From IMG/VR virus record IMGVR_UViG_3300046542_000291, positions 1 through 64,000 of that record: a stretch of 64,000 nt of DNA. One strand, written 5' to 3'. The notes beneath the pieces were generated by a model. It saw only the letters and a program-made list of their open reading frames with translations. It was not told the DNA's origin and ran no database searches. The translations under genes and the position numbers were made by a program. Of the stretch, positions 1 through 64,000 are shown piece by piece (positions within the stretch are counted from its first letter, which is position 1; every line of letters begins with the position of its first letter).

Positions 1-40
1 GCGATTGGTTCTGACCGGTTGGACCTTGGTTAACTGCCAT
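1..40 (-). CDS. 5' end of a gene running off the left edge (MAVNQGPTGQNQS...), possibly chimallin (nuclear shell protein)
   Basis: ATG at 40 with AAGGA SD and an early-type promoter at 111-126. Position three to four genes beyond the DNA polymerase matches phiKZ gp50-gp54 synteny as recalled. Only 13 codons are visible. Confidence 0.45.
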   Translation of the reverse strand, partial: MAVNQGPTGQNQS

Positions 41-110
41 GATGCTTTTTCCTTTACGATGTTACGATTCTTGATCAAGAGTCCTGATATCTCTATCAGG
101 TTGCATAATT

Positions 111-126
111 GTGATATAGACTTGAG
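111..126 (-). promoter_or_regulatory. phage early-type promoter CTCAAGTCTATATCAC
   Basis: One of six copies of a YTYAR-N-YCTAYATYAC-like motif on the minus strand upstream of minus-strand genes; resembles the phiKZ early TTTaA...TATTAC consensus. Confidence 0.6.
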
Positions 127-344
127 ATTTTTTTCAATCCACTAGCAGTCTACGACACTATAGAACTTTGGCGCAATAAGCGCTAGGTGTAACCGACGTG
201 GTTGTGAGTTACATATAGTTACACACAACTGGTCTTTAATTTTACAGACCGTCGATTTACCTCGGGCCCGGGGCATACACTTAGCACGGGAAATAGCCTT
301 ACGACAATCTCCTGTATTAAATGATGCCCTCCAGTATTTCTTTT

Positions 345-1751
345 TTACAAACGACCGAGACCACCCAGGATACGGGAATCGAAGTCAGCAATAGACTGGC
401 CATTGCCATTGGTTGGACCAGCTTCTTTAGCCTTGAGCTCCATCAGTTGTTGTTGCAGCTTGAGGACCACTTCCATGTCAATCGGCTCCAGGCTAGCCAG
501 CAAGGTATGAAGCTTGATGGTCAGAGCTTTGCGCTGCTCGGTGATTGTCTGGGTACCCTGGAATGGTGGTGGGGTCCAGTTCTCCGGAGTCTCGATCGAA
601 ATCAAGTTATCCGTTGTTGGGAGAGAAACACCTGCGCGACCAGTTGGTCCTTGCAGACCACTGAAGATACTACCATAGCCAGCAGGCAATGCATTGCGTT
701 GTACTGGGCGAAGATCATCTACGCGGGCAGTCAAACGCTCGCCATCGAACTCGGCCGTAGCGATGTCGTGGCGGGTCTTCCAGATACCACCCATCTTGTA
801 GCCATTGACCGAAGCAATGAAATCATCTTCATCGCCATTGAAGCCGGATTCCACCGCATAGTCGTACGACGTTTTGAACAATTCGTCCACTTGACTATTA
901 ATAGCAAAGGAACGTTCTGCTGCCATGATGTCTTGAGCAATGTCCCCGGCTTTCAGCTCACCGTCACGATACATGTCACGGAAGTGCATGCGCAGGATTT
1001 CGATCGACAGTGGGTGTGCCACATTCGATGGGTTGATCTTGCCGTGGTTGGTCAGTTGCTCCAACAGTTTGCCTTCCAGCGAATGCGACTTACGCGCAGC
1101 ACGCAGCAGACCGACACGATTGGTTTCCATGTGGGCACCCCGTTCATCGGCTTGTTGCAAGAAGCATTGAATACGCGCCTCCGGAATCAGCTTGGTGAGC
1201 AGTGTTTCGAAGTCGGCGCCGTCGATGTTCAGTTCACGCATCTTCTCAGGAGAAACGTCCAGAGGTTTGGTGTTCGCCGCCTGGATGATGTAGTTACGTG
1301 GAATCTCGTTCGTCTTGCGGGCAACTTCACGTTCTTCAACAGTTGCCACTTCGCTCAACGCCATGAACAACTCCAGGACATTGCCAGCCTGCGCCATGCT
1401 GACGATCTTCTGGATCTTCCACATGGCCAGCACGATGGAAACCATGGTGGCGGTAGCTGGACCGAACTCGGCGCAAATTTCCATCTTGGTGTTGAACAAC
1501 AGCGCCGTGTTGCAACGTTTCAGCACGCTGGTGATGTGAGCACCCATTTCGTTATCGGCGCGTTGCAGACCAGCGATGGCGGCACCGATGCTTGCCCAGT
1601 CTTCGTTCTTGATCCGGGTGTTGATCAGGTCCTGCAATTCCTTCCCGGAGGTCAGTGTAAGTGGACCCATGTAGCGGCCAACCGAGGAAGGCATATGGCC
1701 GGTCAGGCGGGTTTCGAAAGTGGAGATACTTTGTTGAGCGCGGATAGACAT
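345..1751 (-). CDS. hypothetical protein (468 aa), conserved-core position
   Basis: Long ORF with phage-typical codon usage and AGGA SD. Confidence 0.8.
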   Translation of the reverse strand: MSIRAQQSISTFETRLTGHMPSSVGRYMGPLTLTSGKELQDLINTRIKNEDWASIGAAIAGLQRADNEMGAHITSVLKRCNTALLFNTKMEICAEFGPATATMVSIVLAMWKIQKIVSMAQAGNVLELFMALSEVATVEEREVARKTNEIPRNYIIQAANTKPLDVSPEKMRELNIDGADFETLLTKLIPEARIQCFLQQADERGAHMETNRVGLLRAARKSHSLEGKLLEQLTNHGKINPSNVAHPLSIEILRMHFRDMYRDGELKAGDIAQDIMAAERSFAINSQVDELFKTSYDYAVESGFNGDEDDFIASVNGYKMGGIWKTRHDIATAEFDGERLTARVDDLRPVQRNALPAGYGSIFSGLQGPTGRAGVSLPTTDNLISIETPENWTPPPFQGTQTITEQRKALTIKLHTLLASLEPIDMEVVLKLQQQLMELKAKEAGPTNGNGQSIADFDSRILGGLGRL

Positions 1752-1814
1752 GCGATTTCCTTAATTAGGGGTCAATTGTATAGAACTTTACGATATTTCC
1801 AAAAGGCAAACATC

Positions 1815-2891
1815 ATGTATTCATTGTTTCGTAGCGATCCCATTGGTAGCTTAGGGATTGCAGCTGATCCCAACCTTCCTTATATCCGTCGTACGTACGA
1901 CATGTTGATTAAGGACGTTAAGAGTTACTACCGGAAAGCTCCGAAGTTTGCCGATGCAAGTAACGTCATTGCCAAGATCGTCAACCATTTTTTGGTGGAG
2001 TTCAAAAGCAGTGACTCTACGTTTGCAGCGACAGTTGATGACCAGTCTAAAGGACTGATCGCCAACCTAGGTATTGTGAGCGCGATTAATCGCGGGAAGA
2101 TCTTTACTACCGGGGTGACGTTAGGGCCACAAACCGAAGAGATCCTGGTTGCTACGTTTGAACGGTTTGACACATCGAACCTTAAAGCACGCTGGAAGGA
2201 CCTCCAGCCAATCCGTTACCTTTATCACACTCGGACTGACTGCAACCTACCGATCATGAACAACACCACCCCTGGACGGGGATACGGTGTTACCCAGGTC
2301 AATATCCCAATGCTGCTCGTGCAGTACCGGTATTGGTTGGCCAGCCAGATGATCACTGACATCCAGCCCATGAACGTGTACAAGTTCATAGGGGCTTACC
2401 CACTGGTGAATGCAATCGAATCCTACTTGGATATCGCTTACTTCAACAGGCTCTCACGTCAGGCGTACGGCATCAAGAACCAAACCTACCCATTGCCACA
2501 CCCGTTCTATTTGACGGACCTTACACCGAAGCTGGAGAAGCTAGCGGAGTACACCAACAAGCAACGTGCCCATAAAGCCGTGCAGTTGGAGCAACTCGCT
2601 CAGATTACACCGATGGTCACAAAGGATAGTCTCTACCGAGTAATTCAATTACCCCGTGAGCCTGTCACTCTCCAGAACGAATGGGCCCTAGCAATGGCTC
2701 GTTTACCGTACATCAAGTATCTCGTGAACGGGTTGAAGCAGGCACCTTCTTTCGACAGGAACCAAACCAACGAAGTGTTGATGGAGGTTAGGGAGTCCAT
2801 GGCTTCCCAAGCTTTCAGTATGAACGGTTCGAGTCCAGCAGTAATGCAGTTCAAGAAAGACGTTCAACTTCTGATTGACGAAATCAAATGA
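1815..2891 (+). CDS. putative virion structural protein (358 aa, MYSLFRSDP...)
   Basis: Real start inside the 856-aa track ORF, whose first 498 codons are antisense to 345..1751. Followed by a terminator. Virion role inferred from phiKZ-like synteny. Confidence 0.7.
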   Translation: MYSLFRSDPIGSLGIAADPNLPYIRRTYDMLIKDVKSYYRKAPKFADASNVIAKIVNHFLVEFKSSDSTFAATVDDQSKGLIANLGIVSAINRGKIFTTGVTLGPQTEEILVATFERFDTSNLKARWKDLQPIRYLYHTRTDCNLPIMNNTTPGRGYGVTQVNIPMLLVQYRYWLASQMITDIQPMNVYKFIGAYPLVNAIESYLDIAYFNRLSRQAYGIKNQTYPLPHPFYLTDLTPKLEKLAEYTNKQRAHKAVQLEQLAQITPMVTKDSLYRVIQLPREPVTLQNEWALAMARLPYIKYLVNGLKQAPSFDRNQTNEVLMEVRESMASQAFSMNGSSPAVMQFKKDVQLLIDEIK

Positions 2892-2894
2892 CAA

Positions 2895-2927
2895 CATAGG
2901 CCCTCCCGTAATGGGAGGGCTTTATGT
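2895..2927. terminator. bidirectional hairpin terminator with CATA...TTTATG flanks
   Basis: GCCCTCCC-GTAAT-GGGAGGGC between convergent genes. Confidence 0.8.
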
Positions 2928-2929
2928 CG

Positions 2930-3166
2930 TTACTGTCGGAATGGGATCGTCGAAGGAGGCCACATGCCGCGAAAAGGACGTTCCATGATCTCACTGAACG
3001 AAAGTGGTTTAGGCTTCTTATCAGCAGGAACAAAGTCCATCATCCGGTCCCAGATGCTGTTACCAGATATCTTCAACCGATGTTGCTTGAGCTCGCTTTC
3101 ACGATCACTCAGTGCTTTAGGGCAACCATTCACTTTGCCCTTAGCTTTCTTACGACGATTACCCAT
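2930..3166 (-). CDS. small basic hypothetical protein (78 aa)
   Basis: GGAG SD, directly downstream of 3172..4092, ends at the terminator. Confidence 0.65.
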   Translation of the reverse strand: MGNRRKKAKGKVNGCPKALSDRESELKQHRLKISGNSIWDRMMDFVPADKKPKPLSFSEIMERPFRGMWPPSTIPFRQ

Positions 3167-3171
3167 GGGGA

Positions 3172-4092
3172 TTACTCCGCTTCTTTGGCTACCGCATCAC
3201 GCACGTCACCGATGACATTGGCCACGGTGACAGCAGCTTCCGCGGTGCGAGTGATCTGCACTTCACCCGACGGTGTGACGTAAGCTTCAACGCCAGGGAA
3301 CTGGGCTGGTGCCAGCTCTTCGGTGGTCGCGATCTGATCGACCATAGCCAGATGCTCTGGTTTCAGGCCGAGTGGATTGTCCAGTTGGGCTTCAGGATCG
3401 ATTTCGATCACTTCAACCGGCACCAGGGGAGCAGCGGATGCTTCTTCTACCTGCTTGTCCAAACCGGATTCAACTTGACCCGGGCTGAATTCAACTTGAC
3501 CACCGGTGGTGATCATCAGCTTGTTGGCATGCTTGTAGATGAAGTACTCGTAGATTTCGGTCAGAGTACGGCTGGTGCCAGCTTCGGTCGACATCAGCTT
3601 TGGGTTGAGGTCGTACGTAGCGGCGCTGAAGAAAGCGCTGGCCAAGGTGTCTGGCTTGGAGCGGAAGAATGCAGCGGCTTGACGCTCACCCAGGATGGTG
3701 TTGAGTTCATCCTTGGCCAGTTGTTCGGCGCGCTTGATCAGCTTTTCTTCCGGAGTCAGGATACGGCACTCGGTCAGACGGGCCATGATGTGCTGAGCCT
3801 GCAACTGACGATGCATGCCCTGGACTTGACGAGTCAGGCCGCGTTGCTTCTTCTTGGAAGCCTTCTTGCCTTTCTTGGACTTCGGGTCCAGGAGGGCTTT
3901 GAAGTCACTGAACTCTTTCTCTTCGGTGGCACCGAGGATTTCCGGGGCGTGTTCGCCGCGATCACCAGGTGTACCTTTTGGGCCGACTTCGTCCATCATA
4001 TTCAAGCCTTCCATTTGGGTCAGCAGTTCACTGGTGGTTACAGACTTGCCAACGTTGGAGGCGTGCATCAGAGTTGGGGTGGACGGGTTCAT
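3172..4092 (-). CDS. hypothetical protein (306 aa)
   Basis: AAGGA SD; operon with the DNA polymerase. Confidence 0.8.
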   Translation of the reverse strand: MNPSTPTLMHASNVGKSVTTSELLTQMEGLNMMDEVGPKGTPGDRGEHAPEILGATEEKEFSDFKALLDPKSKKGKKASKKKQRGLTRQVQGMHRQLQAQHIMARLTECRILTPEEKLIKRAEQLAKDELNTILGERQAAAFFRSKPDTLASAFFSAATYDLNPKLMSTEAGTSRTLTEIYEYFIYKHANKLMITTGGQVEFSPGQVESGLDKQVEEASAAPLVPVEVIEIDPEAQLDNPLGLKPEHLAMVDQIATTEELAPAQFPGVEAYVTPSGEVQITRTAEAAVTVANVIGDVRDAVAKEAE

Positions 4093-4168
4093 CAGTTACT
4101 TCCTTTTGGTGTGGTAGGGCGAAAGCCAAGTACAATTTTGCCTTGGCTATTAAAAGTGACGGCCGGAG

Positions 4169-4312
4169 TCATTTACGTTTCCGTTTCTTGCGCTTCGGTT
4201 GGAATTCAGCGAGGCATGCCATGATCTTGCACGCCATCAAGTTCTTCTCAATCTGACGCAGTTCTTCTTTGGTCTTACGTCGAACTGGGTAGTAACCCGG
4301 TGGGGGCATCAT
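4169..4312 (-). CDS. 47-aa basic peptide MMPPPGYYPVRRKTKEELRQIEKNLMACKIMACLAEFQPKRKKRKRK
   Basis: Translated by hand; fills the gap immediately after the polymerase stop; below the ORF-track cutoff. Confidence 0.55.
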   Translation of the reverse strand: MMPPPGYYPVRRKTKEELRQIEKNLMACKIMACLAEFQPKRKKRKRK

Positions 4313-4322
4313 GGCATTTTAC

Positions 4323-6476
4323 TCAATAGAAGTCAGAGATCAAACGGGCGTTGTCTTTGTCCTGTAGGAAGATCCCGAGGGATTCCATGATCAGGTAGAA
4401 CACACCCATCGTGTTGGAGATTACGGTACGAACGTCAGCAACGCGAGTAACAAACTCAGGAACGCCATGGTTCTCCACAACCGACATCGGTACATGAAGT
4501 GCAGGGATACCTGTTTTGCCTTGCGCCATTGTCCAGGTCTTCAGTCGATAGCTGAGGGCCTTATCCTCAATCCCATCGATCCACTCGTTCATACGGGTTT
4601 TGTTGTCCGTAGTCATTGAGATCTTCACGAAGGAATATGGAGGACTCTCAAGTTCACCGTACGTTGGGGCGAACACGTCCCGCCAGAACAAGTGCTTCTT
4701 GAAGGTGTCGTTGTCTTCTTCCGCTTTATAGGAGTCAGACTTCTTCACCTGACCGGTGGTCAAATATTCGGCCTTACCAGAACGAATGGACAAGAAGATC
4801 TCACGTTCCATGTCAGCGATGTATTTCAACATCTCTGGCAGATCCAGTGAAACCTCACCCTTAACCGATTCAATGATGTCTTCCATCATCTTCTTGGCTG
4901 CTTTGTTGATCTTCGGTGGAACCTTAGAGTCTCGGAGACCCACACCCTTCACTTCCATCCGTGCCTTCTGGAACATGATCCCTTCTACGGCATCCTGAGA
5001 AGCGTAGTAGTGTTTCGATCGTGTCGTCAAAGACAGTACGGCAAAGTAGTATTCGTTCTTCATTGCCAGCAGGCGGAGCTTCTCTTTCGATACGCCCATG
5101 TTCGCTGACTGAATAGCGAGGATGTGTAGAACGGTTTCCGATACCAGGAATACCAAAGCAAACACCAGTCGTTTAGCTTCTGGTGTGAAGCAGATACGGC
5201 CGTAGAACTCTTCAACCCAGTACTGCATTGTAAACATCGTCGAGTCAGTGTCTGAGATGACCGCTGCGCGACGATAAGCAGTTGGGAAGGCATGGATACT
5301 CGGTGGGATGTTGGTGGTCAGGTAGAGCGCCTCAATCAAGAGTCGATACTCATCCAAACCATCGACAACACCTTTCGCCGTAGCGTAGACGTTCTCGAAA
5401 ACCTCTGGGTTTTCTTTCTGCAGTGTTTCGTCGTTACGTCCTTTAACCTTGTCGTAGCAGATGAACACAGACAAGAGTTTCAGGTCACCATCAAGCGTCT
5501 TGTATTCGTCTTTCGAAATCGTGTTGTTGAGATCACCCTCTTTCGAGATTGACTGCAGGAACCCTTTCACGAAATCCGGGTTGAGCTTATACAGGTGGTA
5601 CAAGTCACCCACGTACATTACTGCCGCACGTTGGTACGGAGTCATGTTCGTCGCCATGGTTAAGAACTGCGCTGTGTAAGTGCGATTCTGCCAATAGTGC
5701 GCCGAGGAATACAAGATCATGTCGACCACGTCCTGCGGGGATGGGCAAACAAGATTGTAACGGACCATCATCCGTTCAATCACATCCATGTCCGTGCAGT
5801 TGATGATCGACACCAGATTCGCTTTCACGATCTCTGGGTTGTAATAGTGGCGGTTACCCGTCAGGAACTTCTCGTTGTTTGCGTTTGCATACGACGTAGC
5901 GGTCCGGCAGGTAGAAGTCAAACTCGAGTGAGTCGACTTGTAGTACAGAATCGTTGCAGCAGATACGGTGGCTCCTGAGTAGGAGTTATTGTTGATTTTG
6001 AAGTTCTCTTGTTCGCCCTTACGAACCTTGGCTAACTCGGTGGCTTCAGGGTTGTTTTCACCCTCCAATCGCATCTGTTCTTTCTTTACCGCTTTACGGT
6101 TCGCTACGCCTTCAGCAATGTAGAGGGCGTGAGTCGATTGCCGTATTGTTTCAGGCATGTAAGCTGTCAACGAAGGAGAGAGCAGCAGTTGCTGTTTCTC
6201 AACTCGTTTTAAGAAGCCCATGAACGTTGTTTCTTTCTTGGCACGGTCACCTTGAAGGTTCTTGTCCAAGACCAGCGTTCGTGGATTGATCAACTCGAAC
6301 ATGCCACCCGTGGCAAACTCAGTTTTCACAAACTCAATGCATTGTTCTAACGGGTCCGCAGTCATCAACTGCAGGTACCGGGCGTTATCGATGATGGCAC
6401 CAGCGATGATATCAAGGTCCCGGTTGTAATCGTGAACCGATTTCAAGAACGGGTTCGGTACTTCTGGAAGGGCCAT
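4323..6476 (-). CDS. DNA polymerase, family B catalytic subunit (phiKZ gp50-like)
   Basis: Motif B FKINNNSYSG and motif C ISDTDS. Start moved to MALPEVP (AGAGG SD). Confidence 0.9.
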   Translation of the reverse strand: MALPEVPNPFLKSVHDYNRDLDIIAGAIIDNARYLQLMTADPLEQCIEFVKTEFATGGMFELINPRTLVLDKNLQGDRAKKETTFMGFLKRVEKQQLLLSPSLTAYMPETIRQSTHALYIAEGVANRKAVKKEQMRLEGENNPEATELAKVRKGEQENFKINNNSYSGATVSAATILYYKSTHSSLTSTCRTATSYANANNEKFLTGNRHYYNPEIVKANLVSIINCTDMDVIERMMVRYNLVCPSPQDVVDMILYSSAHYWQNRTYTAQFLTMATNMTPYQRAAVMYVGDLYHLYKLNPDFVKGFLQSISKEGDLNNTISKDEYKTLDGDLKLLSVFICYDKVKGRNDETLQKENPEVFENVYATAKGVVDGLDEYRLLIEALYLTTNIPPSIHAFPTAYRRAAVISDTDSTMFTMQYWVEEFYGRICFTPEAKRLVFALVFLVSETVLHILAIQSANMGVSKEKLRLLAMKNEYYFAVLSLTTRSKHYYASQDAVEGIMFQKARMEVKGVGLRDSKVPPKINKAAKKMMEDIIESVKGEVSLDLPEMLKYIADMEREIFLSIRSGKAEYLTTGQVKKSDSYKAEEDNDTFKKHLFWRDVFAPTYGELESPPYSFVKISMTTDNKTRMNEWIDGIEDKALSYRLKTWTMAQGKTGIPALHVPMSVVENHGVPEFVTRVADVRTVISNTMGVFYLIMESLGIFLQDKDNARLISDFY

Positions 6477-6602
6477 ACAAACCTCTAACACACTGTTATT
6501 CTTACGTAAGCGGTCTACCCCTAGACGAAATAAAAGGGAAAAAATTGGATGCCTCAACGAAGCATCCCAAAGAGGTAGCACATCACTTACATTCACAGAT
6601 TG

Positions 6603-6884
6603 TTATAACGGTAAGTATTTTGTTATGGCGTCTTGATAGACGTTTTCCTTTCCAACAGCAACCGAGGAGATCAGCAGCCAACGGATCAACTCATCGAATG
6701 TGAACTGCTCCGCATTGCCACCCAGGAGATCGAAGTAGCGAGGTTTATCAATCTCGAGTACTTCCATTGCCAGAGCAGCGGGCATGACCCTTAACAGACT
6801 ACTGAGGCTCTGTACCAGAGACAACTTCAGTAACAGGAGTGTACGGTCTACGGGAAGCAGTGGATCAGCGATTCCAGCAACCAT
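6603..6884 (-). CDS. hypothetical protein (93 aa)
   Basis: Fills the gap between 6865..7224 and the polymerase on the coding strand. Confidence 0.5.
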   Translation of the reverse strand: MVAGIADPLLPVDRTLLLLKLSLVQSLSSLLRVMPAALAMEVLEIDKPRYFDLLGGNAEQFTFDELIRWLLISSVAVGKENVYQDAITKYLPL

Positions 6885-7224
6885 TGATCAAATGCTTGTA
6901 GTAACGGGTAAGGCCGGTAGCGATGATACGCTTTACGTCTTGAATAGCCTGAGCATCAACGTCAGCTTCAATCGCTTTGTCGAGGGCAGCCAGATCTTTG
7001 TTGGTATTGATATTGACCGTACGGGTGAAGTCAATGGTGAAACCGTCAGTGAAACGAACCGAGCGAACCAGGTTATCGTCCACGGACCATTCCAGTCGGA
7101 GAGGATCAAGTCGGGTTGGTTCACGACCAGTCTCATGGTAGATGAACTTACCGATTTCGGTATTGGTGAAACCTGTGTTGCTGCGTGGCACAATAATCGG
7201 TTCAATTGTGAGGTGATGCATCAT
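6865..7224 (-). CDS. hypothetical protein (119 aa)
   Basis: AAAGG SD, operon strand. Confidence 0.7.
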   Translation of the reverse strand: MMHHLTIEPIIVPRSNTGFTNTEIGKFIYHETGREPTRLDPLRLEWSVDDNLVRSVRFTDGFTIDFTRTVNINTNKDLAALDKAIEADVDAQAIQDVKRIIATGLTRYYKHLINGCWNR

Positions 7225-7252
7225 ATTTACCTTTGTCTAATTAGAAGGGCGG

Positions 7253-7283
7253 CATAACGCCTCCCGAAGGAGGCATTGCTTTT
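7253..7283. terminator. hairpin terminator
   Basis: GCCTCC-CGAA-GGAGGC with CATA 5' flank. Confidence 0.65.
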
Positions 7284-7698
7284 ATTCCCAGGTTACCGAG
7301 CTGGGCTTCTCGTTGACGGCTGCTACAGCCAGCAGGATTCGTTGACGGCGAAGATCATCCAGGTCATCAAAGACCAGGCTGAGTTTCTTGCCCGCTGCGA
7401 TCACCAGGCTACCGTCACGAATCCACGGTACCCCAAGAATCACACTCTCGCCACCATCGAAGGTGACGCGAACGTAGTTGTATTGCGTTGGATCGTTTGG
7501 TACCGACACACCTGCTGCGATCAGGGACGGGTAAACGTTCCGATGAGCAACAGCGATGTCCAACCCCAGAGCTTGTGCAATCCGAGGGGTAGCGACCATT
7601 TCCAGTACGACGTTGGTGAAGTTGTTTGACAGGTAGGCATCAGGAATAACTTCAAAGCTAATTCGAGCGCCCGCCTCCACGTTTGCGATGTTCGTCAT
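7282..7698 (-). CDS. hypothetical protein (138 aa)
   Basis: GGAG SD, operon strand. Confidence 0.75.
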   Translation of the reverse strand: MTNIANVEAGARISFEVIPDAYLSNNFTNVVLEMVATPRIAQALGLDIAVAHRNVYPSLIAAGVSVPNDPTQYNYVRVTFDGGESVILGVPWIRDGSLVIAAGKKLSLVFDDLDDLRRQRILLAVAAVNEKPSSVTWE

Positions 7699-8125
7699 GT
7701 AGACTCCGGAAGGAAAGAATTGGTGAGCCGTGTTTCATAGGTTTAGGCTCAACAACCACTCCAACCGTTCCAGACATGTCGATTGGGATCATCGTAATGA
7801 TTTCTCCAACCGGAAAGTTCAGCATGAATTCGCGGTACATCCGGTAAACGTCAACCACATCTTCCGAGGTTACACCTGGGCAGATCATTTCCAATTGTTC
7901 GTCGTCGTCGAACTCCAGGAAGCCGTCATCTAAGACAACGCCATCCAAGAGCACGTTGTGAAACGCATCCATTACGATCTTTTGAAACTTACCCAACATG
8001 GCACGTCGAGTCTTCAGGTCCATGTCGGTATCAGCGATGACGTTGTCGCGATACCGTACACCGAAGGCCGCTGCGCTTTGTAATGGAACTACGAGGTAAT
8101 CGTAGCTCGGTTCATTGTGGTTCAT
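7658..8125 (-). CDS. acidic hypothetical protein (155 aa)
   Basis: AGGGG SD, operon strand. Confidence 0.7.
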   Translation of the reverse strand: MNHNEPSYDYLVVPLQSAAAFGVRYRDNVIADTDMDLKTRRAMLGKFQKIVMDAFHNVLLDGVVLDDGFLEFDDDEQLEMICPGVTSEDVVDVYRMYREFMLNFPVGEIITMIPIDMSGTVGVVVEPKPMKHGSPILSFRSLHDEHRKRGGGRSN

Positions 8126-8133
8126 GTTTACCC

Positions 8134-8544
8134 CTAGTAAACGATAGCGACCCCCCGGAGCTTTTCAGGGGTAAGTACAAGTTGCACTTTTCGACCGGTA
8201 CGTGTTTCGATGTTTTCGAAGTAGCAGGCAGCAGTCATGTAGTATTGAACCGCAAGGTTCCACACATACGTCTCAACTGGATCAGGAAGGTTATCCAAGC
8301 CTGGGACATGGTCACAAGCATGGGCAACTTTATCGTCAACCGTTAGGACGACACCGAATTCTTCTGCTCTGCCGTAATATGCCGTGCATGGGTGAATAGC
8401 TGTGTAGATCAGAGAGTGGGCAAGTTGCCTTGTCTTCAACTCATCTCCAGGTACATCAATCAACCCGAACATATTAATATCAAACACCTCCAACGTAAGG
8501 TCAGGCGTCGATGGGCTCGCCAGCCTCAGCGTCGAGTTCGTCAT
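8134..8544 (-). CDS. hypothetical protein (MTNSTLRL...)
   Basis: Start moved to the ATG with AGGA SD. Confidence 0.65.
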   Translation of the reverse strand: MTNSTLRLASPSTPDLTLEVFDINMFGLIDVPGDELKTRQLAHSLIYTAIHPCTAYYGRAEEFGVVLTVDDKVAHACDHVPGLDNLPDPVETYVWNLAVQYYMTAACYFENIETRTGRKVQLVLTPEKLRGVAIVY

Positions 8545-8989
8545 ATGAGATTCCTTGAAGAATAACCATCTGTGTTTTGTTAGGAACCATCGCAAACGTT
8601 TTGATTTCGTCTACATCATGACCGTTAAAGTGCAGGTCCCGGATTCCAGGGGCCAGCTGCGCGGCCATTGCACCGCAAGCAATCGCGAAGCACATGTTGA
8701 GGTATTGCATGATCTGCGGCATGCTGTACAGCTGCGGCTTGATCGCTTGGAACCATTCATCCACATACCAGTCGAACGGTCGGTTCTCAGGCTTGGGTGG
8801 AGATGACAACGTGAAGGTCACGTAGCGATTCACGCATTCCTGGAGAATGGCCTGAATGGCTTCCTCTTCCATCGGGAACGGTGAGTTCAGCGATTGGCTG
8901 TGGATCAGCGTAGCCATCTTGTTCAGTTCCAATGAGACCACTGGAATTGAGATGGTCACCGCACAGGTATAGCCTAGTGGCATGTTCAT
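8501..8989 (-). CDS. hypothetical protein (162 aa)
   Basis: ATGA start/stop coupling with 8986..9495. Confidence 0.7.
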   Translation of the reverse strand: MNMPLGYTCAVTISIPVVSLELNKMATLIHSQSLNSPFPMEEEAIQAILQECVNRYVTFTLSSPPKPENRPFDWYVDEWFQAIKPQLYSMPQIMQYLNMCFAIACGAMAAQLAPGIRDLHFNGHDVDEIKTFAMVPNKTQMVILQGISYDELDAEAGEPIDA

Positions 8990-9495
8990 GTCGGATGTCC
9001 GAGTTTAGATTTCATAAGCTGATGGCGCTGTTGTACTTTCTTACCACGGGATTTACTCCGCATGAAGACATCAGGGATAAGCCAATAGCTCGGGTCAACG
9101 AGGTTTTGCTCAACCCATTGGGTGATGTCGTACGTTACAACCACCAAAGCGCGATCGCGCTGTTCAGCTACATAGAAGGCCGAGATGATCCCTTTGGGCA
9201 AGACAACACGCCACAGCGTGGTTGCCATCTTAAGGAAGAGTTCTTCGTAACGTAGGACCCGTTTGCCGTACCCATGGATGTTAGGCACGGGGTGGTCACT
9301 CGGTCGGAAATTGGTGCAGTCGGTTTCCCAGGCTCTATTCACCTGAATTACCCACAACAGCAAATCGTCCCAAACTCCACCGGGGCCAATGCCGTTGTGC
9401 TTCTCTTTGTTTACGACTTGATGATACAGCTTCTTCAGTTCAGGTAACCGAGGGAGCCAAGTCCTGTGATCGATTGTGTAGACGATTGTATCCAT
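8986..9495 (-). CDS. hypothetical protein (169 aa)
   Basis: Tightly packed operon strand. Confidence 0.7.
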   Translation of the reverse strand: MDTIVYTIDHRTWLPRLPELKKLYHQVVNKEKHNGIGPGGVWDDLLLWVIQVNRAWETDCTNFRPSDHPVPNIHGYGKRVLRYEELFLKMATTLWRVVLPKGIISAFYVAEQRDRALVVVTYDITQWVEQNLVDPSYWLIPDVFMRSKSRGKKVQQRHQLMKSKLGHPT

Positions 9496-9872
9496 GGGTT
9501 ACCCACCGTGTAGATCTTAAAAAAGAGGAACACGGAATCCACATCTTCGAATGCATCAACGAAGGTTGGAATGGTTCCCACAGGCATGTACCGCTGACAT
9601 GCTTGTGCACGTCGTCTGATAAATCGAGTTATCGTTGCCAGGACATCAGAGCCGCCTTCGAAATCAAACCCAGCATAGCCGAGCTGCATCGCGATCATCT
9701 CACCGAACGTATCTTCGGGCAACACACCTTGGCAGATGGCATTGCCTATAATCTTTGCGATGGGATCTCGCTCTTCAGCGAACTCCACAAAGACCGTTAA
9801 GTAATCGGGGTCGTTGAAGCCGAAGAAGTCCTGATAAGACAATCGCAACGCATGGGTGCTGGTGAAAATCAT
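9435..9872 (-). CDS. hypothetical protein (MIFTSTH...)
   Basis: GGAGG SD before ATG 9872. Confidence 0.7.
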   Translation of the reverse strand: MIFTSTHALRLSYQDFFGFNDPDYLTVFVEFAEERDPIAKIIGNAICQGVLPEDTFGEMIAMQLGYAGFDFEGGSDVLATITRFIRRRAQACQRYMPVGTIPTFVDAFEDVDSVFLFFKIYTVGNPWIQSSTQSITGLGSLGYLN

Positions 9873-9900
9873 TATTCCTCCACGGCATACAACCACCCCA

Positions 9901-10854
9901 TTACAGGGTGGTCGATGTCACCAAATCTTGATCCAGAATGTAGCGTTCAGCACGCTCACGCTGTTTCGGGGGTAGGTAGTCCCCATTCAACATCGAACGG
10001 GCAAGGTCTGCATCGGAATCTTTCTCGACATCCAAACGGGAATCTTCATCTTCCCGCTCACGGATCTCCATGACACCGGAAGTAGAGATGTCACCGAGGT
10101 AGTGAACACCTGGGTCGATCCAGTTGCTGAAGTCTTCGATACCAAAGGCACGCAGCACTTCTCGGATGTAGCCTTTCTTGAACGCCGCCAGGTCATGAAT
10201 ACCCAGAGCCGCTGCCATGTCGTAGTTGACATCTTCAACAGTACGTCGGCTCCACTTCACTTGTGGGTGAAGGTCAGTGATCGTCTCTGCCAAGATGGCA
10301 ATGACCTGACTGATTGGATAGACCGCGAACTGCTGTTCGAATGCGTCTGTAAGCTTTTCCAGCATTTGACTGAGATCAATCCGAACGAACTCTTCGTGAT
10401 CCAGTCCCATCATCTTGTCGTATTCCAGCACACGATGATCGTCACCTTCTACCAGCACGATACTGGTGCCGGTGTTCATTACCTTCCACTGAGTCCAAGA
10501 CACGCGGTTGGCAACAGTATTTACTTGTATGGCAAGATCGTCGTAAAGTGCTTGGAGCCACTTTGGCTCGAACAGCTTTTCAGCCAACTTTACTTGTCTG
10601 TGGAGAACGGTATCAACCGAAGTACCGAACAAGATTGCTGCACGCATGACATCCCAGTCTACATGCGCTTTCATGTTCTTATTGCGTTGGTCCATCAGTT
10701 CACCGACGATGCAGTGAACGACCTGCAGCGCGATCCGTTTGTTCGGTTGAACCATCCCGCTCAGCGAATGCTGATTTTGTGCATGCTTCAGGTAGTCAAG
10801 CATCACATCTACCTGATGTCGCACATTCAGGACAATCAACTTATTATCCGACAT
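9901..10854 (-). CDS. hypothetical protein (317 aa)
   Basis: GAGAGG SD, long ORF. Confidence 0.8.
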   Translation of the reverse strand: MSDNKLIVLNVRHQVDVMLDYLKHAQNQHSLSGMVQPNKRIALQVVHCIVGELMDQRNKNMKAHVDWDVMRAAILFGTSVDTVLHRQVKLAEKLFEPKWLQALYDDLAIQVNTVANRVSWTQWKVMNTGTSIVLVEGDDHRVLEYDKMMGLDHEEFVRIDLSQMLEKLTDAFEQQFAVYPISQVIAILAETITDLHPQVKWSRRTVEDVNYDMAAALGIHDLAAFKKGYIREVLRAFGIEDFSNWIDPGVHYLGDISTSGVMEIREREDEDSRLDVEKDSDADLARSMLNGDYLPPKQRERAERYILDQDLVTSTTL

Positions 10855-10866
10855 CTTCCTCTCCCG

Positions 10867-11265
10867 TTAGTCGATAGGCAGTTGCAACCAAATGGTTCCT
10901 CCTGCCCGGTAAAAATTTGCTATCACACCGGCGTACTTCGGACCAATGGGTCTCAGGATTTCCCACAGTTCAGACCAGGCATCCACATTGAGGTTGAACC
11001 AAGCAATTTCTTCTTGGGTGTTCAACTCCTTGTTGTAGCCCGAGATCCAGATTTCCTGGAAGCTATTAATGGCAAACGAAAGGAATTCGTTAACTAACAT
11101 CTCATACGCCATGGCGCGAGACTGCTCTGCACCGTACATTAATAGCGTACGATTGCAGAGAACCTTCTGTGTTACCAAACTAGAACTGGGGTGTTGTCTG
11201 AGCAATCCCATGACACGTCTTACGTCGAATGCCAAAACGTCAGATCTACTCTGGGCTGGACTCAT
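10867..11265 (-). CDS. hypothetical protein (132 aa), first gene of an early operon
   Basis: Directly downstream of the promoter motif at 11296. Confidence 0.7.
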   Translation of the reverse strand: MSPAQSRSDVLAFDVRRVMGLLRQHPSSSLVTQKVLCNRTLLMYGAEQSRAMAYEMLVNEFLSFAINSFQEIWISGYNKELNTQEEIAWFNLNVDAWSELWEILRPIGPKYAGVIANFYRAGGTIWLQLPID

Positions 11266-11295
11266 TTTCGGATCTCTCGTAAATGCCTCAAGTCA

Positions 11296-11312
11296 GTAAT
11301 ATAGATTTGAAA
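11296..11312 (-). promoter_or_regulatory. early-type promoter TTTCAAATCTATATTAC
   Basis: Match to the repeated motif. Confidence 0.7.
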
Positions 11313-11412
11313 CTTTTTGTGATCGATTGTAAGGCCTTATGTATAGTATACCCCATGTAGGTATTAGTTTACTTACGAAAACCCTCCCAGGAGCTTTATA
11401 GGAAGCCTGAGC

Positions 11413-12225
11413 ATGAATGCCATCACTAAGGCACTCTCCGATTTGAAGTTTCGTATCCCTCCACAGATCCTCAATGACGCTTTCATGAACAAAGACATGT
11501 ACGATGCCCAGTCTAACTGTGGTGCCGCCATCTCTTTGGAGACGCGTATCCGTCAATCGGTCATTGAAGAGCGTGTGATGGTGGATATGGATCTCATCGG
11601 TGGGACTAAGACCTACATCCCGCTGGACTATCCAGTGTCGTCCCAGTGGGTTGATCCCTACACCGTGATCTATCAGATCCCAGACGAATACACCAACCAG
11701 CGAGCGATCGTTCAGGTGTTCGATATCCACTTCGGTATTCTGGGTTACCAGAACGCCGGATATGCCATGCACTATAATGAGTCGGTCATGGGGGCTGAGA
11801 CACGCAAGGTTCTGGATGCCGCTCGTCGGTTGCCTGTGGCCATGACGTCTTACATCAACATGATCAACCACAACACGGTCATGGTGCGTTACGTCTACCT
11901 GCCAACTGCTGCTGCTTATCTGTCGTGCCGTCTGGGTAACGACGATAACCTGATCAACATTCGTGCTCAAGCCATCCCACCGTTCTGCAAGTTGGTGGAG
12001 TACGCTGTTAAGGCCTACATCTATAACACCTCCTTGATCGAGATGGGTGACGCACAACTGCGTATGGGTCAAGAGCTGGGTGTCTACAAGGACACGATCA
12101 TGGAGTGGCGTGAAGCCAACGATCTCTATGATGAACAACTGAAGAAATGGCGTAAGATCTCTCGGAACTTCAACGATCCGGAAGGTAACCGTCACCACAT
12201 TCGGACGATCATGGCTGCGCCGTAA
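11413..12225 (+). CDS. putative virion structural protein (270 aa)
   Basis: Isolated plus-strand gene with AGGA SD, upstream TATG (late-type) and its own terminator; resembles phiKZ-family virion proteins. Confidence 0.7.
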
Positions 12226-12237
12226 CAAAAAAAAATA

Positions 12238-12268
12238 CATAGGCTCTCCCGTCTGGGAGAGCTTTATG
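12238..12268. terminator. bidirectional hairpin terminator
   Basis: GCTCTCCC-GTCT-GGGAGAGC with CATA/TTTATG flanks between convergent genes. Confidence 0.8.
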
Positions 12269-12269
12269 T

Positions 12270-12539
12270 TTACTTGCTTTTCTTTTTGACGAGGTCGCTA
12301 AGGACATTAGCGATGATGTGAAGAGATGCATTTTCATGAAGGTGGATTGCCTCACCTGTTTTAGTGAACGGACGCAAAGTAGCAACGTCCTCGTGCTCGT
12401 ACGAATCGTCATTCCTAGCACGGCTAACTGTAACTGTGCTGCTCCTGACTGCCACGATGTAATACCCATGCCTATATGTCGCTATCCCCTTACCGATTAG
12501 GCATGCTGCGTTAGTGATGATTAAAGTTGTGTTTTTCAT
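12270..12539 (-). CDS. hypothetical protein (89 aa), AT-rich
   Basis: AGGAG SD and its own sigma70-like promoter. Confidence 0.7.
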   Translation of the reverse strand: MKNTTLIITNAACLIGKGIATYRHGYYIVAVRSSTVTVSRARNDDSYEHEDVATLRPFTKTGEAIHLHENASLHIIANVLSDLVKKKSK

Positions 12540-12575
12540 TTCTTTCTCCTAATGTTGTTTTTGTTTGTTATTAAC

Positions 12576-12604
12576 AGTTTACCTCATTTTAAAGTAAGTG
12601 TCAA
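12576..12604 (-). promoter_or_regulatory. sigma70-type promoter TTGACA-N17-TAAACT
   Basis: Consensus -35 (12604-12599), 17-nt spacer, -10 TAAACT (12581-12576). Confidence 0.7.
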
Positions 12605-12613
12605 GTGGTACAG

Positions 12614-12650
12614 CATAAAAAGTTCTCCCCGAAGGGAGAACTCGTTTATT
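12614..12650 (-). terminator. hairpin terminator
   Basis: AGTTCTCCC-CGAA-GGGAGAACT right after the 12654 stop. Confidence 0.75.
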
Positions 12651-12653
12651 TCG

Positions 12654-13364
12654 TTAGACGTCGATGATTGCCATAAACGCCGCATGATTCTTGGCAAGGT
12701 TAGTTGCCAGTTTGAGGAAGGTCAATTGAGCACCTTCTTCGTCAACCCGTGTAACCGTGAAGAGGTGATGCCTGCCGTGGTAAACAGAAACAGCTGTGCA
12801 ATCATTGCTGATGCGACAGTTGTATTGCGAATACCAGATAACGCTTGGCAGTGGTCGCATGTCCAGAAGTTCGTTAGCCCACTTCTTTACCAGCCGTTCA
12901 AGTTCGTCGACAGAGTATTCCTTAGCGTCGACAGAATGCAACGAGGTACCCCGCTTCATCCATTCCGTCAGGTCCACGATGTTTTGAGCATCCTGGGTTG
13001 TCTTCTTGGGGTCACGTTTAGGATGACCCAGGAAATGACGGTATGCCCACAGCAAAGAGTCAGGGTGGTAGATACGGATATCATCCACAATCCAGATCCT
13101 GTCAGGCGTGCCCATGTGAATGGAAACGTCTTCAGCGATATCGATGTGAAGTCCGGTCATACCTTCCTTCTCTTCCCAACCACTGTGGCTACCACACCAC
13201 TTCTCATAAATCTCTGGAGGCAAGTCCAGATCGATATCACTGGTTTCTTTACGTAGCCCCAACAGCACCATGGCTGCGCCGTAGCCAACGATTACTTCGG
13301 TTGGATCAGCTTGCAGTTCTTGATAGACCCACTGCATGCGTGTGATGATTTCAGCACGTTTCAT
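12654..13364 (-). CDS. pol-beta superfamily nucleotidyltransferase (236 aa)
   Basis: GYGAAMVLLGLRKETSDIDL fits the GG/GxxA...G..R.T.DhD NTase signature. Confidence 0.65.
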   Translation of the reverse strand: MKRAEIITRMQWVYQELQADPTEVIVGYGAAMVLLGLRKETSDIDLDLPPEIYEKWCGSHSGWEEKEGMTGLHIDIAEDVSIHMGTPDRIWIVDDIRIYHPDSLLWAYRHFLGHPKRDPKKTTQDAQNIVDLTEWMKRGTSLHSVDAKEYSVDELERLVKKWANELLDMRPLPSVIWYSQYNCRISNDCTAVSVYHGRHHLFTVTRVDEEGAQLTFLKLATNLAKNHAAFMAIIDV

Positions 13365-13365
13365 A

Positions 13366-13884
13366 TTACTTCCTCTTTACGTCAAGTTTGGTAGTGCGGT
13401 TATGGCGAAGGGTTTCTACGATCAAGCTAGGCTTGAAAGCTTTCTGTGTATCTCGTTGCGTGAATGGTTTATCCTGATTGAATAGCACATCTCGCGACTT
13501 GTCTTGTTTGTGATGAAGCCACATGTTGAGGATGTAGCACTCTTTTGTATCCATGTACTTCTTGGCCAGATCCCAGGCTGGGTAGCCGAGAGCACGGCAG
13601 ACCAAATGTAGGCAGGTCATGTAGTTCATGCCTGACAAGTCCCGTAACTTACGGGCATGGTCTTTGACTCGCTTTTCTTTCAGACCGGGTTGTGATGCGA
13701 TACCCATCAGGATATCACCTACCCGATCATCACGTAATACGTAGTCAGGATCATCCATGTAACCATTCAGGTTATTCGCTGCCAAGAAAGCGGCGAAGTG
13801 TTCTCCTAGGGTTTTGGATACTGCTCTGACGGTGAGTTGTTTTGGTTCCTCTTGGGGAGGAATCTCTGTGATCTCAACAGACAT
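13366..13884 (-). CDS. hypothetical protein (172 aa)
   Basis: GAGG SD, downstream of an early promoter. Confidence 0.75.
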   Translation of the reverse strand: MSVEITEIPPQEEPKQLTVRAVSKTLGEHFAAFLAANNLNGYMDDPDYVLRDDRVGDILMGIASQPGLKEKRVKDHARKLRDLSGMNYMTCLHLVCRALGYPAWDLAKKYMDTKECYILNMWLHHKQDKSRDVLFNQDKPFTQRDTQKAFKPSLIVETLRHNRTTKLDVKRK

Positions 13885-13918
13885 GGTGAAGCCTCTTTAC
13901 TGGATTAGATTCATTGTA

Positions 13919-13937
13919 GTGATATAGGCTTTTAAAA
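13919..13937 (-). promoter_or_regulatory. early-type promoter TTTTAAAAGCCTATATCAC
   Basis: Match to the repeated motif. Confidence 0.7.
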
Positions 13938-13956
13938 CCTTTCAAAAAAGAAACGG

Positions 13957-13986
13957 CATATCGCCTCCCCGAAGGGAGGCTTTATG
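13957..13986. terminator. hairpin terminator
   Basis: GCCTCCC-CGAA-GGGAGGC, CATA/TTTATG flanks, after the cca stop. Confidence 0.75.
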
Positions 13987-13991
13987 TTTGT

Positions 13992-15233
13992 TCATTTCTT
14001 TGGTACGGTTGCTTTCTTGTAGGCCTTTACGGCCGTCAAGCGAGCACGTCGGATAGCTTCACCCAACACCTTCCCTGTAACACCTGTAGCCACCACTGGG
14101 CCAACATCTACGGCACGCACGACATCAGCTGCATCCCGAAGGTATTGCGCCTGCGGATAGTCACGTTGTTCAAAGCCTGTGCGTCCCCGAGCATCCATTT
14201 CACACGCCGAAACGAATTCATCGAATCGATGTGGTCGTCGGTATACATCAAAGATCTTCAGCAATGCCAGCAGCTTCGATGGAGTAAGGTCAAGAGCACG
14301 GTGGCCATGGGTGTGGTAACGACCTACCTTCATGGCTAAGTCCTGGCAGTCAGATGGAACCTTGAAGCGTTTGCTCACAGCCTTAATCAACGGCTCGCCA
14401 CTTTCTTCATGCCCGATGTGTTGTGGCCATGTTTCAGGTGGGGTTAATGCTTTACCCAGATCATGCATCAAGCACGACCAACGCACCGTCAGTGGTTGCT
14501 TGTACAGAGCAGCTTGTTCTAACACAGCCAGCACGTGGATACCTGTATCGATCTCTGGGTGATGAGCTGCTGGTTGTGGGATACCGAACAAGGCATCGAC
14601 TTCCGGCAACAACACTTTCAAGGCACCACATTCACGTAGAACTTGGATAAAGACCTGGGGATGCTCTTCCATCAACGCTCGGGACATCTCTTTCCAACTA
14701 CGCTCTGCCGTCAATGCGGCCAGCTCACCTGACGCACTGAGTTCGCACATCAACGCCATTGTTTCAGGGGCAATGGTGAAACCTAAACCAGCGTAACGGG
14801 CAGCGAAGCGAGCAACACGCAGAACACGAACTGGGTCTTCCGCAAAGGCTGGTGAGACATGGCGCAGGATGCGTGCATCCAGATCCCGTTTGCCGCCGTA
14901 GGGATCAGTCAGGTTGAGCTGATCGTCTTCAGCCATGGCATTGATCGTCAAGTCACGACGAGCCAGGTCTTCTTCCAGCGTTACTTCAGGACTGGCATGG
15001 AAGGTGAACCCGCCGTAGCCAATACCTGTTTTACGTTCGGTGCGAGCCAGTGCATATTCATCCCCGGTTTCCGGATTGATGAACACTGGGAAATCGGAAC
15101 CCACTGGTCGATAGCCTTGAGCAACCATCTCCTCAGCGGTAGAGCCAACCACCACCCAGTCCACGTCGGTTACAGGGAAGCCCAGCAATCGATCGCGTAC
15201 GGCTCCACCGACTTTATAAACGGGTGTTTTCAT
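13992..15233 (-). CDS. cca: multifunctional CCA tRNA nucleotidyltransferase / HD phosphatase (413 aa)
   Basis: [43 protein letters not shown] and the HD domain (HPEIDTG, LMHDLGK); closely follows the Pseudomonas Cca pattern. Confidence 0.95.
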
Positions 15234-15242
15234 CTTGTTCTC

Positions 15243-15557
15243 CTAGCGGTAGTGGTGCGTCATTGGAAAGATGTTGTCCATCAAACCGTCTTCGATTGCC
15301 AGGCGTGATACTGGGATAGTCAAGCCATCCTCGATGCACACTGCGTTAACAATCCGTTCAGCCTGAATGGTAACGTCAATCCAACGTGGTGTCTTCCCCG
15401 GAGCATCACGCAACCGCAACGTCAAAACTTGTGGTTGATCATTGAAACCTTTGATGTACCAATGATCACCACGACCCAGAGTAATGCGCACTTCCTCACG
15501 GGTTCCCGTGAAGTACCATTTACCATCCGACTCTTTGTTCAGTAGTAGTGGTAGCAT
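15243..15557 (-). CDS. hypothetical protein (104 aa)
   Basis: Coupled to the upstream stop (TAATG). Confidence 0.65.
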   Translation of the reverse strand: MLPLLLNKESDGKWYFTGTREEVRITLGRGDHWYIKGFNDQPQVLTLRLRDAPGKTPRWIDVTIQAERIVNAVCIEDGLTIPVSRLAIEDGLMDNIFPMTHHYR

Positions 15558-16051
15558 TATACTGCTTCCGCCTCTAGCTTGTATTTATATTGAACACCCC
15601 ATTCGGGATGTGCCCTTGCCGATGCGTAAATTGATTTCTTTCGAAGGACTGGGTATTCCTCAGTACTAACGATGGAAGTATGATAGGTAGGGTCGCTATC
15701 GGTTATGAATTGGAATAGTTCTTTGAGGTCTTCAACTTTGGCTGTTTGAACAGGAATGAGCTTCCCGTCTCCCCGAACATACCAACGTCGATATTGCCGT
15801 TTCGCCAACCGCTCCTCGACAACAGGATGAGATTGGAACTTCTCTACTTTGACACGCATGCCATTAACCGTGTTCCACACGTCGACAGTATCGTAATGTA
15901 CTAAATCATCCTTAATGAAAGCAAAGACGAAGCCTTCCAGCTTTTTGCCATAGCGGACGGCGTGTTTGAGGATCATGGCTATTTGGGCAGGCATCAGTCC
16001 GAGATCATCAGCAACGATCTCGTCCAGTAGCTTAGCTATTGACTTTGTCAT
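15557..16051 (-). CDS. hypothetical protein (MTKSIAK...)
   Basis: GGAGG SD. Confidence 0.7.
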   Translation of the reverse strand: MTKSIAKLLDEIVADDLGLMPAQIAMILKHAVRYGKKLEGFVFAFIKDDLVHYDTVDVWNTVNGMRVKVEKFQSHPVVEERLAKRQYRRWYVRGDGKLIPVQTAKVEDLKELFQFITDSDPTYHTSIVSTEEYPVLRKKSIYASARAHPEWGVQYKYKLEAEAV

Positions 16052-16133
16052 ATAGCCTCCCAATGGTTAAGTTAGTCCGGTTTCATGTCGTACCTTTCTC
16101 TTTCTTGTGGGTGGATCAAATCATTACTGCTTG

Positions 16134-16331
16134 TCAGTTAAAGCTTTTGGACATATCTTCCAACGGCAATGGACTGACCTTGTAGTAACGCTCTTCCAGC
16201 TCACCAGCAATACATTGGTGGCGGAAGAAGTTATTGGCGTCTTCTTCCTGAGTAAACCCCCGAACGAGTGACCCACCTTCAATCTCGTGGATGACCCAGA
16301 TAATGACAACGTGGTTCTTCTTCTGTGCCAT
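16134..16331 (-). CDS. hypothetical protein (65 aa)
   Basis: GGAG SD, coupled stop/start. Confidence 0.65.
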   Translation of the reverse strand: MAQKKNHVVIIWVIHEIEGGSLVRGFTQEEDANNFFRHQCIAGELEERYYKVSPLPLEDMSKSFN

Positions 16332-16759
16332 TACTCCCCCAGTATCTTGTTCATGTGTGCCAATCGCAGGACACGGTAGACTTCTTTGTTGTACATCGAT
16401 AACCCGCTACCACTAGTGAATGGGGTATAAACGACAGTGTAGCCAAGTTCGTCTTCAAGAAACTTTGCCACGGCGGCCGAACGACTGATTCCAGCAGCGC
16501 AATGGACAACGATATCTTCACCATTACACTCCGCAATGAAACGCAGTATTTTAGTGGCGTGTATGAAATCAAACACCACGTAAGCCCCGCCGATATCTTC
16601 TTCGATATCGTCAAACTCCAATCGCAATAAGCGTTTGTGTTCCACCTCAAAGACCGGTTTTGGGCTGTCGTCTTCACCGATGCTAATCATGTTGACCGGC
16701 ACACCGATGGACTGTGCCACCTGCAGCGAAAAGAAGTTAACCTTTTTGGGGTTTGGCAT
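16331..16759 (-). CDS. CX5R (PTP / dual-specificity-like) phosphatase
   Basis: VHCAAGISRSAA P-loop and the FDDI general-acid loop; start MPNPKK with GAGGT SD. Confidence 0.85.
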   Translation of the reverse strand: MPNPKKVNFFSLQVAQSIGVPVNMISIGEDDSPKPVFEVEHKRLLRLEFDDIEEDIGGAYVVFDFIHATKILRFIAECNGEDIVVHCAAGISRSAAVAKFLEDELGYTVVYTPFTSGSGLSMYNKEVYRVLRLAHMNKILGE

Positions 16760-17012
16760 AAAGTTCCACCTCACTAGGGAGCACACAGTTGCCGGTACGT
16801 GTCTTGTCTTCCATAAACCCATCGTCAATGTACAGATAGGATCGTGGGGTTACGTAGACCGCTGTCGCTGGGTTGGTGACAACGTGGTGTTTGATTGCCC
16901 CTTCACAGTCAGCCATGGTACTGAACTCAGTCAACTGTTGCTCGTGGAACAACGTGGGTAGGAACGTGCTGGTATGGAGCATTGTTACGAGTACTGCACC
17001 GACTACTGACAT
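16737..17012 (-). CDS. small hypothetical protein with hydrophobic N-terminus
   Basis: Coupled to 17012..17260. Confidence 0.6.
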   Translation of the reverse strand: MSVVGAVLVTMLHTSTFLPTLFHEQQLTEFSTMADCEGAIKHHVVTNPATAVYVTPRSYLYIDDGFMEDKTRTGNCVLPSEVELYAKPQKG

Positions 17013-17260
17013 TACGATTTACCTTGATTGATACATTCGTAGGCCGCAACTTCATACGTTTGTTTGTTGGAGATCGCAGCCTTTCCGTTTGCTGGGTTGA
17101 AGGAGACCTGGTTATTCGGATTACGTTTAGCCTGGGTGGTTTTGATTTCCAGGTGGTTGACACACTGTTGGAAGCTACCGAACGGGGTGTTGGAGAAGTC
17201 TTTGCTGGTGAGGCCGAAGAGATGTACTGTGATGTAAGTTGCAGCGAGAACCGTGGACAT
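17012..17260 (-). CDS. small hypothetical protein with hydrophobic N-terminus
   Basis: AGGA SD. Confidence 0.65.
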   Translation of the reverse strand: MSTVLAATYITVHLFGLTSKDFSNTPFGSFQQCVNHLEIKTTQAKRNPNNQVSFNPANGKAAISNKQTYEVAAYECINQGKS

Positions 17261-17292
17261 CTTATTTCCTGTAGGTCATAAAAAGAAAACAG

Positions 17293-17338
17293 CATAGAAG
17301 GAGCCCCCGTAGGGACTCCTTACCTTGGTGGGGCTATG
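17293..17338 (-). terminator. terminator after phuZ
   Basis: AAGGAG...CTCCTT hairpin with CATAG/CTATG outer arms. Confidence 0.55.
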
Positions 17339-17346
17339 CTTGTTGC

Positions 17347-18294
17347 TTAAACCACGAAACCCGCTTCGTCAGCATTGTCGTCGACACTGACCAGGCCTTT
17401 ACGGCGAGGACCTTTCGACTTCATGGTGACCAGCTTGGTTTTCTCGTCGTTGAGACCGGAGACTGCGCCCTCAACACCAACCGAGTTGATCACGAAGTGC
17501 AGTTGGGTATCACCGCCGAGTTTGGCGTCGTTACGGGCGACACCCACGGTTTGGTTGTAGGCATTGCTGAACGGAGCGATCTGGTCAACGTCGGTGTACA
17601 AGGAAGCGATCGAGATCGGGTCCAGAACACCCAGCGCTGCCTTGCGGTCAGTTTCGATGTACATGGTGCACAGTTGTGGCTCTACCGCATGACGCTTGTT
17701 GAAGAAGACCCAGTTGTGAATGTCACGTACGTCCAGGCGATCGTTCTGCTGGTCAGTCAGGCTGAGCAACGAGTCGATGGCGAACATGGCTTCGTCGTCC
17801 ATGTCAGCCCAGGCCGTTGGGTTGTTCTGAGTGAAGTGGACGATAACCGGCGAACCGGTAGCGACCGCGATACCTTCGAGGGTTTTCATGGTGTTGATCG
17901 AGTTGTCGATCTTGTCCATTGCATCCACGCAACCGATAACCACACCAACAGTCGGGTGACCACCTTTCAACAGTTCTGCCATCAAGACAGGACCGATGGT
18001 GGAACCGGAAGCACCGCCGAGGGAGAACACGACGATGTTGAACACACCCGGCTCGAAACGATCCAGGACAGTTGGAGCGAACTTACGAGCGAACGGCAGC
18101 ATATAGGAACGATCAGAACCACCGCCTTGAACGCCAGGGATCAGGAGAACCTTATCCTTCGGCAGGTGATGGGAAACGTTGGCATCACTGCCATCAACGA
18201 AACACACGTCTTCACGAGTGGCGCCAAACTTGGTGCCGATGTTGAGACCGGCGCCGCCGCAGAAGAAGATACGGGTTTTCAGTTGTTGGGACAT
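17347..18294 (-). CDS. phuZ: phage tubulin PhuZ (315 aa)
   Basis: CGGAG, GGGSDR, SLGGASGSTIGP tubulin signature, acidic C-terminal knuckle ...VDDNADEAGFVV. Confidence 0.95.
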   Translation of the reverse strand: MSQQLKTRIFFCGGAGLNIGTKFGATREDVCFVDGSDANVSHHLPKDKVLLIPGVQGGGSDRSYMLPFARKFAPTVLDRFEPGVFNIVVFSLGGASGSTIGPVLMAELLKGGHPTVGVVIGCVDAMDKIDNSINTMKTLEGIAVATGSPVIVHFTQNNPTAWADMDDEAMFAIDSLLSLTDQQNDRLDVRDIHNWVFFNKRHAVEPQLCTMYIETDRKAALGVLDPISIASLYTDVDQIAPFSNAYNQTVGVARNDAKLGGDTQLHFVINSVGVEGAVSGLNDEKTKLVTMKSKGPRRKGLVSVDDNADEAGFVV

Positions 18295-18354
18295 GGTGTT
18301 TTCCTTTTGAGTGAATTACGCTATTTACATACCACTGGGGAAAGTGGTATTTGT

Positions 18355-19143
18355 TTAGTTGCCAGTGTAGATGACTTCGACGCCGTTGCCGTCGTTCATG
18401 ACGAGGTTAAACGACTTGGTCAGTTTCTTGCCCTGCATCCAGCTTGCGCCTTGCTGCAGTACGAAGTGGTTACGCCGATCACCCCAGCAGGGCACGCCAC
18501 CGAAGAGTTCATCGAGGGGCTCTTTGAGCTCCATGCGTGAAGCCGCACAGATCGGCAATTTGCCCTGCTGGTAGTTCACTCGATAGGACTGGGCCTGTGT
18601 GCCGTCGGTATCGATGACCGCTGCATAACCCAGACGATTGGTTTCCGGATCGATGTTGTACATGACCCATTGTTCGCCGAATGGCTGCAACAATGCGTTC
18701 AGGTCACCGCGATAAACCGCCGCCACCAAAGTGACTTGTTCTTCAACCAGTTCATCGATCTTGCGGAAGTAGTGACACTGCAGGCGGGCAAGGTCGAATG
18801 CATAGCTGTATGTCACGTCGTATAGTTCGTAACCGGCTTCACGCATGGCGTCGTGCAAAGCCTCGTTACCCGCAACGATTACGCCATTACTGGTTTCCAG
18901 GTTGGATGGCCAACCATTAAAGCACTTGTCTTTAAGGTTGAAACGCATCAAATGACAGGCGGTTCTATCGGCACCTAAGGTGTTGGCCCACATGCCTGGG
19001 TCCAGTACGATTTCGGTCTTGATGAACAGACCTTGGGTCTTGCTGACGTTCTCGTAAAAGAACTTTGTCTGATCCCCGGCAGCTGGAGTGTTGGCTTCAG
19101 TCAGACCAGTTACTTCAGCAACGTTGATAAAATTAAACAGCAT
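18355..19143 (-). CDS. hypothetical protein
   Basis: Start moved to MLFNF, overlapping the upstream stop. Confidence 0.7.
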   Translation of the reverse strand: MLFNFINVAEVTGLTEANTPAAGDQTKFFYENVSKTQGLFIKTEIVLDPGMWANTLGADRTACHLMRFNLKDKCFNGWPSNLETSNGVIVAGNEALHDAMREAGYELYDVTYSYAFDLARLQCHYFRKIDELVEEQVTLVAAVYRGDLNALLQPFGEQWVMYNIDPETNRLGYAAVIDTDGTQAQSYRVNYQQGKLPICAASRMELKEPLDELFGGVPCWGDRRNHFVLQQGASWMQGKKLTKSFNLVMNDGNGVEVIYTGN

Positions 19144-19972
19144 CTGGATTACCTTTTGAAATTCGGGAGGCGTAGGCACGATCGACCATGGTGTTGAAGA
19201 GAACAACATCCCCACGGAAGGCTTGGTGTTCCTGATCACGCATGTAGTAGAACGCGCAGGACGTGACTTCGTGAGCTGCGAACTCGACCTTGTACAGGTT
19301 CTTCATGTTGAAGGCGTAGCAGGCTAACGACGATTCCGAGGCCAGGGAATGTGGCATGTCTTCGGCAGTTGGAAACAGCTCCGCCTTAACGATCAATGTC
19401 GGAACACCCTCGATCATGGCATAGCCGCTGTACTCAGAAATACGACCATCGGTTTCGTAGTTAGCCGTGTAGTACGACATTTCACGAGCGACCGCTGTAG
19501 GTACTACTTTCAGGAAGTCGCCACCATGACTCACGAACTCGATTTCCAGAGCGGAGCACTTGCTCTCGTCTCCCGTGAGATCCAGGTTCAGACACATGCT
19601 AATGTGATACGTTGTAAGGAACCCAGCAACCCGTACGTCGACATCACGGACTACGTAATGTTTCTCGAACAGGTTGTCGATGAGGTACACCAACGCTTGG
19701 TAATGGGTGTTCTGTTCACCCTGGGCATTCTTCGCTTTCAGTCGAATGTTATCCAGGTGAGCTACGATGGCTTGGGCATGGGTACGCCCCAATGGATCGC
19801 GAGCTGCATCCACACGGCAGGTTACAGTCAAGGGACAGTATTTACGTCCACCGGTTGCAAGGTGGTAGATAACGCAGTCATCTTGTCTGATGAGGAACTT
19901 ACCCGTTGCTACCATATCGATGGAGTCAAGAAGGTTCTGTTCCCCACGCATCACGATGGCTTCAGTACTCAT
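19133..19972 (-). CDS. hypothetical protein (279 aa)
   Basis: GAGGA SD. Confidence 0.75.
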   Translation of the reverse strand: MSTEAIVMRGEQNLLDSIDMVATGKFLIRQDDCVIYHLATGGRKYCPLTVTCRVDAARDPLGRTHAQAIVAHLDNIRLKAKNAQGEQNTHYQALVYLIDNLFEKHYVVRDVDVRVAGFLTTYHISMCLNLDLTGDESKCSALEIEFVSHGGDFLKVVPTAVAREMSYYTANYETDGRISEYSGYAMIEGVPTLIVKAELFPTAEDMPHSLASESSLACYAFNMKNLYKVEFAAHEVTSCAFYYMRDQEHQAFRGDVVLFNTMVDRAYASRISKGNPDAV

Positions 19973-20118
19973 GCTTGTTCCTCATTTGCTTCGGGTGCCT
20001 TGATTTGCATCCGCACCACTGTACCTTCTTTGCTGAAGGTTGCAGTGAGGACATTTCCTTTGGAAAGTTGATCCTGAAGCCAAGCGTTCAGGTTGAGTGT
20101 AGGTTGCTGTGAGAGCAT
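19969..20118 (-). CDS. 49-aa peptide MLSQQPTLNLNAWLQDQLSKGNVLTATFSKEGTVVRMQIKAPEANEEQA
   Basis: Hand translation; ATGA coupling to the next gene. Confidence 0.55.
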   Translation of the reverse strand: MLSQQPTLNLNAWLQDQLSKGNVLTATFSKEGTVVRMQIKAPEANEEQA

Positions 20119-20191
20119 TACATTTTCTCTAATTAAGTTTTACTAAGTATAAGGAAATAGTATCCGGGACCCCCCCAAAGGGTCCCCCCCG

Positions 20192-20202
20192 TATACTATT
20201 AC
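20192..20202 (-). promoter_or_regulatory. GTAATAGTATA promoter-like motif
   Basis: Same motif as upstream of the tRNA genes, here co-oriented with the minus-strand phuZ operon. Confidence 0.5.
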
Positions 20203-20257
20203 TAATTATATCTGAATAAATCAAAAACGAAAAAGCTTTTTAAAGAAGCTTTTAAGT

Positions 20258-20485
20258 CTATTTGTTAGGGTTCTTCGAACGACTACTACGGGTATGGTCA
20301 GCATGACCCCTACCCTCTTGTCGAATAACTATTCGATTCTTCTTGATCTTTGCTCCAACAAGGATTTCCAGAGAATCAGCTTTTTGATTTACCCATACAA
20401 CGAATCGATGGAACCACCCCTTGGGAGGACCATACCCATCGTTATGCGCCGCGGCGGCCGCGCGCTTTTTCTCTTTGTTGGACAT
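20258..20485 (-). CDS. small basic protein (75 aa), paralog of 20505..20723
   Basis: MSNKEKKRAAAAAHN... Confidence 0.7.
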   Translation of the reverse strand: MSNKEKKRAAAAAHNDGYGPPKGWFHRFVVWVNQKADSLEILVGAKIKKNRIVIRQEGRGHADHTRSSRSKNPNK

Positions 20486-20504
20486 GATTACCTACCCGAG
20501 ATAG

Positions 20505-20723
20505 TTACGTACGTTTGTTATGGATTCGAGAGCGCGTCTGCCGAGCTTGGTCGGCATGACTGAATCCACTGTTACGCATGCCGTTCCGTTTCACGGAAGC
20601 ATCTTTCCAGGCAGCGCTCTTCGCTACTACCCAGTCACACAGCCGCTCAACCAATCCACGCGGAGCAACATAATCGTTGTTATGCGCAGCGGCGGCACGA
20701 CGCTTCTTTGCGTTATTCGACAT
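20505..20723 (-). CDS. small basic protein (72 aa), paralog of 20258..20485
   Basis: MSNNAKKRRAAAAHN...; start moved to this Met. Confidence 0.7.
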   Translation of the reverse strand: MSNNAKKRRAAAAHNNDYVAPRGLVERLCDWVVAKSAAWKDASVKRNGMRNSGFSHADQARQTRSRIHNKRT

Positions 20724-21018
20724 CTTTGCTTTCCGTTGCATTCGGGTAAAGAGCCATGGTCTCATTACGGCCAGTTTGAGAAGTCTCACCCGTGATCTTA
20801 ACCAGGTCATGGATGTTACCCAGGAACTTCCCTTCAGCGTGAGGCTCATTCTTCACAGCAAGATCATTATTGATCAAGTGATGGAAGTCATGCATGGCAC
20901 GGACGCGTTCGATCTCTTTGCTTTCTACAAAGATCTCGTTGTGGAGCGCTGCACGCTCTCGTTTGATCTGCGATTTGGATTTCGCAAACAAGGGCTGGAT
21001 CGTGGCATTCGGATTCAT
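20713..21018 (-). CDS. hypothetical protein (101 aa)
   Basis: GGAG SD, coupled. Confidence 0.65.
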   Translation of the reverse strand: MNPNATIQPLFAKSKSQIKRERAALHNEIFVESKEIERVRAMHDFHHLINNDLAVKNEPHAEGKFLGNIHDLVKITGETSQTGRNETMALYPNATESKDVE

Positions 21019-21803
21019 TACAGAACTCCTACAATTTCTTCCAGGAAGAAAGCAGTTTGTGGACGCAACTCGTTGGTCTCAGGATCTACCTGGGACAGAG
21101 CGCGATACGAGAAAGTGAACGAATGGTCACCAACCGCCGTTACCACCTCATGAAGGCAGCCTATGGGGTTCTGTGACATGCGGTAGTGCTGTGTAACCTG
21201 TTCGGGGCCAACCATGTACACCTTTTGTGCACGAGCTCCCAGAACGCGCATCAGGTGCTCTGCTGGATCACGCAGGTACACCGGGAAATGTTTGCGCAGA
21301 GCGTACATGGTGTCGGTTACACCAACAGCCCAACCATTGATGTTCTCCGGGAGAGGGCGATCTGCGAAACAGAACATCTTACCCATGTTGATGGACAGGT
21401 AGGGTTTGCCATTCAACTGCACGAGGCGCTCCATGTTACCGTTCTTGAACGACAGGCCATGCTCGTTTGCTGTCGTCTTGTAGATCTGGGTAGACGACTT
21501 CACAATTGGATCATGCAACAAGGCATGTTGACGGATGATCTCAGCGATGAAGATCAGACCTTCTTCTTGATCAACCACCCCTTTCCACTGGTAACCCAGG
21601 TACATTTCTGAACCGATACACATGTAAATGCTACGACCACCCAAGGACGAAGATTCGAACTGGATAACCAGATCCGTTTCCGTGTCTACATGGCGATCAC
21701 TGTAACGGACATTCGAACGACGCAGGTTGGTGAGCATCTGCGTGGTCACGCCCAGTGCATTGAACTGAGCGATGGAAACTTTGGCGCTGCTAATAACAGA
21801 CAT
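21018..21803 (-). CDS. hypothetical protein (261 aa)
   Basis: AGGA SD downstream of an early promoter. Confidence 0.75.
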   Translation of the reverse strand: MSVISSAKVSIAQFNALGVTTQMLTNLRRSNVRYSDRHVDTETDLVIQFESSSLGGRSIYMCIGSEMYLGYQWKGVVDQEEGLIFIAEIIRQHALLHDPIVKSSTQIYKTTANEHGLSFKNGNMERLVQLNGKPYLSINMGKMFCFADRPLPENINGWAVGVTDTMYALRKHFPVYLRDPAEHLMRVLGARAQKVYMVGPEQVTQHYRMSQNPIGCLHEVVTAVGDHSFTFSYRALSQVDPETNELRPQTAFFLEEIVGVL

Positions 21804-21843
21804 GGGGTGTTCCTATTTGCGAAGTAGGTTAAGATACACTACT

Positions 21844-21859
21844 GTAATGTAGACTTAAG
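21844..21859 (-). promoter_or_regulatory. early-type promoter CTTAAGTCTACATTAC
   Basis: Match to the repeated motif. Confidence 0.65.
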
Positions 21860-21875
21860 AATTCTTAGAATGCGG

Positions 21876-21905
21876 CATAGTGCCTCCCTCACGGGAGGCT
21901 TTATG
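21876..21905. terminator. hairpin terminator
   Basis: GCCTCCC-TCAC-GGGAGGC, CATA/TTTATG flanks. Confidence 0.75.
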
Positions 21906-22208
21906 TCATCCAGCCCGTTTAGGTTGGATATCAAGCACCGAGGGTGCGCGCGCAGCCAGGTAGGCCAAGAAGGTGGCCTTGTCGACAACGGTGGAGCCTG
22001 GAGCGGTGTAATACGCCACGGAGAGCTTCAGTGGGGTGAGGCGATGGTCCTTGATGTTCTCATCTACCAGACGGACTTCAATAGTCGGTGGGGCAGGGAG
22101 ATAATCTTTGAGGCTGAACTCACGACGAAAGACTTCGTACGCCGTGTACTCGTTGCAGTTCAGAGTGGTCTTCAACTCGTCAATGGTGACTTCAAACGCG
22201 ATGGCCAT
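21906..22208 (-). CDS. hypothetical protein (100 aa)
   Basis: AGGA SD. Confidence 0.7.
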   Translation of the reverse strand: MAIAFEVTIDELKTTLNCNEYTAYEVFRREFSLKDYLPAPPTIEVRLVDENIKDHRLTPLKLSVAYYTAPGSTVVDKATFLAYLAARAPSVLDIQPKRAG

Positions 22209-22217
22209 GTAAATTCC

Positions 22218-22994
22218 TTACAGGTCGTAGTATTCGTGGTAAGCAGCAAGCTGCTCGTCAGACAGGGCATTACCTTGGTGAGTCAAGATAACCTGGATGT
22301 GGGAATCATCGTTACGTTTCACCCAACCCTGGATTGTCCAGTTGTAATATTCACTGATCGCCGTTTCTTCTACCGAAGTAAAGGAAACACCCAGCCGCAT
22401 CAGTCGGGTAATCAAGCGAGCCAACGACCGGCCTTGTTCACCAGGTACGTTTCCGATGACGTCCCAGATACGTGGCTCCATTGTAGGTGGATCGGTAATC
22501 ACACCTTTTATTGGAACAAAGTCCAACTTGAATGGGATGACATCCATACCTGGACTGATCGGTCGATAGATCTGGTAACCGAAACCACCACAGACATTCC
22601 GCAGATGGAAGCCAGCATCGGGTTCTGCCAGCTGCAAGGCCTCCAGATGATCCTCCAGGGCACGTACTACACCCGAGTTGTACCGAATTGCCGATTCAAT
22701 CCAATCACGCTCAAAAGCGCGCTGAGCAGATTCCTTCGGAAATTCTTTCCGCACACTGTACCCCACTTGTTCACCCGTTTCATTGTCAGTGATGACAAAC
22801 ATGTACGAGGAAGCATCCGTGAGTTGGAACTGTACCTCGAATCGAGTAGGGTCACACAACGGCCCTACTACCCGGCAATCTTTAATTGCCTTGATCTTGT
22901 TCTGCATCGCCTTATAGACGTCGCAGGGTCCACCCAGTCCACTGAGATCAATACTCGTGTCTGGTGTGGGTTTCTCGCAGCGGCGATATTCCAT
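22218..22994 (-). CDS. hypothetical protein (258 aa)
   Basis: GGAG SD. Confidence 0.75.
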   Translation of the reverse strand: MEYRRCEKPTPDTSIDLSGLGGPCDVYKAMQNKIKAIKDCRVVGPLCDPTRFEVQFQLTDASSYMFVITDNETGEQVGYSVRKEFPKESAQRAFERDWIESAIRYNSGVVRALEDHLEALQLAEPDAGFHLRNVCGGFGYQIYRPISPGMDVIPFKLDFVPIKGVITDPPTMEPRIWDVIGNVPGEQGRSLARLITRLMRLGVSFTSVEETAISEYYNWTIQGWVKRNDDSHIQVILTHQGNALSDEQLAAYHEYYDL

Positions 22995-23041
22995 GGAAAC
23001 TCCAAAAATAAACTGTACTACAGAAGATAAAAGAAAAACAA

Positions 23042-23066
23042 CATAGCCGGGGACCCGAAGGTCCCC
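23042..23066 (-). terminator. hairpin terminator
   Basis: GGGGACC-CGAA-GGTCCCC with a minus-strand U-tract. Confidence 0.7.
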
Positions 23067-23078
23067 AACTTGGTCACG

Positions 23079-24053
23079 TTACAGCGACGACGTACCCAGG
23101 TTCAGGTTGACAGTCCAATGACGACCGCCGTTACCTTCAGCATCAGGAACAACACCACGCACCGATACAACGTTACGACCAGAACTGACGTTCGCGCCGA
23201 TGTTGACCAGTTTGAAGTTACCCAAGATGCCGATGAATTCAGCCAGGTACTTCAGGCACTGTTCTTTCGGCAGGACCAGGTTGCCCACCAACAAGGAATC
23301 AACCGTTGCGGTCCAGTTCTGATCCGACAGGTAGGTTTGTTCACCCAGGCCTTCAGCCGAGGTCGACCAGCTGTTGGTACTGATCAGGGTATCCCAACCA
23401 GTGACGCCCTGTACATTCAGCGCCGGGTTGCCTGCAACACCTTTACCATTGGCCGTTTCACCACCAGACAGGAAGCCGTCTTCAGTGTAGTGCGGAATGT
23501 CGATAGCCAGCTTCGGCGCGACGAACTGGCTACGGTAAGCATTCAGGTTCAGTTCGAAGGAACCCGTACCACCGGACATGTCGATGCGCAGCATGTTACG
23601 GTTTTCACCGAGATCCAGGTTCGCATGCTGGACCACGAAGTGGACCGACAGGAGTTTCTCGAAGGCTTTGGCCATTGCGCAGGCCGCCGCTTGAACGGTC
23701 GGGTCGATTGCATGTACAAGCAGGGCAACGAACATACCGCGAACTTGTTCAGCCGAGATGACCTTCTTCTCGTTCTCGCCGCCCCATGGGCTACGGCACG
23801 CGCCGGTGGCGTTGTACTCGATGGTGCCGAAACCGTTCTTGTTAGCGTCGATCACAACGATGCTTTCGCTGGTGCCTTGGCTATAACGATTTCCTTGCGG
23901 AGCTTTGTGCCATGCGATGGTGCCTTCCGCAGGGAACAGTTCCAGGAGTTCTTTCTTCAGGATGTCAATTTGGCACATTCGGGTGTCAGTCCTTTCATTG
24001 ATGTGGGCCATAGCCCGTTTAGCGAGATACTCACGAACATAGAGCATCCACAT
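23079..24053 (-). CDS. hypothetical protein (up to 324 aa; start uncertain)
   Basis: Long ORF below an early promoter. Confidence 0.75.
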   Translation of the reverse strand: MWMLYVREYLAKRAMAHINERTDTRMCQIDILKKELLELFPAEGTIAWHKAPQGNRYSQGTSESIVVIDANKNGFGTIEYNATGACRSPWGGENEKKVISAEQVRGMFVALLVHAIDPTVQAAACAMAKAFEKLLSVHFVVQHANLDLGENRNMLRIDMSGGTGSFELNLNAYRSQFVAPKLAIDIPHYTEDGFLSGGETANGKGVAGNPALNVQGVTGWDTLISTNSWSTSAEGLGEQTYLSDQNWTATVDSLLVGNLVLPKEQCLKYLAEFIGILGNFKLVNIGANVSSGRNVVSVRGVVPDAEGNGGRHWTVNLNLGTSSL

Positions 24054-24116
24054 TTAATCATCTTCAGATAATCATGTGGACAAGTAGTTCTTTACGAACG
24101 AGCTCCATTCACTGTA

Positions 24117-24132
24117 GTGATATAGATCTGAG
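24117..24132 (-). promoter_or_regulatory. early-type promoter CTCAGATCTATATCAC
   Basis: Match to the repeated motif. Confidence 0.6.
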
Positions 24133-24182
24133 ATTTAATGCAGTGCAGGCACTCAATGATGTGATTATTTAGGAGTTGCCTC

Positions 24183-25427
24183 ATGAGCGAAACAACTATT
24201 GTCGACCTGTTCGACATTCACTTCGCAGACGTGCGAATTGACCGTATGCTCTGCAAGCGCATCATCGACTACACAACCCGTTACATGAACCGCAACGAAG
24301 ACCACTCTGCTTTCTTTGGTGGTGCGTTGCTCGGGGTTAACCCAATTCGTTTCTTCCCGTCCGATCGGGATGAATGGTTCGACAACGTGTTGGGTGTGAA
24401 CGAAGAGCTCTTGCAGCACGATTTCCTTAAACTGGAAATCATCGATCCAAGCCACAACGTTAACTCGGATGTGTACAACCACATTCCAGCGTACTTGTCT
24501 CGCCGGATCAACCAGGACATGTCTTTGCCAATCAACCTGCGTGAAGAGGCTATGATTGCCCTGTTCACCATGTTGCACATTAAGTACATGACCTCGCTGT
24601 TTGTTACCCGCTTTAAATACCCGGCGAAACGAGAAGTGGCTGAGGCTACTTTCATGGCCCTCAACTACAAGTGGGACATCCGACGTCTGGGTAGTTGGCA
24701 CGCACTGATTCGTGACCGTGCTTTGTCGATCATTGGCAAAGACACGAACTACACCCCGCACATCTTTGGTCGAGGTCCTACTTTAACGGATTACTGGTCT
24801 ACCCGGATTGTAACCGACACGCAAACACGTATTCGGGAAGTGATCAACAAGATGTACGCTGTCTACATCCGCTGCCTTAACGAAGGCTCTCGGGTTGTTA
24901 CGACTTCGGACATGGGGGTCAGTACGGACGGGGAGGCATTCCTTCGGGACAAGGTGGGTGGTTATCCAGCTTACTTGCACTACATCCATGAAGTGGTTCA
25001 GAATGAGAACAACTTCATTCGACCTGAACTCCTGGGGGTAATCGAACGGTCGATGATCGATTCGATGCCATCGGCTCCGTTTGAACAGACGCTCAAGTAC
25101 ATCACCAACAACGTTAACTTGCCGAAGACCAAGTACATCAACGAAATGATTGACGAATGCTTGCTTTACGCATTTGACTTCATGCAGTCGATCCGTACCC
25201 AGGTGGCACGTAACAATGACCTGGAAGGGCTGATCACTAAGATCCGTGCTCGTATCATGGCATCGCGTTCTTCTGACTCCCGTGTGTTGTATCTGCGCGA
25301 GACAGGTGAGAAGTTGGTGAAGGAAGCCACTGGTCTGCGGAACCCTGCGGTGTTGGCTGCTTGCCGTACAGGGGTCATGCTGTATCTGATCCTTCGGACG
25401 TTGACCAAAAGCTACTACACCCGGTAA
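24183..25427 (+). CDS. virion structural protein (414 aa, phiKZ gp32-like)
   Basis: AGGAG SD; FFGGALLGV motif recalled for this conserved family. Confidence 0.75.
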   Translation: MSETTIVDLFDIHFADVRIDRMLCKRIIDYTTRYMNRNEDHSAFFGGALLGVNPIRFFPSDRDEWFDNVLGVNEELLQHDFLKLEIIDPSHNVNSDVYNHIPAYLSRRINQDMSLPINLREEAMIALFTMLHIKYMTSLFVTRFKYPAKREVAEATFMALNYKWDIRRLGSWHALIRDRALSIIGKDTNYTPHIFGRGPTLTDYWSTRIVTDTQTRIREVINKMYAVYIRCLNEGSRVVTTSDMGVSTDGEAFLRDKVGGYPAYLHYIHEVVQNENNFIRPELLGVIERSMIDSMPSAPFEQTLKYITNNVNLPKTKYINEMIDECLLYAFDFMQSIRTQVARNNDLEGLITKIRARIMASRSSDSRVLYLRETGEKLVKEATGLRNPAVLAACRTGVMLYLILRTLTKSYYTR

Positions 25428-25445
25428 CAAAAAAAGAAAGGTAAA

Positions 25446-25472
25446 GCCCTCCCCGAAGGGAGGGTGCTTTAT
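25446..25472. terminator. bidirectional hairpin terminator
   Basis: CCCTCCC-CGAA-GGGAGGG between convergent genes. Confidence 0.75.
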
Positions 25473-25720
25473 CACGCATACGTCGGACTGTTACTCCTGA
25501 ACGATTCACCAATAGGTAGACCGTTTTGGAAGATCCGACACTCCACTAGTCGCCGAACAGCTCGACCACAGATGTTGCGTGCTTTCTCTACCGCATCCGT
25601 GAGCGAAGAGGCTTTTACGTTGTACGACGTGACCTCCTCAACTGGTAAGCGGTGAGGAGTTCCCATTTGATCAATCTCAAATGTTGGCGTACGCTGCAAA
25701 ACTTTTACTTCGATGTACAT
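25472..25720 (-). CDS. hypothetical protein (82 aa)
   Basis: Preceded by the triple ACTCA-N6-TGAGT leader. Confidence 0.65.
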   Translation of the reverse strand: MYIEVKVLQRTPTFEIDQMGTPHRLPVEEVTSYNVKASSLTDAVEKARNICGRAVRRLVECRIFQNGLPIGESFRSNSPTYA

Positions 25721-25832
25721 GTTATGTACTCATTCCCGTGAGTTGCTGTTGCGATACCCCGAAGCTCAAACTTCGGGAAGTTATGTACTCAGTCGTATGA
25801 GTTGATGGTGTTGTACTCAGTTGCATGAGTTG
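25721..25832. repeat. three copies of (GTTA)TGTACTCA-N6-TGAGTTG
   Basis: Copies at 25721-25745, 25780-25804 and 25810-25832; each has a 5-bp dyad around a variable 6-nt centre. Confidence 0.85.
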
Positions 25833-25851
25833 TGTTGGCTACGAATGTCAT
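25789..25851 (-). CDS. possible 20-aa leader peptide MTFVANTTHATEYNTINSYD
   Basis: AAGGA SD 8 nt upstream of ATG; reads through two of the repeats. Confidence 0.4.
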   Translation of the reverse strand: MTFVANTTHATEYNTINSYD

Positions 25852-25925
25852 GGGTGATTTCCTTGACGTTAGATGTATCCGGCGAGTCGCCGGGATTGTT
25901 AGGGATTTAGACGCTCCCCAAACGG

Positions 25926-25958
25926 CATAGTCCCACCCCTGCAAGGGTGGGCTTTATG
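25926..25958. terminator. hairpin terminator
   Basis: CCCACCC-CTGCAA-GGGTGGG, CATA/TTTATG flanks. Confidence 0.7.
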
Positions 25959-25975
25959 TCGTCTAGGGTTTGTCC

Positions 25976-26173
25976 TTACGTTAAGCGGTTAAAGCTCTGG
26001 ACCGCTTGTTCCAGTATTGCGTGTTTGAACTGGACTTTCACTTTCAATGAAGCGTTGTTCAATCGCCGACGGTTCTTGTCTTTGTCAGCGGTGAGTTTCA
26101 ACTTCAAGGCGAGGCGTTTGAATTCCTCGTGTGGGTTGTCCTGAACAAACTTCTTGAATTCCCGGTTGTTCAT
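25976..26173 (-). CDS. small basic protein (65 aa)
   Basis: GGGGA SD. Confidence 0.65.
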   Translation of the reverse strand: MNNREFKKFVQDNPHEEFKRLALKLKLTADKDKNRRRLNNASLKVKVQFKHAILEQAVQSFNRLT

Positions 26174-26187
26174 GCTGGCTTCCCCGG

Positions 26188-26553
26188 TTAGACGCTGTAC
26201 TGTAACTTCAGTTCTTTGTAGAACTTCAGAGATGTAACTTCACGCTCACTCCGTGCTTTGGCGGGGTCGCCTGGAATGGTCGCAGCGTCAGCTTGCTTTT
26301 GATAGAACGCGATTTCGGTATCGAGCTGCTCGGTCGTCATCACGCCCCACATTTTGGAAAGGCGTTCGAACGCTTCTCGATCTTCGGCTGTCATTGCCGT
26401 AGTGTCAATCTGCATCGCTTTGCTCCGCATGTGTTTTGTATAGTGGTGATGCCATGAACCACAGAACGGGTAACCGTGGACGGTTTGGTGTCTGTGGTAC
26501 AGGCGGTTGAACTCCCATGTTTCGTCGCGCTTCGCTTCCTTACGGGCATTCAT
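26188..26553 (-). CDS. hypothetical protein (121 aa)
   Basis: ATGA coupling. Confidence 0.7.
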   Translation of the reverse strand: MNARKEAKRDETWEFNRLYHRHQTVHGYPFCGSWHHHYTKHMRSKAMQIDTTAMTAEDREAFERLSKMWGVMTTEQLDTEIAFYQKQADAATIPGDPAKARSEREVTSLKFYKELKLQYSV

Positions 26554-26882
26554 TGCATTTGCTCCGATAAGGTGTTGTAGAACGCTTGTACTTCAGGAGC
26601 GTAATACTCGATCTCTTCTTTGGTGAATACACCATCGGGGTAGATGATGTACGAACCGGGTTGGAGAAAGGTGTTGGACGGGTTGGTATAAAGCTCCCCA
26701 GTTTCAGCGTACTTGCAGAGACTGTCCTCGTCGCAGATGACCAGGCTAGACTGCAGGTACATTTGGGTGAGCTTATCAGCATCGATCCGCTTGTGCTGGA
26801 TCACCCCAGCATAGGCGTTACCTGCCACGGCTACACTGAGGAGAGTTGCGAGGGTGAAACTTTTGATCCAGCTTGCAGACAT
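26550..26882 (-). CDS. putative secreted protein (110 aa)
   Basis: Signal-peptide-like N-terminus ending AYA. Confidence 0.7.
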   Translation of the reverse strand: MSASWIKSFTLATLLSVAVAGNAYAGVIQHKRIDADKLTQMYLQSSLVICDEDSLCKYAETGELYTNPSNTFLQPGSYIIYPDGVFTKEEIEYYAPEVQAFYNTLSEQMQ

Positions 26883-26887
26883 GCTAT

Positions 26888-29167
26888 TTACTCTTCGTCG
26901 GATTGAAAGGTTGGTTGAATGAGGAACTGTTTACGGGCACCATCGTAAGCAATGGACCAGATAACCAGGTTATTGCTGTACATGCCCAGCCACTTAAGGG
27001 TCTTCTCGACCTTGCCGGCTTTGACCACGAGTGGGGTGTAGATTTCTTTCCACACTTCCACGATGCTGTAGTTGCTGGTGCCTTCATTGTCCAGAATAAC
27101 GCGGACACGGTCGAGCTTGGCAATTTCGGCGTTGAAGCGAGTACGCAGCTTGCTGAACTTCTTCTGGCGACCGCCACTGAGTACATTCAGCAGCTCGGCA
27201 TTCTCACCACCCATGGAGGTGCCAGGAATGTGAACTTCAGCTTCGCCAAACGCACGAACCGGCGATTGACGTGGGGCTACTGGTTCTACCAGAGGAATGC
27301 CGCGTGGCGATACAGTTTCGTATGCCCCGTGACCACCGTCTTCACCCATGGTGTCGTCGCCGTTGAGTACACCGTGGTCCAGTTTCACCAGCAGAGCTTG
27401 TGTAGCTTCCACCAGTGTGTGTTCTGGACTACCCTGCAGTGCAACCGGTGCGATGAACAAACGGCTAGCCGATTTCCGCAGGATGATGAGTCCGCCGGAA
27501 TCAGACAGGGTGAGTTCACCGTCGGCAGTGAGCTCTGCGTGTTCGCCATGGATAGCGCGATGACCCAGAGTCCATTGCAGGCGATAGTTCTCAACCAGGG
27601 TTTCCAGATCAGACACCCATTCTTCGGCGATTACCGCACCACGCAGATCAGCGATCACATAGCGCAGAACGCTCGAGATCACATTGTAGAACGAACGGCC
27701 ACGCTTGGTCCACAACGCCACGGCGCTATCATCAGCGTTGATGGTTTGCGCAGAGAAGTCGTAGCGGAACACTTCGGTCAGATCACGGGCTACCAGGGTG
27801 ACACTACCGGGTTCAACCAACAGCTTATGACCACGGATACCGGCTTGGAACTGGTGACGCTCTTCCAGATCCAATTTCTTTTCGCGAGCAACATTACCCA
27901 GCTCGGACAGGAGCGAGGCAAACATGGTGTCGCGGAAAGTAGCCAGGCCATCGGGTGTGACCGGAACAGGCGGGATGATGAACGGCGAGTACAACTGCTT
28001 GCTGATTGTCGCCATTGCATCGGCCATGTCCGGTAGAAGGCTCAGATCGATTTCGTCAAAGTCACCTACTCGGGATACACTCCCCAGGTATTTGCCGTTA
28101 CGCACGAAGCCGACTGCTTCCGAAGTCATTTCCATGAAGATGCCATTGTCAGACATGCCTTGGTGAACACCACCCATGACAAACTGAACCAGTGGATGAC
28201 GATCGATCTTTTCAGCGTGCTTGAGGATAGCGGTCTTTGGCGAAGTAAACTGGATCGCCGATGCCTCCTCGATTTGCGCTTCTGGATCTACCGCCACGTC
28301 CTGACCGAGGTCAGTACCGTCTTCGGGCAACGCAGGTTCATGCAGATCCTGTTCGGTCGTGTAGGTCACATTACCAGCCATGACTTGATTCACCAGCTCT
28401 GCCAGGAAAGCCAGGATACGACTGATGTGGTGACCACATGGCTCAACCACTTCTTCGTGATAGCTCTTCAGCCAGTTGGCACCCAGGCGCATCCCGCCGG
28501 TGGTTTTGTTGATGACGAGCAATACTTGTTCTGGTGCTTTGGTGAACAGGGTAATCTGTCCACCTTCATTGCGGAGGTAGTAACCCACCGCAGTGATGCA
28601 CCAGCCGCTTGCACTGCGCAGCTCGCTGTAGTGTTCCACCTGTTGAATGATGGCCGAGCGGACAACGTCCCACATCGGTTCTTTCTTCAGGAGTTCACTC
28701 AGGTCGATGGCTTCGAGCGTACCACCCGCTTCTTCAGCTTCCGGGGTGTTCAGTGCACCGCCAGCGATTTCTTCAGCTGTCTTGGCAAGTTCATCTTTGA
28801 CGGCCAGTCGAGTGATGTTTTCCAGGGTAGCCATTACCGACCGATTGTTACGATCGATACCCGCGTTGGCACTGTAGAACGAGCCAAGGTAGTTGCCGCT
28901 GACGGACATCTGGCCGGTGGCGTCATGGATCTGGAAGATCGGACGTTCAGGGGCAGTGGAACCGACGACGATCAGATCGCCCGTTTGCTTGAGTGTAAAA
29001 CCGTTGTTCTCCATGGAGAAGTCCTGGAGCGCATGATGCGTCAGCAGTTCACTCTTCTGCTTGAACGCTTTGATGATGTCGTGGATCTTGGTAACGAAGG
29101 TAGGCCAGGCTGGATCGGAAACCAGATTAGCAACCAGGTCAGTGTTGTTGTGTTGTGCATCAGACAT
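26888..29167 (-). CDS. large early protein with internal repeats (759 aa)
   Basis: GAGG SD, early promoter at 29207. Confidence 0.85.
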   Translation of the reverse strand: MSDAQHNNTDLVANLVSDPAWPTFVTKIHDIIKAFKQKSELLTHHALQDFSMENNGFTLKQTGDLIVVGSTAPERPIFQIHDATGQMSVSGNYLGSFYSANAGIDRNNRSVMATLENITRLAVKDELAKTAEEIAGGALNTPEAEEAGGTLEAIDLSELLKKEPMWDVVRSAIIQQVEHYSELRSASGWCITAVGYYLRNEGGQITLFTKAPEQVLLVINKTTGGMRLGANWLKSYHEEVVEPCGHHISRILAFLAELVNQVMAGNVTYTTEQDLHEPALPEDGTDLGQDVAVDPEAQIEEASAIQFTSPKTAILKHAEKIDRHPLVQFVMGGVHQGMSDNGIFMEMTSEAVGFVRNGKYLGSVSRVGDFDEIDLSLLPDMADAMATISKQLYSPFIIPPVPVTPDGLATFRDTMFASLLSELGNVAREKKLDLEERHQFQAGIRGHKLLVEPGSVTLVARDLTEVFRYDFSAQTINADDSAVALWTKRGRSFYNVISSVLRYVIADLRGAVIAEEWVSDLETLVENYRLQWTLGHRAIHGEHAELTADGELTLSDSGGLIILRKSASRLFIAPVALQGSPEHTLVEATQALLVKLDHGVLNGDDTMGEDGGHGAYETVSPRGIPLVEPVAPRQSPVRAFGEAEVHIPGTSMGGENAELLNVLSGGRQKKFSKLRTRFNAEIAKLDRVRVILDNEGTSNYSIVEVWKEIYTPLVVKAGKVEKTLKWLGMYSNNLVIWSIAYDGARKQFLIQPTFQSDEE

Positions 29168-29206
29168 GTTGAAGCCTCTTTGCTTAGTGGGATGAATTAC
29201 ACTTTT

Positions 29207-29224
29207 GTAATATAGGTTTTAAAA
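29207..29224 (-). promoter_or_regulatory. early-type promoter TTTTAAAACCTATATTAC
   Basis: Best match to the phiKZ-like early consensus. Confidence 0.75.
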
Positions 29225-29243
29225 TGCTTTGAATGTAGGCAAA

Positions 29244-29276
29244 CATAAGCCCCTCCCAAACGGGAGGGGCTATATG
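29244..29276. terminator. terminator after terminase
   Basis: GCCCCTCCC-AAAC-GGGAGGGGC. Confidence 0.8.
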
Positions 29277-29279
29277 CCG

Positions 29280-31436
29280 TTACAGGGTTACTTGTGGACT
29301 GAAACGATTGGAACGAACACGACGAGAGCGTTCGTCTTTCACTTGACGAATCATGGCGTCGATACCAACACCAGCCGATTCTTCCAGGTTTACTAATCTG
29401 GCCATTGCCCTCAGCTTGAGTTCGATCTGAGCGGAGATCATCGGGTTCTTCTCAACCTTCATCTCTTCGACCAGTTTCTCAAAGTCGGCCTTCACCTTGT
29501 TGGCTTTCTGTTCGTGGTACAACTCAACCTTGGTTGGGATATAGTCACGCAGCGTTGCCTTGGAGAAGATGACGTTAGAACGGATGCCGTAGTACGACAA
29601 GTTCTGACCACGGATGCACACCCAGTGACCCAGCAGCATCGAGATCACCAAGTCATCGTGGTTACCGCGACTGTGGTCAATCCGACCGTTGCGAATCGTC
29701 AGGGACAGGATCTCTGTAATCAACAGGTTATCCTGGATACGGCGAGCCCCGTACACCATCGAGGATGGCAGAGCTTCCATATAGAGGCTGTCACGAGAAT
29801 ACCGACCACTACCGTTCGTAGCGTAACCGAAGTAACGCTTGAATCGATCGTAGAAGGACGGCTGACGTACCGACAATGGAGTTTGAATATCACGGAACTC
29901 TGTTTCCAGAATCGTGCACTCATCCACACACCGGTTGAAGATACGCTTGAACGGATCTTGACCCGCCCGGTGCAATGCAACAACCACGTAGTCGATGATG
30001 GCGGTACCCAACGACTTCCGTTCTGGAACGAACAAGACGTTTTGGTATTTGATCAACAGGTCAGCAAAGAACTGTGAAAGCTGTTGAACGTTGGTTTCAT
30101 TGTAACGCCCAGTCGCGATAATGTCATGCGTCTCGATGTCGAAGATAACCATACCCGTGGAGTCGTTGTCACGACCTAAGAGTTCAGAGGGGTCGACACC
30201 CATCATGAATTTACTGTTGGCCATCTTGTCAGCAATCTGTTCACGGGGAACAAACCAACGGATGGTGTATCCAGTTGGGGTGATCTCAATGAAGTTCGGT
30301 TCCCGTTCGGATTCCTTGATCAGCTTCTTCTCTTCTTGGGAGATAGGCGAACCTTCACCACCCACAGTCCAGATGTTAAAGTAATCTCGGTCAGCGATCT
30401 CGCCGTACTGTGCAGATTCACGCAGAGTGCTGAAGAGCCATTCGTCGGTACGACCAAGCTGTCGGTGGTTAAATGCACCGTAGATGATGGGCTTCTTGCC
30501 GGACGACGATTTCTCTACAACCTTACGCAGTTCCTTAGGTCCAGACAGATCGAAGAACTTCTCTGTCCATGGAGCACCGCCAGTCAAGAACTCGTGAGCG
30601 AATGCCCCATCTCGGGTGGTGATGTTACCTGCGGTTGTGGTGAACACGTTACCGTAGGGTTGACCGTTTGCACGCGCTTCATCACGAGCCGCAGAACCCG
30701 ATGCCAGTGCTACCGGCAGCGAGTACTCGATCAAGTTGATGTACGCCAATTCGTCGAAGTGCATGATAGGTACGGTCAAGCCTCGACCGAGTTTATCCGC
30801 AGCGATCTTGTCGTTACGACCTACAGCTGTCTTGTACTTGTTGTTCAAACGAATACAAGTCATCAGCTCTTGGTTGTCTGCGTCCATTGGATCTTTCAAA
30901 TGGATGTAATCAGGCAACAGGTCTTGCATTACCTTCAGACGCTCGATGTTAGCGTTCCGCAGTTTGCTGTCTTTTGTAATCAGGTTGATTACGGTGTTCT
31001 CACCCCAGACATACATCATACCTGTCATCAGTACGTCTGTCGATACAGACTTACCGGTCTGTCGAGGTTGTAGCAACCCGAAGTCAATGTGGTTGAAGAA
31101 CGACCAGAACAGGGAGATGTTACCCCGGTTCGCTTTAAACGGGATTGGGTTGTTACCCGAGGTCGGAGGAATGCGTGCAATCTCTCGGAAGTAATACCAA
31201 GGGTTGTACTTCGTCTCCAACCAGATTTTCATCTTGGTAGCATCATCAAGGTTAGGGTCGTAAGGATCTACCCCTTGGAGCTCAGGCTGCAAAAGAGCCA
31301 AGCAGAATTCAGCGTTCTCGATACCCATCTTCTTGTAGAGGGCAACCAGTTTCAAGAACGATACGTTGCGTGTTTGTGTGTCGGCAATGGCACTGGGGAA
31401 CTCTGCCCAGTCTTCCTTCCATAAAATCGTCCGCAT
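29280..31436 (-). CDS. terL: terminase large subunit (718 aa)
   Basis: Walker A PRQTGKS, Walker B MHFDE, RNase H-like MGVDPS and HDD motifs. Confidence 0.92.
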   Translation of the reverse strand: MRTILWKEDWAEFPSAIADTQTRNVSFLKLVALYKKMGIENAEFCLALLQPELQGVDPYDPNLDDATKMKIWLETKYNPWYYFREIARIPPTSGNNPIPFKANRGNISLFWSFFNHIDFGLLQPRQTGKSVSTDVLMTGMMYVWGENTVINLITKDSKLRNANIERLKVMQDLLPDYIHLKDPMDADNQELMTCIRLNNKYKTAVGRNDKIAADKLGRGLTVPIMHFDELAYINLIEYSLPVALASGSAARDEARANGQPYGNVFTTTAGNITTRDGAFAHEFLTGGAPWTEKFFDLSGPKELRKVVEKSSSGKKPIIYGAFNHRQLGRTDEWLFSTLRESAQYGEIADRDYFNIWTVGGEGSPISQEEKKLIKESEREPNFIEITPTGYTIRWFVPREQIADKMANSKFMMGVDPSELLGRDNDSTGMVIFDIETHDIIATGRYNETNVQQLSQFFADLLIKYQNVLFVPERKSLGTAIIDYVVVALHRAGQDPFKRIFNRCVDECTILETEFRDIQTPLSVRQPSFYDRFKRYFGYATNGSGRYSRDSLYMEALPSSMVYGARRIQDNLLITEILSLTIRNGRIDHSRGNHDDLVISMLLGHWVCIRGQNLSYYGIRSNVIFSKATLRDYIPTKVELYHEQKANKVKADFEKLVEEMKVEKNPMISAQIELKLRAMARLVNLEESAGVGIDAMIRQVKDERSRRVRSNRFSPQVTL

Positions 31437-31501
31437 GTTATATACCTCAGGTCAGTAAAATAATAATCCATATCATTATCACATACATAGAGGACATTAG
31501 A

Positions 31502-32656
31502 ATGCATGAATGGAAAGCGGTACAGGGTTTTTCAAAGTACGAGGCGAACACATCTGGTCAAATTAGAGTTATTGCGTCAGGGATTATCCGATTACCACAT
31601 GTTAGGAAAGAGGATGGGTACTATCAACTAACCTTGATTGACGATTTCTGTAAGCCATATACGACGACAGTACATCGGCTTATCGCGGAAACGTTTATTG
31701 TTAACCCGGAAGACAAAAGAACCGTTAATCACAAGGATGGCGATAAAGGGAACAACGCCGTTGATAACCTTGAGTGGGCTACTCACAAGGAGAACATCGA
31801 CCATGCGCACGATACGGGGCTGGTTAAATATACGTTCCACATTGATGTTACCGACGAGGTAACCGGTGAGACAGTCAGCTATCGCAGTAAACGCGAATTC
31901 TTTACTCAGTTCGGTTTAACGAAGCACGAAGCTGAAATGGCTTTGGCGAAGAGAGAGGATCTTTTTCTCTCCCGTTATCGAATTGAGGTTATACGGACCA
32001 GTGTTCGGGAGTCAGGTAAGCAGAGACATCTTTGCGGCTTTGATTTTAAGTTAGGTGAATTTGCCCGGTGTACCTCAAGAAAATCGGCCAGTGCACACTT
32101 CAAGATAACGGAAGGCTGCTTGGTTACAGGCCTAAAAGAAGGTAAACTGGTCAATGGGGTCTACCTGTGGTACGTTGACGATAGTGAAGGTGAAACTGGT
32201 TTATCTACCGTTACCGATGCGCAAGTCAAAGCGTCTGTGGTTGCGTATAAGGAACGTTTCAGTGGCAAGGCCTCCTACCACGTCAAGAATTACTTGACGG
32301 GGACTGTGGTTAGTCACAGCTCCATGCAAGCTGTTGCTACTCACTTTAGGCTACCTCTAGATACCGTTACCAAACATCTACAGTACCGGAAAGAGCATTT
32401 GCTATTTGGACAGTTCATCAAACGCGGTTATGATCACTGCGATTTCCCTAAATTCACAGATGATCAAATCCAGGTTAGCTTACTAGGTGCAGGGAATTCG
32501 GTTAACCCTCTTAAATCTACCCTCAACGAAACAGGAGAGATTACATACTGGCGTTCGGTACATGGTTTTTGTATGGCTAATGGATTAAATAAATCGACTG
32601 GTTCACGTTTGGTACACGCCAACAAAGTTCCCGGGTTTGACATTGTGTTCCTATGA
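31502..32656 (+). mobile_element. free-standing NUMOD4-HNH homing endonuclease (384 aa)
   Basis: NUMOD4-like start (WKAVQGFSKYEAN..GQIR), VHRLIAETF..VNHKDGDKGNN...NLEWAT..EN..H; AT-richer; antisense within the virion operon. Confidence 0.85.
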
Positions 32657-32659
32657 CAA

Positions 32660-32692
32660 CATAAAAGCCTTCCCGTTGGGGAAGGCTTTATG
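32660..32692. terminator. bidirectional hairpin terminator
   Basis: AAAGCCTTCCC-GTTG-GGGAAGGCTTT between convergent genes. Confidence 0.8.
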
Positions 32693-32703
32693 CCGTTTTA
32701 CAT

Positions 32704-34365
32704 TTACCGCTGTTTGACAGGCACGGCTGTCATTGCCAACTGCAAATCGGTCTGAGCAGTACGACGAATCCACTGAATGTACAGAAGCTCGCCATTGGCC
32801 AGATCGTTGTTGACCTTCAGCACAGAGTTCCACTGATTGACAGAGAACTCGTACTCGTTGTGCAGGAACTTCACTCGGAAGTGAGTTGGGATCGGAGCTG
32901 TAACTTCTTCTGCCGGGTTGATCAACGGCTCGGCATTGAAGTACATCTTGGTCAGCCACAGTTCCTTGGTTTGGAAACCATTCGCCAGGCGAAGGTCCCA
33001 CTGGTTGACAGCCAGCATGTCCACGTCGGCGATGAGATCGCGACCGTAAGCATCGACTTGATCCGGACGTGCACGGATCTCCCAGTTCGCACCTTGGCTC
33101 GTGCCGTCGTTCAGCAGCGCCACTTGGAAGTTGGCTACGAAACGGTACGGCTTGAAGGTACCATCGACATCGTTCAGGTTCACACCGAAAGTGAGATCCT
33201 GGATGAAGCCGTAACCCTTCGGATCGAACGGACGGGAAGTAGCACCCAACTGAGCGTGAGGTGTAACGTTCCAGAAGCGTTCACGGTCCTGGTTGTAAAG
33301 CCAGAACTCCAGACGGTAACCCACAGCTGCGTTGACCCACACTGGGTACACGAACAGACGACATTCGTAAGCACCTTCGGCCGGAGTCGTACGGGCAATG
33401 TAACGCTCGGTGATTTCACGGTCGGTAGTTGGGTTAGTACCGTAGGAGATTTCGTCTTCAGCCAAAGCGTACTTCAGCGTCATCTCGAACTCTTGCCCTA
33501 CGGTCGTAGCGATGTAGTTACGCAGACCCAACAGTTTCATTGGACCGCTGTTCGCCGACATCCGTACACGTTTACCATCACGGTAAACAACCACACCTGT
33601 CAGCGGCAAAGACTCTACCGTGATGTTGAGTGGGAACTCGATGACCCGAGGATCAGAAGGCGAGATGTAAGGGGAGTCGATCAGGATGCCCTTCACGTAC
33701 CGTTTAGCGGTATCCGGTTGACGGATGGCTTCGGTGTTACGGACAACCAACTGCGCGATCGAGAGCTGTTTACCCAGCGCGCTGTAAGCCACCAGAGTAA
33801 CGCGGTCACCATCATCCATCTTCCGGGACGTGTAACCAACCATTGGGGCAGTGATGCCTTGGCGGGTCGACGATGGATCGCGAACGATCTCAACCGGAAT
33901 GAATGGACCGAGGAAAGTTCCCGACGGGTCCCAGAACTCGGAGATGATCTCGCCGAACTCTTCGGAAATATCGCTACCGTAGAAGACTTTGTACTGGGTG
34001 ACTTGCGTACCATAGAAATGGCAACGCAGATCAGGGGCCAGGGTGTGTGGAGTAACCGTGGTGTCCAGGAACATCCGGAAAGACTCCGAAGTGTAACCTG
34101 GGCCAGTTGCTACCAACACGTTTTCTGGACCGTCTGGATCGGGGGCTACTGGAGGAGTCCAGAGTTCCAATACAGACATACCCGTGGATGGATCGACGTC
34201 GATAACGCGGAAGGTACCTTGGTCCCAATCGCGCACTTCGTCATCGATGTTCGGAACCCATTTGTCAGTCTGCCCAGGGACGCTGACAATCTGGCTCCGC
34301 AACCAAGACCGGTAACCCCGGTCCGGGTCGTAGAAGTTACTGCGTTCAAATGCCGTGAATGCCAT
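32704..34365 (-). CDS. virion structural protein (553 aa, phiKZ gp26-like)
   Basis: Size and position in the conserved terminase-sheath block. Confidence 0.8.
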   Translation of the reverse strand: MAFTAFERSNFYDPDRGYRSWLRSQIVSVPGQTDKWVPNIDDEVRDWDQGTFRVIDVDPSTGMSVLELWTPPVAPDPDGPENVLVATGPGYTSESFRMFLDTTVTPHTLAPDLRCHFYGTQVTQYKVFYGSDISEEFGEIISEFWDPSGTFLGPFIPVEIVRDPSSTRQGITAPMVGYTSRKMDDGDRVTLVAYSALGKQLSIAQLVVRNTEAIRQPDTAKRYVKGILIDSPYISPSDPRVIEFPLNITVESLPLTGVVVYRDGKRVRMSANSGPMKLLGLRNYIATTVGQEFEMTLKYALAEDEISYGTNPTTDREITERYIARTTPAEGAYECRLFVYPVWVNAAVGYRLEFWLYNQDRERFWNVTPHAQLGATSRPFDPKGYGFIQDLTFGVNLNDVDGTFKPYRFVANFQVALLNDGTSQGANWEIRARPDQVDAYGRDLIADVDMLAVNQWDLRLANGFQTKELWLTKMYFNAEPLINPAEEVTAPIPTHFRVKFLHNEYEFSVNQWNSVLKVNNDLANGELLYIQWIRRTAQTDLQLAMTAVPVKQR

Positions 34366-34367
34366 TT

Positions 34368-37073
34368 TTACGTTCTCGTGATGTAGATGAATGGTGCGAG
34401 GTCGGGCACTACGCGGAGGTTCATCTTCAGGATGCGGACAAAGAAGTCGTATTCCTGAATCGTCACACCTACCGGATCAGGCAACCAATGCGGATATACT
34501 TTCACATGGTTAGTGTTGTATTCCCGGTTGCACATATCGAAAGGTTTCAGCCAATCGTACTGCGCCGTTACTCGAGCGATGTCCATCTCACTGTAGAACC
34601 CATTCACCAGTGGTGGCTTCAGCGTACCCTTCACAATCTCGTGGAGGATCTTGTTCGCATAGACCGAAAACACATGGTAGTGTACTGGGATCTGATCTGG
34701 GTTAGGACGTGGACGCTGAGGGAAATACTCAGTCATGTAGTCACTGACTTGTTTGTCAATGGCGTCGTCTTTTACCCGAGCTGCCATGTCCGGTTGATAA
34801 ACATCACGGAACGAAGGCTGTGGAGTTTGGATCTGGTAAGGAGCACCGTTACGCTCGTCCTGGATAACCAGGTCAGCGAAGTCTTCCTCGAACTTCACAT
34901 CTTTGAAATCACGGTAGTGGCCGTCAATGATGATCCGCTGCATCTTGTGCGTATGGATATCGTAGACTGCGTTACCGGACAACACACCGTACTCGACAAA
35001 GCCGAATTCGGTAGGTGCCCAAAGCTGGAGGTCTGGCGAGCAGAAACCTGTACCGCGAATCAACACGGTGTTCAGGTCATCGAGGTATTCCAAGTTGCAC
35101 AACACAACCTTCGTTTCAGCAAAGGTGTTTCCTGGAATGATGACGTAGTCGAGGTTCTCGATCAGTGGACGGTTATTAAGGAAGACGTCCAATTGACCGA
35201 ATGGGATTTCCATCAGGGTAGAGACCGTCTCACCACCTTCAGTTTTCTCATGACGGAAGCTGAATTGAATCCAACCTGTCGTCTTGTTGAACTGATACGT
35301 TTCCATGTAGAAACGATGATCACGTCGTACCAAGCCTTTCCATTGGTTAGCCTGAGCCAACCACCGCCATACCGGCGTATCCCCTGTGGTATCTTCGAAG
35401 CCCCAATCCGCCCGGTTAGGGAGATCAGTAATGTCGATCCACTCACCCGTAGGTTCCCCAGCCCACACCGGTGTTACATAGACCCGGTAACCATAGCCAC
35501 CTGAGATGTCCACGGGGTCCAGTCCGTACTTCCCGTCAAGGTTATTCGAACCGTGGCCAGTTACTGCTTCCACCATGGTGCAGTTAGCGTTATGCACGCT
35601 GTACCGACGACCCGCTGTGTGGTAATAGTAATCGATCAACACACCCGTACTGTCATACTCGAATACCGTGGCATCCGTCCAGTAGTTGTAAGCGAGATCC
35701 GCTACCAACGATCCTTGGTCGTTGTAGACCTTGGATGGGTTGTTGGCCAACAGGTGAGCCGATTCGTGATAACCGTAAACATCACCAGCGAAGTTGATGG
35801 CGTCATCTTTAGGCGTGGTGAACTTGTCCGGAACTTGGAAAGCAATCGGGAAGATGATCTTCGGGTTTGCTGACATGAACTGAACGTAAGGTGCCTTCTC
35901 CAGATTAGCCGCTTGCCACACCGGTACCGAGTCTGCTCCGGTCATTGCACGAATGATGTCATCATCCTTCAACCGATACAGCTCTTGGATACGGGACGAC
36001 TCCGCAATCAACGGACGCTCATAACCAGACCGACGATGGTACACACGGATCACCATTGGATCGTTCACCGTCCACAGATCCGTAGGCCAACGAATTGGAT
36101 CAGTCGCATGGCGGGGGTCTTCTGGATGGAGAGCGATAAACTGCTCGCACCGAGACACAGGCAATGACCAATCACGGTGGGTCAGTTGACGCAACCAGTT
36201 CCCTTCGTTGTGGTGATAGCTGATACCACTGAACCGACCCAAGGCTGGGTTACTCTTACAGAGGAACACCGACAGGTCATCATAGAACTCGATGGTCGAG
36301 GTCTGCACGCTTTTCGGCAAATGCAAGATGTACTTGGTTTCGGTGTCCAACGTAGAGTTAAACGTAGGCAACGTTTTCATGGTGTATTCTTGAACACGAT
36401 AAATCGATGTATCCAAGATGAACTCACACCAATCCCCAACACCCGCTGTTACTAACGAGATCTCGTGCACGAATCGACCGTTAACCCAATACAGAGGAAC
36501 CGAGCCAGGCCGGAGAGCCAGGTAGTCCATGATTCGGATTTGGAACTGTCGAAGTTCCTCGGTGGTTTTCGGCAACAGAGTACGGGCTTCAACGAAGTGA
36601 CTCTGGGTCGATGTGGTCGAACGCTTGCTATGGAAGAAAGCATTCTGGTAGAAGTGAAGGTAAGGCTTGGTCTCATCCATCGAAGGAAACTTCGGCAGGA
36701 TCTTCACAGCCACCAAAAGGTTTTGTGTCGGTGTAATCAGAACCCAGGTTTGCGCACGTGGGAACTGAATCCCATTCCCTACGTAAACCTCACCAAGCAT
36801 CTTGTGCTCTTTAGCCAGGTACTCCAAAGACATCCACGTATTGTAGGTCTTTGGAAGGGCCAATGCAGAGGGGACAATCTGACCGATCTGGAACACATGG
36901 AACCAGTCTTTCTCTGTCTCGTACGGCAGGTCGTACTTTTCGTATTCGACCACGTAGTTCTTACGTGTCCCGTATTTGGGGGTGAGCTGACGAAGCTCAT
37001 ACTGGAACTGCCGATCTTGACCGAGGTTACACCAAACGTTATCGATCGCATGCCGCAACAGATAGTCGTTCAT
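34368..37073 (-). CDS. virion structural protein (901 aa, phiKZ gp27-like)
   Basis: Size and synteny. Confidence 0.8.
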   Translation of the reverse strand: MNDYLLRHAIDNVWCNLGQDRQFQYELRQLTPKYGTRKNYVVEYEKYDLPYETEKDWFHVFQIGQIVPSALALPKTYNTWMSLEYLAKEHKMLGEVYVGNGIQFPRAQTWVLITPTQNLLVAVKILPKFPSMDETKPYLHFYQNAFFHSKRSTTSTQSHFVEARTLLPKTTEELRQFQIRIMDYLALRPGSVPLYWVNGRFVHEISLVTAGVGDWCEFILDTSIYRVQEYTMKTLPTFNSTLDTETKYILHLPKSVQTSTIEFYDDLSVFLCKSNPALGRFSGISYHHNEGNWLRQLTHRDWSLPVSRCEQFIALHPEDPRHATDPIRWPTDLWTVNDPMVIRVYHRRSGYERPLIAESSRIQELYRLKDDDIIRAMTGADSVPVWQAANLEKAPYVQFMSANPKIIFPIAFQVPDKFTTPKDDAINFAGDVYGYHESAHLLANNPSKVYNDQGSLVADLAYNYWTDATVFEYDSTGVLIDYYYHTAGRRYSVHNANCTMVEAVTGHGSNNLDGKYGLDPVDISGGYGYRVYVTPVWAGEPTGEWIDITDLPNRADWGFEDTTGDTPVWRWLAQANQWKGLVRRDHRFYMETYQFNKTTGWIQFSFRHEKTEGGETVSTLMEIPFGQLDVFLNNRPLIENLDYVIIPGNTFAETKVVLCNLEYLDDLNTVLIRGTGFCSPDLQLWAPTEFGFVEYGVLSGNAVYDIHTHKMQRIIIDGHYRDFKDVKFEEDFADLVIQDERNGAPYQIQTPQPSFRDVYQPDMAARVKDDAIDKQVSDYMTEYFPQRPRPNPDQIPVHYHVFSVYANKILHEIVKGTLKPPLVNGFYSEMDIARVTAQYDWLKPFDMCNREYNTNHVKVYPHWLPDPVGVTIQEYDFFVRILKMNLRVVPDLAPFIYITRT

Positions 37074-37085
37074 TTATATCCCCTG

Positions 37086-38033
37086 TTAATTGCCCTCGTA
37101 TTCGGCCATTACGCCTTTGGAAACGAGGTTGATGAAGTTGCGAATGTCGTTACCGCGGGACTGCTGCTCAACTCGCTCGGTGATTCGAGACTTACGGTAT
37201 GAGCGATCTGCGACTGCCGTGAAAATGATGGCAATGAAAGTCGGCAGGTGTTCGAGTGCAACGCCGATGTTTTCACGTGCGTTGTTACCGAACCACTGAC
37301 CAGCCAACAGGGCATGCAGGTCAGCATATTTCAGCTCGCCCATACGAATCGTACGGCCATGAGTGGAGAGGGCGTGCGCCAAGTCATTGACGTTTACCAA
37401 TGGACCCAAGTGGTCCGGAAGTTCGTGATCGATAACTTGTTGAACAAAGTCAACAGGTACACCGGTCACTTCAGCGATCTTGCGAGAGAACAAAACTCGA
37501 GCGTCCCCTGGCTGCTGCAACGACGGATCAAGCATCCCGTAGTAGTAGTAAGCACAGATGGTATACATGGCCATCTGGGATTCAGCACCCAGGCTATAGC
37601 GCTGGACCAGAGCACCTGCTACCCAGCTAAAGAAAACCTTTGCAGGAAGGTCGGTCAACCGACTGAAGAAACCCGCGTCCCCATCGACAAGCTTCATCGT
37701 CAGCGCGACGCGCAGGCACTGTTGCTGCCAATCGCTCGGGGCAATAATCCGGAAGCTACCAGTGCGTGCATCCATGTGCATGTATTGGCGTCCATCAACC
37801 ACCAGTCGAGGTTTTTGCTCGGTGCCAATGTTGAGGATCTGCCCGAAGTTAGGAACGTCCATATGTTCGTCGGATGGAGTAATCCAACCGGTGTCCTTCA
37901 GAATCTCCCCCAACGGGGTGGCGATCTTCGGAAGTGGCAACTCCAGATCAGCACGACGAATAGCACGGAGGTAACCCTCCACTTGCGATTTGTAGAGTTG
38001 GCCCTGGGTCGTATCGTAAGGCATGATGATCAT
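37086..38033 (-). CDS. virion structural protein (315 aa, phiKZ gp28-like)
   Basis: AGGAG SD; divergent from the sheath gene. Confidence 0.75.
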   Translation of the reverse strand: MIIMPYDTTQGQLYKSQVEGYLRAIRRADLELPLPKIATPLGEILKDTGWITPSDEHMDVPNFGQILNIGTEQKPRLVVDGRQYMHMDARTGSFRIIAPSDWQQQCLRVALTMKLVDGDAGFFSRLTDLPAKVFFSWVAGALVQRYSLGAESQMAMYTICAYYYYGMLDPSLQQPGDARVLFSRKIAEVTGVPVDFVQQVIDHELPDHLGPLVNVNDLAHALSTHGRTIRMGELKYADLHALLAGQWFGNNARENIGVALEHLPTFIAIIFTAVADRSYRKSRITERVEQQSRGNDIRNFINLVSKGVMAEYEGN

Positions 38034-38159
38034 ACCTGGTCTCCTTTATTAGGGTAAAAAATAACTTTCCTGGTCAACTATAGTTAATATCTATGATTGA
38101 CCGTTAGTTAACACTCATAACATCGAGTTCAAAGCTCCATACTTGGGAGAATCAAAAAG

Positions 38160-40244
38160 ATGTCTAACATCAACGGCGTCCCTAAAGTTACCTTTTACGG
38201 TATTCGGGATCTGAGTCGCCGGGCGTTTCAACGACCACCGGTCACGTTCGCCCAGCACACACCGCTGCTGCGTCTCTTCACCGAGACCGGCCCCGAGGAA
38301 ACAACTTATGTCGGTAACGAAGAAGGTGGCTTTGCTACCATCTACGGCCAGAACTCGTTGGCAACTCGCGGTAAGTGGTTCAACATGCAGTCGTTGCTTG
38401 CAACGCAACTGCTCAGCGAAGGCAACGGCTTCTACGTGAAGCGTCTGAAGCCAGAAGATGCTGGTAACTCCGGGCGCATCATTGTTGCCCTGGAAATGGT
38501 CCGTGACATGGTTTCTCAAACCATCGTAGCGTTGGGTGGCTTCAACTACCCTAACCTCGTGACCAACCTGGATGCATCCCCACTCGCGGCCGATGCAACC
38601 GTCGAAGGTTTCCGTGCTCGCGTCATCCTGATCAAAGACAACCAGTCCGAGATCGGTACCCAGCGCGTTCTGCCTGGCGAAATGGTCAGCTCGATCGATG
38701 GTAGCCAGTCTACTGTTTATCCGCTGTTCGAACTCAGCGCTGCGTTCTTCGGTGAACAAGGCAACCGTCTGGGTATGCGTATCTGGGCTCCGACTCAGCT
38801 CGACCCAGATGGCTACGATGAAGACACCGCAGAACGTTTCAAAACGCGTATGTACCGTGTCCAGTTCGTTGAGATGCCAGTTGTCGGCAACACCCCAGTA
38901 ATCGTCAAGACTGCTGCCGGTGAAGACTTCGCTAACGTCTCCTTCGATGAAGGCGTGTACAGCGAAAGCCTCAACCAGGACTACTCGATCGCTTCCACCC
39001 TGATCGACCGTTACAGTGATGACGGTGTTGAGTCGGGTGAAACCATCCTGCACTCGCCGTTCAGCGAGCTGTGGGTTTACAGCGAAAACATCGAGTTGGT
39101 TCAAGAACTGATCTTCGATGCCGAGCGTGCCATCAACCCTTCGATCGAAGCTTCGGTTACTGTGCCTACACAGATCGACTTCCTGACCATGTTGGGTGAA
39201 GACGGCGATCCGTACCAGTCCATTCAGTTGGAAGGTGCAATCGCTAACGGCGTGACCCTGGGCAAGAACTCCACCATCTACGCCTCTGGCGGCAAAGACG
39301 GTACCATGAACCTGGAAACCTACGCTAACCTCGTAGACATCCAGAACATGAACTTCGGCAAACTGGACGACCAGTACGAAGACATCGCCTACTACCAGTT
39401 CGGCGTGTTGTACGACACCGGTCTCCCTATGGAGTCGAAGTATCGTGCAATGCAGGTATTGGGTGCTCGTCAGGATCTGCAATACCACTTCACTACCTTT
39501 GTGGAAGGTGAAGAACGCATGGCCTCTCCTTCGGAAGAAGCATCGCGTTGCCAGGCTCTGATCTCGCGTCTGCAAGCCTACCCAGAATCGACTCTCTACG
39601 GTACCCCTGTGTGCCGCGGCATGATCGTTCTGCAATCCGGTAAGTTGGTTGGTGGTGGCTACAACAAGTTTGTACCACAACTGCTCGACGTTGCTGTGAA
39701 GTGGGCGAAGTACGCTGGTGCCGGTGACGGTATCCTGCGCGAAGGCTTCGAGATGGACGTCAGCCCGAACAACCGGGTAACGTTGATCAAGTCCCCGAAC
39801 GTCAAGTTCTTCAGTTCGCGTGTTCGTGGCCAGCTCTGGGCGAACGGTGCTACCTGGTCGCAAACGTACGACTACCGTAGCCAGTTCTACCCATGCTTCC
39901 GTTCGATCTACAAGGATGATACTTCGGTATTGCTCTCGCCGGTCACCGTAAGCATCTGCTGCGACATCATGCGTCTGATCCACCGTGTGTGGGCAGACTT
40001 CACAGGTAACGCCTTCCTGACGAAAGAGCAGATCGTTGCTCGGACCGATGAGCGCATCCTGGAACTGGTTCGTGAGCGTTACGGCGATCGCGTCGATGTC
40101 ATCCCTCGCTCGGAAATCACCGCGATGGACGAGAACAACGGTACCAGCTGGACGTGCAACGTAACTGTGGCGGCGAACAACCCTCACACTACGCTGAACT
40201 TCAACCTGACCACCATCCGTCGGGAAAACAACACCGAGGCTTAA
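38160..40244 (+). CDS. contractile tail sheath protein (694 aa, phiKZ gp29-like)
   Basis: Size, N-terminal ...GIRDLS.R...P...FAQHTP pattern, followed by the tube gene, upstream TATG. Confidence 0.88.
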
Positions 40245-40281
40245 GGGCCTTGGTGTCTCCCCCTTAAAGAGGTCATGACAA

Positions 40282-41151
40282 ATGGCAAAGAAATACGATA
40301 ACCCGTTCGCTCCACGTTCGGGCTATGGTGCCAACGCATCGGCTAACATGATCAACCTGGCGCAAGCTGGTACGGTCGTGATGGCTCCTGACTTGGCCAA
40401 CCTGGCGTCCAACACGCCTTACGTCAGTCGCAACCTGATCCCGATCCTGCTGGAAGCTCCGCGGTTCTTCCGCTATGCCAACAACAGCTCTGGCTTGATC
40501 AAGTCTCTGAAGGCTCTTATCGAGAAGCACGCGCGGACTATCGACGGTCTGACTCGTACCTTCAACGTTGAATACGCCGATGCTCCTGTCGGCGGTTCGG
40601 GTGAAGTCATCTCGGCGGTAACCAACGTAACGCGTGCTCCGTCGCGCCCATCGTTCGGTTGCTGGGAATTGCAAGGTCGTTCGATCCAGCACTTCCTGGA
40701 ATGGTGGATCACTTACGGCCTGGCCGATGAGAACACCAAAGTCCCTCGCATCGTGGCCGACGGCCTGGTGAAACCTGAACACTACAACCAAACCTTCGCG
40801 GGTGCAACTGTACTGTTCATCGAGCCAGACCCAACCTGGCAGGACGTTGTTTCGGCTTACCTCTGCACCAACATGCAGCCAACCACCACTGGTGATTGGT
40901 CGAGCCGTAAGGACGCTGCCCAGATCGGTCAGAACCTGGATCTCAACATCGAGTTCACCGCACTGACCGATACGTCGGCTGGTGTTAAGATGTACGCACG
41001 CGATGTACTGCGTTCGTTGAACATCGGTGGTCTGAACCCGAACGAGTCCAAACTGTGGACCGAAGGCATCAGTGCCGACGTGGCTGCAGCGAACATCGGT
41101 ATCAAAGACCAGCTGGAAAGCGGTGCTGCGAACCGTCAAGTCTTCGGTTAA
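40282..41151 (+). CDS. tail tube protein (289 aa, phiKZ gp30-like)
   Basis: GAGG SD, directly after the sheath; TIDGL, WITYG, EPDP motifs. Confidence 0.85.
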
Positions 41152-41161
41152 GGAATAAACC

Positions 41162-41374
41162 ATGGCCACTCCAGTTACTCCGACAGGCGTTAAGCCATCG
41201 GGCCAACCAGCAAAGACATTTGCTGATTTGGTTGATGTGGATGTATTCGCTGCCGATGGCGGCTTGTTTGGGGATCTGGGTGGTCTGGCTGCTGAACGCC
41301 AAGCTGTTAAAGATTCTCCCGAGTCCGCAAGCAAGTCTATCAGCAACTACTCTGAATACCAGACTGTCGCTTAA
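41162..41374 (+). CDS. small acidic protein (70 aa)
   Basis: AAGGA SD, precedes a terminator. Confidence 0.65.
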   Translation: MATPVTPTGVKPSGQPAKTFADLVDVDVFAADGGLFGDLGGLAAERQAVKDSPESASKSISNYSEYQTVA

Positions 41375-41375
41375 A

Positions 41376-41403
41376 CATATGGCCTCCTTCGGGAGGCTTT
41401 ATG
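41376..41403. terminator. hairpin terminator
   Basis: GCCTCC-TTCG-GGAGGC-TTTT. Confidence 0.8.
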
Positions 41404-41436
41404 CCGTATCCTGTGTAACGCACAGGAGCAATAACA

Positions 41437-41916
41437 ATGAGTTCGTTTACGCGGTTCAGTAATGACGGCGGTTTGGTCTTTGACTCGAATGCCAGTAAGA
41501 AGTTGGGGAAAACATATTACCGTGTATTGACGGGTTTCCGTTATTACATCGGACATGAAGGCTCCGACAAGTATGTTGATGTTCCTACTCGGTTCTTGAC
41601 CGACGGTGCATCCACTCCATGGTTCGTGTGGTGGGCAGTGCCTCCACTCGGCGAATACTCTCAAGCTACTACTTTGCACGACTACCTGTGCGAGCACTAT
41701 GAAATCACCCAGGTGATCAATGGTGTTCCAACTCAGGTGAAGATCGACCGTAAAGAAGTCGACCGTATCCTTTACGAAGCGATGCGTGTTCTGGAAGTAG
41801 CAGCCTGGAGACGTAATGTGATTCAAGTCGGGGTGGATGGGTACCGTATCCTTACCAACCCAACGAAGCCCAATGCCAGCCCATTGAAGTTGGCTTTGCA
41901 AGAATCACGTGTTTGA
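41437..41916 (+). CDS. DUF1353-family protein (159 aa)
   Basis: VP..FLTDGAS.P....W...P.G.Y..A..LHDYL signature. Confidence 0.8.
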   Translation: MSSFTRFSNDGGLVFDSNASKKLGKTYYRVLTGFRYYIGHEGSDKYVDVPTRFLTDGASTPWFVWWAVPPLGEYSQATTLHDYLCEHYEITQVINGVPTQVKIDRKEVDRILYEAMRVLEVAAWRRNVIQVGVDGYRILTNPTKPNASPLKLALQESRV

Positions 41917-41919
41917 CGG

Positions 41920-41953
41920 CATAAAGCCCCTCCCTTTCGGGGAGGGGTCTATG
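41920..41953. terminator. bidirectional hairpin terminator
   Basis: GCCCCTCCC-TTTC-GGGGAGGGGT between convergent genes. Confidence 0.75.
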
Positions 41954-42460
41954 TCAGTGTTTTACCCAGGTCGTGGTAGACCAGGCAATGTCGTCAAGGG
42001 TGTGGACCTTGTATTCCAGGGATCGCCAAACCTTTGGGTTATGGAGAGGACGGAAGTACGTATCCGCTTCTGGGAACTTACCGTGGATATTGGTGATGTA
42101 ATGCACATCACACTGCTCGGCATATTCGTTGAACAGACGGGAGCCACCAATGATGAACAACTTCTTGGCTTCGATGTCCTTCGCCCATTGAATCGCCTCT
42201 TCCACCGATTTCACCACCAACGCATTCGGGTGGTCAATTGGAGTCGAGCTCAGTACCAGGCATTTACGACCAGGTAGTTTCGATGGAGGCAAGGATTCCC
42301 AGGTCAGTCGACCCATCACGCATGGGTGACCTACGTTGTCTACGCCCATGGTCAGTTCCTTGAAGTGCTTCAGGTCTCCCTTCACACTCCAGGGCAACTT
42401 GTTCCCTTGACCGATCTCACCGTTATCGCCAATGGCCACGATCAGACAAAGCTTAATCAT
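41954..42460 (-). CDS. folA: dihydrofolate reductase
   Basis: IVAI..NG.IG..NKLPW...DLKHFK..T, MGR.TWESLP...LPGR, IIGG motifs. Confidence 0.95.
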   Translation of the reverse strand: MIKLCLIVAIGDNGEIGQGNKLPWSVKGDLKHFKELTMGVDNVGHPCVMGRLTWESLPPSKLPGRKCLVLSSTPIDHPNALVVKSVEEAIQWAKDIEAKKLFIIGGSRLFNEYAEQCDVHYITNIHGKFPEADTYFRPLHNPKVWRSLEYKVHTLDDIAWSTTTWVKH

Positions 42461-43172
42461 TGGTAGACCCCGGCAGTGTCCCTGCATAACCATCGTTGAT
42501 GTGAGGAACAGGTGCTTCCTCTACCGGTGGTACAACTGGAGCAGCCGACTGAACGATGTCAGTTGGCGATGGGATCGTTTTGAACTCTGCCCCGTCAGCA
42601 CCATCCCGGAAGATGAACGACGCGCCGTAGTGACCCTTCAGAGGAGCCAGAGCTTCACGGTTCGCTGCCAGGCAGTTGACCAAAGCCAGTTCACCATACA
42701 AACCAACGTCCATGATTAGGCGTTCGAACGTTTTGGTTGGGGCAATGATGTCGACATCGTAATCGGGATGACCCTTTACGCTGGCCTTGTGGGAATAGGT
42801 GCCCTTGATGGACAACGAACTGGCTACGTGGTCGAACAACAATTCATACGTCGTGACCAAGTAGTTCTTCGGTGGCAGCATGTCCACCAGTTGACTGTAC
42901 GAGTTGATCAGGAACTGCAGTGGATTGCTAGCGCCCAGGAAATGGCTCGAGCCATTAACGATACCAGACCAGAGGTTCAGTTGATCAACCGTGATGTGGT
43001 GTACACCGGATTTACCCAGGATACCCACCATGTTCGACATGTACTCTTCACCATCTTGCACAACCAGCATCCCTTCGAGGATGTCGGTGAAGATGTAGTT
43101 CAAATCGATATCGCCATCCGTTGGAATGGTTTCATCGGGCGCAGGGGACAACAAGGATCGTGGATCAGTCAT
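42453..43172 (-). CDS. hypothetical protein
   Basis: Start MTDPRS with GGAAAG SD. Confidence 0.7.
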   Translation of the reverse strand: MTDPRSLLSPAPDETIPTDGDIDLNYIFTDILEGMLVVQDGEEYMSNMVGILGKSGVHHITVDQLNLWSGIVNGSSHFLGASNPLQFLINSYSQLVDMLPPKNYLVTTYELLFDHVASSLSIKGTYSHKASVKGHPDYDVDIIAPTKTFERLIMDVGLYGELALVNCLAANREALAPLKGHYGASFIFRDGADGAEFKTIPSPTDIVQSAAPVVPPVEEAPVPHINDGYAGTLPGSTND

Positions 43173-43185
43173 GGATCTTTCCAAT

Positions 43186-43581
43186 TCAGTATTGAGTGGT
43201 CAAGCCATCGCCTTTAACCGGCGCAGCTACAGGAGGGACATAAGGAACGAATCGTTCGGCGAACTCATCTGGTCGCATGATCTGAATGAACAAGATCTTC
43301 TTCAGGTCAGGGGTGCGATAGAAACGTAGAATATCCTTCGGGTGGACAATCTGGATCGATCCCTTCACCTGAGCGAACTGCTTCATGTAACCGTGATCTT
43401 TGAGGGGATAGTCACAGGAAGGGCAAGTCAACTCCAGACGATCTTTATCTACCAGATTAGACAGCCGACCAACGACTTCACCTTCGTTGATGTTGTTGAT
43501 AACGCCGTCATGTGGACAGTCGCCATTTTTGTTCCAGACGTAAGCCTCGATGAGTTCGGGCTTAGGCATGTAATAGCCCAT
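43186..43581 (-). CDS. hypothetical protein with CxxC...H (possible Zn site)
   Basis: AGGAG SD; LTCPSCDYPLKDHG. Confidence 0.65.
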   Translation of the reverse strand: MGYYMPKPELIEAYVWNKNGDCPHDGVINNINEGEVVGRLSNLVDKDRLELTCPSCDYPLKDHGYMKQFAQVKGSIQIVHPKDILRFYRTPDLKKILFIQIMRPDEFAERFVPYVPPVAAPVKGDGLTTQY

Positions 43582-43607
43582 TGGAATGCTCCTAGTGGTT
43601 GTATAGC

Positions 43608-43973
43608 TTAATCGGGTTGAGTAGATGTTTCCTCTGTACGACAGCAATCCAACAACCAGAATTGTGCACCGTCCGCATCCGCATAGATACCGTACGAAGA
43701 GACAGCCAACATTGGCCCAGGTTCAATTGATGTAAATAAGGAAGCGATCACCGCGATGGCATCTCGCTTGTGATAATCGATCGCGTATGTATATTGCCCA
43801 ACGCTCTCGCCTTCCTTGTACAACTTGACAACGGCTGTATGCTTTGTTACCCGGTCAGTTGTAATGTTGATTTCTGCTGCATCGTAGGTGTCATCGCTCA
43901 TCAACAGGGTGAGGTTAGGTTCGAGTGTAGCCATTACTCCAATGAGTAACAGCTTAGCGTTCTTGATTTGCAT
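43608..43973 (-). CDS. hypothetical protein (121 aa)
   Basis: AGGAG SD. Confidence 0.65.
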   Translation of the reverse strand: MQIKNAKLLLIGVMATLEPNLTLLMSDDTYDAAEINITTDRVTKHTAVVKLYKEGESVGQYTYAIDYHKRDAIAVIASLFTSIEPGPMLAVSSYGIYADADGAQFWLLDCCRTEETSTQPD

Positions 43974-44159
43974 TGGAGAGCTCCTGTAAAGCGTTTAAAA
44001 GAAGGATAAGGAAGAGAGCGAAGGGTTTACCAGGGTCTACCTAGAAGAGCCTCTAATGATGCTATAAAGCAAAATAAAAGCCTCCCTCCTTTGCTCTTAG
44101 TCGTCTGTAAACATACTATGCTAAGGGAGGTAAAATCTTCCCACAAACAAATGGTTCGT

Positions 44160-44186
44160 AAAAATACTGAGTTGATTAAGAGTATG
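44160..44186 (+). promoter_or_regulatory. AAAAATAC...AGAGTATG promoter-like element upstream of nrdA
   Basis: Shares AAAATAC and AGTAT with the motif at 49148 and 53437. Confidence 0.4.
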
Positions 44187-44239
44187 TTATCAACCTTATT
44201 TTTGCAAATTGCACATTACTGAATTCACGGTGTAAAGAC

Positions 44240-46525
44240 ATGATCGAAACGATTATCAAGTTGGACGGAACCGAAGAACCTTACTCCGCTCACAAGCTGA
44301 ACGGTTGGGGTGAGTGGATGGCTAAGAACCTCTACGATCTCGATTGGGGTTCCGTCGTTATGGAGGTCGTGTCTGAACTCCCTGCAAAAGTACCGTCTCA
44401 GGTACTGCAACAAGCTTTGATCGACCGCTTGCTGGACATGCGGACCTGGTCAGCCTACGTGGCTGCTGGTCGTCTGTACTCCGTGCTGGTTCGCAAGAAG
44501 ATGTATGGCCTGGACGGGATTCCAACGGTCAAAGCACTTCAAGCCCGAATGCGTAAAGACAAGGTCATCGTTAAGATGGCGTACTCGACTGCCGAGTACA
44601 ACCAGATCGAGAAGATGATCAATCATGATCTCGACATGGATACTCCACACTTCGCATTGCACCACCTTCGTCAGAAGTATGCAATTAAGAACCGTGTGAC
44701 GAACAAGGAGTACGAAACTCCTCAGTTCACTTACATGCGTATGGCCATGGCACTTGCTGAAAACGAGCCTGCCGAAACCCGCATGGAACACCTGCGTAAT
44801 TATTACGAGTTGCTGTCGCAACGACAACTCTCCGCACCAACCCCGAACTACGTCAACCTGGGCACTGTGCTGAAAGGCTTCGCCTCGTGCTGCCTGTTCG
44901 CGTCTGGCGACAATGGCGCATCGATCTCCATCGGTGTACACATCGCCGACATGATGACCCAGAACGCCGCCGGTATCGGCATGAACCTGCTGACTCGTTC
45001 CGTAGGTGATGCTGTCCGTAACGGCCTGATCGTTCACCAAGGTAAGTTGCCATACATCGCAAACCTCGGTAAAGCAGTTCGTTCGAACCTGCAGAACGGT
45101 CGTGGTGGTGCAATCTCGCTGTACTACAATGGCTTCGATCCAGAAGTGGAAGTCATCTCGCAACTGCGTAACCCACGTTCGGTAGCTGCCAAACAGAACC
45201 GTGACCTGCACTACGCACTGCTGACCAACACCTTGTTCGTTTACAAGGCTGCTCAGAAAGAAAACGTTTTCCTCTGGAACATCAAGACTGCACCCGATCT
45301 CCACGAAGCGTTCTACGGCAAAGACACCAAGAAGTTCATCGAACTGTACACGAAGTATGAGAAGGACGATTCCTTCAAGAAGACTTACGTATCGGCTCGC
45401 AAGATTCTGTTGACTGCCCTGACTGAAGCGTACGAGACTGGCACCGCCTATTGGGCGAATGCCACTGAGATGAACCGCCACACTGCGTTCCTGGAAGCAA
45501 TCCTGTCCTCGAACCTGTGTGTTGAGATCACTCAGCCTACTGCTCCGTACTACAGCATGCAAGACCTGTACTCCACTGAAGACCACGGTCGCGGTGAGAT
45601 CTCGACTTGTTCGCTGGCAGCAATCGTTGTGAACAACATTCACGACACCCCGACGTACAAGAAAGCGTCCTACTACGCTCTCAAGATGATCGACTACTGC
45701 ATCAACCACTCCAACTACCCGTTCCCACACTTGGCTCTGACTGCCAAAGCACGGATGAACGCTGGCGTTGGCATCATGGGTCTGGCTACCCACATGGCTC
45801 AGGCGGGTCTGCCTTACAGCTCTGACGCCGGTAAGCATGAGATGCACTTCGTTGCTGAACGTCACGCTTACTGCATGATTGAAGCCTCGCTTCTGATCTC
45901 GCAAGAGCGCGGTGTGGCCAAGTGGATTCACAAGACCAAGTGGCCGAAAGGTTGGTTGCCGATCGACACGTACAACCGTAACGTCGACAACATCGTTGAA
46001 GGTGGTTTCGACTACCTGTTCCCGTGGGAGAAGCTGCGTGCTCGCGTCATCGAGAATGGTGGCATCGGTCACAGTGCACTGATTGCCTACATGCCTGGCG
46101 AAGCCTCTTCGAAGGCTCTGGGTGGTGCAAACAGTATCTACCCTGTACGTCGTAAGGTCCTGACCAAAACCGACAACAACATCACCGTACACTGGGCTGC
46201 ACCGTTCAGCGATGATCCGGCTTACAAGTACGAAATGGCGTGGGACATCAAGACCAAGGACATGATCGATATGTATGCGATCTTCCAGAAGTTTACTGAC
46301 CAATCCATCTCGGCAGACTTGTTCCGTCGTATCGTCGGCAAGGAGAAGATCAGCTCGAACGAAATGCTGAACGACTTCTTCTACATGAACACCATGGGCA
46401 TGAAGACTCGGTACTACCAAAATACCGAGACCACAGCGAACCTCTCGCTGGAAGCTCTGGAATCCGCCTTCGGCAACACTGACGGCGCTGCCGCTGGTTG
46501 TGGCTCTGGCGGTTGCACCCTCTAA
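44240..46525 (+). CDS. nrdA: ribonucleotide reductase class Ia alpha subunit (761 aa)
   Basis: ATP-cone-like N-terminus, FASCC, SSNLCVEI, TCSLAA, KTRYYQN, C-terminal GCGSGGCTL. Confidence 0.95.
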   Translation: MIETIIKLDGTEEPYSAHKLNGWGEWMAKNLYDLDWGSVVMEVVSELPAKVPSQVLQQALIDRLLDMRTWSAYVAAGRLYSVLVRKKMYGLDGIPTVKALQARMRKDKVIVKMAYSTAEYNQIEKMINHDLDMDTPHFALHHLRQKYAIKNRVTNKEYETPQFTYMRMAMALAENEPAETRMEHLRNYYELLSQRQLSAPTPNYVNLGTVLKGFASCCLFASGDNGASISIGVHIADMMTQNAAGIGMNLLTRSVGDAVRNGLIVHQGKLPYIANLGKAVRSNLQNGRGGAISLYYNGFDPEVEVISQLRNPRSVAAKQNRDLHYALLTNTLFVYKAAQKENVFLWNIKTAPDLHEAFYGKDTKKFIELYTKYEKDDSFKKTYVSARKILLTALTEAYETGTAYWANATEMNRHTAFLEAILSSNLCVEITQPTAPYYSMQDLYSTEDHGRGEISTCSLAAIVVNNIHDTPTYKKASYYALKMIDYCINHSNYPFPHLALTAKARMNAGVGIMGLATHMAQAGLPYSSDAGKHEMHFVAERHAYCMIEASLLISQERGVAKWIHKTKWPKGWLPIDTYNRNVDNIVEGGFDYLFPWEKLRARVIENGGIGHSALIAYMPGEASSKALGGANSIYPVRRKVLTKTDNNITVHWAAPFSDDPAYKYEMAWDIKTKDMIDMYAIFQKFTDQSISADLFRRIVGKEKISSNEMLNDFFYMNTMGMKTRYYQNTETTANLSLEALESAFGNTDGAAAGCGSGGCTL

Positions 46526-46578
46526 AGAAATCACGGGTAGTCTTCGGGCTACCCTTCTACCCCAATCAGGACTTTCCA

Positions 46579-47739
46579 ATGACAGTTGCACTTCCAACCA
46601 AGATCTTCAACCTCGAGAAAAGCGATTACGGCAACATGAGCATCATCCTGGGCGAAGACCCGGGTCTGCTCGATTCGGTGAACAACAACCACCCGGAGCT
46701 GTACGACCTGTACAAGACTCTCCGTAACCTGGACTGGGATGAACAGGAGTTTGACTTCTCGACGTGCCTGACTGAGTTCAAGACGTGTGAGCCGACCTAC
46801 TACGACATGATGGTCAAGACGTTGGCATGGCAATGGGAAGCCGACTCGGTTGCCTCGCGTTCCATTGTTAACGTACTGTCCAACGTGGTAACTGATTCCC
46901 GTGTCTGGGCCGGTTACGTTCGTATTAACGATAACGAAGACGTGCATGCTTTGACGTACTCGGAAATCGTTCGTAACTCCTTCGACGATCCGTCGGAGAT
47001 CATGGGTGAAATCCTGGCGGTAGAACAAGCACACTCGCGTATGGCGTGCGTTGCTCGGGTAATGGGCAAAGCTCACGAGACCTCGCACAAGTATGCGTTG
47101 GGTCAAGTCGAGAACAACCAGGAAACCTACAACGACATCTTCATGTTCCTGGTAGCTCTGTACTTCCTCGAGCGTATCCAGTTCATGGCGTCGTTCGCTA
47201 TCACCTTCGCCCTGGGTAAGCTGGGTCTGTTCCAACCGATCTGCATGGCCGTCCAGAAAATCATGCAAGACGAATTCGAGATCCATGCTCAATTCGGTCA
47301 AGGTGTGTTGAAGGCAGAACTGCGTACCGAACGTGGTCGCCTGGCTTACGAACAGTGCTTCCCGCAAATGCAGGAACTGTTCTGGGAAATCCTGAAGTCG
47401 GAAATCACCTGGGCCGGTTATCTGTTCTCGGAAGGTCGTGAACTGACTGGCGTTACCAAGAACAAGCTGATCCAGTGGATCATGTTCAACGGTCGTGCTG
47501 CCGGCGGCTTCCTGGGTCTCAATGAAACCTTCCTGGAAAACAACGGGGAAGAGTTCTTCGAGATGACCGGCATGGAACTCACCTTGCCTGAGGTGAATCC
47601 ACTCGGTTACATGAACAAGTACATCGACATCTCCGACACCCAAGTCAGCAACCAAGAACAGGATGGTAACCAATACAAGGTGAACATCCTGGACATGCTG
47701 AACGAAGAAGAAAAGTTCACGTTCGAACTCCAGCTGTAA
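46579..47739 (+). CDS. nrdB: ribonucleotide reductase class Ia beta subunit (386 aa)
   Basis: WEADS, EDVHALTY (radical Tyr), LERIQF, DEFEIH; C-terminal QEQ...NQY; start MTVALP. Confidence 0.93.
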   Translation: MTVALPTKIFNLEKSDYGNMSIILGEDPGLLDSVNNNHPELYDLYKTLRNLDWDEQEFDFSTCLTEFKTCEPTYYDMMVKTLAWQWEADSVASRSIVNVLSNVVTDSRVWAGYVRINDNEDVHALTYSEIVRNSFDDPSEIMGEILAVEQAHSRMACVARVMGKAHETSHKYALGQVENNQETYNDIFMFLVALYFLERIQFMASFAITFALGKLGLFQPICMAVQKIMQDEFEIHAQFGQGVLKAELRTERGRLAYEQCFPQMQELFWEILKSEITWAGYLFSEGRELTGVTKNKLIQWIMFNGRAAGGFLGLNETFLENNGEEFFEMTGMELTLPEVNPLGYMNKYIDISDTQVSNQEQDGNQYKVNILDMLNEEEKFTFELQL

Positions 47740-47742
47740 CCT

Positions 47743-47775
47743 CATAAACGGAGTCCCTTCGGGGGCTCCTTTATG
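47743..47775. terminator. terminator after nrdB
   Basis: GGAGTCCC-TTCG-GGGGCTCC with CATA/TTTATG flanks. Confidence 0.75.
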
Positions 47776-47827
47776 TTTGCTATTTTATATAACCATCTTT
47801 ACATTCACCCACCAAACGAGGCAGCAC

Positions 47828-48922
47828 ATGAATACATTGAGTTGGCTGGAGAAGCAGGTCCCTTCTCTTGAAGATGGCCAACCCCTCCAAGAAGACGGTA
47901 CCCGTGAAGATCCGAGTAACCGTCCTGTCGTACCTGATTCCGCTGATGAAAGCGATGTAGGTGGTGATCGTTCACATGACGACAACCGTGAGCACCACAT
48001 GGGTGGTCGTGTTACAGACCCGGTTGAGGAAGTCGAGAACAACACGTTTGTCGATGACTACACCCCCGCCGATCACGTCAGAGAAGTAGAAGAAACCATT
48101 TCCATTGAAGGATTGGTCGAAGGTATCCGTAAGTTTTTCGGTATGCACAACCGAGGTAAAGACTACGTTGAGTTCGAACAAGGGAATAACCAAAACCTGG
48201 CGAACATGACCAAACAGATTGACAATACCTACGGCAACACTGAATGGTTGGGTAAGCAATCCCCCGTACAGGGCAAAGTCAAAGTTGAGGATATCTCTGG
48301 TTCGGTGAATATCGACAACCTTGCCGATAGCCTTACTCAGATTGCCAGCAGTGCCTTGCAGATCCAGAATGCCAAAACCGAAGCTGCCCGTAAGTTTGTA
48401 CAGTCGCTTAAACCTGGCCTCGATCTCATTGCTAAAGCTGGTAAGCCGACCGATGCAGCCTATGAAGCATTAAAGCCTCTTCTGGCTGAAGCAAAGCCAG
48501 CGTCTGAGCTTTACCGTGGTCCAAACAAAGCTGCTGCCTCCGATGGGAAGACGGTAGAAGAAGCAGATCCAATCGCCATCGCCGACATGCCTGCGATTGC
48601 TGGAGTGTTGTCGAAAGTCCTCAAGGACCTGGACAGTGCTAACGATGATCTACGCGAAGCTATCTATTCCACTTCGAAAGCGATGGAAATGGAATCCTTC
48701 ACCACGTACTTTGCCGAACGCCCTAATGGGAACCTGGGAACTCCAGCTGGTTCGAAATACAATGGCGATGCATGGACAGCCCTGGGCCAAGGTATTCGTA
48801 GAAAGCTTATGTCGTGCAACGTTCCACCGGTGATCGCGTCGTCTACCGCTTTTGACAAAGCATGCCGAGCTACTGCTATTTACCTGGAACGCTCCATTAA
48901 AGGCGGTAAGGTTGCTGAGTAA
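47828..48922 (+). CDS. putative internal head protein with acidic propeptide (364 aa)
   Basis: PSLE and ISIE match the S/A/G-X-E prohead protease cleavage motif of phiKZ-like phages; acidic N-terminal ~95 aa. Confidence 0.6.
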   Translation: MNTLSWLEKQVPSLEDGQPLQEDGTREDPSNRPVVPDSADESDVGGDRSHDDNREHHMGGRVTDPVEEVENNTFVDDYTPADHVREVEETISIEGLVEGIRKFFGMHNRGKDYVEFEQGNNQNLANMTKQIDNTYGNTEWLGKQSPVQGKVKVEDISGSVNIDNLADSLTQIASSALQIQNAKTEAARKFVQSLKPGLDLIAKAGKPTDAAYEALKPLLAEAKPASELYRGPNKAAASDGKTVEEADPIAIADMPAIAGVLSKVLKDLDSANDDLREAIYSTSKAMEMESFTTYFAERPNGNLGTPAGSKYNGDAWTALGQGIRRKLMSCNVPPVIASSTAFDKACRATAIYLERSIKGGKVAE

Positions 48923-49029
48923 GCAATAATATAGACCAAAGTTCGTACCTGGTCTAGTCAAAGTCGTGCGCCGGAGCCATCTCCTTTTCTTGATGGCTTC
49001 TAGAAGTGATCCTTCTGCGACTGTCACCT

Positions 49030-49059
49030 CATAACCGAGCCCTTTCGGGCTCGGTTATG
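49030..49059. terminator. hairpin terminator
   Basis: CATAACCGAGCCC-TTTC-GGGCTCGGTTATG perfect dyad. Confidence 0.8.
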
Positions 49060-49085
49060 TCTGCTTCAACTTAAAGGACATTTTG

Positions 49086-49097
49086 TGTAATAGTATA
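49086..49097 (+). promoter_or_regulatory. TGTAATAGTATA promoter-like motif, copy 1
   Basis: Identical 12-mer repeated at 49161 and 50538. Confidence 0.6.
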
Positions 49098-49147
49098 CGT
49101 GGATATTGTGCCCTCTTTGAGAAACAGTACCACCAGAGCCGAGAATT

Positions 49148-49172
49148 AAAATACTCTGCTTGTAATAGTATA
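49148..49172 (+). promoter_or_regulatory. AAAATAC-N6-TGTAATAGTATA promoter-like motif, copy 2
   Basis: Upstream of tRNA-Tyr; resembles the phiKZ middle AAanntTAC element. Confidence 0.6.
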
Positions 49173-49268
49173 CGGAAGCACTGTCGTAACGCCTAAGATT
49201 GAGTCCAGCAGCGCCTAGAGCGCGGCATAGAAAACTTTCTCTTAACGTTGCTATGGTGTTATCCTGTC

Positions 49269-49353
49269 GGGTGTGTTGGGGAGTGGCCAAACCCAGGAGA
49301 TTGTAAATCTCCCGTCGCTGACTTCGCAGGTTCGAATCCTGCTGCACCCACCA
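49269..49353 (+). tRNA. tRNA-Tyr(GTA)
   Basis: Class II cloverleaf, GGAGA-TTGTAAA-TCTCC, GCAGG-TTCGAAT-CCTGC, A73, encoded CCA. Confidence 0.95.
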
Positions 49354-49539
49354 ATTCCGGGAATGCTCTATTAGAGTGTGCCTAAAGAATCTCTTGAGAT
49401 ATACGCCCTTAACGGTACGCTCGACCTTGTCCTATGGATAACCTCGACTGCTATGAGAAGCGAAGAATGTGGTTGGTAGCGGCCCTCTCAAGTAAGATAG
49501 CTAGGTTAATGCCAGCTTAGCAAGTTACCGTGGTTTAAT

Positions 49540-49608
49540 GCCAGCGTAGTTCAATTGGTAGAACACCGGCTTAGCCGGAGGTTGTGGGTTCGATTCCCGC
49601 CGCAGGCT
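49540..49608 (+). ncRNA. tRNA-like element A with truncated anticodon arm
   Basis: GCCAGCG/CGCAGGC acceptor, GTTC/GAAC D arm, GTGGG-TTCGATT-CCCGC T arm; anticodon arm only 13 nt (CCGGC-TTA-GCCGG); no CCA. Confidence 0.8.
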
Positions 49609-49609
49609 G

Positions 49610-49719
49610 CTGATCAGAAGGCTAGCAATAGCAGAACTAAAACGAGGCGCCGGTACGCGCCTACCCAACTAACGAACGACCTGACGCGCAGGGTAATCAG
49701 TGGTTGGGGAACTGGTCAG
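49610..49719 (+). ncRNA. structured RNA, copy A
   Basis: Stems CTGATCA/TGGTCAG, GCTA/TAGC, GGCGC/GCGCC, CCCAAC/GTTGGG; linkers identical to the copy at 50201-50310. Confidence 0.8.
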
Positions 49720-49863
49720 GTAAAGAATACCCCTCTGTTGGTGGAGCGAGGCAGAGTTGGCGGCGTTAGTGATACGCAGCTGGGTTATTTGGTCTTAAGT
49801 GATCAACATCGCGGCACATTTTACCGGAGCAATGCTGGGACTAGTGCCTTACATTGTTTCATT

Positions 49864-49940
49864 GCGATCATAGCTCAGTTGGTTAGAGTACTTGCCTGTC
49901 ACGCAAGGGGTCGCGGGTTCGAGTCCCGCTGGTCGCGCCA
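49864..49940 (+). tRNA. tRNA-Asp(GTC)
   Basis: Canonical cloverleaf, CTTGC-CTGTCAC-GCAAG, G73, CCA. Confidence 0.97.
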
Positions 49941-49959
49941 TATTCACTGGAGATGTTTC

Positions 49960-50121
49960 ATGAAAGTCAAGATCCACCAACGCCCTCTTAAGGTCATGGG
50001 TCCAGCCGAATGTCGCTGCTGCGACCAACTCAGCTGGAAAGATTTGAAACTGGATAAGCAAGCATTGAAAGAAGCCGTTAACGATACAGCTTACGCTCTC
50101 GATAAACGGCGAGCAGCATAG
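49960..50121 (+). CDS. 53-aa peptide with CRCC (MKVKIHQRPL...)
   Basis: GGAGA SD; sits between tRNA-Asp and tRNA-like element B. Confidence 0.6.
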   Translation: MKVKIHQRPLKVMGPAECRCCDQLSWKDLKLDKQALKEAVNDTAYALDKRRAA

Positions 50122-50123
50122 AC

Positions 50124-50199
50124 GCCACCTTAGCTTAAATTGGTAAAGCGCCTCTACCGTAAGGTTTAGGAGATTGCAGGTTCGATTCCTGCGGTGGAT
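50124..50199 (+). ncRNA. tRNA-like element B with GNRA-capped anticodon arm
   Basis: GCTT/AAGC D arm, GCAGG-TTCGATT-CCTGC T arm, CCACC/GGTGG acceptor core; anticodon arm CCT-CT-ACC-GTAA-GGT-TT-AGG; no CCA. Confidence 0.75.
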
Positions 50200-50200
50200 G

Positions 50201-50310
50201 CCCGATAGAAGGTTCTTCGGAACAGAAGTAAAACACGGCGTCATTACACGCCGATCTAGTAAACGCGACCTAGCGATCGTAGGGTAATCAGTTACTAGAG
50301 AACTATCGGG
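50201..50310 (+). ncRNA. structured RNA, copy B
   Basis: Stems CCCGATA/TATCGGG, GTTC/GAAC (UUCG loop), GGCGT/ACGCC, TCTAGTAA/TTACTAGA; covaries with copy A. Confidence 0.8.
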
Positions 50311-50537
50311 GTACAGAGTACAGTCAGACGGGCGTATCGCAAATGCTGACTGGAACAACCTTCACTGCTTACGAGTCGGGGCAGTTCTAATCGAAAGATT
50401 GATGCAGCTGGTTAAGAGCCCAGTACTGACCACCAAATTCAAAGTTTCAAGCACCGCCTGGTCCAGAAGTTAGCCAGGGTAAAACGGTCATCCAGAGGAA
50501 GCCTGGTATAGCGATCCAAATGTAAATGTTGGTTCTA

Positions 50538-50549
50538 TGTAATAGTATA
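50538..50549 (+). promoter_or_regulatory. TGTAATAGTATA promoter-like motif, copy 3
   Basis: 20 nt upstream of tRNA-Asn. Confidence 0.6.
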
Positions 50550-50569
50550 GGACGAGCATTGCTCCCCAT

Positions 50570-50654
50570 TGGCAAGTACCCGAGTTGGTAGCAGGGGCCG
50601 GACTGTTAATCCGTTTGCGAAAGCACACCGCTGGTTCGAGTCCAGCCTTGCCAG
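50570..50654 (+). tRNA. tRNA-Asn(GTT) with long variable arm, no encoded CCA
   Basis: TGGCAAG/CTTGCCA acceptor, G73, loop CTGTTAA, variable arm TGC-GAAA-GCA, GCTGG-TTCGAGT-CCAGC. Confidence 0.8.
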
Positions 50655-50722
50655 CATTCCGTAAAAGAGTCCAATGGACTCTTTTATTCTGTCTATTAGT
50701 TCGAACCCAGGGAAGAACTTAC

Positions 50723-51289
50723 ATGTCGAAAGTTAGAACAAAAGATATCAACGGGTACATCGCGCTGTATTTACCTGACCATCCTTCAGCTAAAGAAAAC
50801 CCGAAGATGTTTGGCTGGGTGTATGAACACAGGTTAGTGGCAGAAAGTTTTTTGAATCGTCGTCTTTACGATGGTGAGGAAGTCCACCATCTGGACGAGA
50901 ATAAGAAGAATAACCACCCAGAGAATCTATTGGTACTCACGCAATCGCAACATGCGAAGTTGCATGCATGGATGAGGAGGATGGGTATTGATCCTAAGAC
51001 TTACCCAACACGTATCTGTAAAGCGTGTAAGAACGTACTATGGGTATCCCAGGAATGGTTCTGTTGCGATGCCTGTGCCAAAGTCGGTGCGCGTAAGGTA
51101 GAGCGTCCATCTAAAGAACAACTGACCATGGACATTACCGTATTGTCTTTAGTGAAAGTCGGACAGAAGTATGGAGTATCCGATAACAGTATCCGCAAGT
51201 GGTGTAAATTCTACGAAATTAATATCCAGCCAAAGTTTGCCCGCTATCGCGCAGGTGGCGGTGGTGAGGTAGCCATTCAACTACAATAA
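50723..51289 (+). CDS. HNH endonuclease with C-terminal Zn-finger/HTH (188 aa)
   Basis: YEHRLVAE...EVHHLDENKKNNHPENL; CxxC..CC..C; YGVSDNSIRKW helix-turn-helix. Confidence 0.88.
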   Translation: MSKVRTKDINGYIALYLPDHPSAKENPKMFGWVYEHRLVAESFLNRRLYDGEEVHHLDENKKNNHPENLLVLTQSQHAKLHAWMRRMGIDPKTYPTRICKACKNVLWVSQEWFCCDACAKVGARKVERPSKEQLTMDITVLSLVKVGQKYGVSDNSIRKWCKFYEINIQPKFARYRAGGGGEVAIQLQ

Positions 51290-51299
51290 AGAATTTATT

Positions 51300-51803
51300 A
51301 TGACTTACAAGCTTGAACTGATTGAACACAGTAATACCTACGAAAAAGGTAAGTTCCTGCGACTGATTGATTTACTTAGCGTCTACGAGAAGGATGGATT
51401 CATAAAGCTGATCCTTGCTGTAGAACTGGATAGTCTTGACCGCAAAGGTAAGTTGGAAACACCTTTCCATATCGTCAAGGCTTACACCGAGAGTGGCGCT
51501 TTGGTTGGGTATTCGTTTTACTATCCCAAAGAGAAGACCTGTGAGTTCTATGTACTGCCACACTGGCGGGGGAAAGGTATCGGTACGCTTCTGGTTAATG
51601 CCATGCGTGAGAACTGGTCAGGTACTTCGGTGCTCTGTGCTTACCGGGGCTTTGATGGATGGAAGAACTTCTTTGACCGTAACTTCATCCTGGAGATGGA
51701 CCCTTATGAAAATGGGGGTTCAGCAACCGAACGCAATGCGCGTAAGAAATCAGCTAAGTTGTCAATGTCTCGTCAAATGACTAAAGCTGGTATTACAGCG
51801 TAA
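51300..51803 (+). CDS. GNAT-family acetyltransferase (167 aa)
   Basis: Motif A FYVLPHWRGKGIGTLLV. Confidence 0.85.
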   Translation: MTYKLELIEHSNTYEKGKFLRLIDLLSVYEKDGFIKLILAVELDSLDRKGKLETPFHIVKAYTESGALVGYSFYYPKEKTCEFYVLPHWRGKGIGTLLVNAMRENWSGTSVLCAYRGFDGWKNFFDRNFILEMDPYENGGSATERNARKKSAKLSMSRQMTKAGITA

Positions 51804-51816
51804 AGAGGAACAACGC

Positions 51817-51939
51817 ATGGAACCGTACATGACCATCCTAGGGATGGGTTTCACAGAACACGAGCTGACGGTTTGGCTGGCTACCTTTGCAGCGTGCTGT
51901 ATGGTGGGTATGTTTGCAATGATTGCCTTTAACGACTAG
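51817..51939 (+). CDS. 40-aa single-TM peptide
   Basis: GAGGA SD; MEPYMTILGMGFTEHELTVWLATFAACCMVGMFAMIAFND. Confidence 0.65.
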   Translation: MEPYMTILGMGFTEHELTVWLATFAACCMVGMFAMIAFND

Positions 51940-51948
51940 GAAAAGAAT

Positions 51949-52260
51949 ATGTCATGTGAAGATCTTCTGTTTCATGGTAAGCGTACAACTCAAGGCGTAA
52001 AGATCCTAGAGTATCCAACCTACACCATCGCTAATCTAACGGGTAACCGTTGGAACGTTCTGTGTCGTATGTACGGTGACTCGGGTTATCAACCCAGTGA
52101 AGCGGCCTGTAAGGAGTGGGTGCGTCGCCACATCAATCATTACGTACGTTTGGAAGAGCTTACCAAACTGCAAGACAAACTGGACCGGATAGAAAAACAC
52201 ATCAAAGGCCTCGGTTATAACTCCATTGAAGAATTTGCGGTTGAGCACACAGGTGACTAG
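51949..52260 (+). CDS. hypothetical protein (103 aa)
   Basis: AGGA SD. Confidence 0.7.
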   Translation: MSCEDLLFHGKRTTQGVKILEYPTYTIANLTGNRWNVLCRMYGDSGYQPSEAACKEWVRRHINHYVRLEELTKLQDKLDRIEKHIKGLGYNSIEEFAVEHTGD

Positions 52261-52263
52261 ACC

Positions 52264-52386
52264 ATGGAAATAGTAATGACCCTGTTTGGCGCACCCATTA
52301 CTGGCGAGCAGTTAGTTTTCGGTATAGCTGCTCTTTGTATAGCCACCGCATTTATCTGCGTGGGTTTAATCGTATCTGGAGATTGA
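52264..52386 (+). CDS. 40-aa single-TM peptide
   Basis: MEIVMTLFGAPITGEQLVFGIAALCIATAFICVGLIVSGD; packed between neighbouring genes. Confidence 0.6.
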   Translation: MEIVMTLFGAPITGEQLVFGIAALCIATAFICVGLIVSGD

Positions 52387-52387
52387 T

Positions 52388-52642
52388 ATGGTACAGGCAT
52401 GTTGCGACAGCGTAGGTAAGTACATCAGTGAAGAAGGTGTCCTGGATACCGAGAAGGTACGGGAACGGTTTGGGCTGGACGCGGTAATCGAAGTACGTGA
52501 GGATAAAGAATCTGAACTGGCCAAATGGATATTCACCAGGGAAGCACGCTACCCCTCAGAGACATTTGTGATTGTCGGGGAAGTGGAATCGAAACTCTGT
52601 GTTTGCCCATGCCACCGAGTTGGTTTGATGGTGATGCATTAA
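52388..52642 (+). CDS. hypothetical protein (84 aa)
   Basis: GGAGA SD; C-terminal CVCPCH; followed by a terminator. Confidence 0.65.
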   Translation: MVQACCDSVGKYISEEGVLDTEKVRERFGLDAVIEVREDKESELAKWIFTREARYPSETFVIVGEVESKLCVCPCHRVGLMVMH

Positions 52643-52645
52643 TAG

Positions 52646-52668
52646 GGAGCCTTAGGGCTCCTTTTATG
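52646..52668 (+). terminator. hairpin terminator
   Basis: GGAGCC-TTAG-GGCTCC-TTTT. Confidence 0.7.
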
Positions 52669-52710
52669 CCCTATCGTTATGTTATTAAATTTACCGTTTA
52701 CGAGGCAACT

Positions 52711-53433
52711 ATGATCGAGCAAATGCTGAATCCAGGTGTATTGCTCCCCGAGGATACCGGCGACGTGATTTTTCTTTACGACCCCGTTACGAATACGGAT
52801 CTCATCGGCGGCCCTGCGGTGAGTACGTTATCAGGGGGCGCAATCGCCGACTCAACTATCCTGATCAATAACCAGCCCACACTTAAGTTCCCAACTACAA
52901 ACGCAAAGCATGTCATCACGTGGCCAACGGATCTAAACTTGGCTATCGGCAACTGGACATTAGAATGGTCTTTTATCAATGACAGCACACCGGCGGCGTA
53001 CGGCAACGATCTTGTAATGTATTCCAGGTCAGGTGGTTCGGGTGTAGGTGTTTATATGCGCTTCGGCAACACGGGTTTTGGTAATCGTTATTTCATGTCC
53101 GATCCGAGGGGTGCGGTTGACCAAACTTTAACACAACCTCTACCGATTGCTAACTCATCACTGACCGGGGTCACCACTAACATAGCCTTGGTGAGTATTC
53201 AAGGTGTTATCCGAATCTACGTCAACGGCGTAGCTCAAATGATGGCCCTAGGTGTAAGCACTAATACTTACGACAGACCAAGCATGATAGCTCAGGGAAT
53301 GGATAAGATTTATTCCATTGGTCTGGGGTGGGCTGTTTCTGCTGTCCCCGCGGTACCAGGTCACCGCGGACGAATTAGGTTGAGTAACTTCGCCAGATAC
53401 AGACGGAGCTATACGCCAGGACCGTTGGTGTAG
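52711..53433 (+). CDS. ConA/LamG-like lectin-fold protein, probably virion-associated (240 aa)
   Basis: GAGG SD; GNWTLEW, NIALV..QG.IRIYVNGV, IRLSNFARY pattern of phage LamG-like modules. Confidence 0.65.
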   Translation: MIEQMLNPGVLLPEDTGDVIFLYDPVTNTDLIGGPAVSTLSGGAIADSTILINNQPTLKFPTTNAKHVITWPTDLNLAIGNWTLEWSFINDSTPAAYGNDLVMYSRSGGSGVGVYMRFGNTGFGNRYFMSDPRGAVDQTLTQPLPIANSSLTGVTTNIALVSIQGVIRIYVNGVAQMMALGVSTNTYDRPSMIAQGMDKIYSIGLGWAVSAVPAVPGHRGRIRLSNFARYRRSYTPGPLV

Positions 53434-53436
53434 AAT

Positions 53437-53463
53437 AAAAATACTGGTCAGGTAATACTATAC
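53437..53463 (+). promoter_or_regulatory. AAAAATAC-N6-GGTAATACTATA promoter-like motif
   Basis: Variant of the 49148 motif, heading a non-coding RNA block. Confidence 0.55.
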
Positions 53464-53703
53464 AGGAGACTGCACTCAAACCTGTCTCTGTTGGAAGGTG
53501 CCTAAACTCAACCTAGGCAACGGGCTGCACAGCCAATAGAGTAGAAGCCCTACGACCACGTCAAGCTGTCTATAGTGAAGCCGTGATCAGGGAAGCCCAC
53601 CGCCGTACCCTTAGTATATCGAATCCGGGATAGACCCTGGTGAAGACCCAATAATCACCCGAAGGGCAAAGAAGGTGGACGGTACTACAGCGTATCTGTA
53701 GTA
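53463..53703 (+). ncRNA. candidate structured RNA
   Basis: No plus-strand ORF; stems CTCTGTTGG/CCAATAGAG, CCACC/GGTGG, GGTGA/TCACC, TACTACAG/CTGTAGTA; seven GAAG tetramers. Confidence 0.5.
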
Positions 53704-53777
53704 GCTCTGATCGTCTAACGGTAAGACAGTTGCCGCCCAGGCAACGTACATGGGTTCGACTCCCGAGATGAGCACCA
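53704..53777 (+). ncRNA. degenerate tRNA-like element C (nominal CCC anticodon, G33)
   Basis: GTCT/AGAC D arm, GTTGC-CGCCCAG-GCAAC, TTCGACT T loop, only 4 acceptor pairs, ACCA end. Confidence 0.7.
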
Positions 53778-53815
53778 TTTATAGATTCAATTGCCCCCGG
53801 AGGCATTTGCGTCGA

Positions 53816-53907
53816 ATTTGAAAGATATAGTGGGTATCACTGGCCTGACCGTGGTTGGTCCTAATGCTGGTTTCCCTCTTAATGAGAGGTAGGTATCTCT
53901 TTCAAAT
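53816..53907 (+). ncRNA. candidate four-way-junction RNA
   Basis: Closing stem ATTTGAAAGA/TCTTTCAAAT-like with inner hairpins AGTG/CACT, GACC/GGTC, CCTCT/AGAGG. Confidence 0.45.
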
Positions 53908-53984
53908 ACAGTCGCTCTTCTTACCCAAGATCGGCAACCTACGAGAATTAAGTGCACTGCTTATAAAGAGTGCCAGAGTTTGTG

Positions 53985-54070
53985 AGCGGGGTCGTCTAGC
54001 GGCCTAGGACACCGGTGGCCACCATAGCACCAAGCCGGAAACACAGGTTCGATTCCTGTCCCCAATCCCA
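53985..54070 (+). ncRNA. tRNA-Glu-like element D with expanded anticodon loop
   Basis: Glu-type D arm GTCTAGCGGCCTAGGAC, CCGG-[19 nt]-CCGG, ACAGG-TTCGATT-CCTGT, GGGG/CCCC acceptor core, CCA. Confidence 0.75.
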
Positions 54071-54077
54071 AAGTTTA

Positions 54078-54153
54078 GGATCAGTAGCTCAATTGGCAGA
54101 GCAACCGATTCCAAATCGGTAGGTTCCAAGTTCGACTCCTGGCTGGTCCGCCA
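54078..54153 (+). tRNA. tRNA-Trp(CCA)
   Basis: Canonical cloverleaf, ACCGA-TTCCAAA-TCGGT, G73, CCA. Confidence 0.95.
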
Positions 54154-54177
54154 GTTTTAAGAATCTGCTGCAGCAGA

Positions 54178-54292
54178 TAGTGTGAGACATTCGGTCTGCG
54201 ATAGTGCCAGCGCCTCGTAAGCGTGAGAAGACCCTAGGCCTCAGGATGAGGGAAAAGACCCGTAGCCGACGGAGAGCATCACACTAACACCA
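54178..54292 (+). ncRNA. candidate multibranch RNA ending ACACCA
   Basis: 8-bp closing stem TAGTGTGA/TCACACTA, inner hairpins AGAC/GTCT, CCTC/GAGG, CCGT/ACGG. Confidence 0.45.
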
Positions 54293-54310
54293 TCCCCATT
54301 GGAGTATCCC

Positions 54311-54496
54311 ATGACGTCAGTAGTTACCATCAAAGCACACCCGGTTGAAGGCAAGCAGGTCCAAGTGACCGTGAGTGACCCAACCATGAACCAGGAAGTC
54401 CTGGAACAGTTCTATCTGCAGAACGGTGAAAGCGCAGAACGCGTTGTCTACGAAGACCGTGTGGTATCCGTTCGTGAAGTTTCCAAACCTGCGTAA
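54311..54496 (+). CDS. hypothetical protein (61 aa)
   Basis: GGAG SD, strong phage codon bias. Confidence 0.7.
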   Translation: MTSVVTIKAHPVEGKQVQVTVSDPTMNQEVLEQFYLQNGESAERVVYEDRVVSVREVSKPA

Positions 54497-54517
54497 TGCA
54501 CGCACCAGAGAGTAAAG

Positions 54518-55192
54518 ATGTTCGTCGATATCAGTGCCTATTTGATCGCCACTCCTCTTCCAGTCTCCGATGAAAATCCGGTAGCGCTGGAACTCCTCGG
54601 CTCGGAAGCCTTGGTAAACTGCAAGGACGTGATCTGTCAACTGGAAGACGGCTCCATACAACTCTCCGCTCCCACGTTGGGGGCATCTAGCAAAAGTACA
54701 CACCGCACTCGGTGTGAATGGAAAGAGCCAGCTTACTGGGCTCTCGCTAGTGCCGCACATCACTGGTCTCGCCAAGAGATGGCTGTTACTCAGGTCAACT
54801 CAGCTCAGAAAGTAGTGATTGCACAAACACATGTGAAAGGCGCCACTACTCCGCCCCTGAAAGTCTTCTGGAATAAAGGGAAGATTACAGCTGGATTCCG
54901 TTCGAGTTTCGTTGATCCCACGATCAACAACTTTACCCTACTCGAAGACGTGCCTCTCGGCATACTCTTCAAAGTAAGCCTGCATGTAACAGCGGCGGGT
55001 TCTGTTTCCGTCAATGTCCTTTGCGAAGGGCGTAAATCGGTGTGTCCGGTGTTGAAATTGGACAGCTCGTGGAAAGACCAGACCTTCCAGTTCCATGGGG
55101 GTGTTTACAACCAGATCGATTACAGCGATACGACACCGCCAGAAGATGGTTCTATCTGCATAATCACCGAGTTGTCAACAACGCATTACTAA
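54518..55192 (+). CDS. polysaccharide lyase family 7 (alginate lyase, 224 aa)
   Basis: RTRCEWKE (RxExRE), IAQTHV (QIH), FHGGVYNQ (YFKAGxYxQ) motifs. Confidence 0.88.
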   Translation: MFVDISAYLIATPLPVSDENPVALELLGSEALVNCKDVICQLEDGSIQLSAPTLGASSKSTHRTRCEWKEPAYWALASAAHHWSRQEMAVTQVNSAQKVVIAQTHVKGATTPPLKVFWNKGKITAGFRSSFVDPTINNFTLLEDVPLGILFKVSLHVTAAGSVSVNVLCEGRKSVCPVLKLDSSWKDQTFQFHGGVYNQIDYSDTTPPEDGSICIITELSTTHY

Positions 55193-55199
55193 ACGTGAT

Positions 55200-55223
55200 C
55201 GGAACCTTCGGGTTCCGTTTATG
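55200..55223 (+). terminator. hairpin terminator
   Basis: CGGAACC-TTCG-GGTTCCG-TTTATG. Confidence 0.75.
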
Positions 55224-55246
55224 CCCACCAACAAAGAGTAACTAAA

Positions 55247-55825
55247 ATGAAAGAGCCTAAGACGTTCGAGCTAATCGATCATTACGTGAACGGCATGAAA
55301 GAATATATCGCCACCAATCGCGAATACTGGCGAAGATCGACCGGTGATGATCAAGCAACCTTCCTGAAAGACTTCGCTACCATCGGCGTAACGGTTCCTC
55401 GACAATCCGGAGCAACCTTCTGGGTACATACTCGTGCCATTGCCGATAAGGACTCAATGGTTATTGTCTTCGGGCAACGCGATAAAGACGCGGCTTACAA
55501 TAACTTTACCCACGCGGGGGAATACATTCCAATCCACTGCGGTAGGGAAGTTACAGCGGAAGAATGGCTACGTCGTAATGAGCAACGTGGACTTGGGGCT
55601 AAGTTCCTAGGTCGCTTCTTCACCACCGATGACGTGTTCCAGGAAATGAATAGTTGGTCCGAAGGGTTACAGGGGCACTCTCCATGGATTCGCGGACTGG
55701 GTATTAACAAAACGATTTACCTCATGGGGGCAGGTGCTATCATGAGTAAGGTGAAACGTAACAAGCTGTATAACTGGCTTGCTAACTTCACTGACCCCGA
55801 CAGCGTTATCATCACGGTGAACTAA
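55247..55825 (+). CDS. hypothetical protein (192 aa)
   Basis: Plus-strand ORF with phage codon usage. Confidence 0.7.
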   Translation: MKEPKTFELIDHYVNGMKEYIATNREYWRRSTGDDQATFLKDFATIGVTVPRQSGATFWVHTRAIADKDSMVIVFGQRDKDAAYNNFTHAGEYIPIHCGREVTAEEWLRRNEQRGLGAKFLGRFFTTDDVFQEMNSWSEGLQGHSPWIRGLGINKTIYLMGAGAIMSKVKRNKLYNWLANFTDPDSVIITVN

Positions 55826-56011
55826 ATGAGAGTCAAAGCTACAATCGAAGCCGTTGCAAAGAACATCGAATTTCACAAGATCGATCTGGACAAAGACAAC
55901 CGCATGGTGCGCCTGGGCGTAGGTCGACATGACGGTAAGTGGTTTGTTCGTGCCGACCTCTGGTTTGCGGGCTTCCGTCTCAACCAACGCGACTATACGT
56001 TGTTCGCGTAA
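55826..56011 (+). CDS. hypothetical protein (61 aa)
   Basis: Abuts the upstream stop. Confidence 0.65.
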   Translation: MRVKATIEAVAKNIEFHKIDLDKDNRMVRLGVGRHDGKWFVRADLWFAGFRLNQRDYTLFA

Positions 56012-56025
56012 CTGGTTGATTTTTC

Positions 56026-56036
56026 TGTAATAGTAT
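56026..56036 (+). promoter_or_regulatory. TGTAATAGTAT promoter-like motif
   Basis: Upstream of 56156..58012. Confidence 0.5.
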
Positions 56037-56155
56037 GTAGGTAGTGCCCGAGCCTGGACACTACCTACAGCGTTTTATGTCGCTTTGAATAATAAACAAA
56101 TACTGACAACCACCCCGTATGTGGATGACCCACGCAAAAAGAAAGGACCTTTATC

Positions 56156-58012
56156 ATGCAACTCACACCAGAAATTTTGGCTGTCATCGATACAGCCCCA
56201 GAAGAGCGTAAAGAAAGTCTCACCGAACTCATCAAAAACACCATCGCAAGCAACCTGGATAAGGATGCTTTGGCTATTGCGCAACACCTTGTGGCCTTTG
56301 GCCACTTCCACGACATGACCCGTTCGATCGTACACCCCGATGAATTGTGGGATGCGGTCTCTGCGGTCGAGGAAGAGTTGCCTGAATACTGGCAGAGCAC
56401 ATCGGACGCCATCCAGGTCTGCCGCGGTGGCAACCAGATCATCACCGAGAAGCTCGGTATCTGGCAAGCAGCCATGGATAAATACCAATCCACTAAAGAA
56501 GGTACCATCGATCCAAAGGTCATCTCCCCACTACCAGAAGAAGCTCCTGGAGACGCTCTCCTGGCTGAGTGCGACGTAACCCCTACCGTTGAGGTGGATA
56601 AACATCCAGACCTCTTCCAAACGCCTATCAGCGACGTACACAGCTTCATGAAGCTTCTGGACGAAACGTTGAACCGGTATTTCGGCATTGACAACCTCCC
56701 AGTTGGCATGATCAGCGATGAACTCGCTCGCCTGGTCCACAACAAGCTCTACGAACACTTCCTGGATCGCTACTGGGTAGAAGGCCATAACTACGCTTGG
56801 CCAAAGCGTGACCACGTTGAGCTCCGTCCTCGGAAGGTCGTTCGTATCTTCCTCGATGAGCATGATCCAGCGCCAGATCAAACACTGGCGTTCATCAAGA
56901 AAGAACTGGCCAAGTTGGATAAGGTCACCATCCTCGATTTACTGAGTAATGGCACCGTCATCGAATGTGACGTCGACCAACCAATCAATGATGCAATCGA
57001 TTCGGTTGAGTGTGAAGCCACTGCGCTGCCACACGACCCACATTCCGATGAAGACACAGCGAAGATGTTGGAAAGTCTGGAGGACCCGTCCAAGTTGTAC
57101 ATGATGAAAGTCGATGGCGAACCCACCATCCTTTACATGGATGGCGATGAAGCGGAACTGGCCAAAGAAGTATCGGCCGGTTTGCATAAGGACATCGAAC
57201 TGCTGGCTGCCGAAGGCGCTGATGCATTGATGTTTGAACACGGCCTGATCAGTAACATCCCGGATGGCTTCCCGAACGCCGAGAAATGGCGGACACTCAT
57301 TCGTGAGAACTGCAGCCGCGCTTTCCGGAAGATCCTTCTGGAAAACGGTGAGCATGAAGAACTGGCTAAGCTGGATGCAGAAGCTGGCGAGAAAGTAGTT
57401 GGTCATATCGCTGGTGCCGAGATCCTCGCTCCAGAGAAACCAAGCGAACAAATCGCTCAAGCTTCCATCGTCCCGAATGAACCGCAGGTAGATCCACTGA
57501 CCTCGTTGGTGGAACCAAAGTTCTATCGTCCACTCAGCCTGTACGACATTGATCAATTCGATATCCCGGAAGGGAAAACCGAGTTGTTCGAATCGACCTG
57601 GAACATGATTCGTCAACCCGACATGCAAGTTTGGCTGGCTGGTCGTTACGATGTTCCTGATCTGCCATGCACTCCAGCTGACCTGGTTACCGTACAACGC
57701 TTCCTGACTCCTGTTCAGGAACACCCACAGCAGGAAGTCATGTTCCGTCGTGTGCTGGAAAAGATCGGTGAAGAAGAACCGGAAATCAAGGAATGGTTGG
57801 AAAAGCGTGACGCTGCCCAAACTTCCCTGGAGTTCGATCTGACCGTCACTCCCGAAGGCCGTGCCCGTCAAAAGGTGATTGTACCGGCTGGTGTATCTGA
57901 CCCACAGACACTGCTGCGTGAGATGGGGGACTTCCTCCACACTGACGAAGGTGTGTTCATGAGTCGTGATGCTGTCGAAGCCAAGTTCGGCGTGAAGATC
58001 ATCGACGTTTAA
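56156..58012 (+). CDS. large acidic hypothetical protein (618 aa)
   Basis: AAAGGA SD, strong codon bias, terminator downstream. Confidence 0.85.
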   Translation: MQLTPEILAVIDTAPEERKESLTELIKNTIASNLDKDALAIAQHLVAFGHFHDMTRSIVHPDELWDAVSAVEEELPEYWQSTSDAIQVCRGGNQIITEKLGIWQAAMDKYQSTKEGTIDPKVISPLPEEAPGDALLAECDVTPTVEVDKHPDLFQTPISDVHSFMKLLDETLNRYFGIDNLPVGMISDELARLVHNKLYEHFLDRYWVEGHNYAWPKRDHVELRPRKVVRIFLDEHDPAPDQTLAFIKKELAKLDKVTILDLLSNGTVIECDVDQPINDAIDSVECEATALPHDPHSDEDTAKMLESLEDPSKLYMMKVDGEPTILYMDGDEAELAKEVSAGLHKDIELLAAEGADALMFEHGLISNIPDGFPNAEKWRTLIRENCSRAFRKILLENGEHEELAKLDAEAGEKVVGHIAGAEILAPEKPSEQIAQASIVPNEPQVDPLTSLVEPKFYRPLSLYDIDQFDIPEGKTELFESTWNMIRQPDMQVWLAGRYDVPDLPCTPADLVTVQRFLTPVQEHPQQEVMFRRVLEKIGEEEPEIKEWLEKRDAAQTSLEFDLTVTPEGRARQKVIVPAGVSDPQTLLREMGDFLHTDEGVFMSRDAVEAKFGVKIIDV

Positions 58013-58029
58013 GCAAAAAAAAAATACGG

Positions 58030-58064
58030 CATAAGGCCAGCCCCGTTAAGGGCTGGCTTTTATG
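58030..58064. terminator. bidirectional hairpin terminator at a strand switch
   Basis: GCCAGCCC-CGTTAA-GGGCTGGC, CATA/TATG flanks. Confidence 0.8.
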
Positions 58065-58068
58065 TCGT

Positions 58069-58305
58069 CTAACGGTACAGGAGAGCAAAGGTACCGTAGA
58101 GAGCCATTACCGTCACACCATGCAGAGCATAGGTTTCACTAGTGGACCAATACAGCAGACGAGCCTGAACGTGAGCGATACGTTCCTGGAACTTAGCCTT
58201 CTTGGATTGCTTGGTCCAGTAGTATTGCATCAGGAGACAGAAGACTGCCACTACGATCAATGCACCGCTGAACCACCAGAACGATTCGTGGATGTTCGCC
58301 CTCAT
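58069..58305 (-). CDS. small membrane protein (78 aa)
   Basis: ATGA coupling; hydrophobic segment. Confidence 0.65.
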   Translation of the reverse strand: MRANIHESFWWFSGALIVVAVFCLLMQYYWTKQSKKAKFQERIAHVQARLLYWSTSETYALHGVTVMALYGTFALLYR

Positions 58306-59069
58306 TCAATCACTTCCCATACATCGTAGGAGAGGTCAGTCTCCAGGTTAAAGGTATCCGCCGTCAGGCAGGCGGTGTAACCAACATAGTCGCTCGGCGA
58401 TTCCGGGTTCAGGACCAGAGCGTACGCATTGTCGCTAGGGAACATCGTACGGAGGTTGCGAGCGATGGCGATGCCTGTGGTAGGCAAGACTGCGATCATG
58501 TCTTTGAAGTCCACCTGAGCGCGTTCCACGAGGTAAGCACGCAGATGATCGACAACCATTTCGATCAGTGGGTCACCAAGCATGAGCGACACACCCACAC
58601 CTTGGTTATCCATGACGTGGAAAGGACCTTGACCATCGGCCAGTGTCACACGTCCCTTGTCGACCGAATCAACAGCCACCACCGCAGTTGTACCAGTTGC
58701 ATACGTGATCTGCACCTGGAAGCCAATGCCGAACATTTGCGATGCCAACATCAGGCGATCGATAGGATGCTCGACTTCCGCCAGCGTCTTGCCGTAGGCC
58801 GACTTGGTGGACAGGAAGTTAGCCATCTTGTTGTACTCGTCGCGATCGGCGTCACTCAGACACCAGACGTTGATGTTGTGCATGCCAGTACCGATGTTCA
58901 CATCGACTTTGGCTTCAACCTGACCGTTGTCCGTATAGACTTGGGCCATGTCGTTGTTGGCGCTCACCAGTCGACCAATCTGGGTAGTACCCATGACGTT
59001 GGTCTTGTGGACAAAGATGGTACGTTCGGATTGCCGACGTGCATCGATGAAGAGTTTAAGCTTGGACAT
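58302..59069 (-). CDS. hypothetical protein (255 aa)
   Basis: AGGAG SD. Confidence 0.8.
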   Translation of the reverse strand: MSKLKLFIDARRQSERTIFVHKTNVMGTTQIGRLVSANNDMAQVYTDNGQVEAKVDVNIGTGMHNINVWCLSDADRDEYNKMANFLSTKSAYGKTLAEVEHPIDRLMLASQMFGIGFQVQITYATGTTAVVAVDSVDKGRVTLADGQGPFHVMDNQGVGVSLMLGDPLIEMVVDHLRAYLVERAQVDFKDMIAVLPTTGIAIARNLRTMFPSDNAYALVLNPESPSDYVGYTACLTADTFNLETDLSYDVWEVIE

Positions 59070-59082
59070 TTGAAGCTCCTGG

Positions 59083-59259
59083 TTAGAAAGCGGGTTCGAC
59101 GATGTACATTTCCCATTCCTTCACGGCTTGACCAACGATCAAGTCGACGTTCGGATACTGCTCTTCGATATCAGAACCGCGGGCAGTGATTTGACGCTGT
59201 TCATCGCCAGACAGGTTCTTGACAGTGAGGGTGTACATTTGGTTTGGTTGCAGGGACAT
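59083..59259 (-). CDS. 58-aa protein (MSLQPNQMYTLTVKNL...)
   Basis: Hand translation; AAGGA SD; fills the gap. Confidence 0.6.
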   Translation of the reverse strand: MSLQPNQMYTLTVKNLSGDEQRQITARGSDIEEQYPNVDLIVGQAVKEWEMYIVEPAF

Positions 59260-59270
59260 GGAACGGTTCC

Positions 59271-59552
59271 TTATTTAAAGTGGTTGTAAATATCCAGGCC
59301 GGCTTCGATACCGGCAAGGAATAAGCAGAGGGTCGCAGATTGAAGCAGGAGACGATCTATGTTCGCCACCCAGGGTTTGCGTAGCCATTGGATCATAAGC
59401 AGCTCACCGAGCGCACGGCGCTTCTCAGGGGTATCTATAGGCTCACCAGCCCACGTTATACGGTGGACAACGTACCAACGCATTACTTTACGCCAGATCA
59501 TCCAGATGAGTGCGATGACAATGAACGGCTTGATGAAGTAAGCTTGCTCCAT
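59271..59552 (-). CDS. membrane protein (93 aa)
   Basis: Two hydrophobic segments. Confidence 0.65.
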   Translation of the reverse strand: MEQAYFIKPFIVIALIWMIWRKVMRWYVVHRITWAGEPIDTPEKRRALGELLMIQWLRKPWVANIDRLLLQSATLCLFLAGIEAGLDIYNHFK

Positions 59553-59556
59553 GGAG

Positions 59557-59865
59557 TTAACCTTGAACGTAGGGGTAAATAAGAAAAATCAGGCAAAGAC
59601 CACTCAGGATGATCAAGGTGTTCAGCGCAAAGCGCGTCGCGTCATACCAGATCTTGGCTTCGATATAATCAACATGAGCATTGACCATATCCACCAACCA
59701 CGTTCGGGTATAGCCTTTGTCCTTGTCTTCTTTCAAGCCCTTCATGAAAGGTCCCCAAAGACGGTATTGTCGAACACAGCAGTAAATCCAAGTGCCCATA
59801 GGCAGAGCGATTCTGAGAATCAACCCCACAACGAACAGTACTACGTAAACTGCAATGGGTGTCAT
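59557..59865 (-). CDS. membrane protein (102 aa)
   Basis: GGGGA SD; N- and C-terminal TM segments. Confidence 0.7.
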   Translation of the reverse strand: MTPIAVYVVLFVVGLILRIALPMGTWIYCCVRQYRLWGPFMKGLKEDKDKGYTRTWLVDMVNAHVDYIEAKIWYDATRFALNTLIILSGLCLIFLIYPYVQG

Positions 59866-59878
59866 GGTGTTCCCCTAG

Positions 59879-60013
59879 TTACTTGAATAGTAGTTGAAAA
59901 AGTACAAACGTAACACAGATAGTCAGTAGTACCCACAAGCCAATTCGTTGCAGCTTGTCTTTACGCATCTCCCATTGGCGACGCTTAAGTCGCTCTAACA
60001 AAACGTTGGTCAC
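59879..60013 (-). CDS. 44-aa membrane peptide (GTG start)
   Basis: GGAGA SD before GTG; basic N-terminus plus TM. Confidence 0.55.
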   Translation of the reverse strand: MTNVLLERLKRRQWEMRKDKLQRIGLWVLLTICVTFVLFQLLFK

Positions 60014-60056
60014 AATGTATCTCCAGTTAGTGATACAGGCTTGAGATTTTTTTGGA

Positions 60057-60728
60057 TTACTTATCAAGTTGCATGTAAGACTTACGGATAGGAGTGGGAT
60101 CAATGGCCAGCCATTTGGACACACGGGCACAGACTTTCTCGGCGTAGTCGTCACGAAAGGTGTTACCACCCACAACGTGGCCACTGTCCCGGACATAATA
60201 GTCATACTCTTCACTCACGGTGTTAGAGCGACGATTACCTAAGATGTGATAGTCCAGTGGGGTCATGCGGTAGTCGTCTGGAAGCAACTCCCGGATTTCT
60301 TTGAAGTACTCACGCGTACCACCAATGATAACCGGAACACCCGTGCCATGACAGATGACATTGAAATTACCACTGTCCGTGTCAACAGAACCATGAAGGG
60401 TTTTACCGTCTGCGGTTAAACAAACGAAACTGATTTCCTTCACTGTTTTCAAGCCGAACCAGTTTTCATATTGGAGCAGGTGCTTTAACGAACCACCCGA
60501 ATCCAGGAACTGAAGAAACTTCTTTTTGTTAGTGGTAAGTCCGGCAATGCCAATGGCCAGTAACACGTGCCCGAACGCCTCTACTTCACGTTGGAATAAA
60601 TGGATCTTGTCTGAATCATTGGTGGTATAACGAACAACACCGCCACCATCTTCGTTTTGCAGGGCGTGCGACCACGAGCTATGGCGATCAGCCAACATGA
60701 CATTTCCGTCACAGTAAATTTGAGTCAT
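60057..60728 (-). CDS. Ntn-hydrolase / HslV-proteasome-beta-like protein (223 aa)
   Basis: N-terminal M-T, AD at about residue 13-14, later SDK and G.AG motifs. Confidence 0.5.
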   Translation of the reverse strand: MTQIYCDGNVMLADRHSSWSHALQNEDGGGVVRYTTNDSDKIHLFQREVEAFGHVLLAIGIAGLTTNKKKFLQFLDSGGSLKHLLQYENWFGLKTVKEISFVCLTADGKTLHGSVDTDSGNFNVICHGTGVPVIIGGTREYFKEIRELLPDDYRMTPLDYHILGNRRSNTVSEEYDYYVRDSGHVVGGNTFRDDYAEKVCARVSKWLAIDPTPIRKSYMQLDK

Positions 60729-60737
60729 AATCTTTCC

Positions 60738-60947
60738 CTAGAAACCGTTAACGTAACGCCAGTGACCTAGATGCAAACAGATAGCTGACATGAACATAGT
60801 CAGCAACATGATCGACCCGGACATGGCCACCAGTGGATGATTATCTTTCAGCTTGATGCACGACCAGATAAACGTAATGGTCGAGAGCACACAGAGCGTA
60901 CAGATGAAGATCAGGATGTACAGCTTTTCTGTAGAGAGTCCCCACAT
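60738..60947 (-). CDS. 2-TM membrane protein (69 aa)
   Basis: Two hydrophobic helices. Confidence 0.65.
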   Translation of the reverse strand: MWGLSTEKLYILIFICTLCVLSTITFIWSCIKLKDNHPLVAMSGSIMLLTMFMSAICLHLGHWRYVNGF

Positions 60948-60968
60948 ACCGAAGGCCTTTTGTTTGGA

Positions 60969-61289
60969 TTAGACCCGGCGATAAGACCGAGGAGAAAGCG
61001 GAACCGATCGTGAACGTATTGGAACTGGCTTCACTCGAAAGATACGGTCATGCAATGCAACCGCTAAGACAATACCAATCGAACTACCTAATGCCCCAGT
61101 CACCATAATCCAACGACCACCTGCAACCGATGTCTGTGCAGCCAGTACCTCAGATGCCCCGATGATGGCGCCAATGATAGCCATGGGTAGATACTTCCCC
61201 GCTACCATGTTCTTTACTTGAAAGCTTTTCATGAACACAACAGAAAACGTGATCGAGAAGCTCAACATGAACAACCAAGCTTGATGCAT
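60969..61289 (-). CDS. 3-TM membrane protein (106 aa)
   Basis: Start MHQAW with GGAG SD; three hydrophobic helices. Confidence 0.65.
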   Translation of the reverse strand: MHQAWLFMLSFSITFSVVFMKSFQVKNMVAGKYLPMAIIGAIIGASEVLAAQTSVAGGRWIMVTGALGSSIGIVLAVALHDRIFRVKPVPIRSRSVPLSPRSYRRV

Positions 61290-61304
61290 AAAAACTCCAG
61301 AGGA

Positions 61305-61334
61305 CATAAAGCCCTCCCGAAGGAGAGCTCTATG
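61305..61334. terminator. hairpin terminator
   Basis: GCCCTCC-CGAA-GGAGAGC with CATA/TATG flanks. Confidence 0.6.
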
Positions 61335-61443
61335 CGTTAGACGGGGGTCACCAGGCATCCACCTATTCGTGGACGGGGGAGAGAGGTGGAGAGATTGCCC
61401 TGGGGCCCCCTAAGCCGATAATCTTACATATAGTACTGTAAGA

Positions 61444-61948
61444 TTATTGATAGTGAGTTAACCCATCGCTCCCCAACGTCCCGCCTGACAACGAACTGGT
61501 GCCTAACAACAGTTCGATAATGCGCTGCTGCACATCGTCGTACATCGACTCGTTGGCCAGGGCGCTAGTGCCATCTGTAAAGTTCATGAGATACTTTACA
61601 CCTACCTTCCCACCACCGTATTCCCCAGCCCCTGCTTCAAAATGGATCAGTGTTTCACCCGCTCCAAATTTAGGAGCGCAGAACCGGGTGAACGGAGCCA
61701 GTTGTCCAAAGGCACTCATCACGAAGATGACCTTCTCGTTTGCTTCAACGAGGTTTCGCATTCTCGCAACATGGGCTTGGTTGCTTTCCCACTTCACCAA
61801 CCATTCGTCATACATCCGACGAAGTTCTGGACCGGCAGAGGAAGGTGGTTTATCGAAGACCCGTTGTGAACGCAGGTATTCCTCAACCTCATCGTACTCC
61901 TTACGTAAGTCGGTGATGGCTGGGTACTGTAGAATGAAACGTTCCATT
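61444..61948 (-). CDS. hypothetical protein (probable start MERFIL; track ORF extends to 61986)
   Basis: GGGGT SD before MERF. Confidence 0.65.
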
Positions 61949-62120
61949 ACTTTACCCCCACTTGCGTAGTAGCAATGGCAATGCATGCCAACATAGCCAG
62001 GTTGGTGTAGAAAAGGTACTTACGTGTTTGGCTATCCGATGAACCGTTGATCAGGTGGAACACGGTCAACAATCCAATGAACCCCCAAACCGAAAACAGT
62101 TGATCAATCACTGCGGGCAT
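61947..62120 (-). CDS. small 2-TM protein (MPAVIDQ...)
   Basis: GGAGG SD; hydrophobic. Confidence 0.55.
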   Translation of the reverse strand: MPAVIDQLFSVWGFIGLLTVFHLINGSSDSQTRKYLFYTNLAMLACIAIATTQVGVK

Positions 62121-62416
62121 TGAGCCTCCCAGACATCTTTCGGAAACCACAGAGTTGCGTAGTTCAGACCGATGGTCATGTGATGCCATCCCGCTTTCTG
62201 GAAGCGATCACACACGAGTTCACGCAAGCCTTCATCAGGTACCATGCCTTCGGTCAGCGGGATGTGGATGGAACGCCACTCCCCTTCACGCATGATTCCA
62301 GGATAGGCTTCGAGGTGGGTGTTAATGTAAGCAACCACTGCATCGAGGTTGTCGAGCTTGTTGCGTTTCAAGAAGTCCAGAGTGGACATCGGTTGGGTAT
62401 GTGAATGATCAGCCAC
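62108..62416 (-). CDS. hypothetical protein (102 aa)
   Basis: GAGG SD, overlapping packing. Confidence 0.7.
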   Translation of the reverse strand: MADHSHTQPMSTLDFLKRNKLDNLDAVVAYINTHLEAYPGIMREGEWRSIHIPLTEGMVPDEGLRELVCDRFQKAGWHHMTIGLNYATLWFPKDVWEAQCPQ

Positions 62417-62681
62417 GGAGCCTCGTTGGAATCATGAACATGATTCGGTCAAAGAATTTGAAGGAGATGTTCTTCCAACCGCGAGGCTCGTAGAGCTCGT
62501 CGATCAGAGGTTGCATCCAGTCTTCCGTGCTAACATCAACACGGATGTGTTTGCCATAGCCGTTGCATGGATCGTCAACTATACGACCTCTCTTTAAAGC
62601 TTCCTCGATCTTTTCGAGTACGGCCTTAAAGTCAGGGTCATTCATCACGACCTCTTGAGCACTGGTGCGTTCTATTTGCAT
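62409..62681 (-). CDS. hypothetical protein (90 aa)
   Basis: AAGGA SD. Confidence 0.7.
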   Translation of the reverse strand: MQIERTSAQEVVMNDPDFKAVLEKIEEALKRGRIVDDPCNGYGKHIRVDVSTEDWMQPLIDELYEPRGWKNISFKFFDRIMFMIPTRLRG

Positions 62682-62917
62682 ATTTGATCCTTGAAGCGGA
62701 AGAGGTGTTTAGCCCCCACGCCGAAGGCAACACATAGGACCAGGCACAGCACTGCCCACCATGGGGACTGGTCATTCATGCTACTGAACATCGAGCCGAA
62801 GCTTATACCCGATGCCAGCGCCAGTAGGATGAAAACCAGCCAGAAGAACACTTCGCGGAGGTACATCCAGATTACTTGTTTGACGGTAACTTCACGGGCC
62901 ATATTTACGTCTGCCAT
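62672..62917 (-). CDS. 2-TM membrane protein (81 aa)
   Basis: Two hydrophobic helices. Confidence 0.65.
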   Translation of the reverse strand: MADVNMAREVTVKQVIWMYLREVFFWLVFILLALASGISFGSMFSSMNDQSPWWAVLCLVLCVAFGVGAKHLFRFKDQICK

Positions 62918-63390
62918 ATTGGAGGTTGAAGATGAGTGAACAGGCTCAGCATGTTATCAAGGGTGGCATGGTCCATTTGGTACAGTAGTTTGGCGATACG
63001 AACACCAACGTCCCAGTTCTTTTCAACGATCGTGATTCGCTGATCACCGTCAGAGAGCACAAAACAAAAATTGAACTCTCCGTTCGAAGGTACCATCATG
63101 TGTTTTGCTGTGACGTAACTACCCTGACGGTAGAACTCATCCAACTGGATAAGTGCAGTCATGTCACCAAACACACGCATCAGGTCACCAATAATCGTAT
63201 TGAGTTCGATAAAACGACTGAGTTGGTGATGCCGTGGAGAATGCGTTTCGATGAACTGCTTACGGGTATCGCCATCCAGAACCATCAACTCATTCTGAAA
63301 AGCCTCCGCTTCCTGGGTAAGGTTGTAGACAACGCCATAGACTGCGTGGTACTCATTACCGTCAATACCAACATGATCATCATTCCACAT
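62905..63390 (-). CDS. hypothetical protein (161 aa)
   Basis: AGGTG SD. Confidence 0.7.
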   Translation of the reverse strand: MWNDDHVGIDGNEYHAVYGVVYNLTQEAEAFQNELMVLDGDTRKQFIETHSPRHHQLSRFIELNTIIGDLMRVFGDMTALIQLDEFYRQGSYVTAKHMMVPSNGEFNFCFVLSDGDQRITIVEKNWDVGVRIAKLLYQMDHATLDNMLSLFTHLQPPIWQT

Positions 63391-63421
63391 AGATCACCTA
63401 TTTGCCAAAATTAAAGTGGGA

Positions 63422-63445
63422 CATAATGCCTCCCCGAAGGGAGGC
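63422..63445. terminator. hairpin terminator
   Basis: GCCTCCC-CGAA-GGGAGGC. Confidence 0.65.
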
Positions 63446-63599
63446 AAGAAGCGGACCTAGCAACCTAGGACCAGGGGAAGGTCGATTACAATCCCCAAAG
63501 TGTACGGACTCGAACCGCACGTGTCACACGCTACATTGTTAAAGAGCATCGTAAAGGAGCAGAGGTAACCAGGAACCAATAGCTCTATATAATTACACA

Positions 63600-64000
63600 C
63601 TAAACGATTGGATCATGGCCAACGGGTTCAACCGTGGTCCATGCCAGATCAGTCGGTGTAATGAGTGCCTCACCCAAACGGATGAGAGACTCTGTTCGTA
63701 GGTATTGATGATTCACGATATTGAACCGACCACCCACCGCATGTTCATATTGCTTGAACAAACGATTGATAGCCAGATCCCGATCCGATTGGACCTCGTC
63801 GTCTTTCCGAGGAAGCGGCCGTTCATCTTCAGGCCACAGTACAATAAAGCGGTAGTTGTCTACACCGTATTCCACGTGGTATGAATATTGATGCACGTTG
63901 AAATGTTCGCACTCCAGTTCGGTGTACGATTCGATAGTTGTCGTTGACTCACCAGTTAAAGCATTAAACGAGGCAAGCCTACGTCCCTTGGTTGTATCTA
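63600..64000 (-). CDS. hypothetical protein, 5' end beyond the right edge
   Basis: Frame stays open from the track start (63896) to the window end. Confidence 0.6.
   Translation of the reverse strand, partial: DTTKGRRLASFNALTGESTTTIESYTELECEHFNVHQYSYHVEYGVDNYRFIVLWPEDERPLPRKDDEVQSDRDLAINRLFKQYEHAVGGRFNIVNHQYLRTESLIRLGEALITPTDLAWTTVEPVGHDPIV

What the first reader, a model, noticed from the sequence alone, without database searches (positions are those of the whole stretch)
25721..25851. Triple ACTCA-N6-TGAGT dyad array with a 20-aa leader ORF upstream of an 82-aa gene
Seen: three near-identical units TGTACTCA-(TTCCCG/GTCGTA/GTTGCA)-TGAGTTG, with a CCCGAAG/CTTCGGG hairpin between copies 1 and 2. 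On the transcribed (minus) strand the last unit ends 9 nt before the ATG at 25720 and covers its ribosome-binding region. A SD-led 20-codon ORF runs through the first two units. Constant arms with variable centres suit a dimeric repressor operator or repeated RNA hairpins for a translational regulator. No other copy was noticed in the window.
Basis: partly seen in the sequence, partly recalled or inferred. Interest (0 to 1): 0.6.

Follow-up and report, generated by a model that had tools for sequence, protein, structure and literature searches.

The report
Triple hairpin leader of orphan phage gene
Three identical short inverted repeats sit just in front of a small gene of unknown function in an uncultured giant phage, and repeats plus gene form one insert that a close relative lacks, so they are most likely a private on/off control for that gene, though what binds them is unknown.

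Summary
Three perfect copies of CAACTCA-N6-TGAGTACA lie on the minus strand at 25832-25812, 25804-25784 and 25745-25725. This is the only array of its kind in the 310-kb genome. Three named relatives lack even a single copy of the dyad. All 15 core positions are invariant, against 4 of 22 positions in and around the units (p=5e-7).

The window comes from an uncultured phiKZ-like jumbo phage from a rhizosphere metagenome. The array sits in a strongly structured 255-nt spacer at the far end of a predicted early operon. That operon has a promoter-like motif at 29215 and orphan genes of 759, 110, 121 and 65 aa. The array directly precedes an orphan 82-aa ORF.

An 85-92% identical relative in another public run keeps the flanking genes but lacks 25406-25901. 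Array, 82-aa ORF and terminator are therefore one indel cassette.

My best reading is cassette-specific RNA hairpins that control translation, with an unknown binder. A DNA operator is the main rival. The array fits no known family. Interest is moderate.

The parts
29207..29215 (-). Early-promoter-like motif CTATATTAC, preceded by ttcaaagcattttaaaac, in front of the 759-aa gene. It is the presumed start of the transcription unit that contains the array.
   Evidence: About 26 such motifs occur, all on the minus strand, about half of them behind a terminator hairpin. The same motif occurs 30 times in Psa21 and 20 times in RVTF4, on one strand only. It fits the description of jumbo-phage early promoters in PMC7598289.
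25976..29167 (-). Four orphan genes (759, 110, 121 and 65 aa) upstream in the same predicted early operon.
   Evidence: No Pfam or PHROG hit. No tblastn hit in phages. The word search finds only the query itself. Coding scores are positive. No terminator-like site lies on the minus strand between 29248 and 25464.
25932..25951 (-). H1, a family-type terminator hairpin after the 65-aa gene. On the minus strand its U-tract is degenerate (GGGACUAUGCCGUUUGGGG), so read-through is likely.
   Evidence: It is called a terminator only on the plus strand. Fold energy is -16.4 kcal/mol.
25406..25901 (-). The indel cassette: H2, upstream ORFs, U1, U2, H3, U3, the 82-aa ORF and its terminator. In a relative's contig 86 other letters stand in its place.
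   Evidence: Run X2 contig: matches 24800-25405, skips 496 bp with 86 letters between, then matches 25902-25922, 26026-26173, 26282-26468 and 26685-26937.
25879..25893 (-). H2, hairpin CCGGCG-ACU-CGCCGG at the cassette's 5' edge.
   Evidence: Fold energy -10.9 kcal/mol.
25789..25851 (-). 20-codon upstream ORF (MTFVANTTHATEYNTINSYD) with AAGGAA 8 nt upstream. It runs through U1 and stops in the 3' arm of U2.
   Evidence: The coding score is not informative at 19 codons.
25812..25832 (-). Unit 1, CAACTCA-TGCAAC-TGAGTACA.
   Evidence: RNA hairpin about -4.2 kcal/mol; arm bases mostly over 0.85 paired (0.73-0.99) in the leader ensemble.
25784..25804 (-). Unit 2, CAACTCA-TACGAC-TGAGTACA, followed by TAAC.
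25757..25778 (-). H3, hairpin with 9 pairs. It has no U-tract. Its 5' arm UUCCCG is also complementary to the U3 loop CGGGAA.
   Evidence: Fold energy -13.1 kcal/mol. Sequence.
25725..25745 (-). Unit 3, CAACTCA-CGGGAA-TGAGTACA, followed by TAAC and then the ATG. It covers the ribosome-binding region.
   Evidence: In the ensemble its 5' arm is only about 25-65% paired because the 3' arm is shared with the start-codon hairpin.
25712..25731 (-). Alternative hairpin GAGUACAU-AAC-AUGUAC.UC that buries the AUG of the 82-aa ORF. It is mutually exclusive with the unit 3 hairpin.
   Evidence: Fold energy -5.2 against -4.0 kcal/mol for U3. Unpaired probability of A, U, G is 0.36, 0.07, 0.02.
25722..25826 (-). 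34-codon upstream ORF. It starts at an AUG in the U1 loop (no Shine-Dalgarno) and ends at UAA, 1 nt before the main AUG.
25472..25720 (-). 82-aa orphan ORF with a weak Shine-Dalgarno and pI 8.7. The predicted small sheet-plus-helix fold most resembles Dmd and AcrIF9.
25434..25471 (.). Strong bidirectional terminator shared by the 82-aa ORF (minus strand) and the convergent 414-aa head-protein gene (plus strand).

Best explanation
The three units are a cis-regulatory element private to a small accessory-gene cassette (25406-25901) at the far end of an early operon of a phiKZ-like jumbo phage. They most likely act in the mRNA.

Proposed mechanism:
1. The operon transcript, starting at the promoter-like motif at 29215, reads through the weak hairpin H1 into a 255-nt structured spacer.
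2. U1 and U2 fold as identical 5-bp stem-loops, each flanked by CA on the 5' side and ACA(UAAC) on the 3' side.
3. U3 can fold the same way, or it can give its 3' arm to a hairpin that buries the AUG of the 82-aa ORF, which has only a weak Shine-Dalgarno.
4. A sequence-specific factor recognises the constant stem and flanks. The most economical candidate is the cassette's own 82-aa product; otherwise it is a host protein. By acting on U3 it sets how much of the 82-aa protein is made.
5. U1 and U2 would serve as extra binding sites for cooperativity or titration.

Shown:
- the units, their uniqueness and the selective conservation of arms and flanks;
- the cassette indel;
- the predicted operon context;
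- the predicted alternative pairings.

Inferred:
- that the region is transcribed as drawn;
- that the hairpins form in vivo;
- that any factor binds, and the direction of control.
For: - The three units are exact and unique in the genome.
- 15 of 15 core positions are invariant against 4 of 22 others. Selection therefore acts on the arms and on asymmetric flanks. All units point the same way as the gene.
- The relative in run X2 lacks array and gene together.
- The motif is absent from Psa21, RVTF4 and D6 and shows no array in IMG/VR or JGI contigs. Any binder's only targets in this phage are thus in the cassette.
- There is no sigma-70-like promoter or phage early motif in the spacer, and no minus-strand terminator between 29248 and 25464. 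The units are therefore probably transcribed.
- The leader fold has z = -5.3. U1 and U2 arms are mostly over 0.85 paired (0.73-0.99), and U3 competes with the AUG-burying hairpin.
- There is precedent for regulators that read inverted repeats as RNA hairpins in 5' UTRs and between cistrons, in Aca2 and Aca1 (PMC13551039).
- Established knowledge: in nucleus-forming phages the DNA is shielded from cytoplasmic proteins and translation is uncoupled from transcription. This makes RNA the more accessible target.
Against: - There is no RNA data.
- There are no orthologous arrays, so covariation cannot be tested.
- Loops vary while stems are constant. This is the opposite of most protein-hairpin operators and the classic signature of a DNA dimer site.
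- The stems are short, -3 to -4 kcal/mol each.
- The 82-aa model shows no known nucleic-acid-binding fold. The homodimer test gave no verdict.
- The promoter assignment rests on a motif and on literature analogy, not on mapped 5' ends.
Confidence: 0.4

Rival explanations
1. DNA operator array. A dimeric DNA-binding protein, from the phage, the cassette or the host, binds the three 16-bp dyads. Their half-sites are 11 bp apart centre to centre. Binding would block or roadblock transcription into the 82-aa gene, in the manner of a tripartite lambda-type operator or Aca-type inverted repeats.
For: - The arms are constant and the centres variable, with the geometry of one helical turn.
- U1 and U2 are 28 bp apart, close to the 23-24 bp spacing of the lambda operators.
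- Arrays of (T)ACTCA-N6-TGAGT(A) upstream of bacterial AAA_14/DUF4143 genes show that this dyad type is used as a sequence-conserved site across phyla.
Against: - No promoter is recognisable in the spacer.
- The conserved flanks are asymmetric (CA on one side, ACA on the other).
- The spacings of 28 and 59 bp are not in helical phase.
- No HTH, RHH or Aca2 gene lies in or near the cassette. Only one sub-threshold HTH_3 frame exists in 310 kb.
- Early DNA of such phages is enclosed, from established knowledge.
Confidence: 0.2
2. Factor-independent RNA element. The repeated short hairpins, together with H2 and H3, simply structure the intercistronic spacer. They could stabilise or process the distal cistron, or allow translation of the 82-aa ORF only by coupling to an upstream ORF that unwinds them. 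The 34-codon frame ends 1 nt before the AUG.
For: - The spacer is very structured, with z = -5.3.
- The main ORF has a weak Shine-Dalgarno and a buried AUG.
- Upstream ORFs end inside U2 and 1 nt before the AUG.
Against: - Structure alone does not require three identical arm and flank sequences.
- The 34-codon frame has no Shine-Dalgarno.
Confidence: 0.15
3. Non-functional local triplication, that is a slippage or duplication relic, or a chance cluster.
For: - The array occurs in one genome only, with no conservation elsewhere.
Against: - Chance is excluded by shuffles.
- A neutral relic would not keep 15 of 15 core positions while centres and flanks diverged.
Confidence: 0.1
4. Sites for cassette mobility or recombination, or protein-binding decoys. 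For example, they could mimic host operator arrays of the ACTCA-N6-TGAGT type found at AAA_14/DUF4143 genes.
For: - The array is part of an indel bounded by family-type terminator hairpins.
- It shares the core dyad with the DUF4143-linked arrays.
Against: - No recombinase or nuclease gene is in the cassette.
- The units are internal to the cassette, not at its ends.
- Spacing and the 5' half-site differ from the 22-bp-period bacterial arrays.
- The phage has no DUF4143 gene, and the host is unknown.
Confidence: 0.08

Closest known systems
Aca2/Aca1 control of anti-CRISPR operons: inverted-repeat DNA plus hairpins in the 5' UTR or between cistrons (PMC13551039)
   Same: - Short inverted repeats sit in front of small, early, accessory phage genes.
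- The hairpins overlap or neighbour the ribosome-binding site.
- Several sites occur per locus.
- The stem sequence is what the protein reads.
- The 82-aa model's nearest folds include AcrIF9, a frequent cargo of such operons.
   Different: - No Aca (HTH or RHH) gene is in the cassette or detectably in the phage.
- No promoter overlaps the repeats.
- The motif sequence is unrelated.
- The phage is a virulent nucleus-forming jumbo phage.
Classical translational operators: MS2/PP7 coat protein hairpin, T4 gp43 and RegA operators, Mu Com-mom activation
   Same: - A short stem-loop lies at or next to the start codon of the regulated gene.
- There is possible autoregulation by a small phage protein.
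- As in Com-mom, stabilising one hairpin (U3) would free a start codon held in another.
   Different: - Those operators are single, and the protein reads loop or bulge bases.
- Here there are three copies with variable loops and constant stems.
- The protein has no similarity to any of those proteins.
Lambda-type tripartite operators (OR1-3, OL1-3)
   Same: - Three dyad sites of about 16-21 bp are close together upstream of a gene.
- Centres are variable.
   Different: - There is no repressor gene.
- There are no overlapping promoters.
- Spacing is irregular, at 28 and 59 bp.
- The flanks are conserved and asymmetric.
PeSL composite promoter-terminator cassettes that shuffle orphan genes in T4-type phages (PMC2839356, PMC4122927)
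   Same: - An orphan gene is present or absent between close relatives.
- The indel lies between repeated terminator-type stem-loops of a genome-wide family that is often fused to an early promoter.
   Different: - This explains how the cassette may have arrived, not what the triple dyad does.
- The dyad itself is not part of the repeated promoter-terminator family.
22-bp-period arrays of TTTTACTCA-N6-TGAGTAAAA upstream of bacterial AAA_14/DUF4143 ATPase genes (seen here; I found no description of them, though only 'DUF4143' was searched in the literature)
   Same: - They share the core dyad ACTCA-N6-TGAGT, with variable centres and three or more copies.
- The last unit lies within 0-81 bp of the start codon.
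   Different: - They have a regular 22-bp period and symmetric T/A flanks.
- They are always next to a DUF4143 gene, which the phage lacks.
- The shared core was the search criterion, so the resemblance is partly by construction.

Membership tests
Dimeric-repressor DNA operator array (lambda or Aca type) | Inverted repeat with half-sites about one helical turn apart, repeated | tested here: met
   Three copies of ACTCA-N6-TGAGT, with 11 bp between half-site centres.
Dimeric-repressor DNA operator array (lambda or Aca type) | Sites overlap a promoter | tested here: not met
   No sigma-70-like site and no phage early motif in 25721-25975. The only TATG (25929-25926) lies upstream of the cassette.
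Dimeric-repressor DNA operator array (lambda or Aca type) | Cognate HTH or RHH regulator encoded with the sites | tested here: not met
   No Pfam or PHROG hit in the five neighbouring proteins. No Aca2_YdiL or RHH_1 in the genome, and HTH_3 only sub-threshold at 112.8 kb.
Dimeric-repressor DNA operator array (lambda or Aca type) | Protein binds the duplex | not testable with these tools
   Needs EMSA or footprinting.
RNA hairpin translational operator | Hairpins lie in the transcribed leader | tested here: inconclusive
   Predicted from the promoter motif at 29215 and the absence of a minus-strand terminator before 25464. No RNA run holds the phage.
RNA hairpin translational operator | Operator overlaps the Shine-Dalgarno or start codon, or controls its accessibility | tested here: met
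   U3 ends 4 nt before the AUG and competes with the AUG-burying hairpin. This is a thermodynamic prediction only.
RNA hairpin translational operator | Pairing kept by compensatory changes among homologues | not testable with these tools
   No homologous array exists in any collection searched. The three copies have identical stems.
Type III toxin-antitoxin (ToxIN-like) | Regular tandem repeats of about 34-36 nt, then a terminator, then an endoribonuclease gene of about 170 aa | tested here: not met
   Spacings are 28 and 59 nt. H3 lies between U2 and U3 and has no U-tract. The ORF is 82 aa with no family hit.
N4-type hairpin promoters for virion RNA polymerase | 5-7 bp stem with a 3-nt loop, read by a single-subunit virion RNA polymerase, dispersed at early genes | tested here: not met
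   Loops are 6 nt. The phage belongs to the phiKZ-like group with multisubunit RNA polymerases and has its own early motif. The N4 features are recalled from established knowledge.
Leader-peptide transcription attenuator | Leader ORF plus alternative terminator and antiterminator, with coupled transcription and translation | tested here: not met
   H3 has no U-tract. The leader has no run of regulatory codons. Coupling is not expected in nucleus-forming phages, from established knowledge.
AAA_14/DUF4143-associated dyad arrays | TACTCA-N6-TGAGTA at a 22-bp period directly upstream of a DUF4143 ATPase gene | tested here: not met
   Spacings are 28 and 59. The 5' half-site is AACTCA. There is no DUF4143 in the phage.
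PeSL-like mobile regulatory cassette (context of the array, not the array itself) | Orphan gene indel between close relatives, bounded by repeated promoter/terminator stem-loops | tested here: inconclusive
   The indel is shown. Family-type hairpins lie at 25932-25951 and 25434-25471. The relative's junction sequence could not be read.

The most novel reading that the evidence does not exclude
The cassette is a self-contained, autoregulated anti-defence module of a nucleus-forming jumbo phage. In this reading, an early Dmd/AcrIF9-like 82-aa inhibitor without any HTH binds three identical stem-loops in its own intercistronic leader and sets its own translation. That would be a new protein-RNA operator pair and a regulator-free counterpart of acr-aca operons. 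A still bolder variant is that the array titrates a host protein that reads ACTCA-N6-TGAGT sites.
Probability: 0.1. Interest if true: 0.65.

Novelty: new variant of a known kind. Interest (0 to 1): 0.4.

Why it matters
Little is known about how phiKZ-like phages regulate individual early genes beyond promoter classes. Their DNA is shielded, so control at the mRNA level is expected but few cases are documented.

Here is a compact and testable case of about 500 bp: three identical dyads, a start codon that can be hidden, and an orphan early protein whose model looks like known phage inhibitors of host defence. All of it is gained or lost as one unit.

If the units prove to be a protein-RNA switch, they would give a new operator/binder pair and a marker for finding accessory, possibly anti-defence, cassettes in jumbo phages. 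If they do nothing, the case is merely an oddity of one metagenomic phage.

Tried and rejected
**Searches for the array elsewhere**
- IMG/VR single unit: 57 single hits, which is chance level.
- IMG/VR two-unit pattern: 4 unrelated tandem repeats.
- JGI metagenomes, phage-type two-unit pattern: 4 unrelated repeats.
- Species genomes: more than 120 loci, all other repeat families.

**Relatives of the 82-aa protein.** None were found:
- Pfam and PHROGs.
- tblastn against phages and IMG/VR.
- Word search: only the query itself.
- Exhaustive phmmer: only a repetitive coiled-coil protein that is not the window's 759-aa protein.
- PDB sequences.
- ESM Atlas: nothing above chance.
- Foldseek against PDB and BFVD: nothing.

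**Other checks**
- Homodimer prediction of the 82-aa protein: no verdict, so not evidence either way.
- Rfam: only a sub-threshold match at the terminator.
- I tried to fetch the relative's contig through its 121-aa homologue, but the protein is not in the collection.
- A 40-bp match to phiKZ is just the shared terminator type.

**Functions rejected**
- Replication origin or packaging site. There is no skew feature here, and a close relative lacks the whole segment.
- General promoter class, because the motif is unique.
- Coding repeat. U1 and U3 read T/A-T-H-x-x-E-Y in one frame, but the conservation pattern is not codon-like and U2 is out of frame.

**Considered only from memory of consensus sequences, not tested**
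- Integron attC, CRISPR-repeat mimic (RNA anti-CRISPR), a CsrA/RsmA site (GGA in the U3 loop only), and host operators such as CRP, the GacA box and LexA.

Full report
**What is there.** On the minus strand the stretch 25832-25725 holds three perfect copies of the 21-nt element CAACTCA-N6-TGAGTACA. They are U1 at 25832-25812, U2 at 25804-25784 and U3 at 25745-25725. Each contains the 5-bp dyad ACTCA/TGAGT around a 6-nt centre: TGCAAC, TACGAC and CGGGAA. None of 100 shuffles of the window gave three matches.

The bare dyad occurs nowhere else in the window or in the complete 310,396-bp genome. There are no copies with one or two mismatches. A motif-blind scan for any repeated 5-bp-arm dyad (spacer 3-9, at least two copies within 200 bp) returns this array as the only case in the genome. 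Shuffles gave 0-1 pairs and never a triple.

All 15 arm and flank positions are identical in the three copies. Only 4 of the 22 centre and outer positions are identical (Fisher p=5e-7). Selection therefore holds the arms and the asymmetric flanks (CA on the 5' side, ACA on the 3' side) but not the centres. U2 and U3 are also both followed by TAAC.

The CCCGAAG/CTTCGGG hairpin H3 lies at 25757-25778. The 20-codon ORF runs 25851-25789 with AAGGAA upstream. The 82-aa ORF runs 25720-25472. The unit ends 4 nt before the ATG, and the dyad arm 7 nt before it, not 9 nt.

**Whose genome.** The window is the first 64 kb of an IMG/VR virus record with terminal repeats. A rhizosphere metagenome run holds the stretch letter for letter and is probably its source. 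The 414-aa head protein (24183-25427, plus strand) is 67-71% identical to those of Pseudomonas phages D6, Psa21 and RVTF4. It has relatives in 290 phiKZ-like phages. The terminase, tail sheath and PhuZ context agrees with this placement. This is therefore an uncultured nucleus-forming-type (phiKZ-like) jumbo phage, probably of a Pseudomonas.

**Transcriptional context.** An AT-rich motif, ttgaaagcNttttaaaag-CTATATTAC, occurs about 26 times, always on the minus strand. About half the copies lie just behind a terminator hairpin of the family CATAAAGCCTCCC...GGGAGGCTTTATGCCGTTTTCTTTTT. The same motif occurs 30 times in Psa21 and 20 times in RVTF4, again on one strand only. This matches the published description of jumbo-phage early promoters: a conserved, AT-rich element of about 10 nt found bioinformatically upstream of early operons (PMC7598289).

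One copy sits at 29215-29207, 40 nt before the 759-aa gene. From there no terminator-like site exists on the minus strand until 25464-25434, behind the 82-aa ORF. The hairpin H1 after the 65-aa gene (25932-25951) belongs to the terminator family. Its U-tract, however, is intact only on the plus strand.

The most likely transcription unit is therefore: early promoter, 759 aa, 110 aa, 121 aa, 65 aa, a 255-nt spacer with the array, 82 aa, terminator. The spacer itself holds no sigma-70-like site and no early motif. All five proteins are orphans. The transcription of this unit is inferred, because no RNA run holds the phage.

**The array and the gene are one indel.** A second public run (X2, DNA contigs) holds a relative at roughly 85-92% identity. 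One 2,959-nt contig matches 24800-25405, then has 86 other letters in place of 25406-25901. It resumes at 25902-25922 and then matches the 65-, 121- and 110-aa genes.

The missing 496 bp are H2, the upstream ORFs, U1, U2, H3, U3, the 82-aa ORF and its terminator. The segment lies between two terminator-family hairpins. This recalls the promoter-terminator cassettes (PeSLs) that shuffle orphan genes in T4-type phages (PMC2839356, PMC4122927).

Three consequences follow:
- The array belongs functionally to the 82-aa gene, not to the upstream genes.
- Genome-level roles such as a replication origin or packaging site are unlikely.
- Whatever reads the units has no other target in this phage. It is therefore either the cassette's own product or a host factor.

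**The 82-aa ORF.**
- Its frame is the only one of six with a positive codon score. The score is modest, which fits a foreign gene.
- A single-sequence AlphaFold2 model is fairly confident, with pLDDT 76 and a four-strand, helix, two-strand layout.
- Exhaustive sequence searches find no relative.
- Nothing suggests a classical nucleic-acid-binding fold. The pI is 8.7, with an Arg-rich helix at residues 40-54. A homodimer prediction gave no verdict.

**RNA behaviour.** The spacer folds far better than shuffles (-87.9 kcal/mol, z = -5.3). In the ensemble of a leader taken from 25926, U1 and U2 form their 5-bp hairpins, with arm bases mostly over 0.85 paired (0.73-0.99) and about -4 kcal/mol each. 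The 3' arm of U3 is instead mostly used by the hairpin GAGUACAU-AAC-AUGUAC.UC (-5.2 kcal/mol). That hairpin buries the AUG, whose three bases have unpaired probabilities of 0.36, 0.07 and 0.02.

The main ORF has only a GAG 9 nt upstream as a Shine-Dalgarno. The U3 loop CGGGAA is complementary to UUCCCG in the 5' arm of H3. A 34-codon frame starting in the U1 loop ends at UAA, 1 nt before the main AUG. Anything that stabilises the U3 hairpin would free the AUG, and anything that sits on U3 would cover the ribosome-binding region. The direction of control cannot be told from sequence.

**DNA or RNA.**

Points for DNA:
- Constant arms, variable centres and half-sites one turn apart are the textbook signature of a dimer site.
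- The same core dyad is used as a sequence-conserved site in bacteria (see the last section).

Points for RNA:
- The flanks are conserved but asymmetric, and all units point with the gene.
- No promoter is in reach.
- The spacings of 28 and 59 bp are out of helical phase.
- No HTH or RHH gene is in the cassette or detectable in the phage, apart from one sub-threshold frame at 112.8 kb.
- Aca2 and Aca1 show that regulators can read such inverted repeats as RNA stems in 5' UTRs and between cistrons (PMC13551039).
- From established knowledge, the DNA of these phages is enclosed from the start of infection while their mRNAs are translated in the cytoplasm.

I put the RNA reading at 0.4 and the DNA operator at 0.2. 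The rest is divided among a factor-free structural or coupling element, a neutral relic, and mobility or decoy ideas.

**Comparison with known systems.** The array works most like the operators of Aca-controlled anti-defence operons or classical phage translational operators. It fails or cannot be tested on their defining features. There is no cognate regulator, no promoter overlap, no conserved loop, and no homologues for covariation.

It is not any of the following:
- a ToxIN-type repeat, because the spacing is irregular and there is no ToxN;
- an N4-type hairpin promoter, because the loops are 6 nt and the polymerase system is different;
- a leader-peptide attenuator, because there is no terminator partner and coupling is not expected;
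- a member of the DUF4143-linked arrays, because the period and flanks are wrong and the gene is absent.

I therefore file it as a new variant of a known kind: a repeated dyad control element in a gene leader. It is known so far from one genome.

**Seen on the way.** The scan of species genomes with two ACTCA-N6-TGAGT units uncovered 22-bp-period arrays of TTTTACTCA-N6-TGAGTAAAA in very different phyla. In nine loci they lie directly upstream of an AAA_14/DUF4143 ATPase gene. These, the early-promoter and terminator modules, and the mosaic divergence of the early genes in the relative are listed under Noticed in passing.

Noticed in passing
window 119, 11304, 13927, 21852, 24125, 29215 (all minus strand); about 20 more in the rest of the genome: A conserved early-promoter-like motif, ttgaaagcNttttaaaag-CTATATTAC, occurs about 26 times, all on one strand. 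About half the copies are fused behind a terminator hairpin of the family CATAAAGCCTCCC..GGGAGGCTTTATGCCGTTTTCTTTTT. The same motif occurs 30 times in Psa21 and 20 times in RVTF4. These composite terminator-promoter modules resemble the PeSLs of T4-type phages and may drive gene shuffling in this group.
   Followed up: partly
loci L075, L085, L090, L093, L110, L115, L119, L121, L125, L129, L139, L143 (species genomes): Tandem arrays of three or more units with a 22-bp period, of the form TTTTACTCA-N6-TGAGTAAAA with variable centres, occur in very different phyla, including Treponema, Chlorobiota, TM6, Parachlamydiales, Bacteroidota and Sutterella. In nine loci they lie 0-81 bp upstream of an AAA_14 + DUF4143 ATPase gene of about 400 aa. 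This looks like an operator or iteron array of that widespread, poorly studied family. A literature search on the term DUF4143 alone gave 4 passing mentions.
   Followed up: partly
window 26173-26282 and 26468-26685 (121-aa and 110-aa genes): In the relative from run X2 these stretches have the same length but have diverged beyond 80% likeness, while the flanks are 85-92% alike. The early orphan genes therefore show mosaic or fast-evolving patches.
   Followed up: no
window 26550-26882 (-): The 110-aa early-operon protein starts with a typical signal peptide (MSASWIKSFTLATLLSVAVAGNAYA) and is acidic (pI 4.4). It looks like a secreted or periplasmic early phage protein.
   Followed up: no
window 24183-31436 compared with Psa21 3632-17489: Synteny breaks at this locus. 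In Psa21, D6 and RVTF4 the 414-aa head-protein gene faces a block of sheath-proximal genes. Here it faces the orphan early operon that follows the terminase gene.
   Followed up: partly
window 25427-25466: The bidirectional terminator is 90% identical over 40 bp to intergenic terminators of phiKZ and 45 further Pseudomonas phage records. The hairpin type is thus shared across the group.
   Followed up: no
genome 112770-112904 (-), outside the window: This is the only HTH_3-like frame in the phage (93 aa, 16.8 bits, below the cut-off). It is a possible small Xre-type regulator.
   Followed up: no
loci L078, L080, L104, L106, L135, L138 (Streptomyces, Nocardiopsis): Paired 16-bp palindromes ACTCATGTACATGAGT lie about 36 bp apart. 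This is a conserved actinobacterial operator-like pair of unknown regulator.
   Followed up: no

What the first reader, a model, noticed from the sequence alone, without database searches (positions are those of the whole stretch)
49540..50310. Twin copies of an unrecognised structured RNA, each fused to the 3' end of an anticodon-dead tRNA mimic
Seen: 49610-49719 and 50201-50310 (both 110 nt) share one architecture: P1(7 bp)-GAAG-tetraloop hairpin-AGAA-(C/G)TAAAAC-NN-16-nt hairpin-NA-P4...GACCT-loop-AGGGTAATCAG-P4'-GAAC-P1'. The single-stranded linkers are identical, while the stems differ and stay paired: CTGATCA/TGGTCAG vs CCCGATA/TATCGGG; GCTA/TAGC vs GTTC/GAAC; GGCGC/GCGCC vs GGCGT/ACGCC; CCCAAC/GTTGGG vs TCTAGT/ACTAGA. 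This compensatory change is strong evidence of selection on RNA structure. Both copies start exactly one G after the discriminator T of a tRNA-like element that lacks CCA and has a non-functional anticodon arm. I cannot match the fold to HDV/theta, hammerhead, hairpin, twister, T-box, tmRNA, SRP or Y RNA consensus from memory. Inference: a new phage ncRNA class, either a composite tRNA-mimic RNA, a tRNA-3'-processing ribozyme, or an RNA released by RNase P/Z-type cleavage at the tRNA-like module (mascRNA-like punctuation).
Basis: partly seen in the sequence, partly recalled or inferred. Interest (0 to 1): 0.93.

Follow-up and report, generated by a model that had tools for sequence, protein, structure and literature searches.

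The report
New phage RNA fused to dead tRNA
Two copies of a previously undescribed, highly conserved folded RNA sit in a jumbo Pseudomonas phage's tRNA gene cluster, each joined to a tRNA look-alike that cannot decode; about 40 relatives occur in other phages, including cultured ones, and its function is unknown.

Summary
Window 49609-49720 and 50200-50311 (+) are two 81%-identical copies of one ~112-nt fold: a four-way junction (P1-P4) with an internal loop and a distal hairpin, P5. Each copy starts one base after a tRNA-like element that lacks a 7-nt anticodon loop and an encoded CCA.

No Rfam 15 family matches, even at E<=10. A covariance model built from the two copies finds 40 members (39 distinct) in IMG/VR contigs, metagenomes and six cultured phages, where the module is unannotated or lies under a 'hypothetical protein'. 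In these, 96.6% of pair cells are paired, 23 of 30 pairs change on both sides, and about 50 positions are nearly invariant.

The family is phage-restricted and always lies on the tRNA strand. It usually follows a degenerate tRNA with a hypervariable anticodon arm. One lineage is circularly permuted and keeps an internal YrlA-style tRNA-like domain. Vibrio phages carry the module with its own promoter and terminator and no tRNA-like.

This is a real, new phage ncRNA family. My leading reading is a tRNA-scaffolded effector RNA matured by the tRNA-processing machinery. Release by RNase Z or P, and self-cleavage at N73|G1, remain live rivals. Function was not determined.

The parts
49540..49608 (+). 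tRNA-like element A. It has a 7-bp acceptor stem (one A.A mismatch), a D arm with GG, a 5-bp anticodon stem closed by a 3-nt loop (UUA), a canonical T arm and discriminator U. No CCA is encoded.
   Evidence: Rfam tRNA 59.5 bits, with 5 anticodon-loop positions deleted. ARAGORN does not call it. The cloverleaf appears in the MFE fold of the composite.
49609..49724 (+). Module A: G1; P1 49610-49617/49712-49719; J1/2 GAA; P2 49621-49624/49629-49632; J2/3 AGAACUAAAACG 49633-49644; P3 49645-49650/49657-49662; P4 49664-49671/49701-49708, with internal loop ACGAACGA / GUAAUCAG; P5 49680-49683/49689-49692, with loop ACGCG; J4/1 GAA; G112; then the conserved 3' tail UAAA.
   Evidence: Fold z = -3.98. 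Model R1 scores 131.2 bits. Family covariation. Tail conservation.
50125..50199 (+). tRNA-like element B. It has a 5-bp acceptor helix, a D arm, an interrupted anticodon stem capped by a GUAA tetraloop, and a canonical T arm. It is followed by A-U and then G1 of the module. No CCA is encoded.
   Evidence: Rfam tRNA 32.3 bits, against a gathering score of 29. ARAGORN does not call it. Fold.
50200..50315 (+). Module B: P1 50201-50208/50303-50310; P2 50212-50215/50220-50223; P3 50236-50241/50248-50253; P4 50255-50262/50292-50299; P5 50268-50271/50282-50285, with an enlarged loop GCGAUCG; 3' tail UACA.
   Evidence: Fold z = -4.42. R1 scores 132.4 bits. 15 of 30 pairs are compensatory relative to copy A.
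49269..49353 (+). tRNA-Tyr(GTA), upstream on the same strand. Together with tRNA-Asp (49864-49940) and tRNA-Asn (50570-50655) it forms the tRNA array that carries both units.
   Evidence: ARAGORN and Rfam. In module-bearing loci, all 170 real tRNAs are on the module's strand.

Best explanation
These are two paralogous genes of a previously undescribed phage non-coding RNA family. I lean towards a tRNA-scaffolded effector RNA.

Shown:
- The RNA lies on the same strand as the phage tRNA array and inside it. Co-transcription with the array is inferred from this, not demonstrated.
- The conserved part is a ~112-116-nt four-way junction (P1-P4) with a conserved internal loop and a distal hairpin, P5. 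About 50 positions are nearly invariant and P1 and P4 are fixed at 8 bp.
- On its 5' side there is almost always a dedicated, non-decoding tRNA look-alike. It keeps the acceptor, D and T arms (the 'elbow'). Its anticodon loop is destroyed and its anticodon arm is hypervariable. No CCA is encoded, and N73 runs straight into G1 of P1.

Inferred:
- RNase P sets the 5' end at the tRNA-like. The 3' end is set by cleavage at the next tRNA plus trimming back to P1.
- The tRNA-like acts as a natural 'tRNA scaffold'. It provides a processing entry point, protection from nucleases, and a helix that stacks on the G1.G114 end of P1.
- The module is the effector. It adopts a compact tertiary fold that binds a host factor or ligand, or docks on its own P1 end.
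- I lean towards the two parts staying joined, giving a composite RNA of about 185 to 270 nt that is analogous to Y RNAs (YrlA).
For: Real structure and a real family:
- Fold z-scores of about -4.
- 40 hits at 83-132 bits.
- 96.6% of pair cells are paired, 23 of 30 pairs change on both sides, and the covariation score is 0.69 against 0.16 for shuffles, with 0 of 500 shuffles reaching it.
- The 15 highest mutual-information column pairs are all predicted base pairs.
- 27 G-U cells fix the + strand as the folded one.

Not a known family:
- No Rfam 15 hit at E<=10.
- No paper holds the core motifs in a relevant context.

Link to the tRNA array:
- All 170 real tRNAs in module-bearing loci are on the module's strand, and 160 of 170 encode CCA.
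- None of the abutting tRNA-likes encodes CCA, except in L124.
- A T-loop-like motif lies within 30 nt upstream in 36 of 40 members.
- The next tRNA starts 9-21 nt after the module in 9 loci.

The tRNA-like is non-decoding but constrained:
- Anticodon arms have 3-nt, tetraloop or long-insert tips, and the tips are wholly replaced between close relatives (L057 vs L115, L121 vs L122, L062 vs L123). The acceptor, D and T arms stay the same.

The two parts are coupled:
- In the circularly permuted lineage L150/L153 a real tRNA-Phe-CCA supplies the upstream processing site. A permuted tRNA-like domain (T arm, closed acceptor, D arm) is still kept inside the RNA, on top of P1.
- In that lineage P1, P2, G1 and the G opposite it are all preserved.

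The junction is part of the conserved unit:
- G1 and G114 are invariant, N73 is never G, and the tail is Y-A-M-A.

The partner is not phage-encoded nearby:
- No protein family is shared across the loci.
- The Vibrio phage has no annotated RNA enzymes.
Against: - No expression, end-mapping or binding data exist, so the function is inferred.
- Vibrio phages 1.106.O, 1.256.O and 511E55-1 carry the module behind a non-tRNA 5' domain, with their own promoter and terminator. The tRNA-like is therefore not indispensable.
- L124 and L150 place the RNA directly after apparently functional CCA-bearing tRNAs. Those tRNAs must be cut free, so cleavage at this junction does happen in some members.
- The permuted form is a single lineage: two contigs with identical sequence.
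- About 50 invariant positions and fixed helix lengths are more typical of ribozymes or aptamers than of protein-binding scaffolds.
Confidence: 0.4

Rival explanations
1. Self-cleaving ribozyme. The module cuts the phosphodiester between N73 of the upstream helix and its own G1. This resembles theta/HDV-like ribozymes in function (making a tRNA 3' end). In architecture it resembles the hairpin ribozyme: the conserved P4 internal loop, 8 bp from the junction, docks on the loop at the base of the 8-bp P1.
For: - The module always begins exactly one base after the upstream helix or discriminator.
- G(+1) is invariant in 39 of 40 members, N(-1) is never G, and the opposite strand G-Y-A-M-A is conserved.
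- About 50 invariant positions, with P1 and P4 fixed at 8 bp in 39 of 40 members. This level of conservation is typical of ribozymes.
- In L124 and L150 the RNA abuts real tRNAs that need a defined 3' end.
- Theta ribozymes set a precedent for ribozymes placed 3' of phage tRNAs (PMC10879173, found).
Against: - No match to any ribozyme family in Rfam 15 at E<=10. The 5'/3'-closed P1 topology is incompatible with the HDV nested double pseudoknot.
- Most upstream partners are dead tRNAs that have no evident need for a matured 3' end.
- 160 of 170 real tRNAs in these loci encode CCA and do not carry the module.
- In the permuted L150 form, a cut at N|G1 would sever the RNA internally with no obvious purpose.
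- In L124, G1 is a C.
- Catalysis was not tested.
Confidence: 0.2
2. Pure punctuation. The tRNA-like is only a disposable processing signal, as in MALAT1/mascRNA or the MHV68 tRNA-miRNA units. RNase P cuts at its 5' end. RNase Z (RNase BN), or RNase P acting on a P1-based minihelix, cuts after N73. This releases a free ~115-nt module with an exact G1 5' end, and the module acts alone.
For: - The Vibrio phage version works without any tRNA-like and has its own promoter and terminator.
- Real tRNAs can take the upstream place (L124, L150).
- The junction position is fixed at N73+1.
- The anticodon arm is free to vary.
- T4 rnaD and rnaC lie 1 and 6 nt after their upstream neighbours in a tRNA cluster. 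From my own knowledge, they are cut out by the tRNA-processing machinery.
Against: - A phage with 10-30 real tRNAs would not need to keep a dedicated dead tRNA for this. Yet 36 of 40 members do, with the D arm and elbow conserved.
- L150 keeps an internal tRNA-like with a closed acceptor, which cannot be a processing signal.
- There is no single-stranded spacer for RNase E, and P1 starts 1 nt after N73.
- Whether the hosts have an RNase Z able to act here was not tested.
Confidence: 0.2
3. Ligand-binding aptamer or self-assembling RNA. The four-way junction is a riboswitch-like pocket used as a stable sensor or 'sponge' for a small molecule such as a nucleotide signal. Alternatively, the RNA multimerises through the palindromic P5 loop, as ROOL and GOLLD RNAs near phage tRNAs do.
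For: - The junction nucleotides are nearly invariant while the helices covary freely, which is the riboswitch pattern.
- No conserved protein neighbour was found.
- The P5 loop RCGCG is constant in 38 of 39 distinct sequences. The one exception, window copy B, has GCGAUCG. Both contain a palindrome (CGCG or CGAUCG).
Against: - The RNA is not upstream of any consistent ORF. It is followed by tRNAs 9-21 nt away in 9 loci, so it is not a classical cis riboswitch.
- A 5-nt loop is short for a kissing complex.
- The palindrome argument rests on one variant sequence.
Confidence: 0.1
4. Not a functional RNA. The region would instead be protein-coding sequence, a decaying tRNA pseudogene with junk, or a DNA-level element such as an att site, a terminator, or the target or cargo of a homing endonuclease.
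For: - A mechanical ORF (49555-50121, TTG start) spans copy A.
- HNH and GIY-YIG endonuclease genes lie in these tRNA clusters.
- On the minus strand, P3 followed by UAAAAC reads as a terminator-like hairpin.
Against: - The ORF runs through a tRNA gene.
- Family variation consists of compensatory stem changes plus 1-2-nt loop indels. It is not codon-periodic.
- 27 G-U cells would be A.C mismatches on the other strand.
- About 50 positions are conserved across jumbo Pseudomonas phages, ~45-57-kb phages and Vibrio phages.
Confidence: 0.03

Closest known systems
Bacterial Y RNAs (YrlA, Rfam RF02553; D. radiodurans Yrn1)
   Same: Both are modular ncRNAs: a tRNA-like domain with conserved T and D arms but no decoding anticodon loop, joined to a second module. 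Both attachment topologies occur in both groups: via the acceptor position, or via the anticodon position with a closed acceptor (PMC4201824). The permuted member L150 has exactly the YrlA order (T arm, closed acceptor, D arm) and gives a weak YrlA hit.
   Different: The window has no YrlA hit, and L150 scores only 25 bits against a gathering score of 69. The Rsr-binding motif GNCGAAN0-1G is absent. No TROVE/Ro60 gene was seen in the ORFs scanned. The second module here is a conserved four-way junction, not a simple stem.
Phage T4 stable RNAs, species 1 and 2 (rnaC, rnaD)
   Same: Both are paired small stable RNAs of unknown function encoded in a phage tRNA cluster. In T4 they start 1 nt (rnaD, after tRNA-Arg) and 6 nt (rnaC, after rnaD) after the upstream gene. 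rnaC ends in a T-arm/acceptor-like hairpin.
   Different: There is no sequence or structure homology. Model R1 scores at most 5.7 bits across the T4 cluster with filters off. In T4 the tRNA-like part is at the 3' end of the RNA.
Theta (minimal HDV-like) ribozymes 3' of phage tRNAs (PMC10879173)
   Same: Both are structured RNAs placed immediately 3' of tRNAs in phage genomes, starting right after the tRNA body.
   Different: There is no Rfam HDV-family hit. P1 here closes the 5' and 3' ends, which is incompatible with the HDV double pseudoknot. Partners here are mostly dead tRNAs, not suppressor tRNAs. Cleavage is untested.
MALAT1/mascRNA and MHV68 tRNA-miRNA (TMER) units; synthetic 'tRNA scaffold' RNAs
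   Same: A non-aminoacylated tRNA-like element is fused to a functional RNA and used for RNase P/Z processing or stabilisation. This comparison rests on my own knowledge.
   Different: Those are eukaryotic, eukaryote-virus or engineered systems. No bacterial or phage natural example of this arrangement with a conserved 3' four-way-junction module is known to me.
Hairpin ribozyme (four-way-junction form)
   Same: Both have a four-way junction with two adjacent arms that each carry a conserved loop at equal distance from the junction. Both have an invariant G at +1 of the candidate site. This is an analogy drawn from my own knowledge.
   Different: There is no Rfam hit and no shared loop sequences. 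Catalysis is untested.

Membership tests
tRNA (RF00005), for the 5' elements | Cloverleaf that scores above Rfam's gathering threshold | tested here: met
   59.5 bits (49540-49608) and 32.3 bits (50125-50198), against a gathering score of 29.
tRNA (RF00005), for the 5' elements | 7-nt anticodon loop with a readable anticodon | tested here: not met
   Element A has a 3-nt loop, with 5 model positions deleted. Element B has an interrupted stem capped by GUAA. ARAGORN calls neither.
tRNA (RF00005), for the 5' elements | Free 3' end with CCA (encoded in 160 of 170 real tRNAs of these phages) | tested here: not met
   N73 is followed directly by G1-C2 of P1.
HDV-like / theta, hammerhead, hairpin, twister, twister-sister, hatchet and pistol ribozymes | Match to the family covariance model | tested here: not met
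   cmscan of 49200-50700 at E<=10 lists only tRNA and three chance families.
Self-cleaving ribozyme (any class) | Site-specific self-scission that yields 2',3'-cyclic phosphate and 5'-OH ends | not testable with these tools
   This needs an in vitro transcription and cleavage assay.
YrlA / Y RNA | Rfam YrlA model at or above 69 bits | tested here: not met
   No hit in the window. L150 scores 25.2 bits, E = 0.005.
YrlA / Y RNA | Rsr-binding motif GNCGAAN0-1G near the 5' end (PMC4201824) | tested here: not met
   The motif is absent from the family consensus. The nearest string, ACG-NN-CGA, has variable middle bases.
YrlA / Y RNA | Encoded within 4 kb of a Ro60/TROVE gene | tested here: inconclusive
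   There is no TROVE domain among 10 window ORFs or 10 L150 ORFs, and no shared neighbouring protein family. Whole phage and host genomes were not scanned.
T4 rnaC/rnaD | Sequence and structure homology | tested here: not met
   R1 with filters off gives a best score of 5.7 bits, E = 0.75.
tmRNA | tRNA-like domain formed by the 5' and 3' ends, plus a tag ORF | tested here: not met
   ARAGORN finds no tmRNA, and Rfam finds none.
Riboswitch (cis-regulatory) | Located in the 5' UTR of a consistently associated gene | tested here: not met
   The module is followed by tRNAs 9-21 nt downstream in 9 loci. No shared ORF family was found.
RNase P/Z-punctuated RNA (mascRNA/TMER type) | Endonucleolytic cleavage at the tRNA-like's 5' end and after its discriminator | not testable with these tools
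   Only the substrate features are seen: the acceptor/T-arm stack and the fixed N73+1 junction.

The most novel reading that the evidence does not exclude
The module is a new class of small ribozyme. The most likely form is a self-cleaver that acts at the N73|G1 junction, through docking of the P4 internal loop on the base of P1 in a hairpin-ribozyme-like geometry. In this reading phages use it together with a captive tRNA mimic. Equally novel would be a natural tRNA-scaffolded RNA decoy or aptamer that targets a host tRNA-binding factor or an immune signal.
Probability: 0.22. Interest if true: 0.88.

Novelty: new variant of a known kind. Interest (0 to 1): 0.7.

Why it matters
Structured RNAs with about 50 invariant positions and strong covariation are rare, and they usually turn out to be ribozymes, aptamers or RNP cores. 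This one has four notable properties.
- It is found only in phages here, apart from one MAG contig that matches a phage contig. Carriers include nucleus-forming phiKZ-like jumbo phages of Pseudomonas syringae.
- It is welded to a tRNA mimic that evolution has deliberately disabled for decoding.
- It exists in a natural circular permutation.
- It is present but unannotated in cultured, tractable phages: Psa21, D6 and Vibrio phage 1.106.O.

Whatever its function, it bears on an old open question: what the non-tRNA stable RNAs in phage tRNA clusters do. That question has stood since T4 species 1 and 2 RNAs. It may also be a natural precedent for the engineered 'tRNA scaffold'. If the module is catalytic, it would be a new ribozyme class.

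Tried and rejected
Database and homology tests:
- Rfam at gathering and at E<=10 gave nothing but tRNA hits.
- T4 rnaC/rnaD are not homologs. R1 with filters off scores at most 5.7 bits.
- HDV-like topology is rejected on connectivity, because P1 closes the two ends of the RNA.

Search for a protein partner:
- All-vs-all clustering of ORFs from 40 loci found no shared family. The top 'family' is a spurious ORF lying over the RNA itself.
- Pfam scans of window and L150 ORFs found RNR, HNH, GNAT, alginate lyase, phiKZ gp29PR and methyltransferases, but no TROVE, RtcB or RNA ligase.
- The Vibrio phage annotation shows nothing RNA-related.

Tertiary structure and dimer ideas:
- A mutual-information scan found no non-helical column pair above the helix pairs. 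The unpaired columns are too conserved to inform.
- The kissing-dimer idea for the P5 loop rests on a single variant and was left as an idea.

Pattern scans:
- One scan was mis-specified (GNGNAC instead of GRRC) and returned only chance hits.
- The corrected scan found no permuted member beyond L150/L153.
- Bacterial and archaeal genome scans gave 0 hits, then 10. Only one of the 10 is a family member, on a MAG contig whose module matches a phage contig's.

Literature:
- Searches for the core motifs, for tRNA-like ncRNAs in jumbo phages, and in the phiKZ dRNA-seq paper found no description of this RNA.

Resemblances from memory:
- A resemblance to the 23S GTPase-centre sequence and to hairpin-ribozyme loop sequences was considered and dropped as unsupported.
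Full report
**What is in the window**

The region 49200-50700 is a same-strand tRNA array. ARAGORN and Rfam both find tRNA-Tyr (49269-49353), tRNA-Asp (49864-49940) and tRNA-Asn (50570-50655).

Rfam's tRNA model also hits two elements that ARAGORN rejects.
- 49540-49608 scores 59.5 bits. Five anticodon-loop positions are missing, leaving a CCGGC/GCCGG stem closed by UUA.
- 50125-50198 scores 32.3 bits.

One base after each of these begins a 112-nt element, at 49609-49720 and 50200-50311. The two elements are 81% identical. Each folds alone into the same structure, with z = -3.98 and -4.42 and 0 of 200 shuffles folding as well.

The structure is: G1, P1 (8 bp), GAA, P2 hairpin, AGAAsUAAAACG, P3 hairpin (GGCG/CGCC core), one A, P4 (8 bp), an internal loop (ACG..CGA / GUAAUCAG), P5 (4 bp) with a small loop, GAA, the P1 return strand, and a final G.

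Between the two copies, 15 of 30 pairs differ on both sides and stay paired. Folding each tRNA-like together with its module gives a cloverleaf plus the module as the minimum-energy structure. The small corrections are listed under the observation check.

**It matches no family in Rfam 15 or in the searched literature**

- cmscan against Rfam 15 reports only tRNA over these elements, both at gathering scores over the whole window and at E<=10 with lax filters over 49200-50700.
- ARAGORN finds no tmRNA.
- Full-text searches for the core strings, and for tRNA-like ncRNAs in phages, found no description of it.

**It is a family**

A covariance model (R1) built from the two copies alone was run on loci fetched with short core patterns. 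It found 40 full-length matches at 83-132 bits, of which 39 are distinct. The sources are IMG/VR contigs, metagenome contigs and GenBank phages.

- L024 is evidently the window's own contig: a 310-kb contig with identical scores and spacing.
- The cultured carriers are Pseudomonas phages Psa21 and D6, phage TPWB-08, and Vibrio phages 1.106.O, 1.256.O and 511E55-1.
- In these records the module is unannotated, or lies under a spurious 'hypothetical protein'. In D6 the upstream element is labelled 'tRNA-OTHER'.
- Two scans of 185,579 bacterial and archaeal genomes gave 0 hits, then 10. Only one of the 10 is a family member. It lies on a 47-kb MAG contig, scores the same 88.2 bits as phage contig L152, and has an identical module sequence.
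- The window's phage is a phiKZ-like jumbo Pseudomonas phage, about 74-75% identical in the tail-sheath region to D6, RVTF4 and Psa21.

**Covariation**

- On the 40-sequence alignment, 96.6% of pair cells form standard pairs, against 70% in shuffles and 31-48% when partners are slid by 1-3 columns.
- 23 of 30 pairs show changes on both sides.
- The covariation score is 0.69 against 0.16 for shuffles, and none of 500 shuffles reaches it.
- The 15 highest mutual-information column pairs are all predicted base pairs.
- All five helices covary, including P5 in the more divergent members (CCUG/CAGG, CCGG/CCGG, CGUC/GACG, CUAC/GUAG, CAUG/CAUG).
- 27 G-U cells identify the + strand as the folded strand.
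- About 50 positions are invariant or nearly so, mostly in the junction strands, the P3 core, the P4 internal loop and the P5 loop (RCGCG). P1 and P4 are 8 bp in 39 of 40 members.
- Loop indels of 1-2 nt and compensatory substitutions rule out coding sequence.

**Context**

- In the module-bearing loci, all 170 bona fide tRNAs lie on the module's strand, and 160 of them encode CCA.
- The element that abuts the module never encodes CCA, except in L124. N73 (U 19, A 11, C 10, never G) is followed directly by the invariant G1.
- The 3' end is an invariant GG followed by a conserved Y-A-M-A tail.
- A T-loop-like motif lies within 30 nt upstream in 36 of 40 members.
- Most upstream elements have a 7-bp acceptor stem, often starting GCCC, plus D and T arms. 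Their total length ranges from 69 to 157 nt, because the anticodon arm is a short capped stem or a long structured insert.
- Between close relatives the tip of that arm is replaced wholesale, while the rest of the tRNA-like and the module stay nearly identical (L057/L115, L121/L122, L062/L123, L019/L107).
- The next tRNA starts 9-21 nt after the module in nine loci.
- No protein family is shared by the neighbourhoods.

**Three informative exceptions**

1. L124. The upstream element is an apparently functional tRNA-Met(CAU). Its encoded CCA forms the start of a partly mismatched P1, and G1 is replaced by C.
2. The Vibrio phages. These have no tRNA genes annotated. The module sits behind a 113-nt non-tRNA 5' domain that ends in a hairpin followed by UCA. 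It has a sigma-70-like promoter upstream and an intrinsic terminator 22 nt downstream.
3. L150/L153, which are circularly permuted.
   - After a real tRNA-Phe-CCA come the 3' strand of P2, J2/3, P3, P4/P5 and the 3' strand of P1.
   - Next comes a permuted tRNA-like: the 3' half of the anticodon stem, a variable loop, the T arm, an acceptor closed by a small loop, the D arm, and the 5' half of the anticodon stem.
   - Last come A-U-G1, the 5' strand of P1, AAGG, and the 5' strand of P2.
   - All core nucleotides are preserved, and so is the pairing of P1 (8 bp) and P2 (4 bp).
   - Rfam's YrlA model aligns to this permuted tRNA-like at 25 bits, E = 0.005, against a gathering score of 69.
   - A targeted scan found no further permuted lineage.

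**Interpretation**

Shown: this is a conserved, phage-restricted, structured RNA gene family that sits inside tRNA arrays and is joined to a non-decoding tRNA mimic.

Inferred: how it is made, and what it does.

Three facts argue that the tRNA-like is more than a throw-away processing signal.
- These phages have many real tRNAs that could serve as a processing signal, yet they keep a dedicated dead one with an intact elbow.
- The mimic lacks the CCA that the phage's own tRNAs encode, and it has no spacer before P1.
- The permuted lineage keeps a tRNA-like with a closed acceptor inside the RNA, even though a real tRNA supplies the upstream cut.

Two facts argue that the module is the effector and can work without the tRNA-like: the Vibrio arrangement, and the members that sit behind real tRNAs.

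What is common to all members is a helix, then 1-3 unpaired nucleotides, then G1 opposite a conserved G, then P1. The equal and invariant lengths of P1 and P4 would place the conserved P4 internal loop level with that junction. This suggests a loop-loop docking contact. That is my inference, and it was not tested.

I therefore rank the readings as follows.
1. A tRNA-scaffolded composite RNA, analogous to Y RNAs, whose module binds a host factor or ligand: 0.4.
2. Release of the module by RNase Z or P: 0.2.
3. A self-cleaving ribozyme acting at N73|G1: 0.2.
4. An aptamer or a self-assembling RNA: 0.1.
5. Not a functional RNA: 0.03.

None of these can be settled without RNA end mapping and in vitro assays.

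**Comparison with known systems**

- Y RNAs. The closest functional analogues are bacterial Y RNAs, which also combine a tRNA mimic with a second module. According to PMC4201824 they also occur in both attachment topologies. Membership fails on model score and on the Rsr-binding motif. The Ro60-neighbourhood test was only partial, because only nearby ORFs were scanned.
- T4 rnaC/rnaD. These are the closest contextual analogue, being twin stable RNAs of unknown role that start 1 and 6 nt after the preceding gene in a tRNA cluster. They are not homologous.
- Theta ribozymes. These share the position 3' of phage tRNAs (PMC10879173) but not the fold.

**Verdict**

This is a real and well-supported new ncRNA family with an unusual tRNA-mimic fusion and a natural permutation. 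Its mechanism is open.

Noticed in passing
window 50441-50526 (+); also D6 10729-10809, L146 5737-5822, Psa21 (L139 6145-6229, minus strand), L122 2587-2666 (minus strand): A second unannotated conserved element of about 85 nt lies between module B and tRNA-Asn. It is 92.7% identical to phage D6. It has two hairpins, and 7 of its 14 predicted pairs change on both sides. It has no Rfam hit. In D6 and L146 it directly follows the module.
   Followed up: partly
window 49092-49105, 49163-49176, 50538-50551: The box TGTAATAGTATA(C/G) is repeated ahead of tRNA-Tyr (twice) and ahead of tRNA-Asn. AATAGTATA is also seen before tRNA-Asn in Psa21 and L132. It is probably a phage promoter for the tRNA units.
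   Followed up: no
window 49961-50122 (+): A small ORF of 53 aa, with a GGAG ribosome-binding site, is wedged between tRNA-Asp and tRNA-like B. Its stop codon ends 2 nt before the tRNA-like.
   Followed up: no
L150 12850-13112 (IMGVR_UViG_3300024302_000049), and identical sequence in L153: This is the circularly permuted family member. Its internal tRNA-like has the YrlA order (T arm, closed acceptor, D arm), and it is preceded by a real tRNA-Phe-CCA.
   Followed up: yes
tRNA-like anticodon arms in L033, L096, L019, L107 and L137, and in the TPWB-08 group (L023, L014, L103, L141, L145, L034): Long inserts replace the anticodon arm. They carry their own conserved strings (GAGUUCCACCAUUA...UGAAGGUGGUUUAAC, and GACGGAGUAAUUACCC), which may be extra functional motifs.
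   Followed up: no
window 50268-50285 (P5 of copy B), compared with 49680-49692 (copy A): The P5 loop is RCGCG in 38 of 39 distinct family sequences but GCGAUCG in copy B. Both contain a palindrome. This raises the possibility of loop-loop dimerisation that is kept separate between the two paralogs.
   Followed up: partly
L036 2494-2573 (minus strand): The Rfam Proteo-phage-1 RNA (RF03044, 85.7 bits) lies about 1.2 kb from the module in another carrier phage. These tRNA regions hold several ncRNA families.
   Followed up: no
L140 2400-2800 (Vibrio phage 1.106.O, intergenic region upstream of the module): There are many short direct repeats (TTACACGGAA, ATGACACGG) in the 900-nt divergent intergenic region that also holds the module gene. 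They look like operator or origin repeats.
   Followed up: no

Follow-up and report, generated by a model that had tools for sequence, protein, structure and literature searches.

Anticodon-less tRNA-like modules and a linked, apparently undescribed structured RNA in a jumbo phage

tRNA-like RNAs that do not decode, and a possible counterpart in a 310-kb phage

Elements with a cloverleaf fold but no decoding function are found in several biological settings, including the murine gammaherpesvirus 68 TMERs (a tRNA-like element plus pre-miRNA) and the mascRNA at the 3′ end of MALAT1/MENbeta, where an intact acceptor, D arm and T arm are combined with a short or odd anticodon arm, another structured RNA lies next to the element in one transcript, and tRNA enzymes cut at its borders. 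These are eukaryotic or from eukaryotic viruses, and their D and T loops also serve as pol III promoter boxes. In bacteria, the YrlA or Y RNAs (Rfam RF02553; Chen et al. 2014, PMC4201824) carry an anticodon-less tRNA mimic, also found in phages, that keeps the T arm, the D arm and the covariation of the Levitt pair. Phage tRNA clusters also contain stable RNAs that are not tRNAs, such as the T4 "species 1 and 2" RNAs of unknown function, which are co-transcribed and co-processed with the tRNAs, and the CCA-less T4 tRNAs need the host 3′ processing enzyme RNase BN. Finally, engineered tRNA scaffolds and polycistronic tRNA-guide RNA arrays use a tRNA body to protect or punctuate a passenger RNA, and passengers placed in the anticodon arm are tolerated.

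Here, we examined a window of 64,000 nucleotides (positions 1 to 64,000 of IMG/VR record IMGVR_UViG_3300046542_000291) from a 310-kb jumbo phage, for which four tRNA elbow mimics with intact D and T loops but differently destroyed anticodon arms had been proposed from sequence alone, interleaved with intact tRNAs behind a shared promoter motif. The observation held, as all four elements (E1 to E4) are present at the proposed places with the proposed anticodon arms (E2 starting at 50125 and the E4 helix at 53984), although for E3 an "intact elbow" applies to the loops only. The features of the region, all on the + strand, are as follows.

49086–49173 (+): two copies of the promoter-like motif TGTAATAGTATAC (49086–49098 and 49161–49173), upstream of tRNA-Tyr, E1, tRNA-Asp and E2, in a conserved context of 37 nt
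49269–49353 (+): intact tRNA-Tyr (GTA), CCA encoded
49540–49608 (+): E1, tRNA-like module with a 13-nt anticodon arm (49566–49578) and N73 = T at 49608; no CCA
49609–49722 (+): domain 1, copy 1, with helices P1 49610–17/49712–19, P2 49621–32, P3 49645–62, P4 49664–71/49701–08 and P5 49680–92; invariant joiners include AGAAsTAAAAC and GGGTAATCAG
49864–49940 (+): intact tRNA-Asp (GTC)
50125–50198 (+): E2, tRNA-like module with a 5-bp acceptor and a 20-nt anticodon arm capped by GTAA (50151–50170); no CCA
50199–50313 (+): domain 1, copy 2 (P1 50201–08/50303–10)
50445–50517 (+): domain 2, a second conserved three-helix module found only in the jumbo-phage relatives
50538–50687 (+): promoter-like motif (50538–50550), tRNA-Asn (50570–50655; long variable arm, no CCA encoded) and a terminator-like hairpin (50661–50687)
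53451–53463 (+): promoter-like motif (2 mismatches) in front of E3, E4 and tRNA-Trp
53704–53777 (+): E3, degenerate tRNA, probable pseudogene
53984–54067 (+): E4, tRNA-like module derived from tRNA-Glu, with a 27-nt anticodon arm (54012–54038); ends 10 nt upstream of tRNA-Trp
54078–54153 (+): intact tRNA-Trp (CCA)

ARAGORN, which had been named beforehand as a check, called only the Tyr, Asp, Asn and Trp tRNAs and none of the four elements, whereas the Rfam tRNA model (RF00005) scored E1 to E4 at 59.5 (E 2.4e-10), 32.3, 25.8 and 30.6 bits, respectively, with E3 falling below the gathering score of 29. Structurally, E1 has an acceptor of 6/7 pairs (A.A at 4:69), a D arm GTTC-AATTGGTA-GAAC, an anticodon arm CCGGC-TTA-GCCGG with a 3-nt loop, and a T loop TTCGATT; E2 has GG in the D loop and a T loop TTCGATT; and E4 has a D arm of tRNA-Glu type, a T loop TTCGATT, no CCA, and an acceptor of 4 bp followed by two mismatches. 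E3 has a 17-nt arm with a 7-nt loop (CGCCCAG) but G33, anticodon CCC, an acceptor of 4/7, a T stem of 4/5 and an encoded ACCA. Thus, none of the four has a 5-bp anticodon stem with a 7-nt loop and U33, nor a 7-bp acceptor with a CCA end. In contrast, the elbow of canonical tRNAs (D-loop GG, T-loop TTCRA, U8-A14 and a 15:48 Levitt pair) is kept in E1, E2 and E4 (the last read directly from the sequence), but not in E3, where A15.C48 does not pair. In the whole genome, strict T-arm hairpins on the + strand number 7, of which 6 lie in this 5-kb region. The motif TGTAATAGTATAC occurs 6 times in the window against 0.9 expected, 4 of them in front of these clusters, and precedes the tRNA clusters of relatives as well; its promoter function is inferred.

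We found no support for assigning the elements to two other known classes. RF02553 gave only weak matches across tandem tRNAs (19.7–32 bits), none reaching its gathering threshold of 69 bits in the window or in loci with permuted modules; no Ro-binding helix was seen; and a Ro60/Rsr (TROVE, PF05731) gene was absent from this phage and from 5 related phage genomes, with positive controls. In addition, E1, E2 and E4 have the normal tRNA order, and only modules in relatives (loci L044, L040 and L046) have the permuted YrlA order of T arm, capped acceptor-like stem and D arm. No tmRNA was found in the window by either ARAGORN or Rfam, and in E1 and E2 the tRNA-like part is contiguous.

A covarying 5-helix RNA follows E1 and E2

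The original prediction did not recognize that E1 and E2 are not free-standing, but are the 5′ modules of two diverged copies of a larger conserved RNA. An RNA of about 113 nt with five helices and an invariant core (domain 1) follows the acceptor 3′ strand after 1–3 nt in the window, in phages Psa21, D6 and TPWB-08, and in about 35 IMG/VR contigs, and about 40 phage contigs of 25–455 kb carry this RNA, mainly from phages of Pseudomonas, Vibrio and uncultured hosts. It had no meaningful match to any Rfam 15 family at E values up to 10, even when a 150-nt slice was searched, and appears undescribed. Across the alignment, 95.4% of 997 cells pair, against 69.8% in shuffles and at most 48% when partners were slid, and 23 of 30 pairs show changes on both sides. 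RNAalifold independently recovered the same five helices, our covariance model (R1) scored the two copies at 137.2 and 120.1 bits, and minimum-free-energy folding gave both composite RNAs as a cloverleaf plus a 5-helix domain, with z-scores of −2.8 and −3.1. In E2, domain 2 follows as well; it is 92.7% identical to that of phage D6, with compensatory changes seen by eye in 5 copies (ATCG/CGAT, ACCG/CGGT, ATTG/CAAT and others).

Per-arm conservation was then compared in 16 modules located in front of domain 1, which were parsed by a pattern that itself requires T8, A14 and near-complete stems. In these, the 15:48 pair is G:C in 9 and A:U in 7 with no mismatch, the D stem is 4/4 in 14 of 16 and the T stem 5/5 in 15 of 16, whereas the anticodon region ranges from 13 to 102 nt and is never canonical, which matches the tolerance of engineered scaffolds, though here the arrangement is natural and conserved. 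Loci L005 and L007 share the acceptor, T arm and domain 1 almost exactly but have unrelated anticodon arms of 17 and 23 nt. Evolutionarily, the modules have different D arms and acceptors in different clades, which fits repeated recruitment of different tRNAs. Domain 1 can also stand alone, as in Vibrio phage 1.106.O, where it has no tRNA-like module and its own terminator; in loci L032 and L034 it is preceded by a canonical tRNA with encoded CCA; and in at least 8 loci a true tRNA starts 7–20 nt after it, although many copies have no tRNA downstream.

The interpretation offered originally, that these are selected non-decoding tRNA mimics rather than products of random decay, is therefore partly supported: well supported for E1 and E2, which belong to a family in which the acceptor, the D arm, the T arm and the 15:48 pair are kept and covary, reasonably supported for E4, and not supported for E3. 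The body of E4 is 95% identical to its ortholog, against about 79% for the adjacent true tRNA-Trp, though this rests on one ortholog. The same D arm and AAAC variable loop recur in circularly permuted modules in relatives and in anticodon-less forms in unrelated phages.

Possible roles of the tRNA-like modules

Functionally, we posit, with moderate confidence, that E1, E2 and E4 are selected tRNA-like modules that keep the tRNA "top half" and the L-shape, with the anticodon position having become a free spacer helix, and that they would act as handles for the host's tRNA-maturation machinery. In this view, RNase P would cut at the 5′ side and RNase Z/BN-type or exonucleolytic trimming would act at the 3′ side, thus excising the linked RNA from transcripts of the tRNA array, giving it defined ends or stabilizing it, since these enzymes read the acceptor/T minihelix and the elbow and tolerate any anticodon arm. 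That the phage encodes an enzyme of the CCA-adding type also counts in favor of this reading. E4 would be a body of the same kind placed just in front of tRNA-Trp. The anatomy, conservation, covariation and distribution are established by our sequence analyses, whereas transcription, cleavage and the role as a handle are inferred, and a search for RNA sequencing runs listed none, while phiKZ, the relative with published transcriptomes, lacks domain 1. Of the two functions originally proposed, decoys and processing signals, the latter fits this anatomy. However, several acceptor stems are atypical (A.A mismatches, bulges, 5 or 8 bp), which might impair RNase P, and the permuted relatives of E4 have a capped acceptor and cannot be RNase P/Z substrates, such that for that lineage the elbow must serve another purpose. 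If correct, this would be a natural bacterial counterpart of the logic of TMERs, mascRNA and tRNA scaffolds, with the module lying 5′ of a cargo that is a 5-helix RNA of unknown function.

Because the link is so short and conserved (N73, a conserved G, then P1), a less likely alternative is that the module stays joined to domain 1 as one rigid molecule, with the elbow and acceptor helix docking onto an as yet unidentified tRNA-binding partner (RNase P, EF-Tu, a synthetase, the CCA enzyme, a modification enzyme or a phage protein), the core acting as inhibitor, ribozyme or ligand sensor, and the anticodon arm being free because it points away from the partner. Consistent with this, domain 1 has a riboswitch- or ribozyme-like pattern of 34 invariant columns between covarying helices, a variant class (loci L030, L033 and L039) shows three correlated core changes, and some members carry large conserved insertions in the anticodon position, as in a tRNA scaffold. 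Against it, domain 1 occurs without any tRNA-like module and also behind canonical CCA-ending tRNAs that must be released to work, and the modules come from different tRNA lineages. Speculatively, domain 1 could also be a new class of functional phage RNA with its own activity, such as a ligand-binding aptamer, a ribozyme or a tight protein decoy, whose partnership with a tRNA top half is part of the mechanism, delivering the core to, or measuring it against, a tRNA-binding machine. Together with the standard and permuted tRNA-Glu bodies, this would mean that phages widely use anticodon-less tRNA elbows as a general RNA-targeting module.

The main idea of the original prediction, that the elements are decoys for host defences aimed at tRNA (anticodon nucleases, toxins acting on the acceptor end, or sensors of uncharged tRNA), seems unlikely to us. 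In its favor, the tRNA body is kept while decoding is lost, phage tRNAs can reportedly counter defences aimed at tRNA, the phage encodes an enzyme of the CCA-adding type, and the capped, permuted relatives of E4 cannot be processing substrates, so an elbow-binding partner must exist. However, anticodon nucleases read the anticodon loop, which is here absent or hypervariable (a 3-nt loop, a GNRA cap, a 17-nt loop, insertions up to about 100 nt), so that decoying them is unlikely by inference; E1 and E2 have no free CCA end unless they are processed and tailed; and the tight link to domain 1 is left unexplained.

These findings matter for annotation, since phage tRNA clusters are usually annotated as lists of tRNAs plus "pseudo" or "tRNA-OTHER" calls, and in the records of Psa21 and D6 these very elements are unannotated or mis-called, whereas some such calls are conserved, non-decoding tRNA bodies under selection for the L-shape. 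They also provide a new structured RNA to characterize, and Psa21, D6 and Vibrio phage 1.106.O offer a concrete test bed for what tRNA-elbow mimics do during infection.

E3 and turnover in the tRNA cluster

E3 is probably an ordinary decaying tRNA gene, as its defects are spread over the acceptor, the T stem, position 33 and the 15:48 pair, and our searches found no homolog. That all four elements are such pseudogenes, with elbows surviving by chance, is very unlikely and is already contradicted for E1 and E2 by the family-wide covariation of stems and of the 15:48 pair beside free anticodon arms, which neutral decay would not give, as well as by the E1 score of 59.5 bits and by the conservation of E4 above that of the true tRNA beside it. 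Nevertheless, the cluster is dynamic, with a partial duplicate of the 5′ end of E1 at 49506–49520, a homing-type HNH gene nearby, and a degenerate tRNA-Tyr and tRNA half-remnants in Psa21.

Four tRNA-like elements among intact tRNA genes

The 64-kb window is the first part of a complete, 310,396-bp phage genome with terminal repeats (here G000) that was assembled from a rhizosphere metagenome, and whose nearest named relatives are the phiKZ-like jumbo phages Pseudomonas phage Psa21, D6 and RVTF4. ARAGORN found four tRNAs in the window, whereas the Rfam tRNA model also hit three of the four tRNA-like elements (E1, E2 and E4) and hit the remaining one (E3) only when given that stretch alone. Together with the features described below, these are, by window position:

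14862-15218 (-), in a 416-aa open frame: PolyA_pol-family (CCA-adding-type) nucleotidyltransferase (PF01743, 61.5 bits)
49269: tRNA-Tyr
49506-49520: partial duplicate of the 5' end of E1
49540-49608: E1 (59.5 bits)
49609-49722: domain 1, first copy
49864: tRNA-Asp
49960-50122: small ORF of 53 codons
50125-50198: E2 (32.3 bits)
50199-50313: domain 1, second copy
50445-50517: domain 2
50570-50655: tRNA-Asn (GTT)
50724-51290: HNH endonuclease gene
53704-53774: E3 (25.8 bits, below the gathering score of 29)
53985-54067: E4 (30.6 bits)
54078: tRNA-Trp

Reading of the sequence confirmed every sequence detail given with the original prediction, in that the D loops carry GG, the T loops read TTCGA, and the anticodon arms are 13 nt (a 3-nt loop), 20 nt (GTAA cap), 17 nt (G33, with a frayed acceptor) and 27 nt. 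T-arm-like hairpins are confined to this region of the genome, and a promoter-like motif, TGTAATAGTATAC, is enriched in the window (6 copies against 0.9 expected), standing in front of each cluster as well as in front of the tRNA clusters of relatives. The interpretation that had been attached to these elements, namely that all four are selected, non-decoding tRNA mimics that possibly serve as decoys for tRNA-targeting defences or as processing signals, was only partly supported, as detailed below.

A conserved phage RNA behind E1 and E2

E1 and E2 are parts of a larger RNA. The sequence downstream of E1 and of E2 is a diverged duplicate that matches unannotated DNA in Psa21, D6 and an unrelated 47-kb phage, TPWB-08, and pattern scans of IMG/VR returned about 35 further loci (L005-L039) from phage contigs of 25-455 kb. 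We call this RNA, of about 113 nt, domain 1; outside the window it lies, for example, at L001:5469-5585 (in Psa21), L002:5582-5698, L004:1478-1594 and L050:2471-2596. BLAST found the element in only seven GenBank phage records, never annotated, and a pattern scan of about 185,000 bacterial and archaeal species genomes returned three hits, two of them on contigs of 47-49 kb, so that domain 1 looks phage-borne. Because the family was collected by exact pattern scans, it is biased towards the conserved core. No Rfam 15 family matched, either in a scan of the region at E-values up to 10 or in one of a 150-nt slice, and literature searches by topic and by sequence motif found no description.

Structurally, an alignment of 34 distinct copies (A1) has 34 invariant columns separated by five helices. 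On the structure we proposed, 95.4% of 997 cells pair, against 69.8 ± 0.9% in shuffles and at most 48% when partners are slid, and 23 of 30 pairs show changes on both sides, in 268 compensatory cells. RNAalifold predicted the same five helices independently, whereas a trimmed MAFFT alignment (A2) misaligned helices P1 and P2 and was not used. A covariance model (R1) found exactly two copies in this genome (137 and 120 bits), one in each of the related genomes G001-G004 and D6, and none in RVTF4 or phiKZ. A variant class in three rows of A1 (L030, L033 and L039) has three correlated changes in the otherwise invariant core, with CGACC becoming CGGCC and GGTAATCAG becoming GAGAATCCG, which looks like a tertiary contact or an altered specificity. 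HDV-like and hatchet ribozyme topologies were considered for domain 1, as were tmRNA, an intron-bearing tRNA and a CRISPR-repeat-like RNA decoy as alternative readings, but none had supporting structure or a model match.

Behind the E2 copy lies a second conserved, three-helix module (domain 2), which in the jumbo clade is located between domain 1 and the tRNA-Asn promoter (L001:5585-5664, L002:5698-5775, L005:9944-10022(-) and L007:574-651(-)) and shows compensatory changes. A look-alike element (CAAGC...TTAAAAC...hairpin) occurs at L002:5336-5416 and L024:5311-5390.

In most loci, the acceptor 3' strand of a tRNA-like cloverleaf ends 1-3 nt before domain 1, with N73 followed by a conserved G and then P1. 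After an automatic D-arm finder proved too noisy, a stricter parser recovered 16 distinct modules, and five more can be read by eye. The parser itself requires T8, A14, at least 3 of 4 D-stem pairs, at least 3 of 5 T-stem pairs and at least 5 of 7 acceptor pairs, so those features are partly built in; beyond these minima, though, the D stem pairs 4/4 in 14 of 16 modules and the T stem 5/5 in 15 of 16. The Levitt 15:48 pair, which the parser does not constrain, is G:C in 9 and A:U in 7, with no mismatch. In contrast, the region between the D arm and the variable loop is 13, 16, 18, 20, 22, 23, 25 or 64-102 nt long, always closes in a helix and is never a canonical anticodon stem-loop, and loci L005 and L007 have the same acceptor, T arm and domain 1 but unrelated anticodon arms of 17 and 23 nt. 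Evolutionarily, different clades have different D-arm and acceptor sequences, which points to repeated recruitment of different tRNAs. This per-arm comparison, which had been named beforehand as a check, speaks for selection on the L-shaped body and against neutral decay. The reading that all of the elements are plain pseudogenes is thus very unlikely, and is effectively excluded for E1 and E2.

Domain 1 does not need the module. Vibrio phage 1.106.O carries domain 1 (106 bits) with no T arm upstream and a terminator downstream, whereas in loci L032 and L034 a canonical tRNA with encoded CCA precedes a variant of domain 1, and in at least eight loci a true tRNA begins 7-20 nt after it. Domain 1 is thus an autonomous RNA that usually lives inside tRNA arrays.

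The tRNA-Glu-like body of E4, and the inferred role of the modules

The D arm and AAAC variable loop of E4 are those of tRNA-Glu, as in E. coli tRNA-Glu, and among the 81 distinct viral occurrences of the same D-arm pattern, 53 were classed by script as canonical tRNA-Glu. G003, a 315-kb relative, has an ortholog in the same place, directly upstream of tRNA-Trp. From the 5' acceptor strand to the end of the T arm the two differ at 4 positions, with one identical run of 39 nt, whereas the neighboring tRNA-Trp differs at about 16 of 76 positions, mostly compensated. The 3' acceptor strands differ, with 8 bp paired in G003 and two mismatches inside a longer irregular helix in E4. The case for E4 rests on this one ortholog; an exact scan for its arm found only G003, and no antisense target of the E4 loop was found within the genome.

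Other relatives (G002, Psa21 and locus L046) lack E4 but carry, just after tRNA-Trp or tRNA-Ser, one or two circularly permuted versions of the same body, in the order 3' strand of the anticodon stem, AAAC, T arm, an acceptor stem capped by a tetraloop, D arm and 5' strand of the anticodon stem. Such modules lie in L044 (minus strand, just after tRNA-Trp), L040 (minus strand, after tRNA-Ser) and L046:6940-7090, and occur in relatives and in many unrelated phage contigs (also L063, L075, L087, L093, L100, L103, L105, L114, L116, L120 and L142). Among the remaining occurrences of the D-arm pattern, 12 are permuted, 9 have the normal order with a non-canonical arm (for example, a 12-nt arm in L060), and seven fall in an "other" class, four of which, on contigs of 345-378 kb, carry an insertion of about 65 nt. 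Four contigs of 8-378 kb, three of them 358-378 kb (L062:7006, L072 on the minus strand, L073:9937 and L126:1849), carry a tRNA-Glu-type body whose anticodon arm is replaced by a conserved insertion of about 65 nt. The permuted order is that of the YrlA tRNA-like domain (PMC4201824); however, a YrlA/Ro reading was rejected, as no TROVE/Rsr gene is present in G000 or in 5 relatives, and Rfam's YrlA model did not reach its gathering score.

Functionally, what survives in E1, E2 and E4 is the acceptor/T minihelix plus the elbow, the part of tRNA that is read by RNase P, RNase Z/BN, the CCA-adding enzyme, EF-Tu and T/D-loop modification enzymes, all of which tolerate changes to the anticodon arm, whereas ribosomal sites and anticodon nucleases do not. 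Ribosome binding by the mimics was considered and dropped because the anticodon arms are too variable in size. Given that the modules are fused to a cargo RNA, that the cargo occurs alone elsewhere and that the units sit inside tRNA arrays, we posit, with moderate confidence, that the most economical reading is a handle for tRNA-type processing or stabilization. While the structure, conservation and distribution of these elements come directly from the sequence comparisons, their transcription, cleavage and role as handles are inferred from sequence alone: the sequence was found only in the source DNA metagenome, with no RNA run listed, and phiKZ, which has published transcriptomes, lacks domain 1. 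The phage's own CCA-adding-type gene and the lack of encoded CCA in E1, E2 and E4 are compatible with this reading. That the module and domain 1 act as one molecule remains possible but is less likely, and that the elements are decoys for defenses that bind the acceptor end or the elbow appears more doubtful still. The capped, permuted relatives of E4 cannot be RNase P/Z substrates and, at least in that lineage, the elbow itself must be the ligand for something as yet unknown.

Decay and other features of the tRNA clusters

E3 has three mismatched acceptor pairs, one mismatched T-stem pair, G33, and A15 opposite C48. No homolog was found in 5 related genomes, in GenBank phages or in a metagenome pattern scan, and an IMG/VR scan with its D-arm pattern returned only unrelated tRNA-Gln/Asn-type genes; G003 goes from the promoter motif through about 120 nt straight to E4. 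With mutations spread over all arms, E3 meets the criterion that had been named beforehand as refuting the original prediction, and is best read as an ordinary pseudogene.

The cluster shows other debris too. The 15-nt partial duplicate of the 5' end of E1 (TTAATGCCAGCTTAG, 49506-49520 against 49535-49549) lies 29 nt upstream of E1 and is likely a recombination scar, and the 186 nt between tRNA-Tyr and E1 are absent from G001 (locus L019). Psa21 has a degenerate tRNA-Tyr where D6 has an intact one, and a tRNA 5'-half remnant after the tRNA-Asn promoter (L001:5303-5385 and L001:5715-5745), both of which are plain tRNA decay in the same clusters. The HNH endonuclease gene sits between the two tRNA clusters, as in Psa21 and phiKZ, and is a possible driver of these rearrangements.

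The tRNA-Asn has a long variable arm (86 nt in total), as in Psa21, and no encoded CCA (the 3' end reads GCAT), whereas D6 and RVTF4 have ordinary 76-nt tRNA-Asn genes. The 53-codon ORF (start MKVKI..., with a CRCC motif) lies between tRNA-Asp and E2, and is conserved at the same place in Psa21 (L001:4715-4882), L005 and RVTF4. Finally, another non-coding element of about 150 nt, starting TTTTGAAA.TAACTTACAACGACGGTAAGG, is highly conserved inside the relatives' tRNA clusters (L001:5155-5300, L002:5075-5215, L005 (minus) about 10440-10600 and L007 (minus) about 1170-1320), but was not seen in the stretch of the window that was read (49000-54400).
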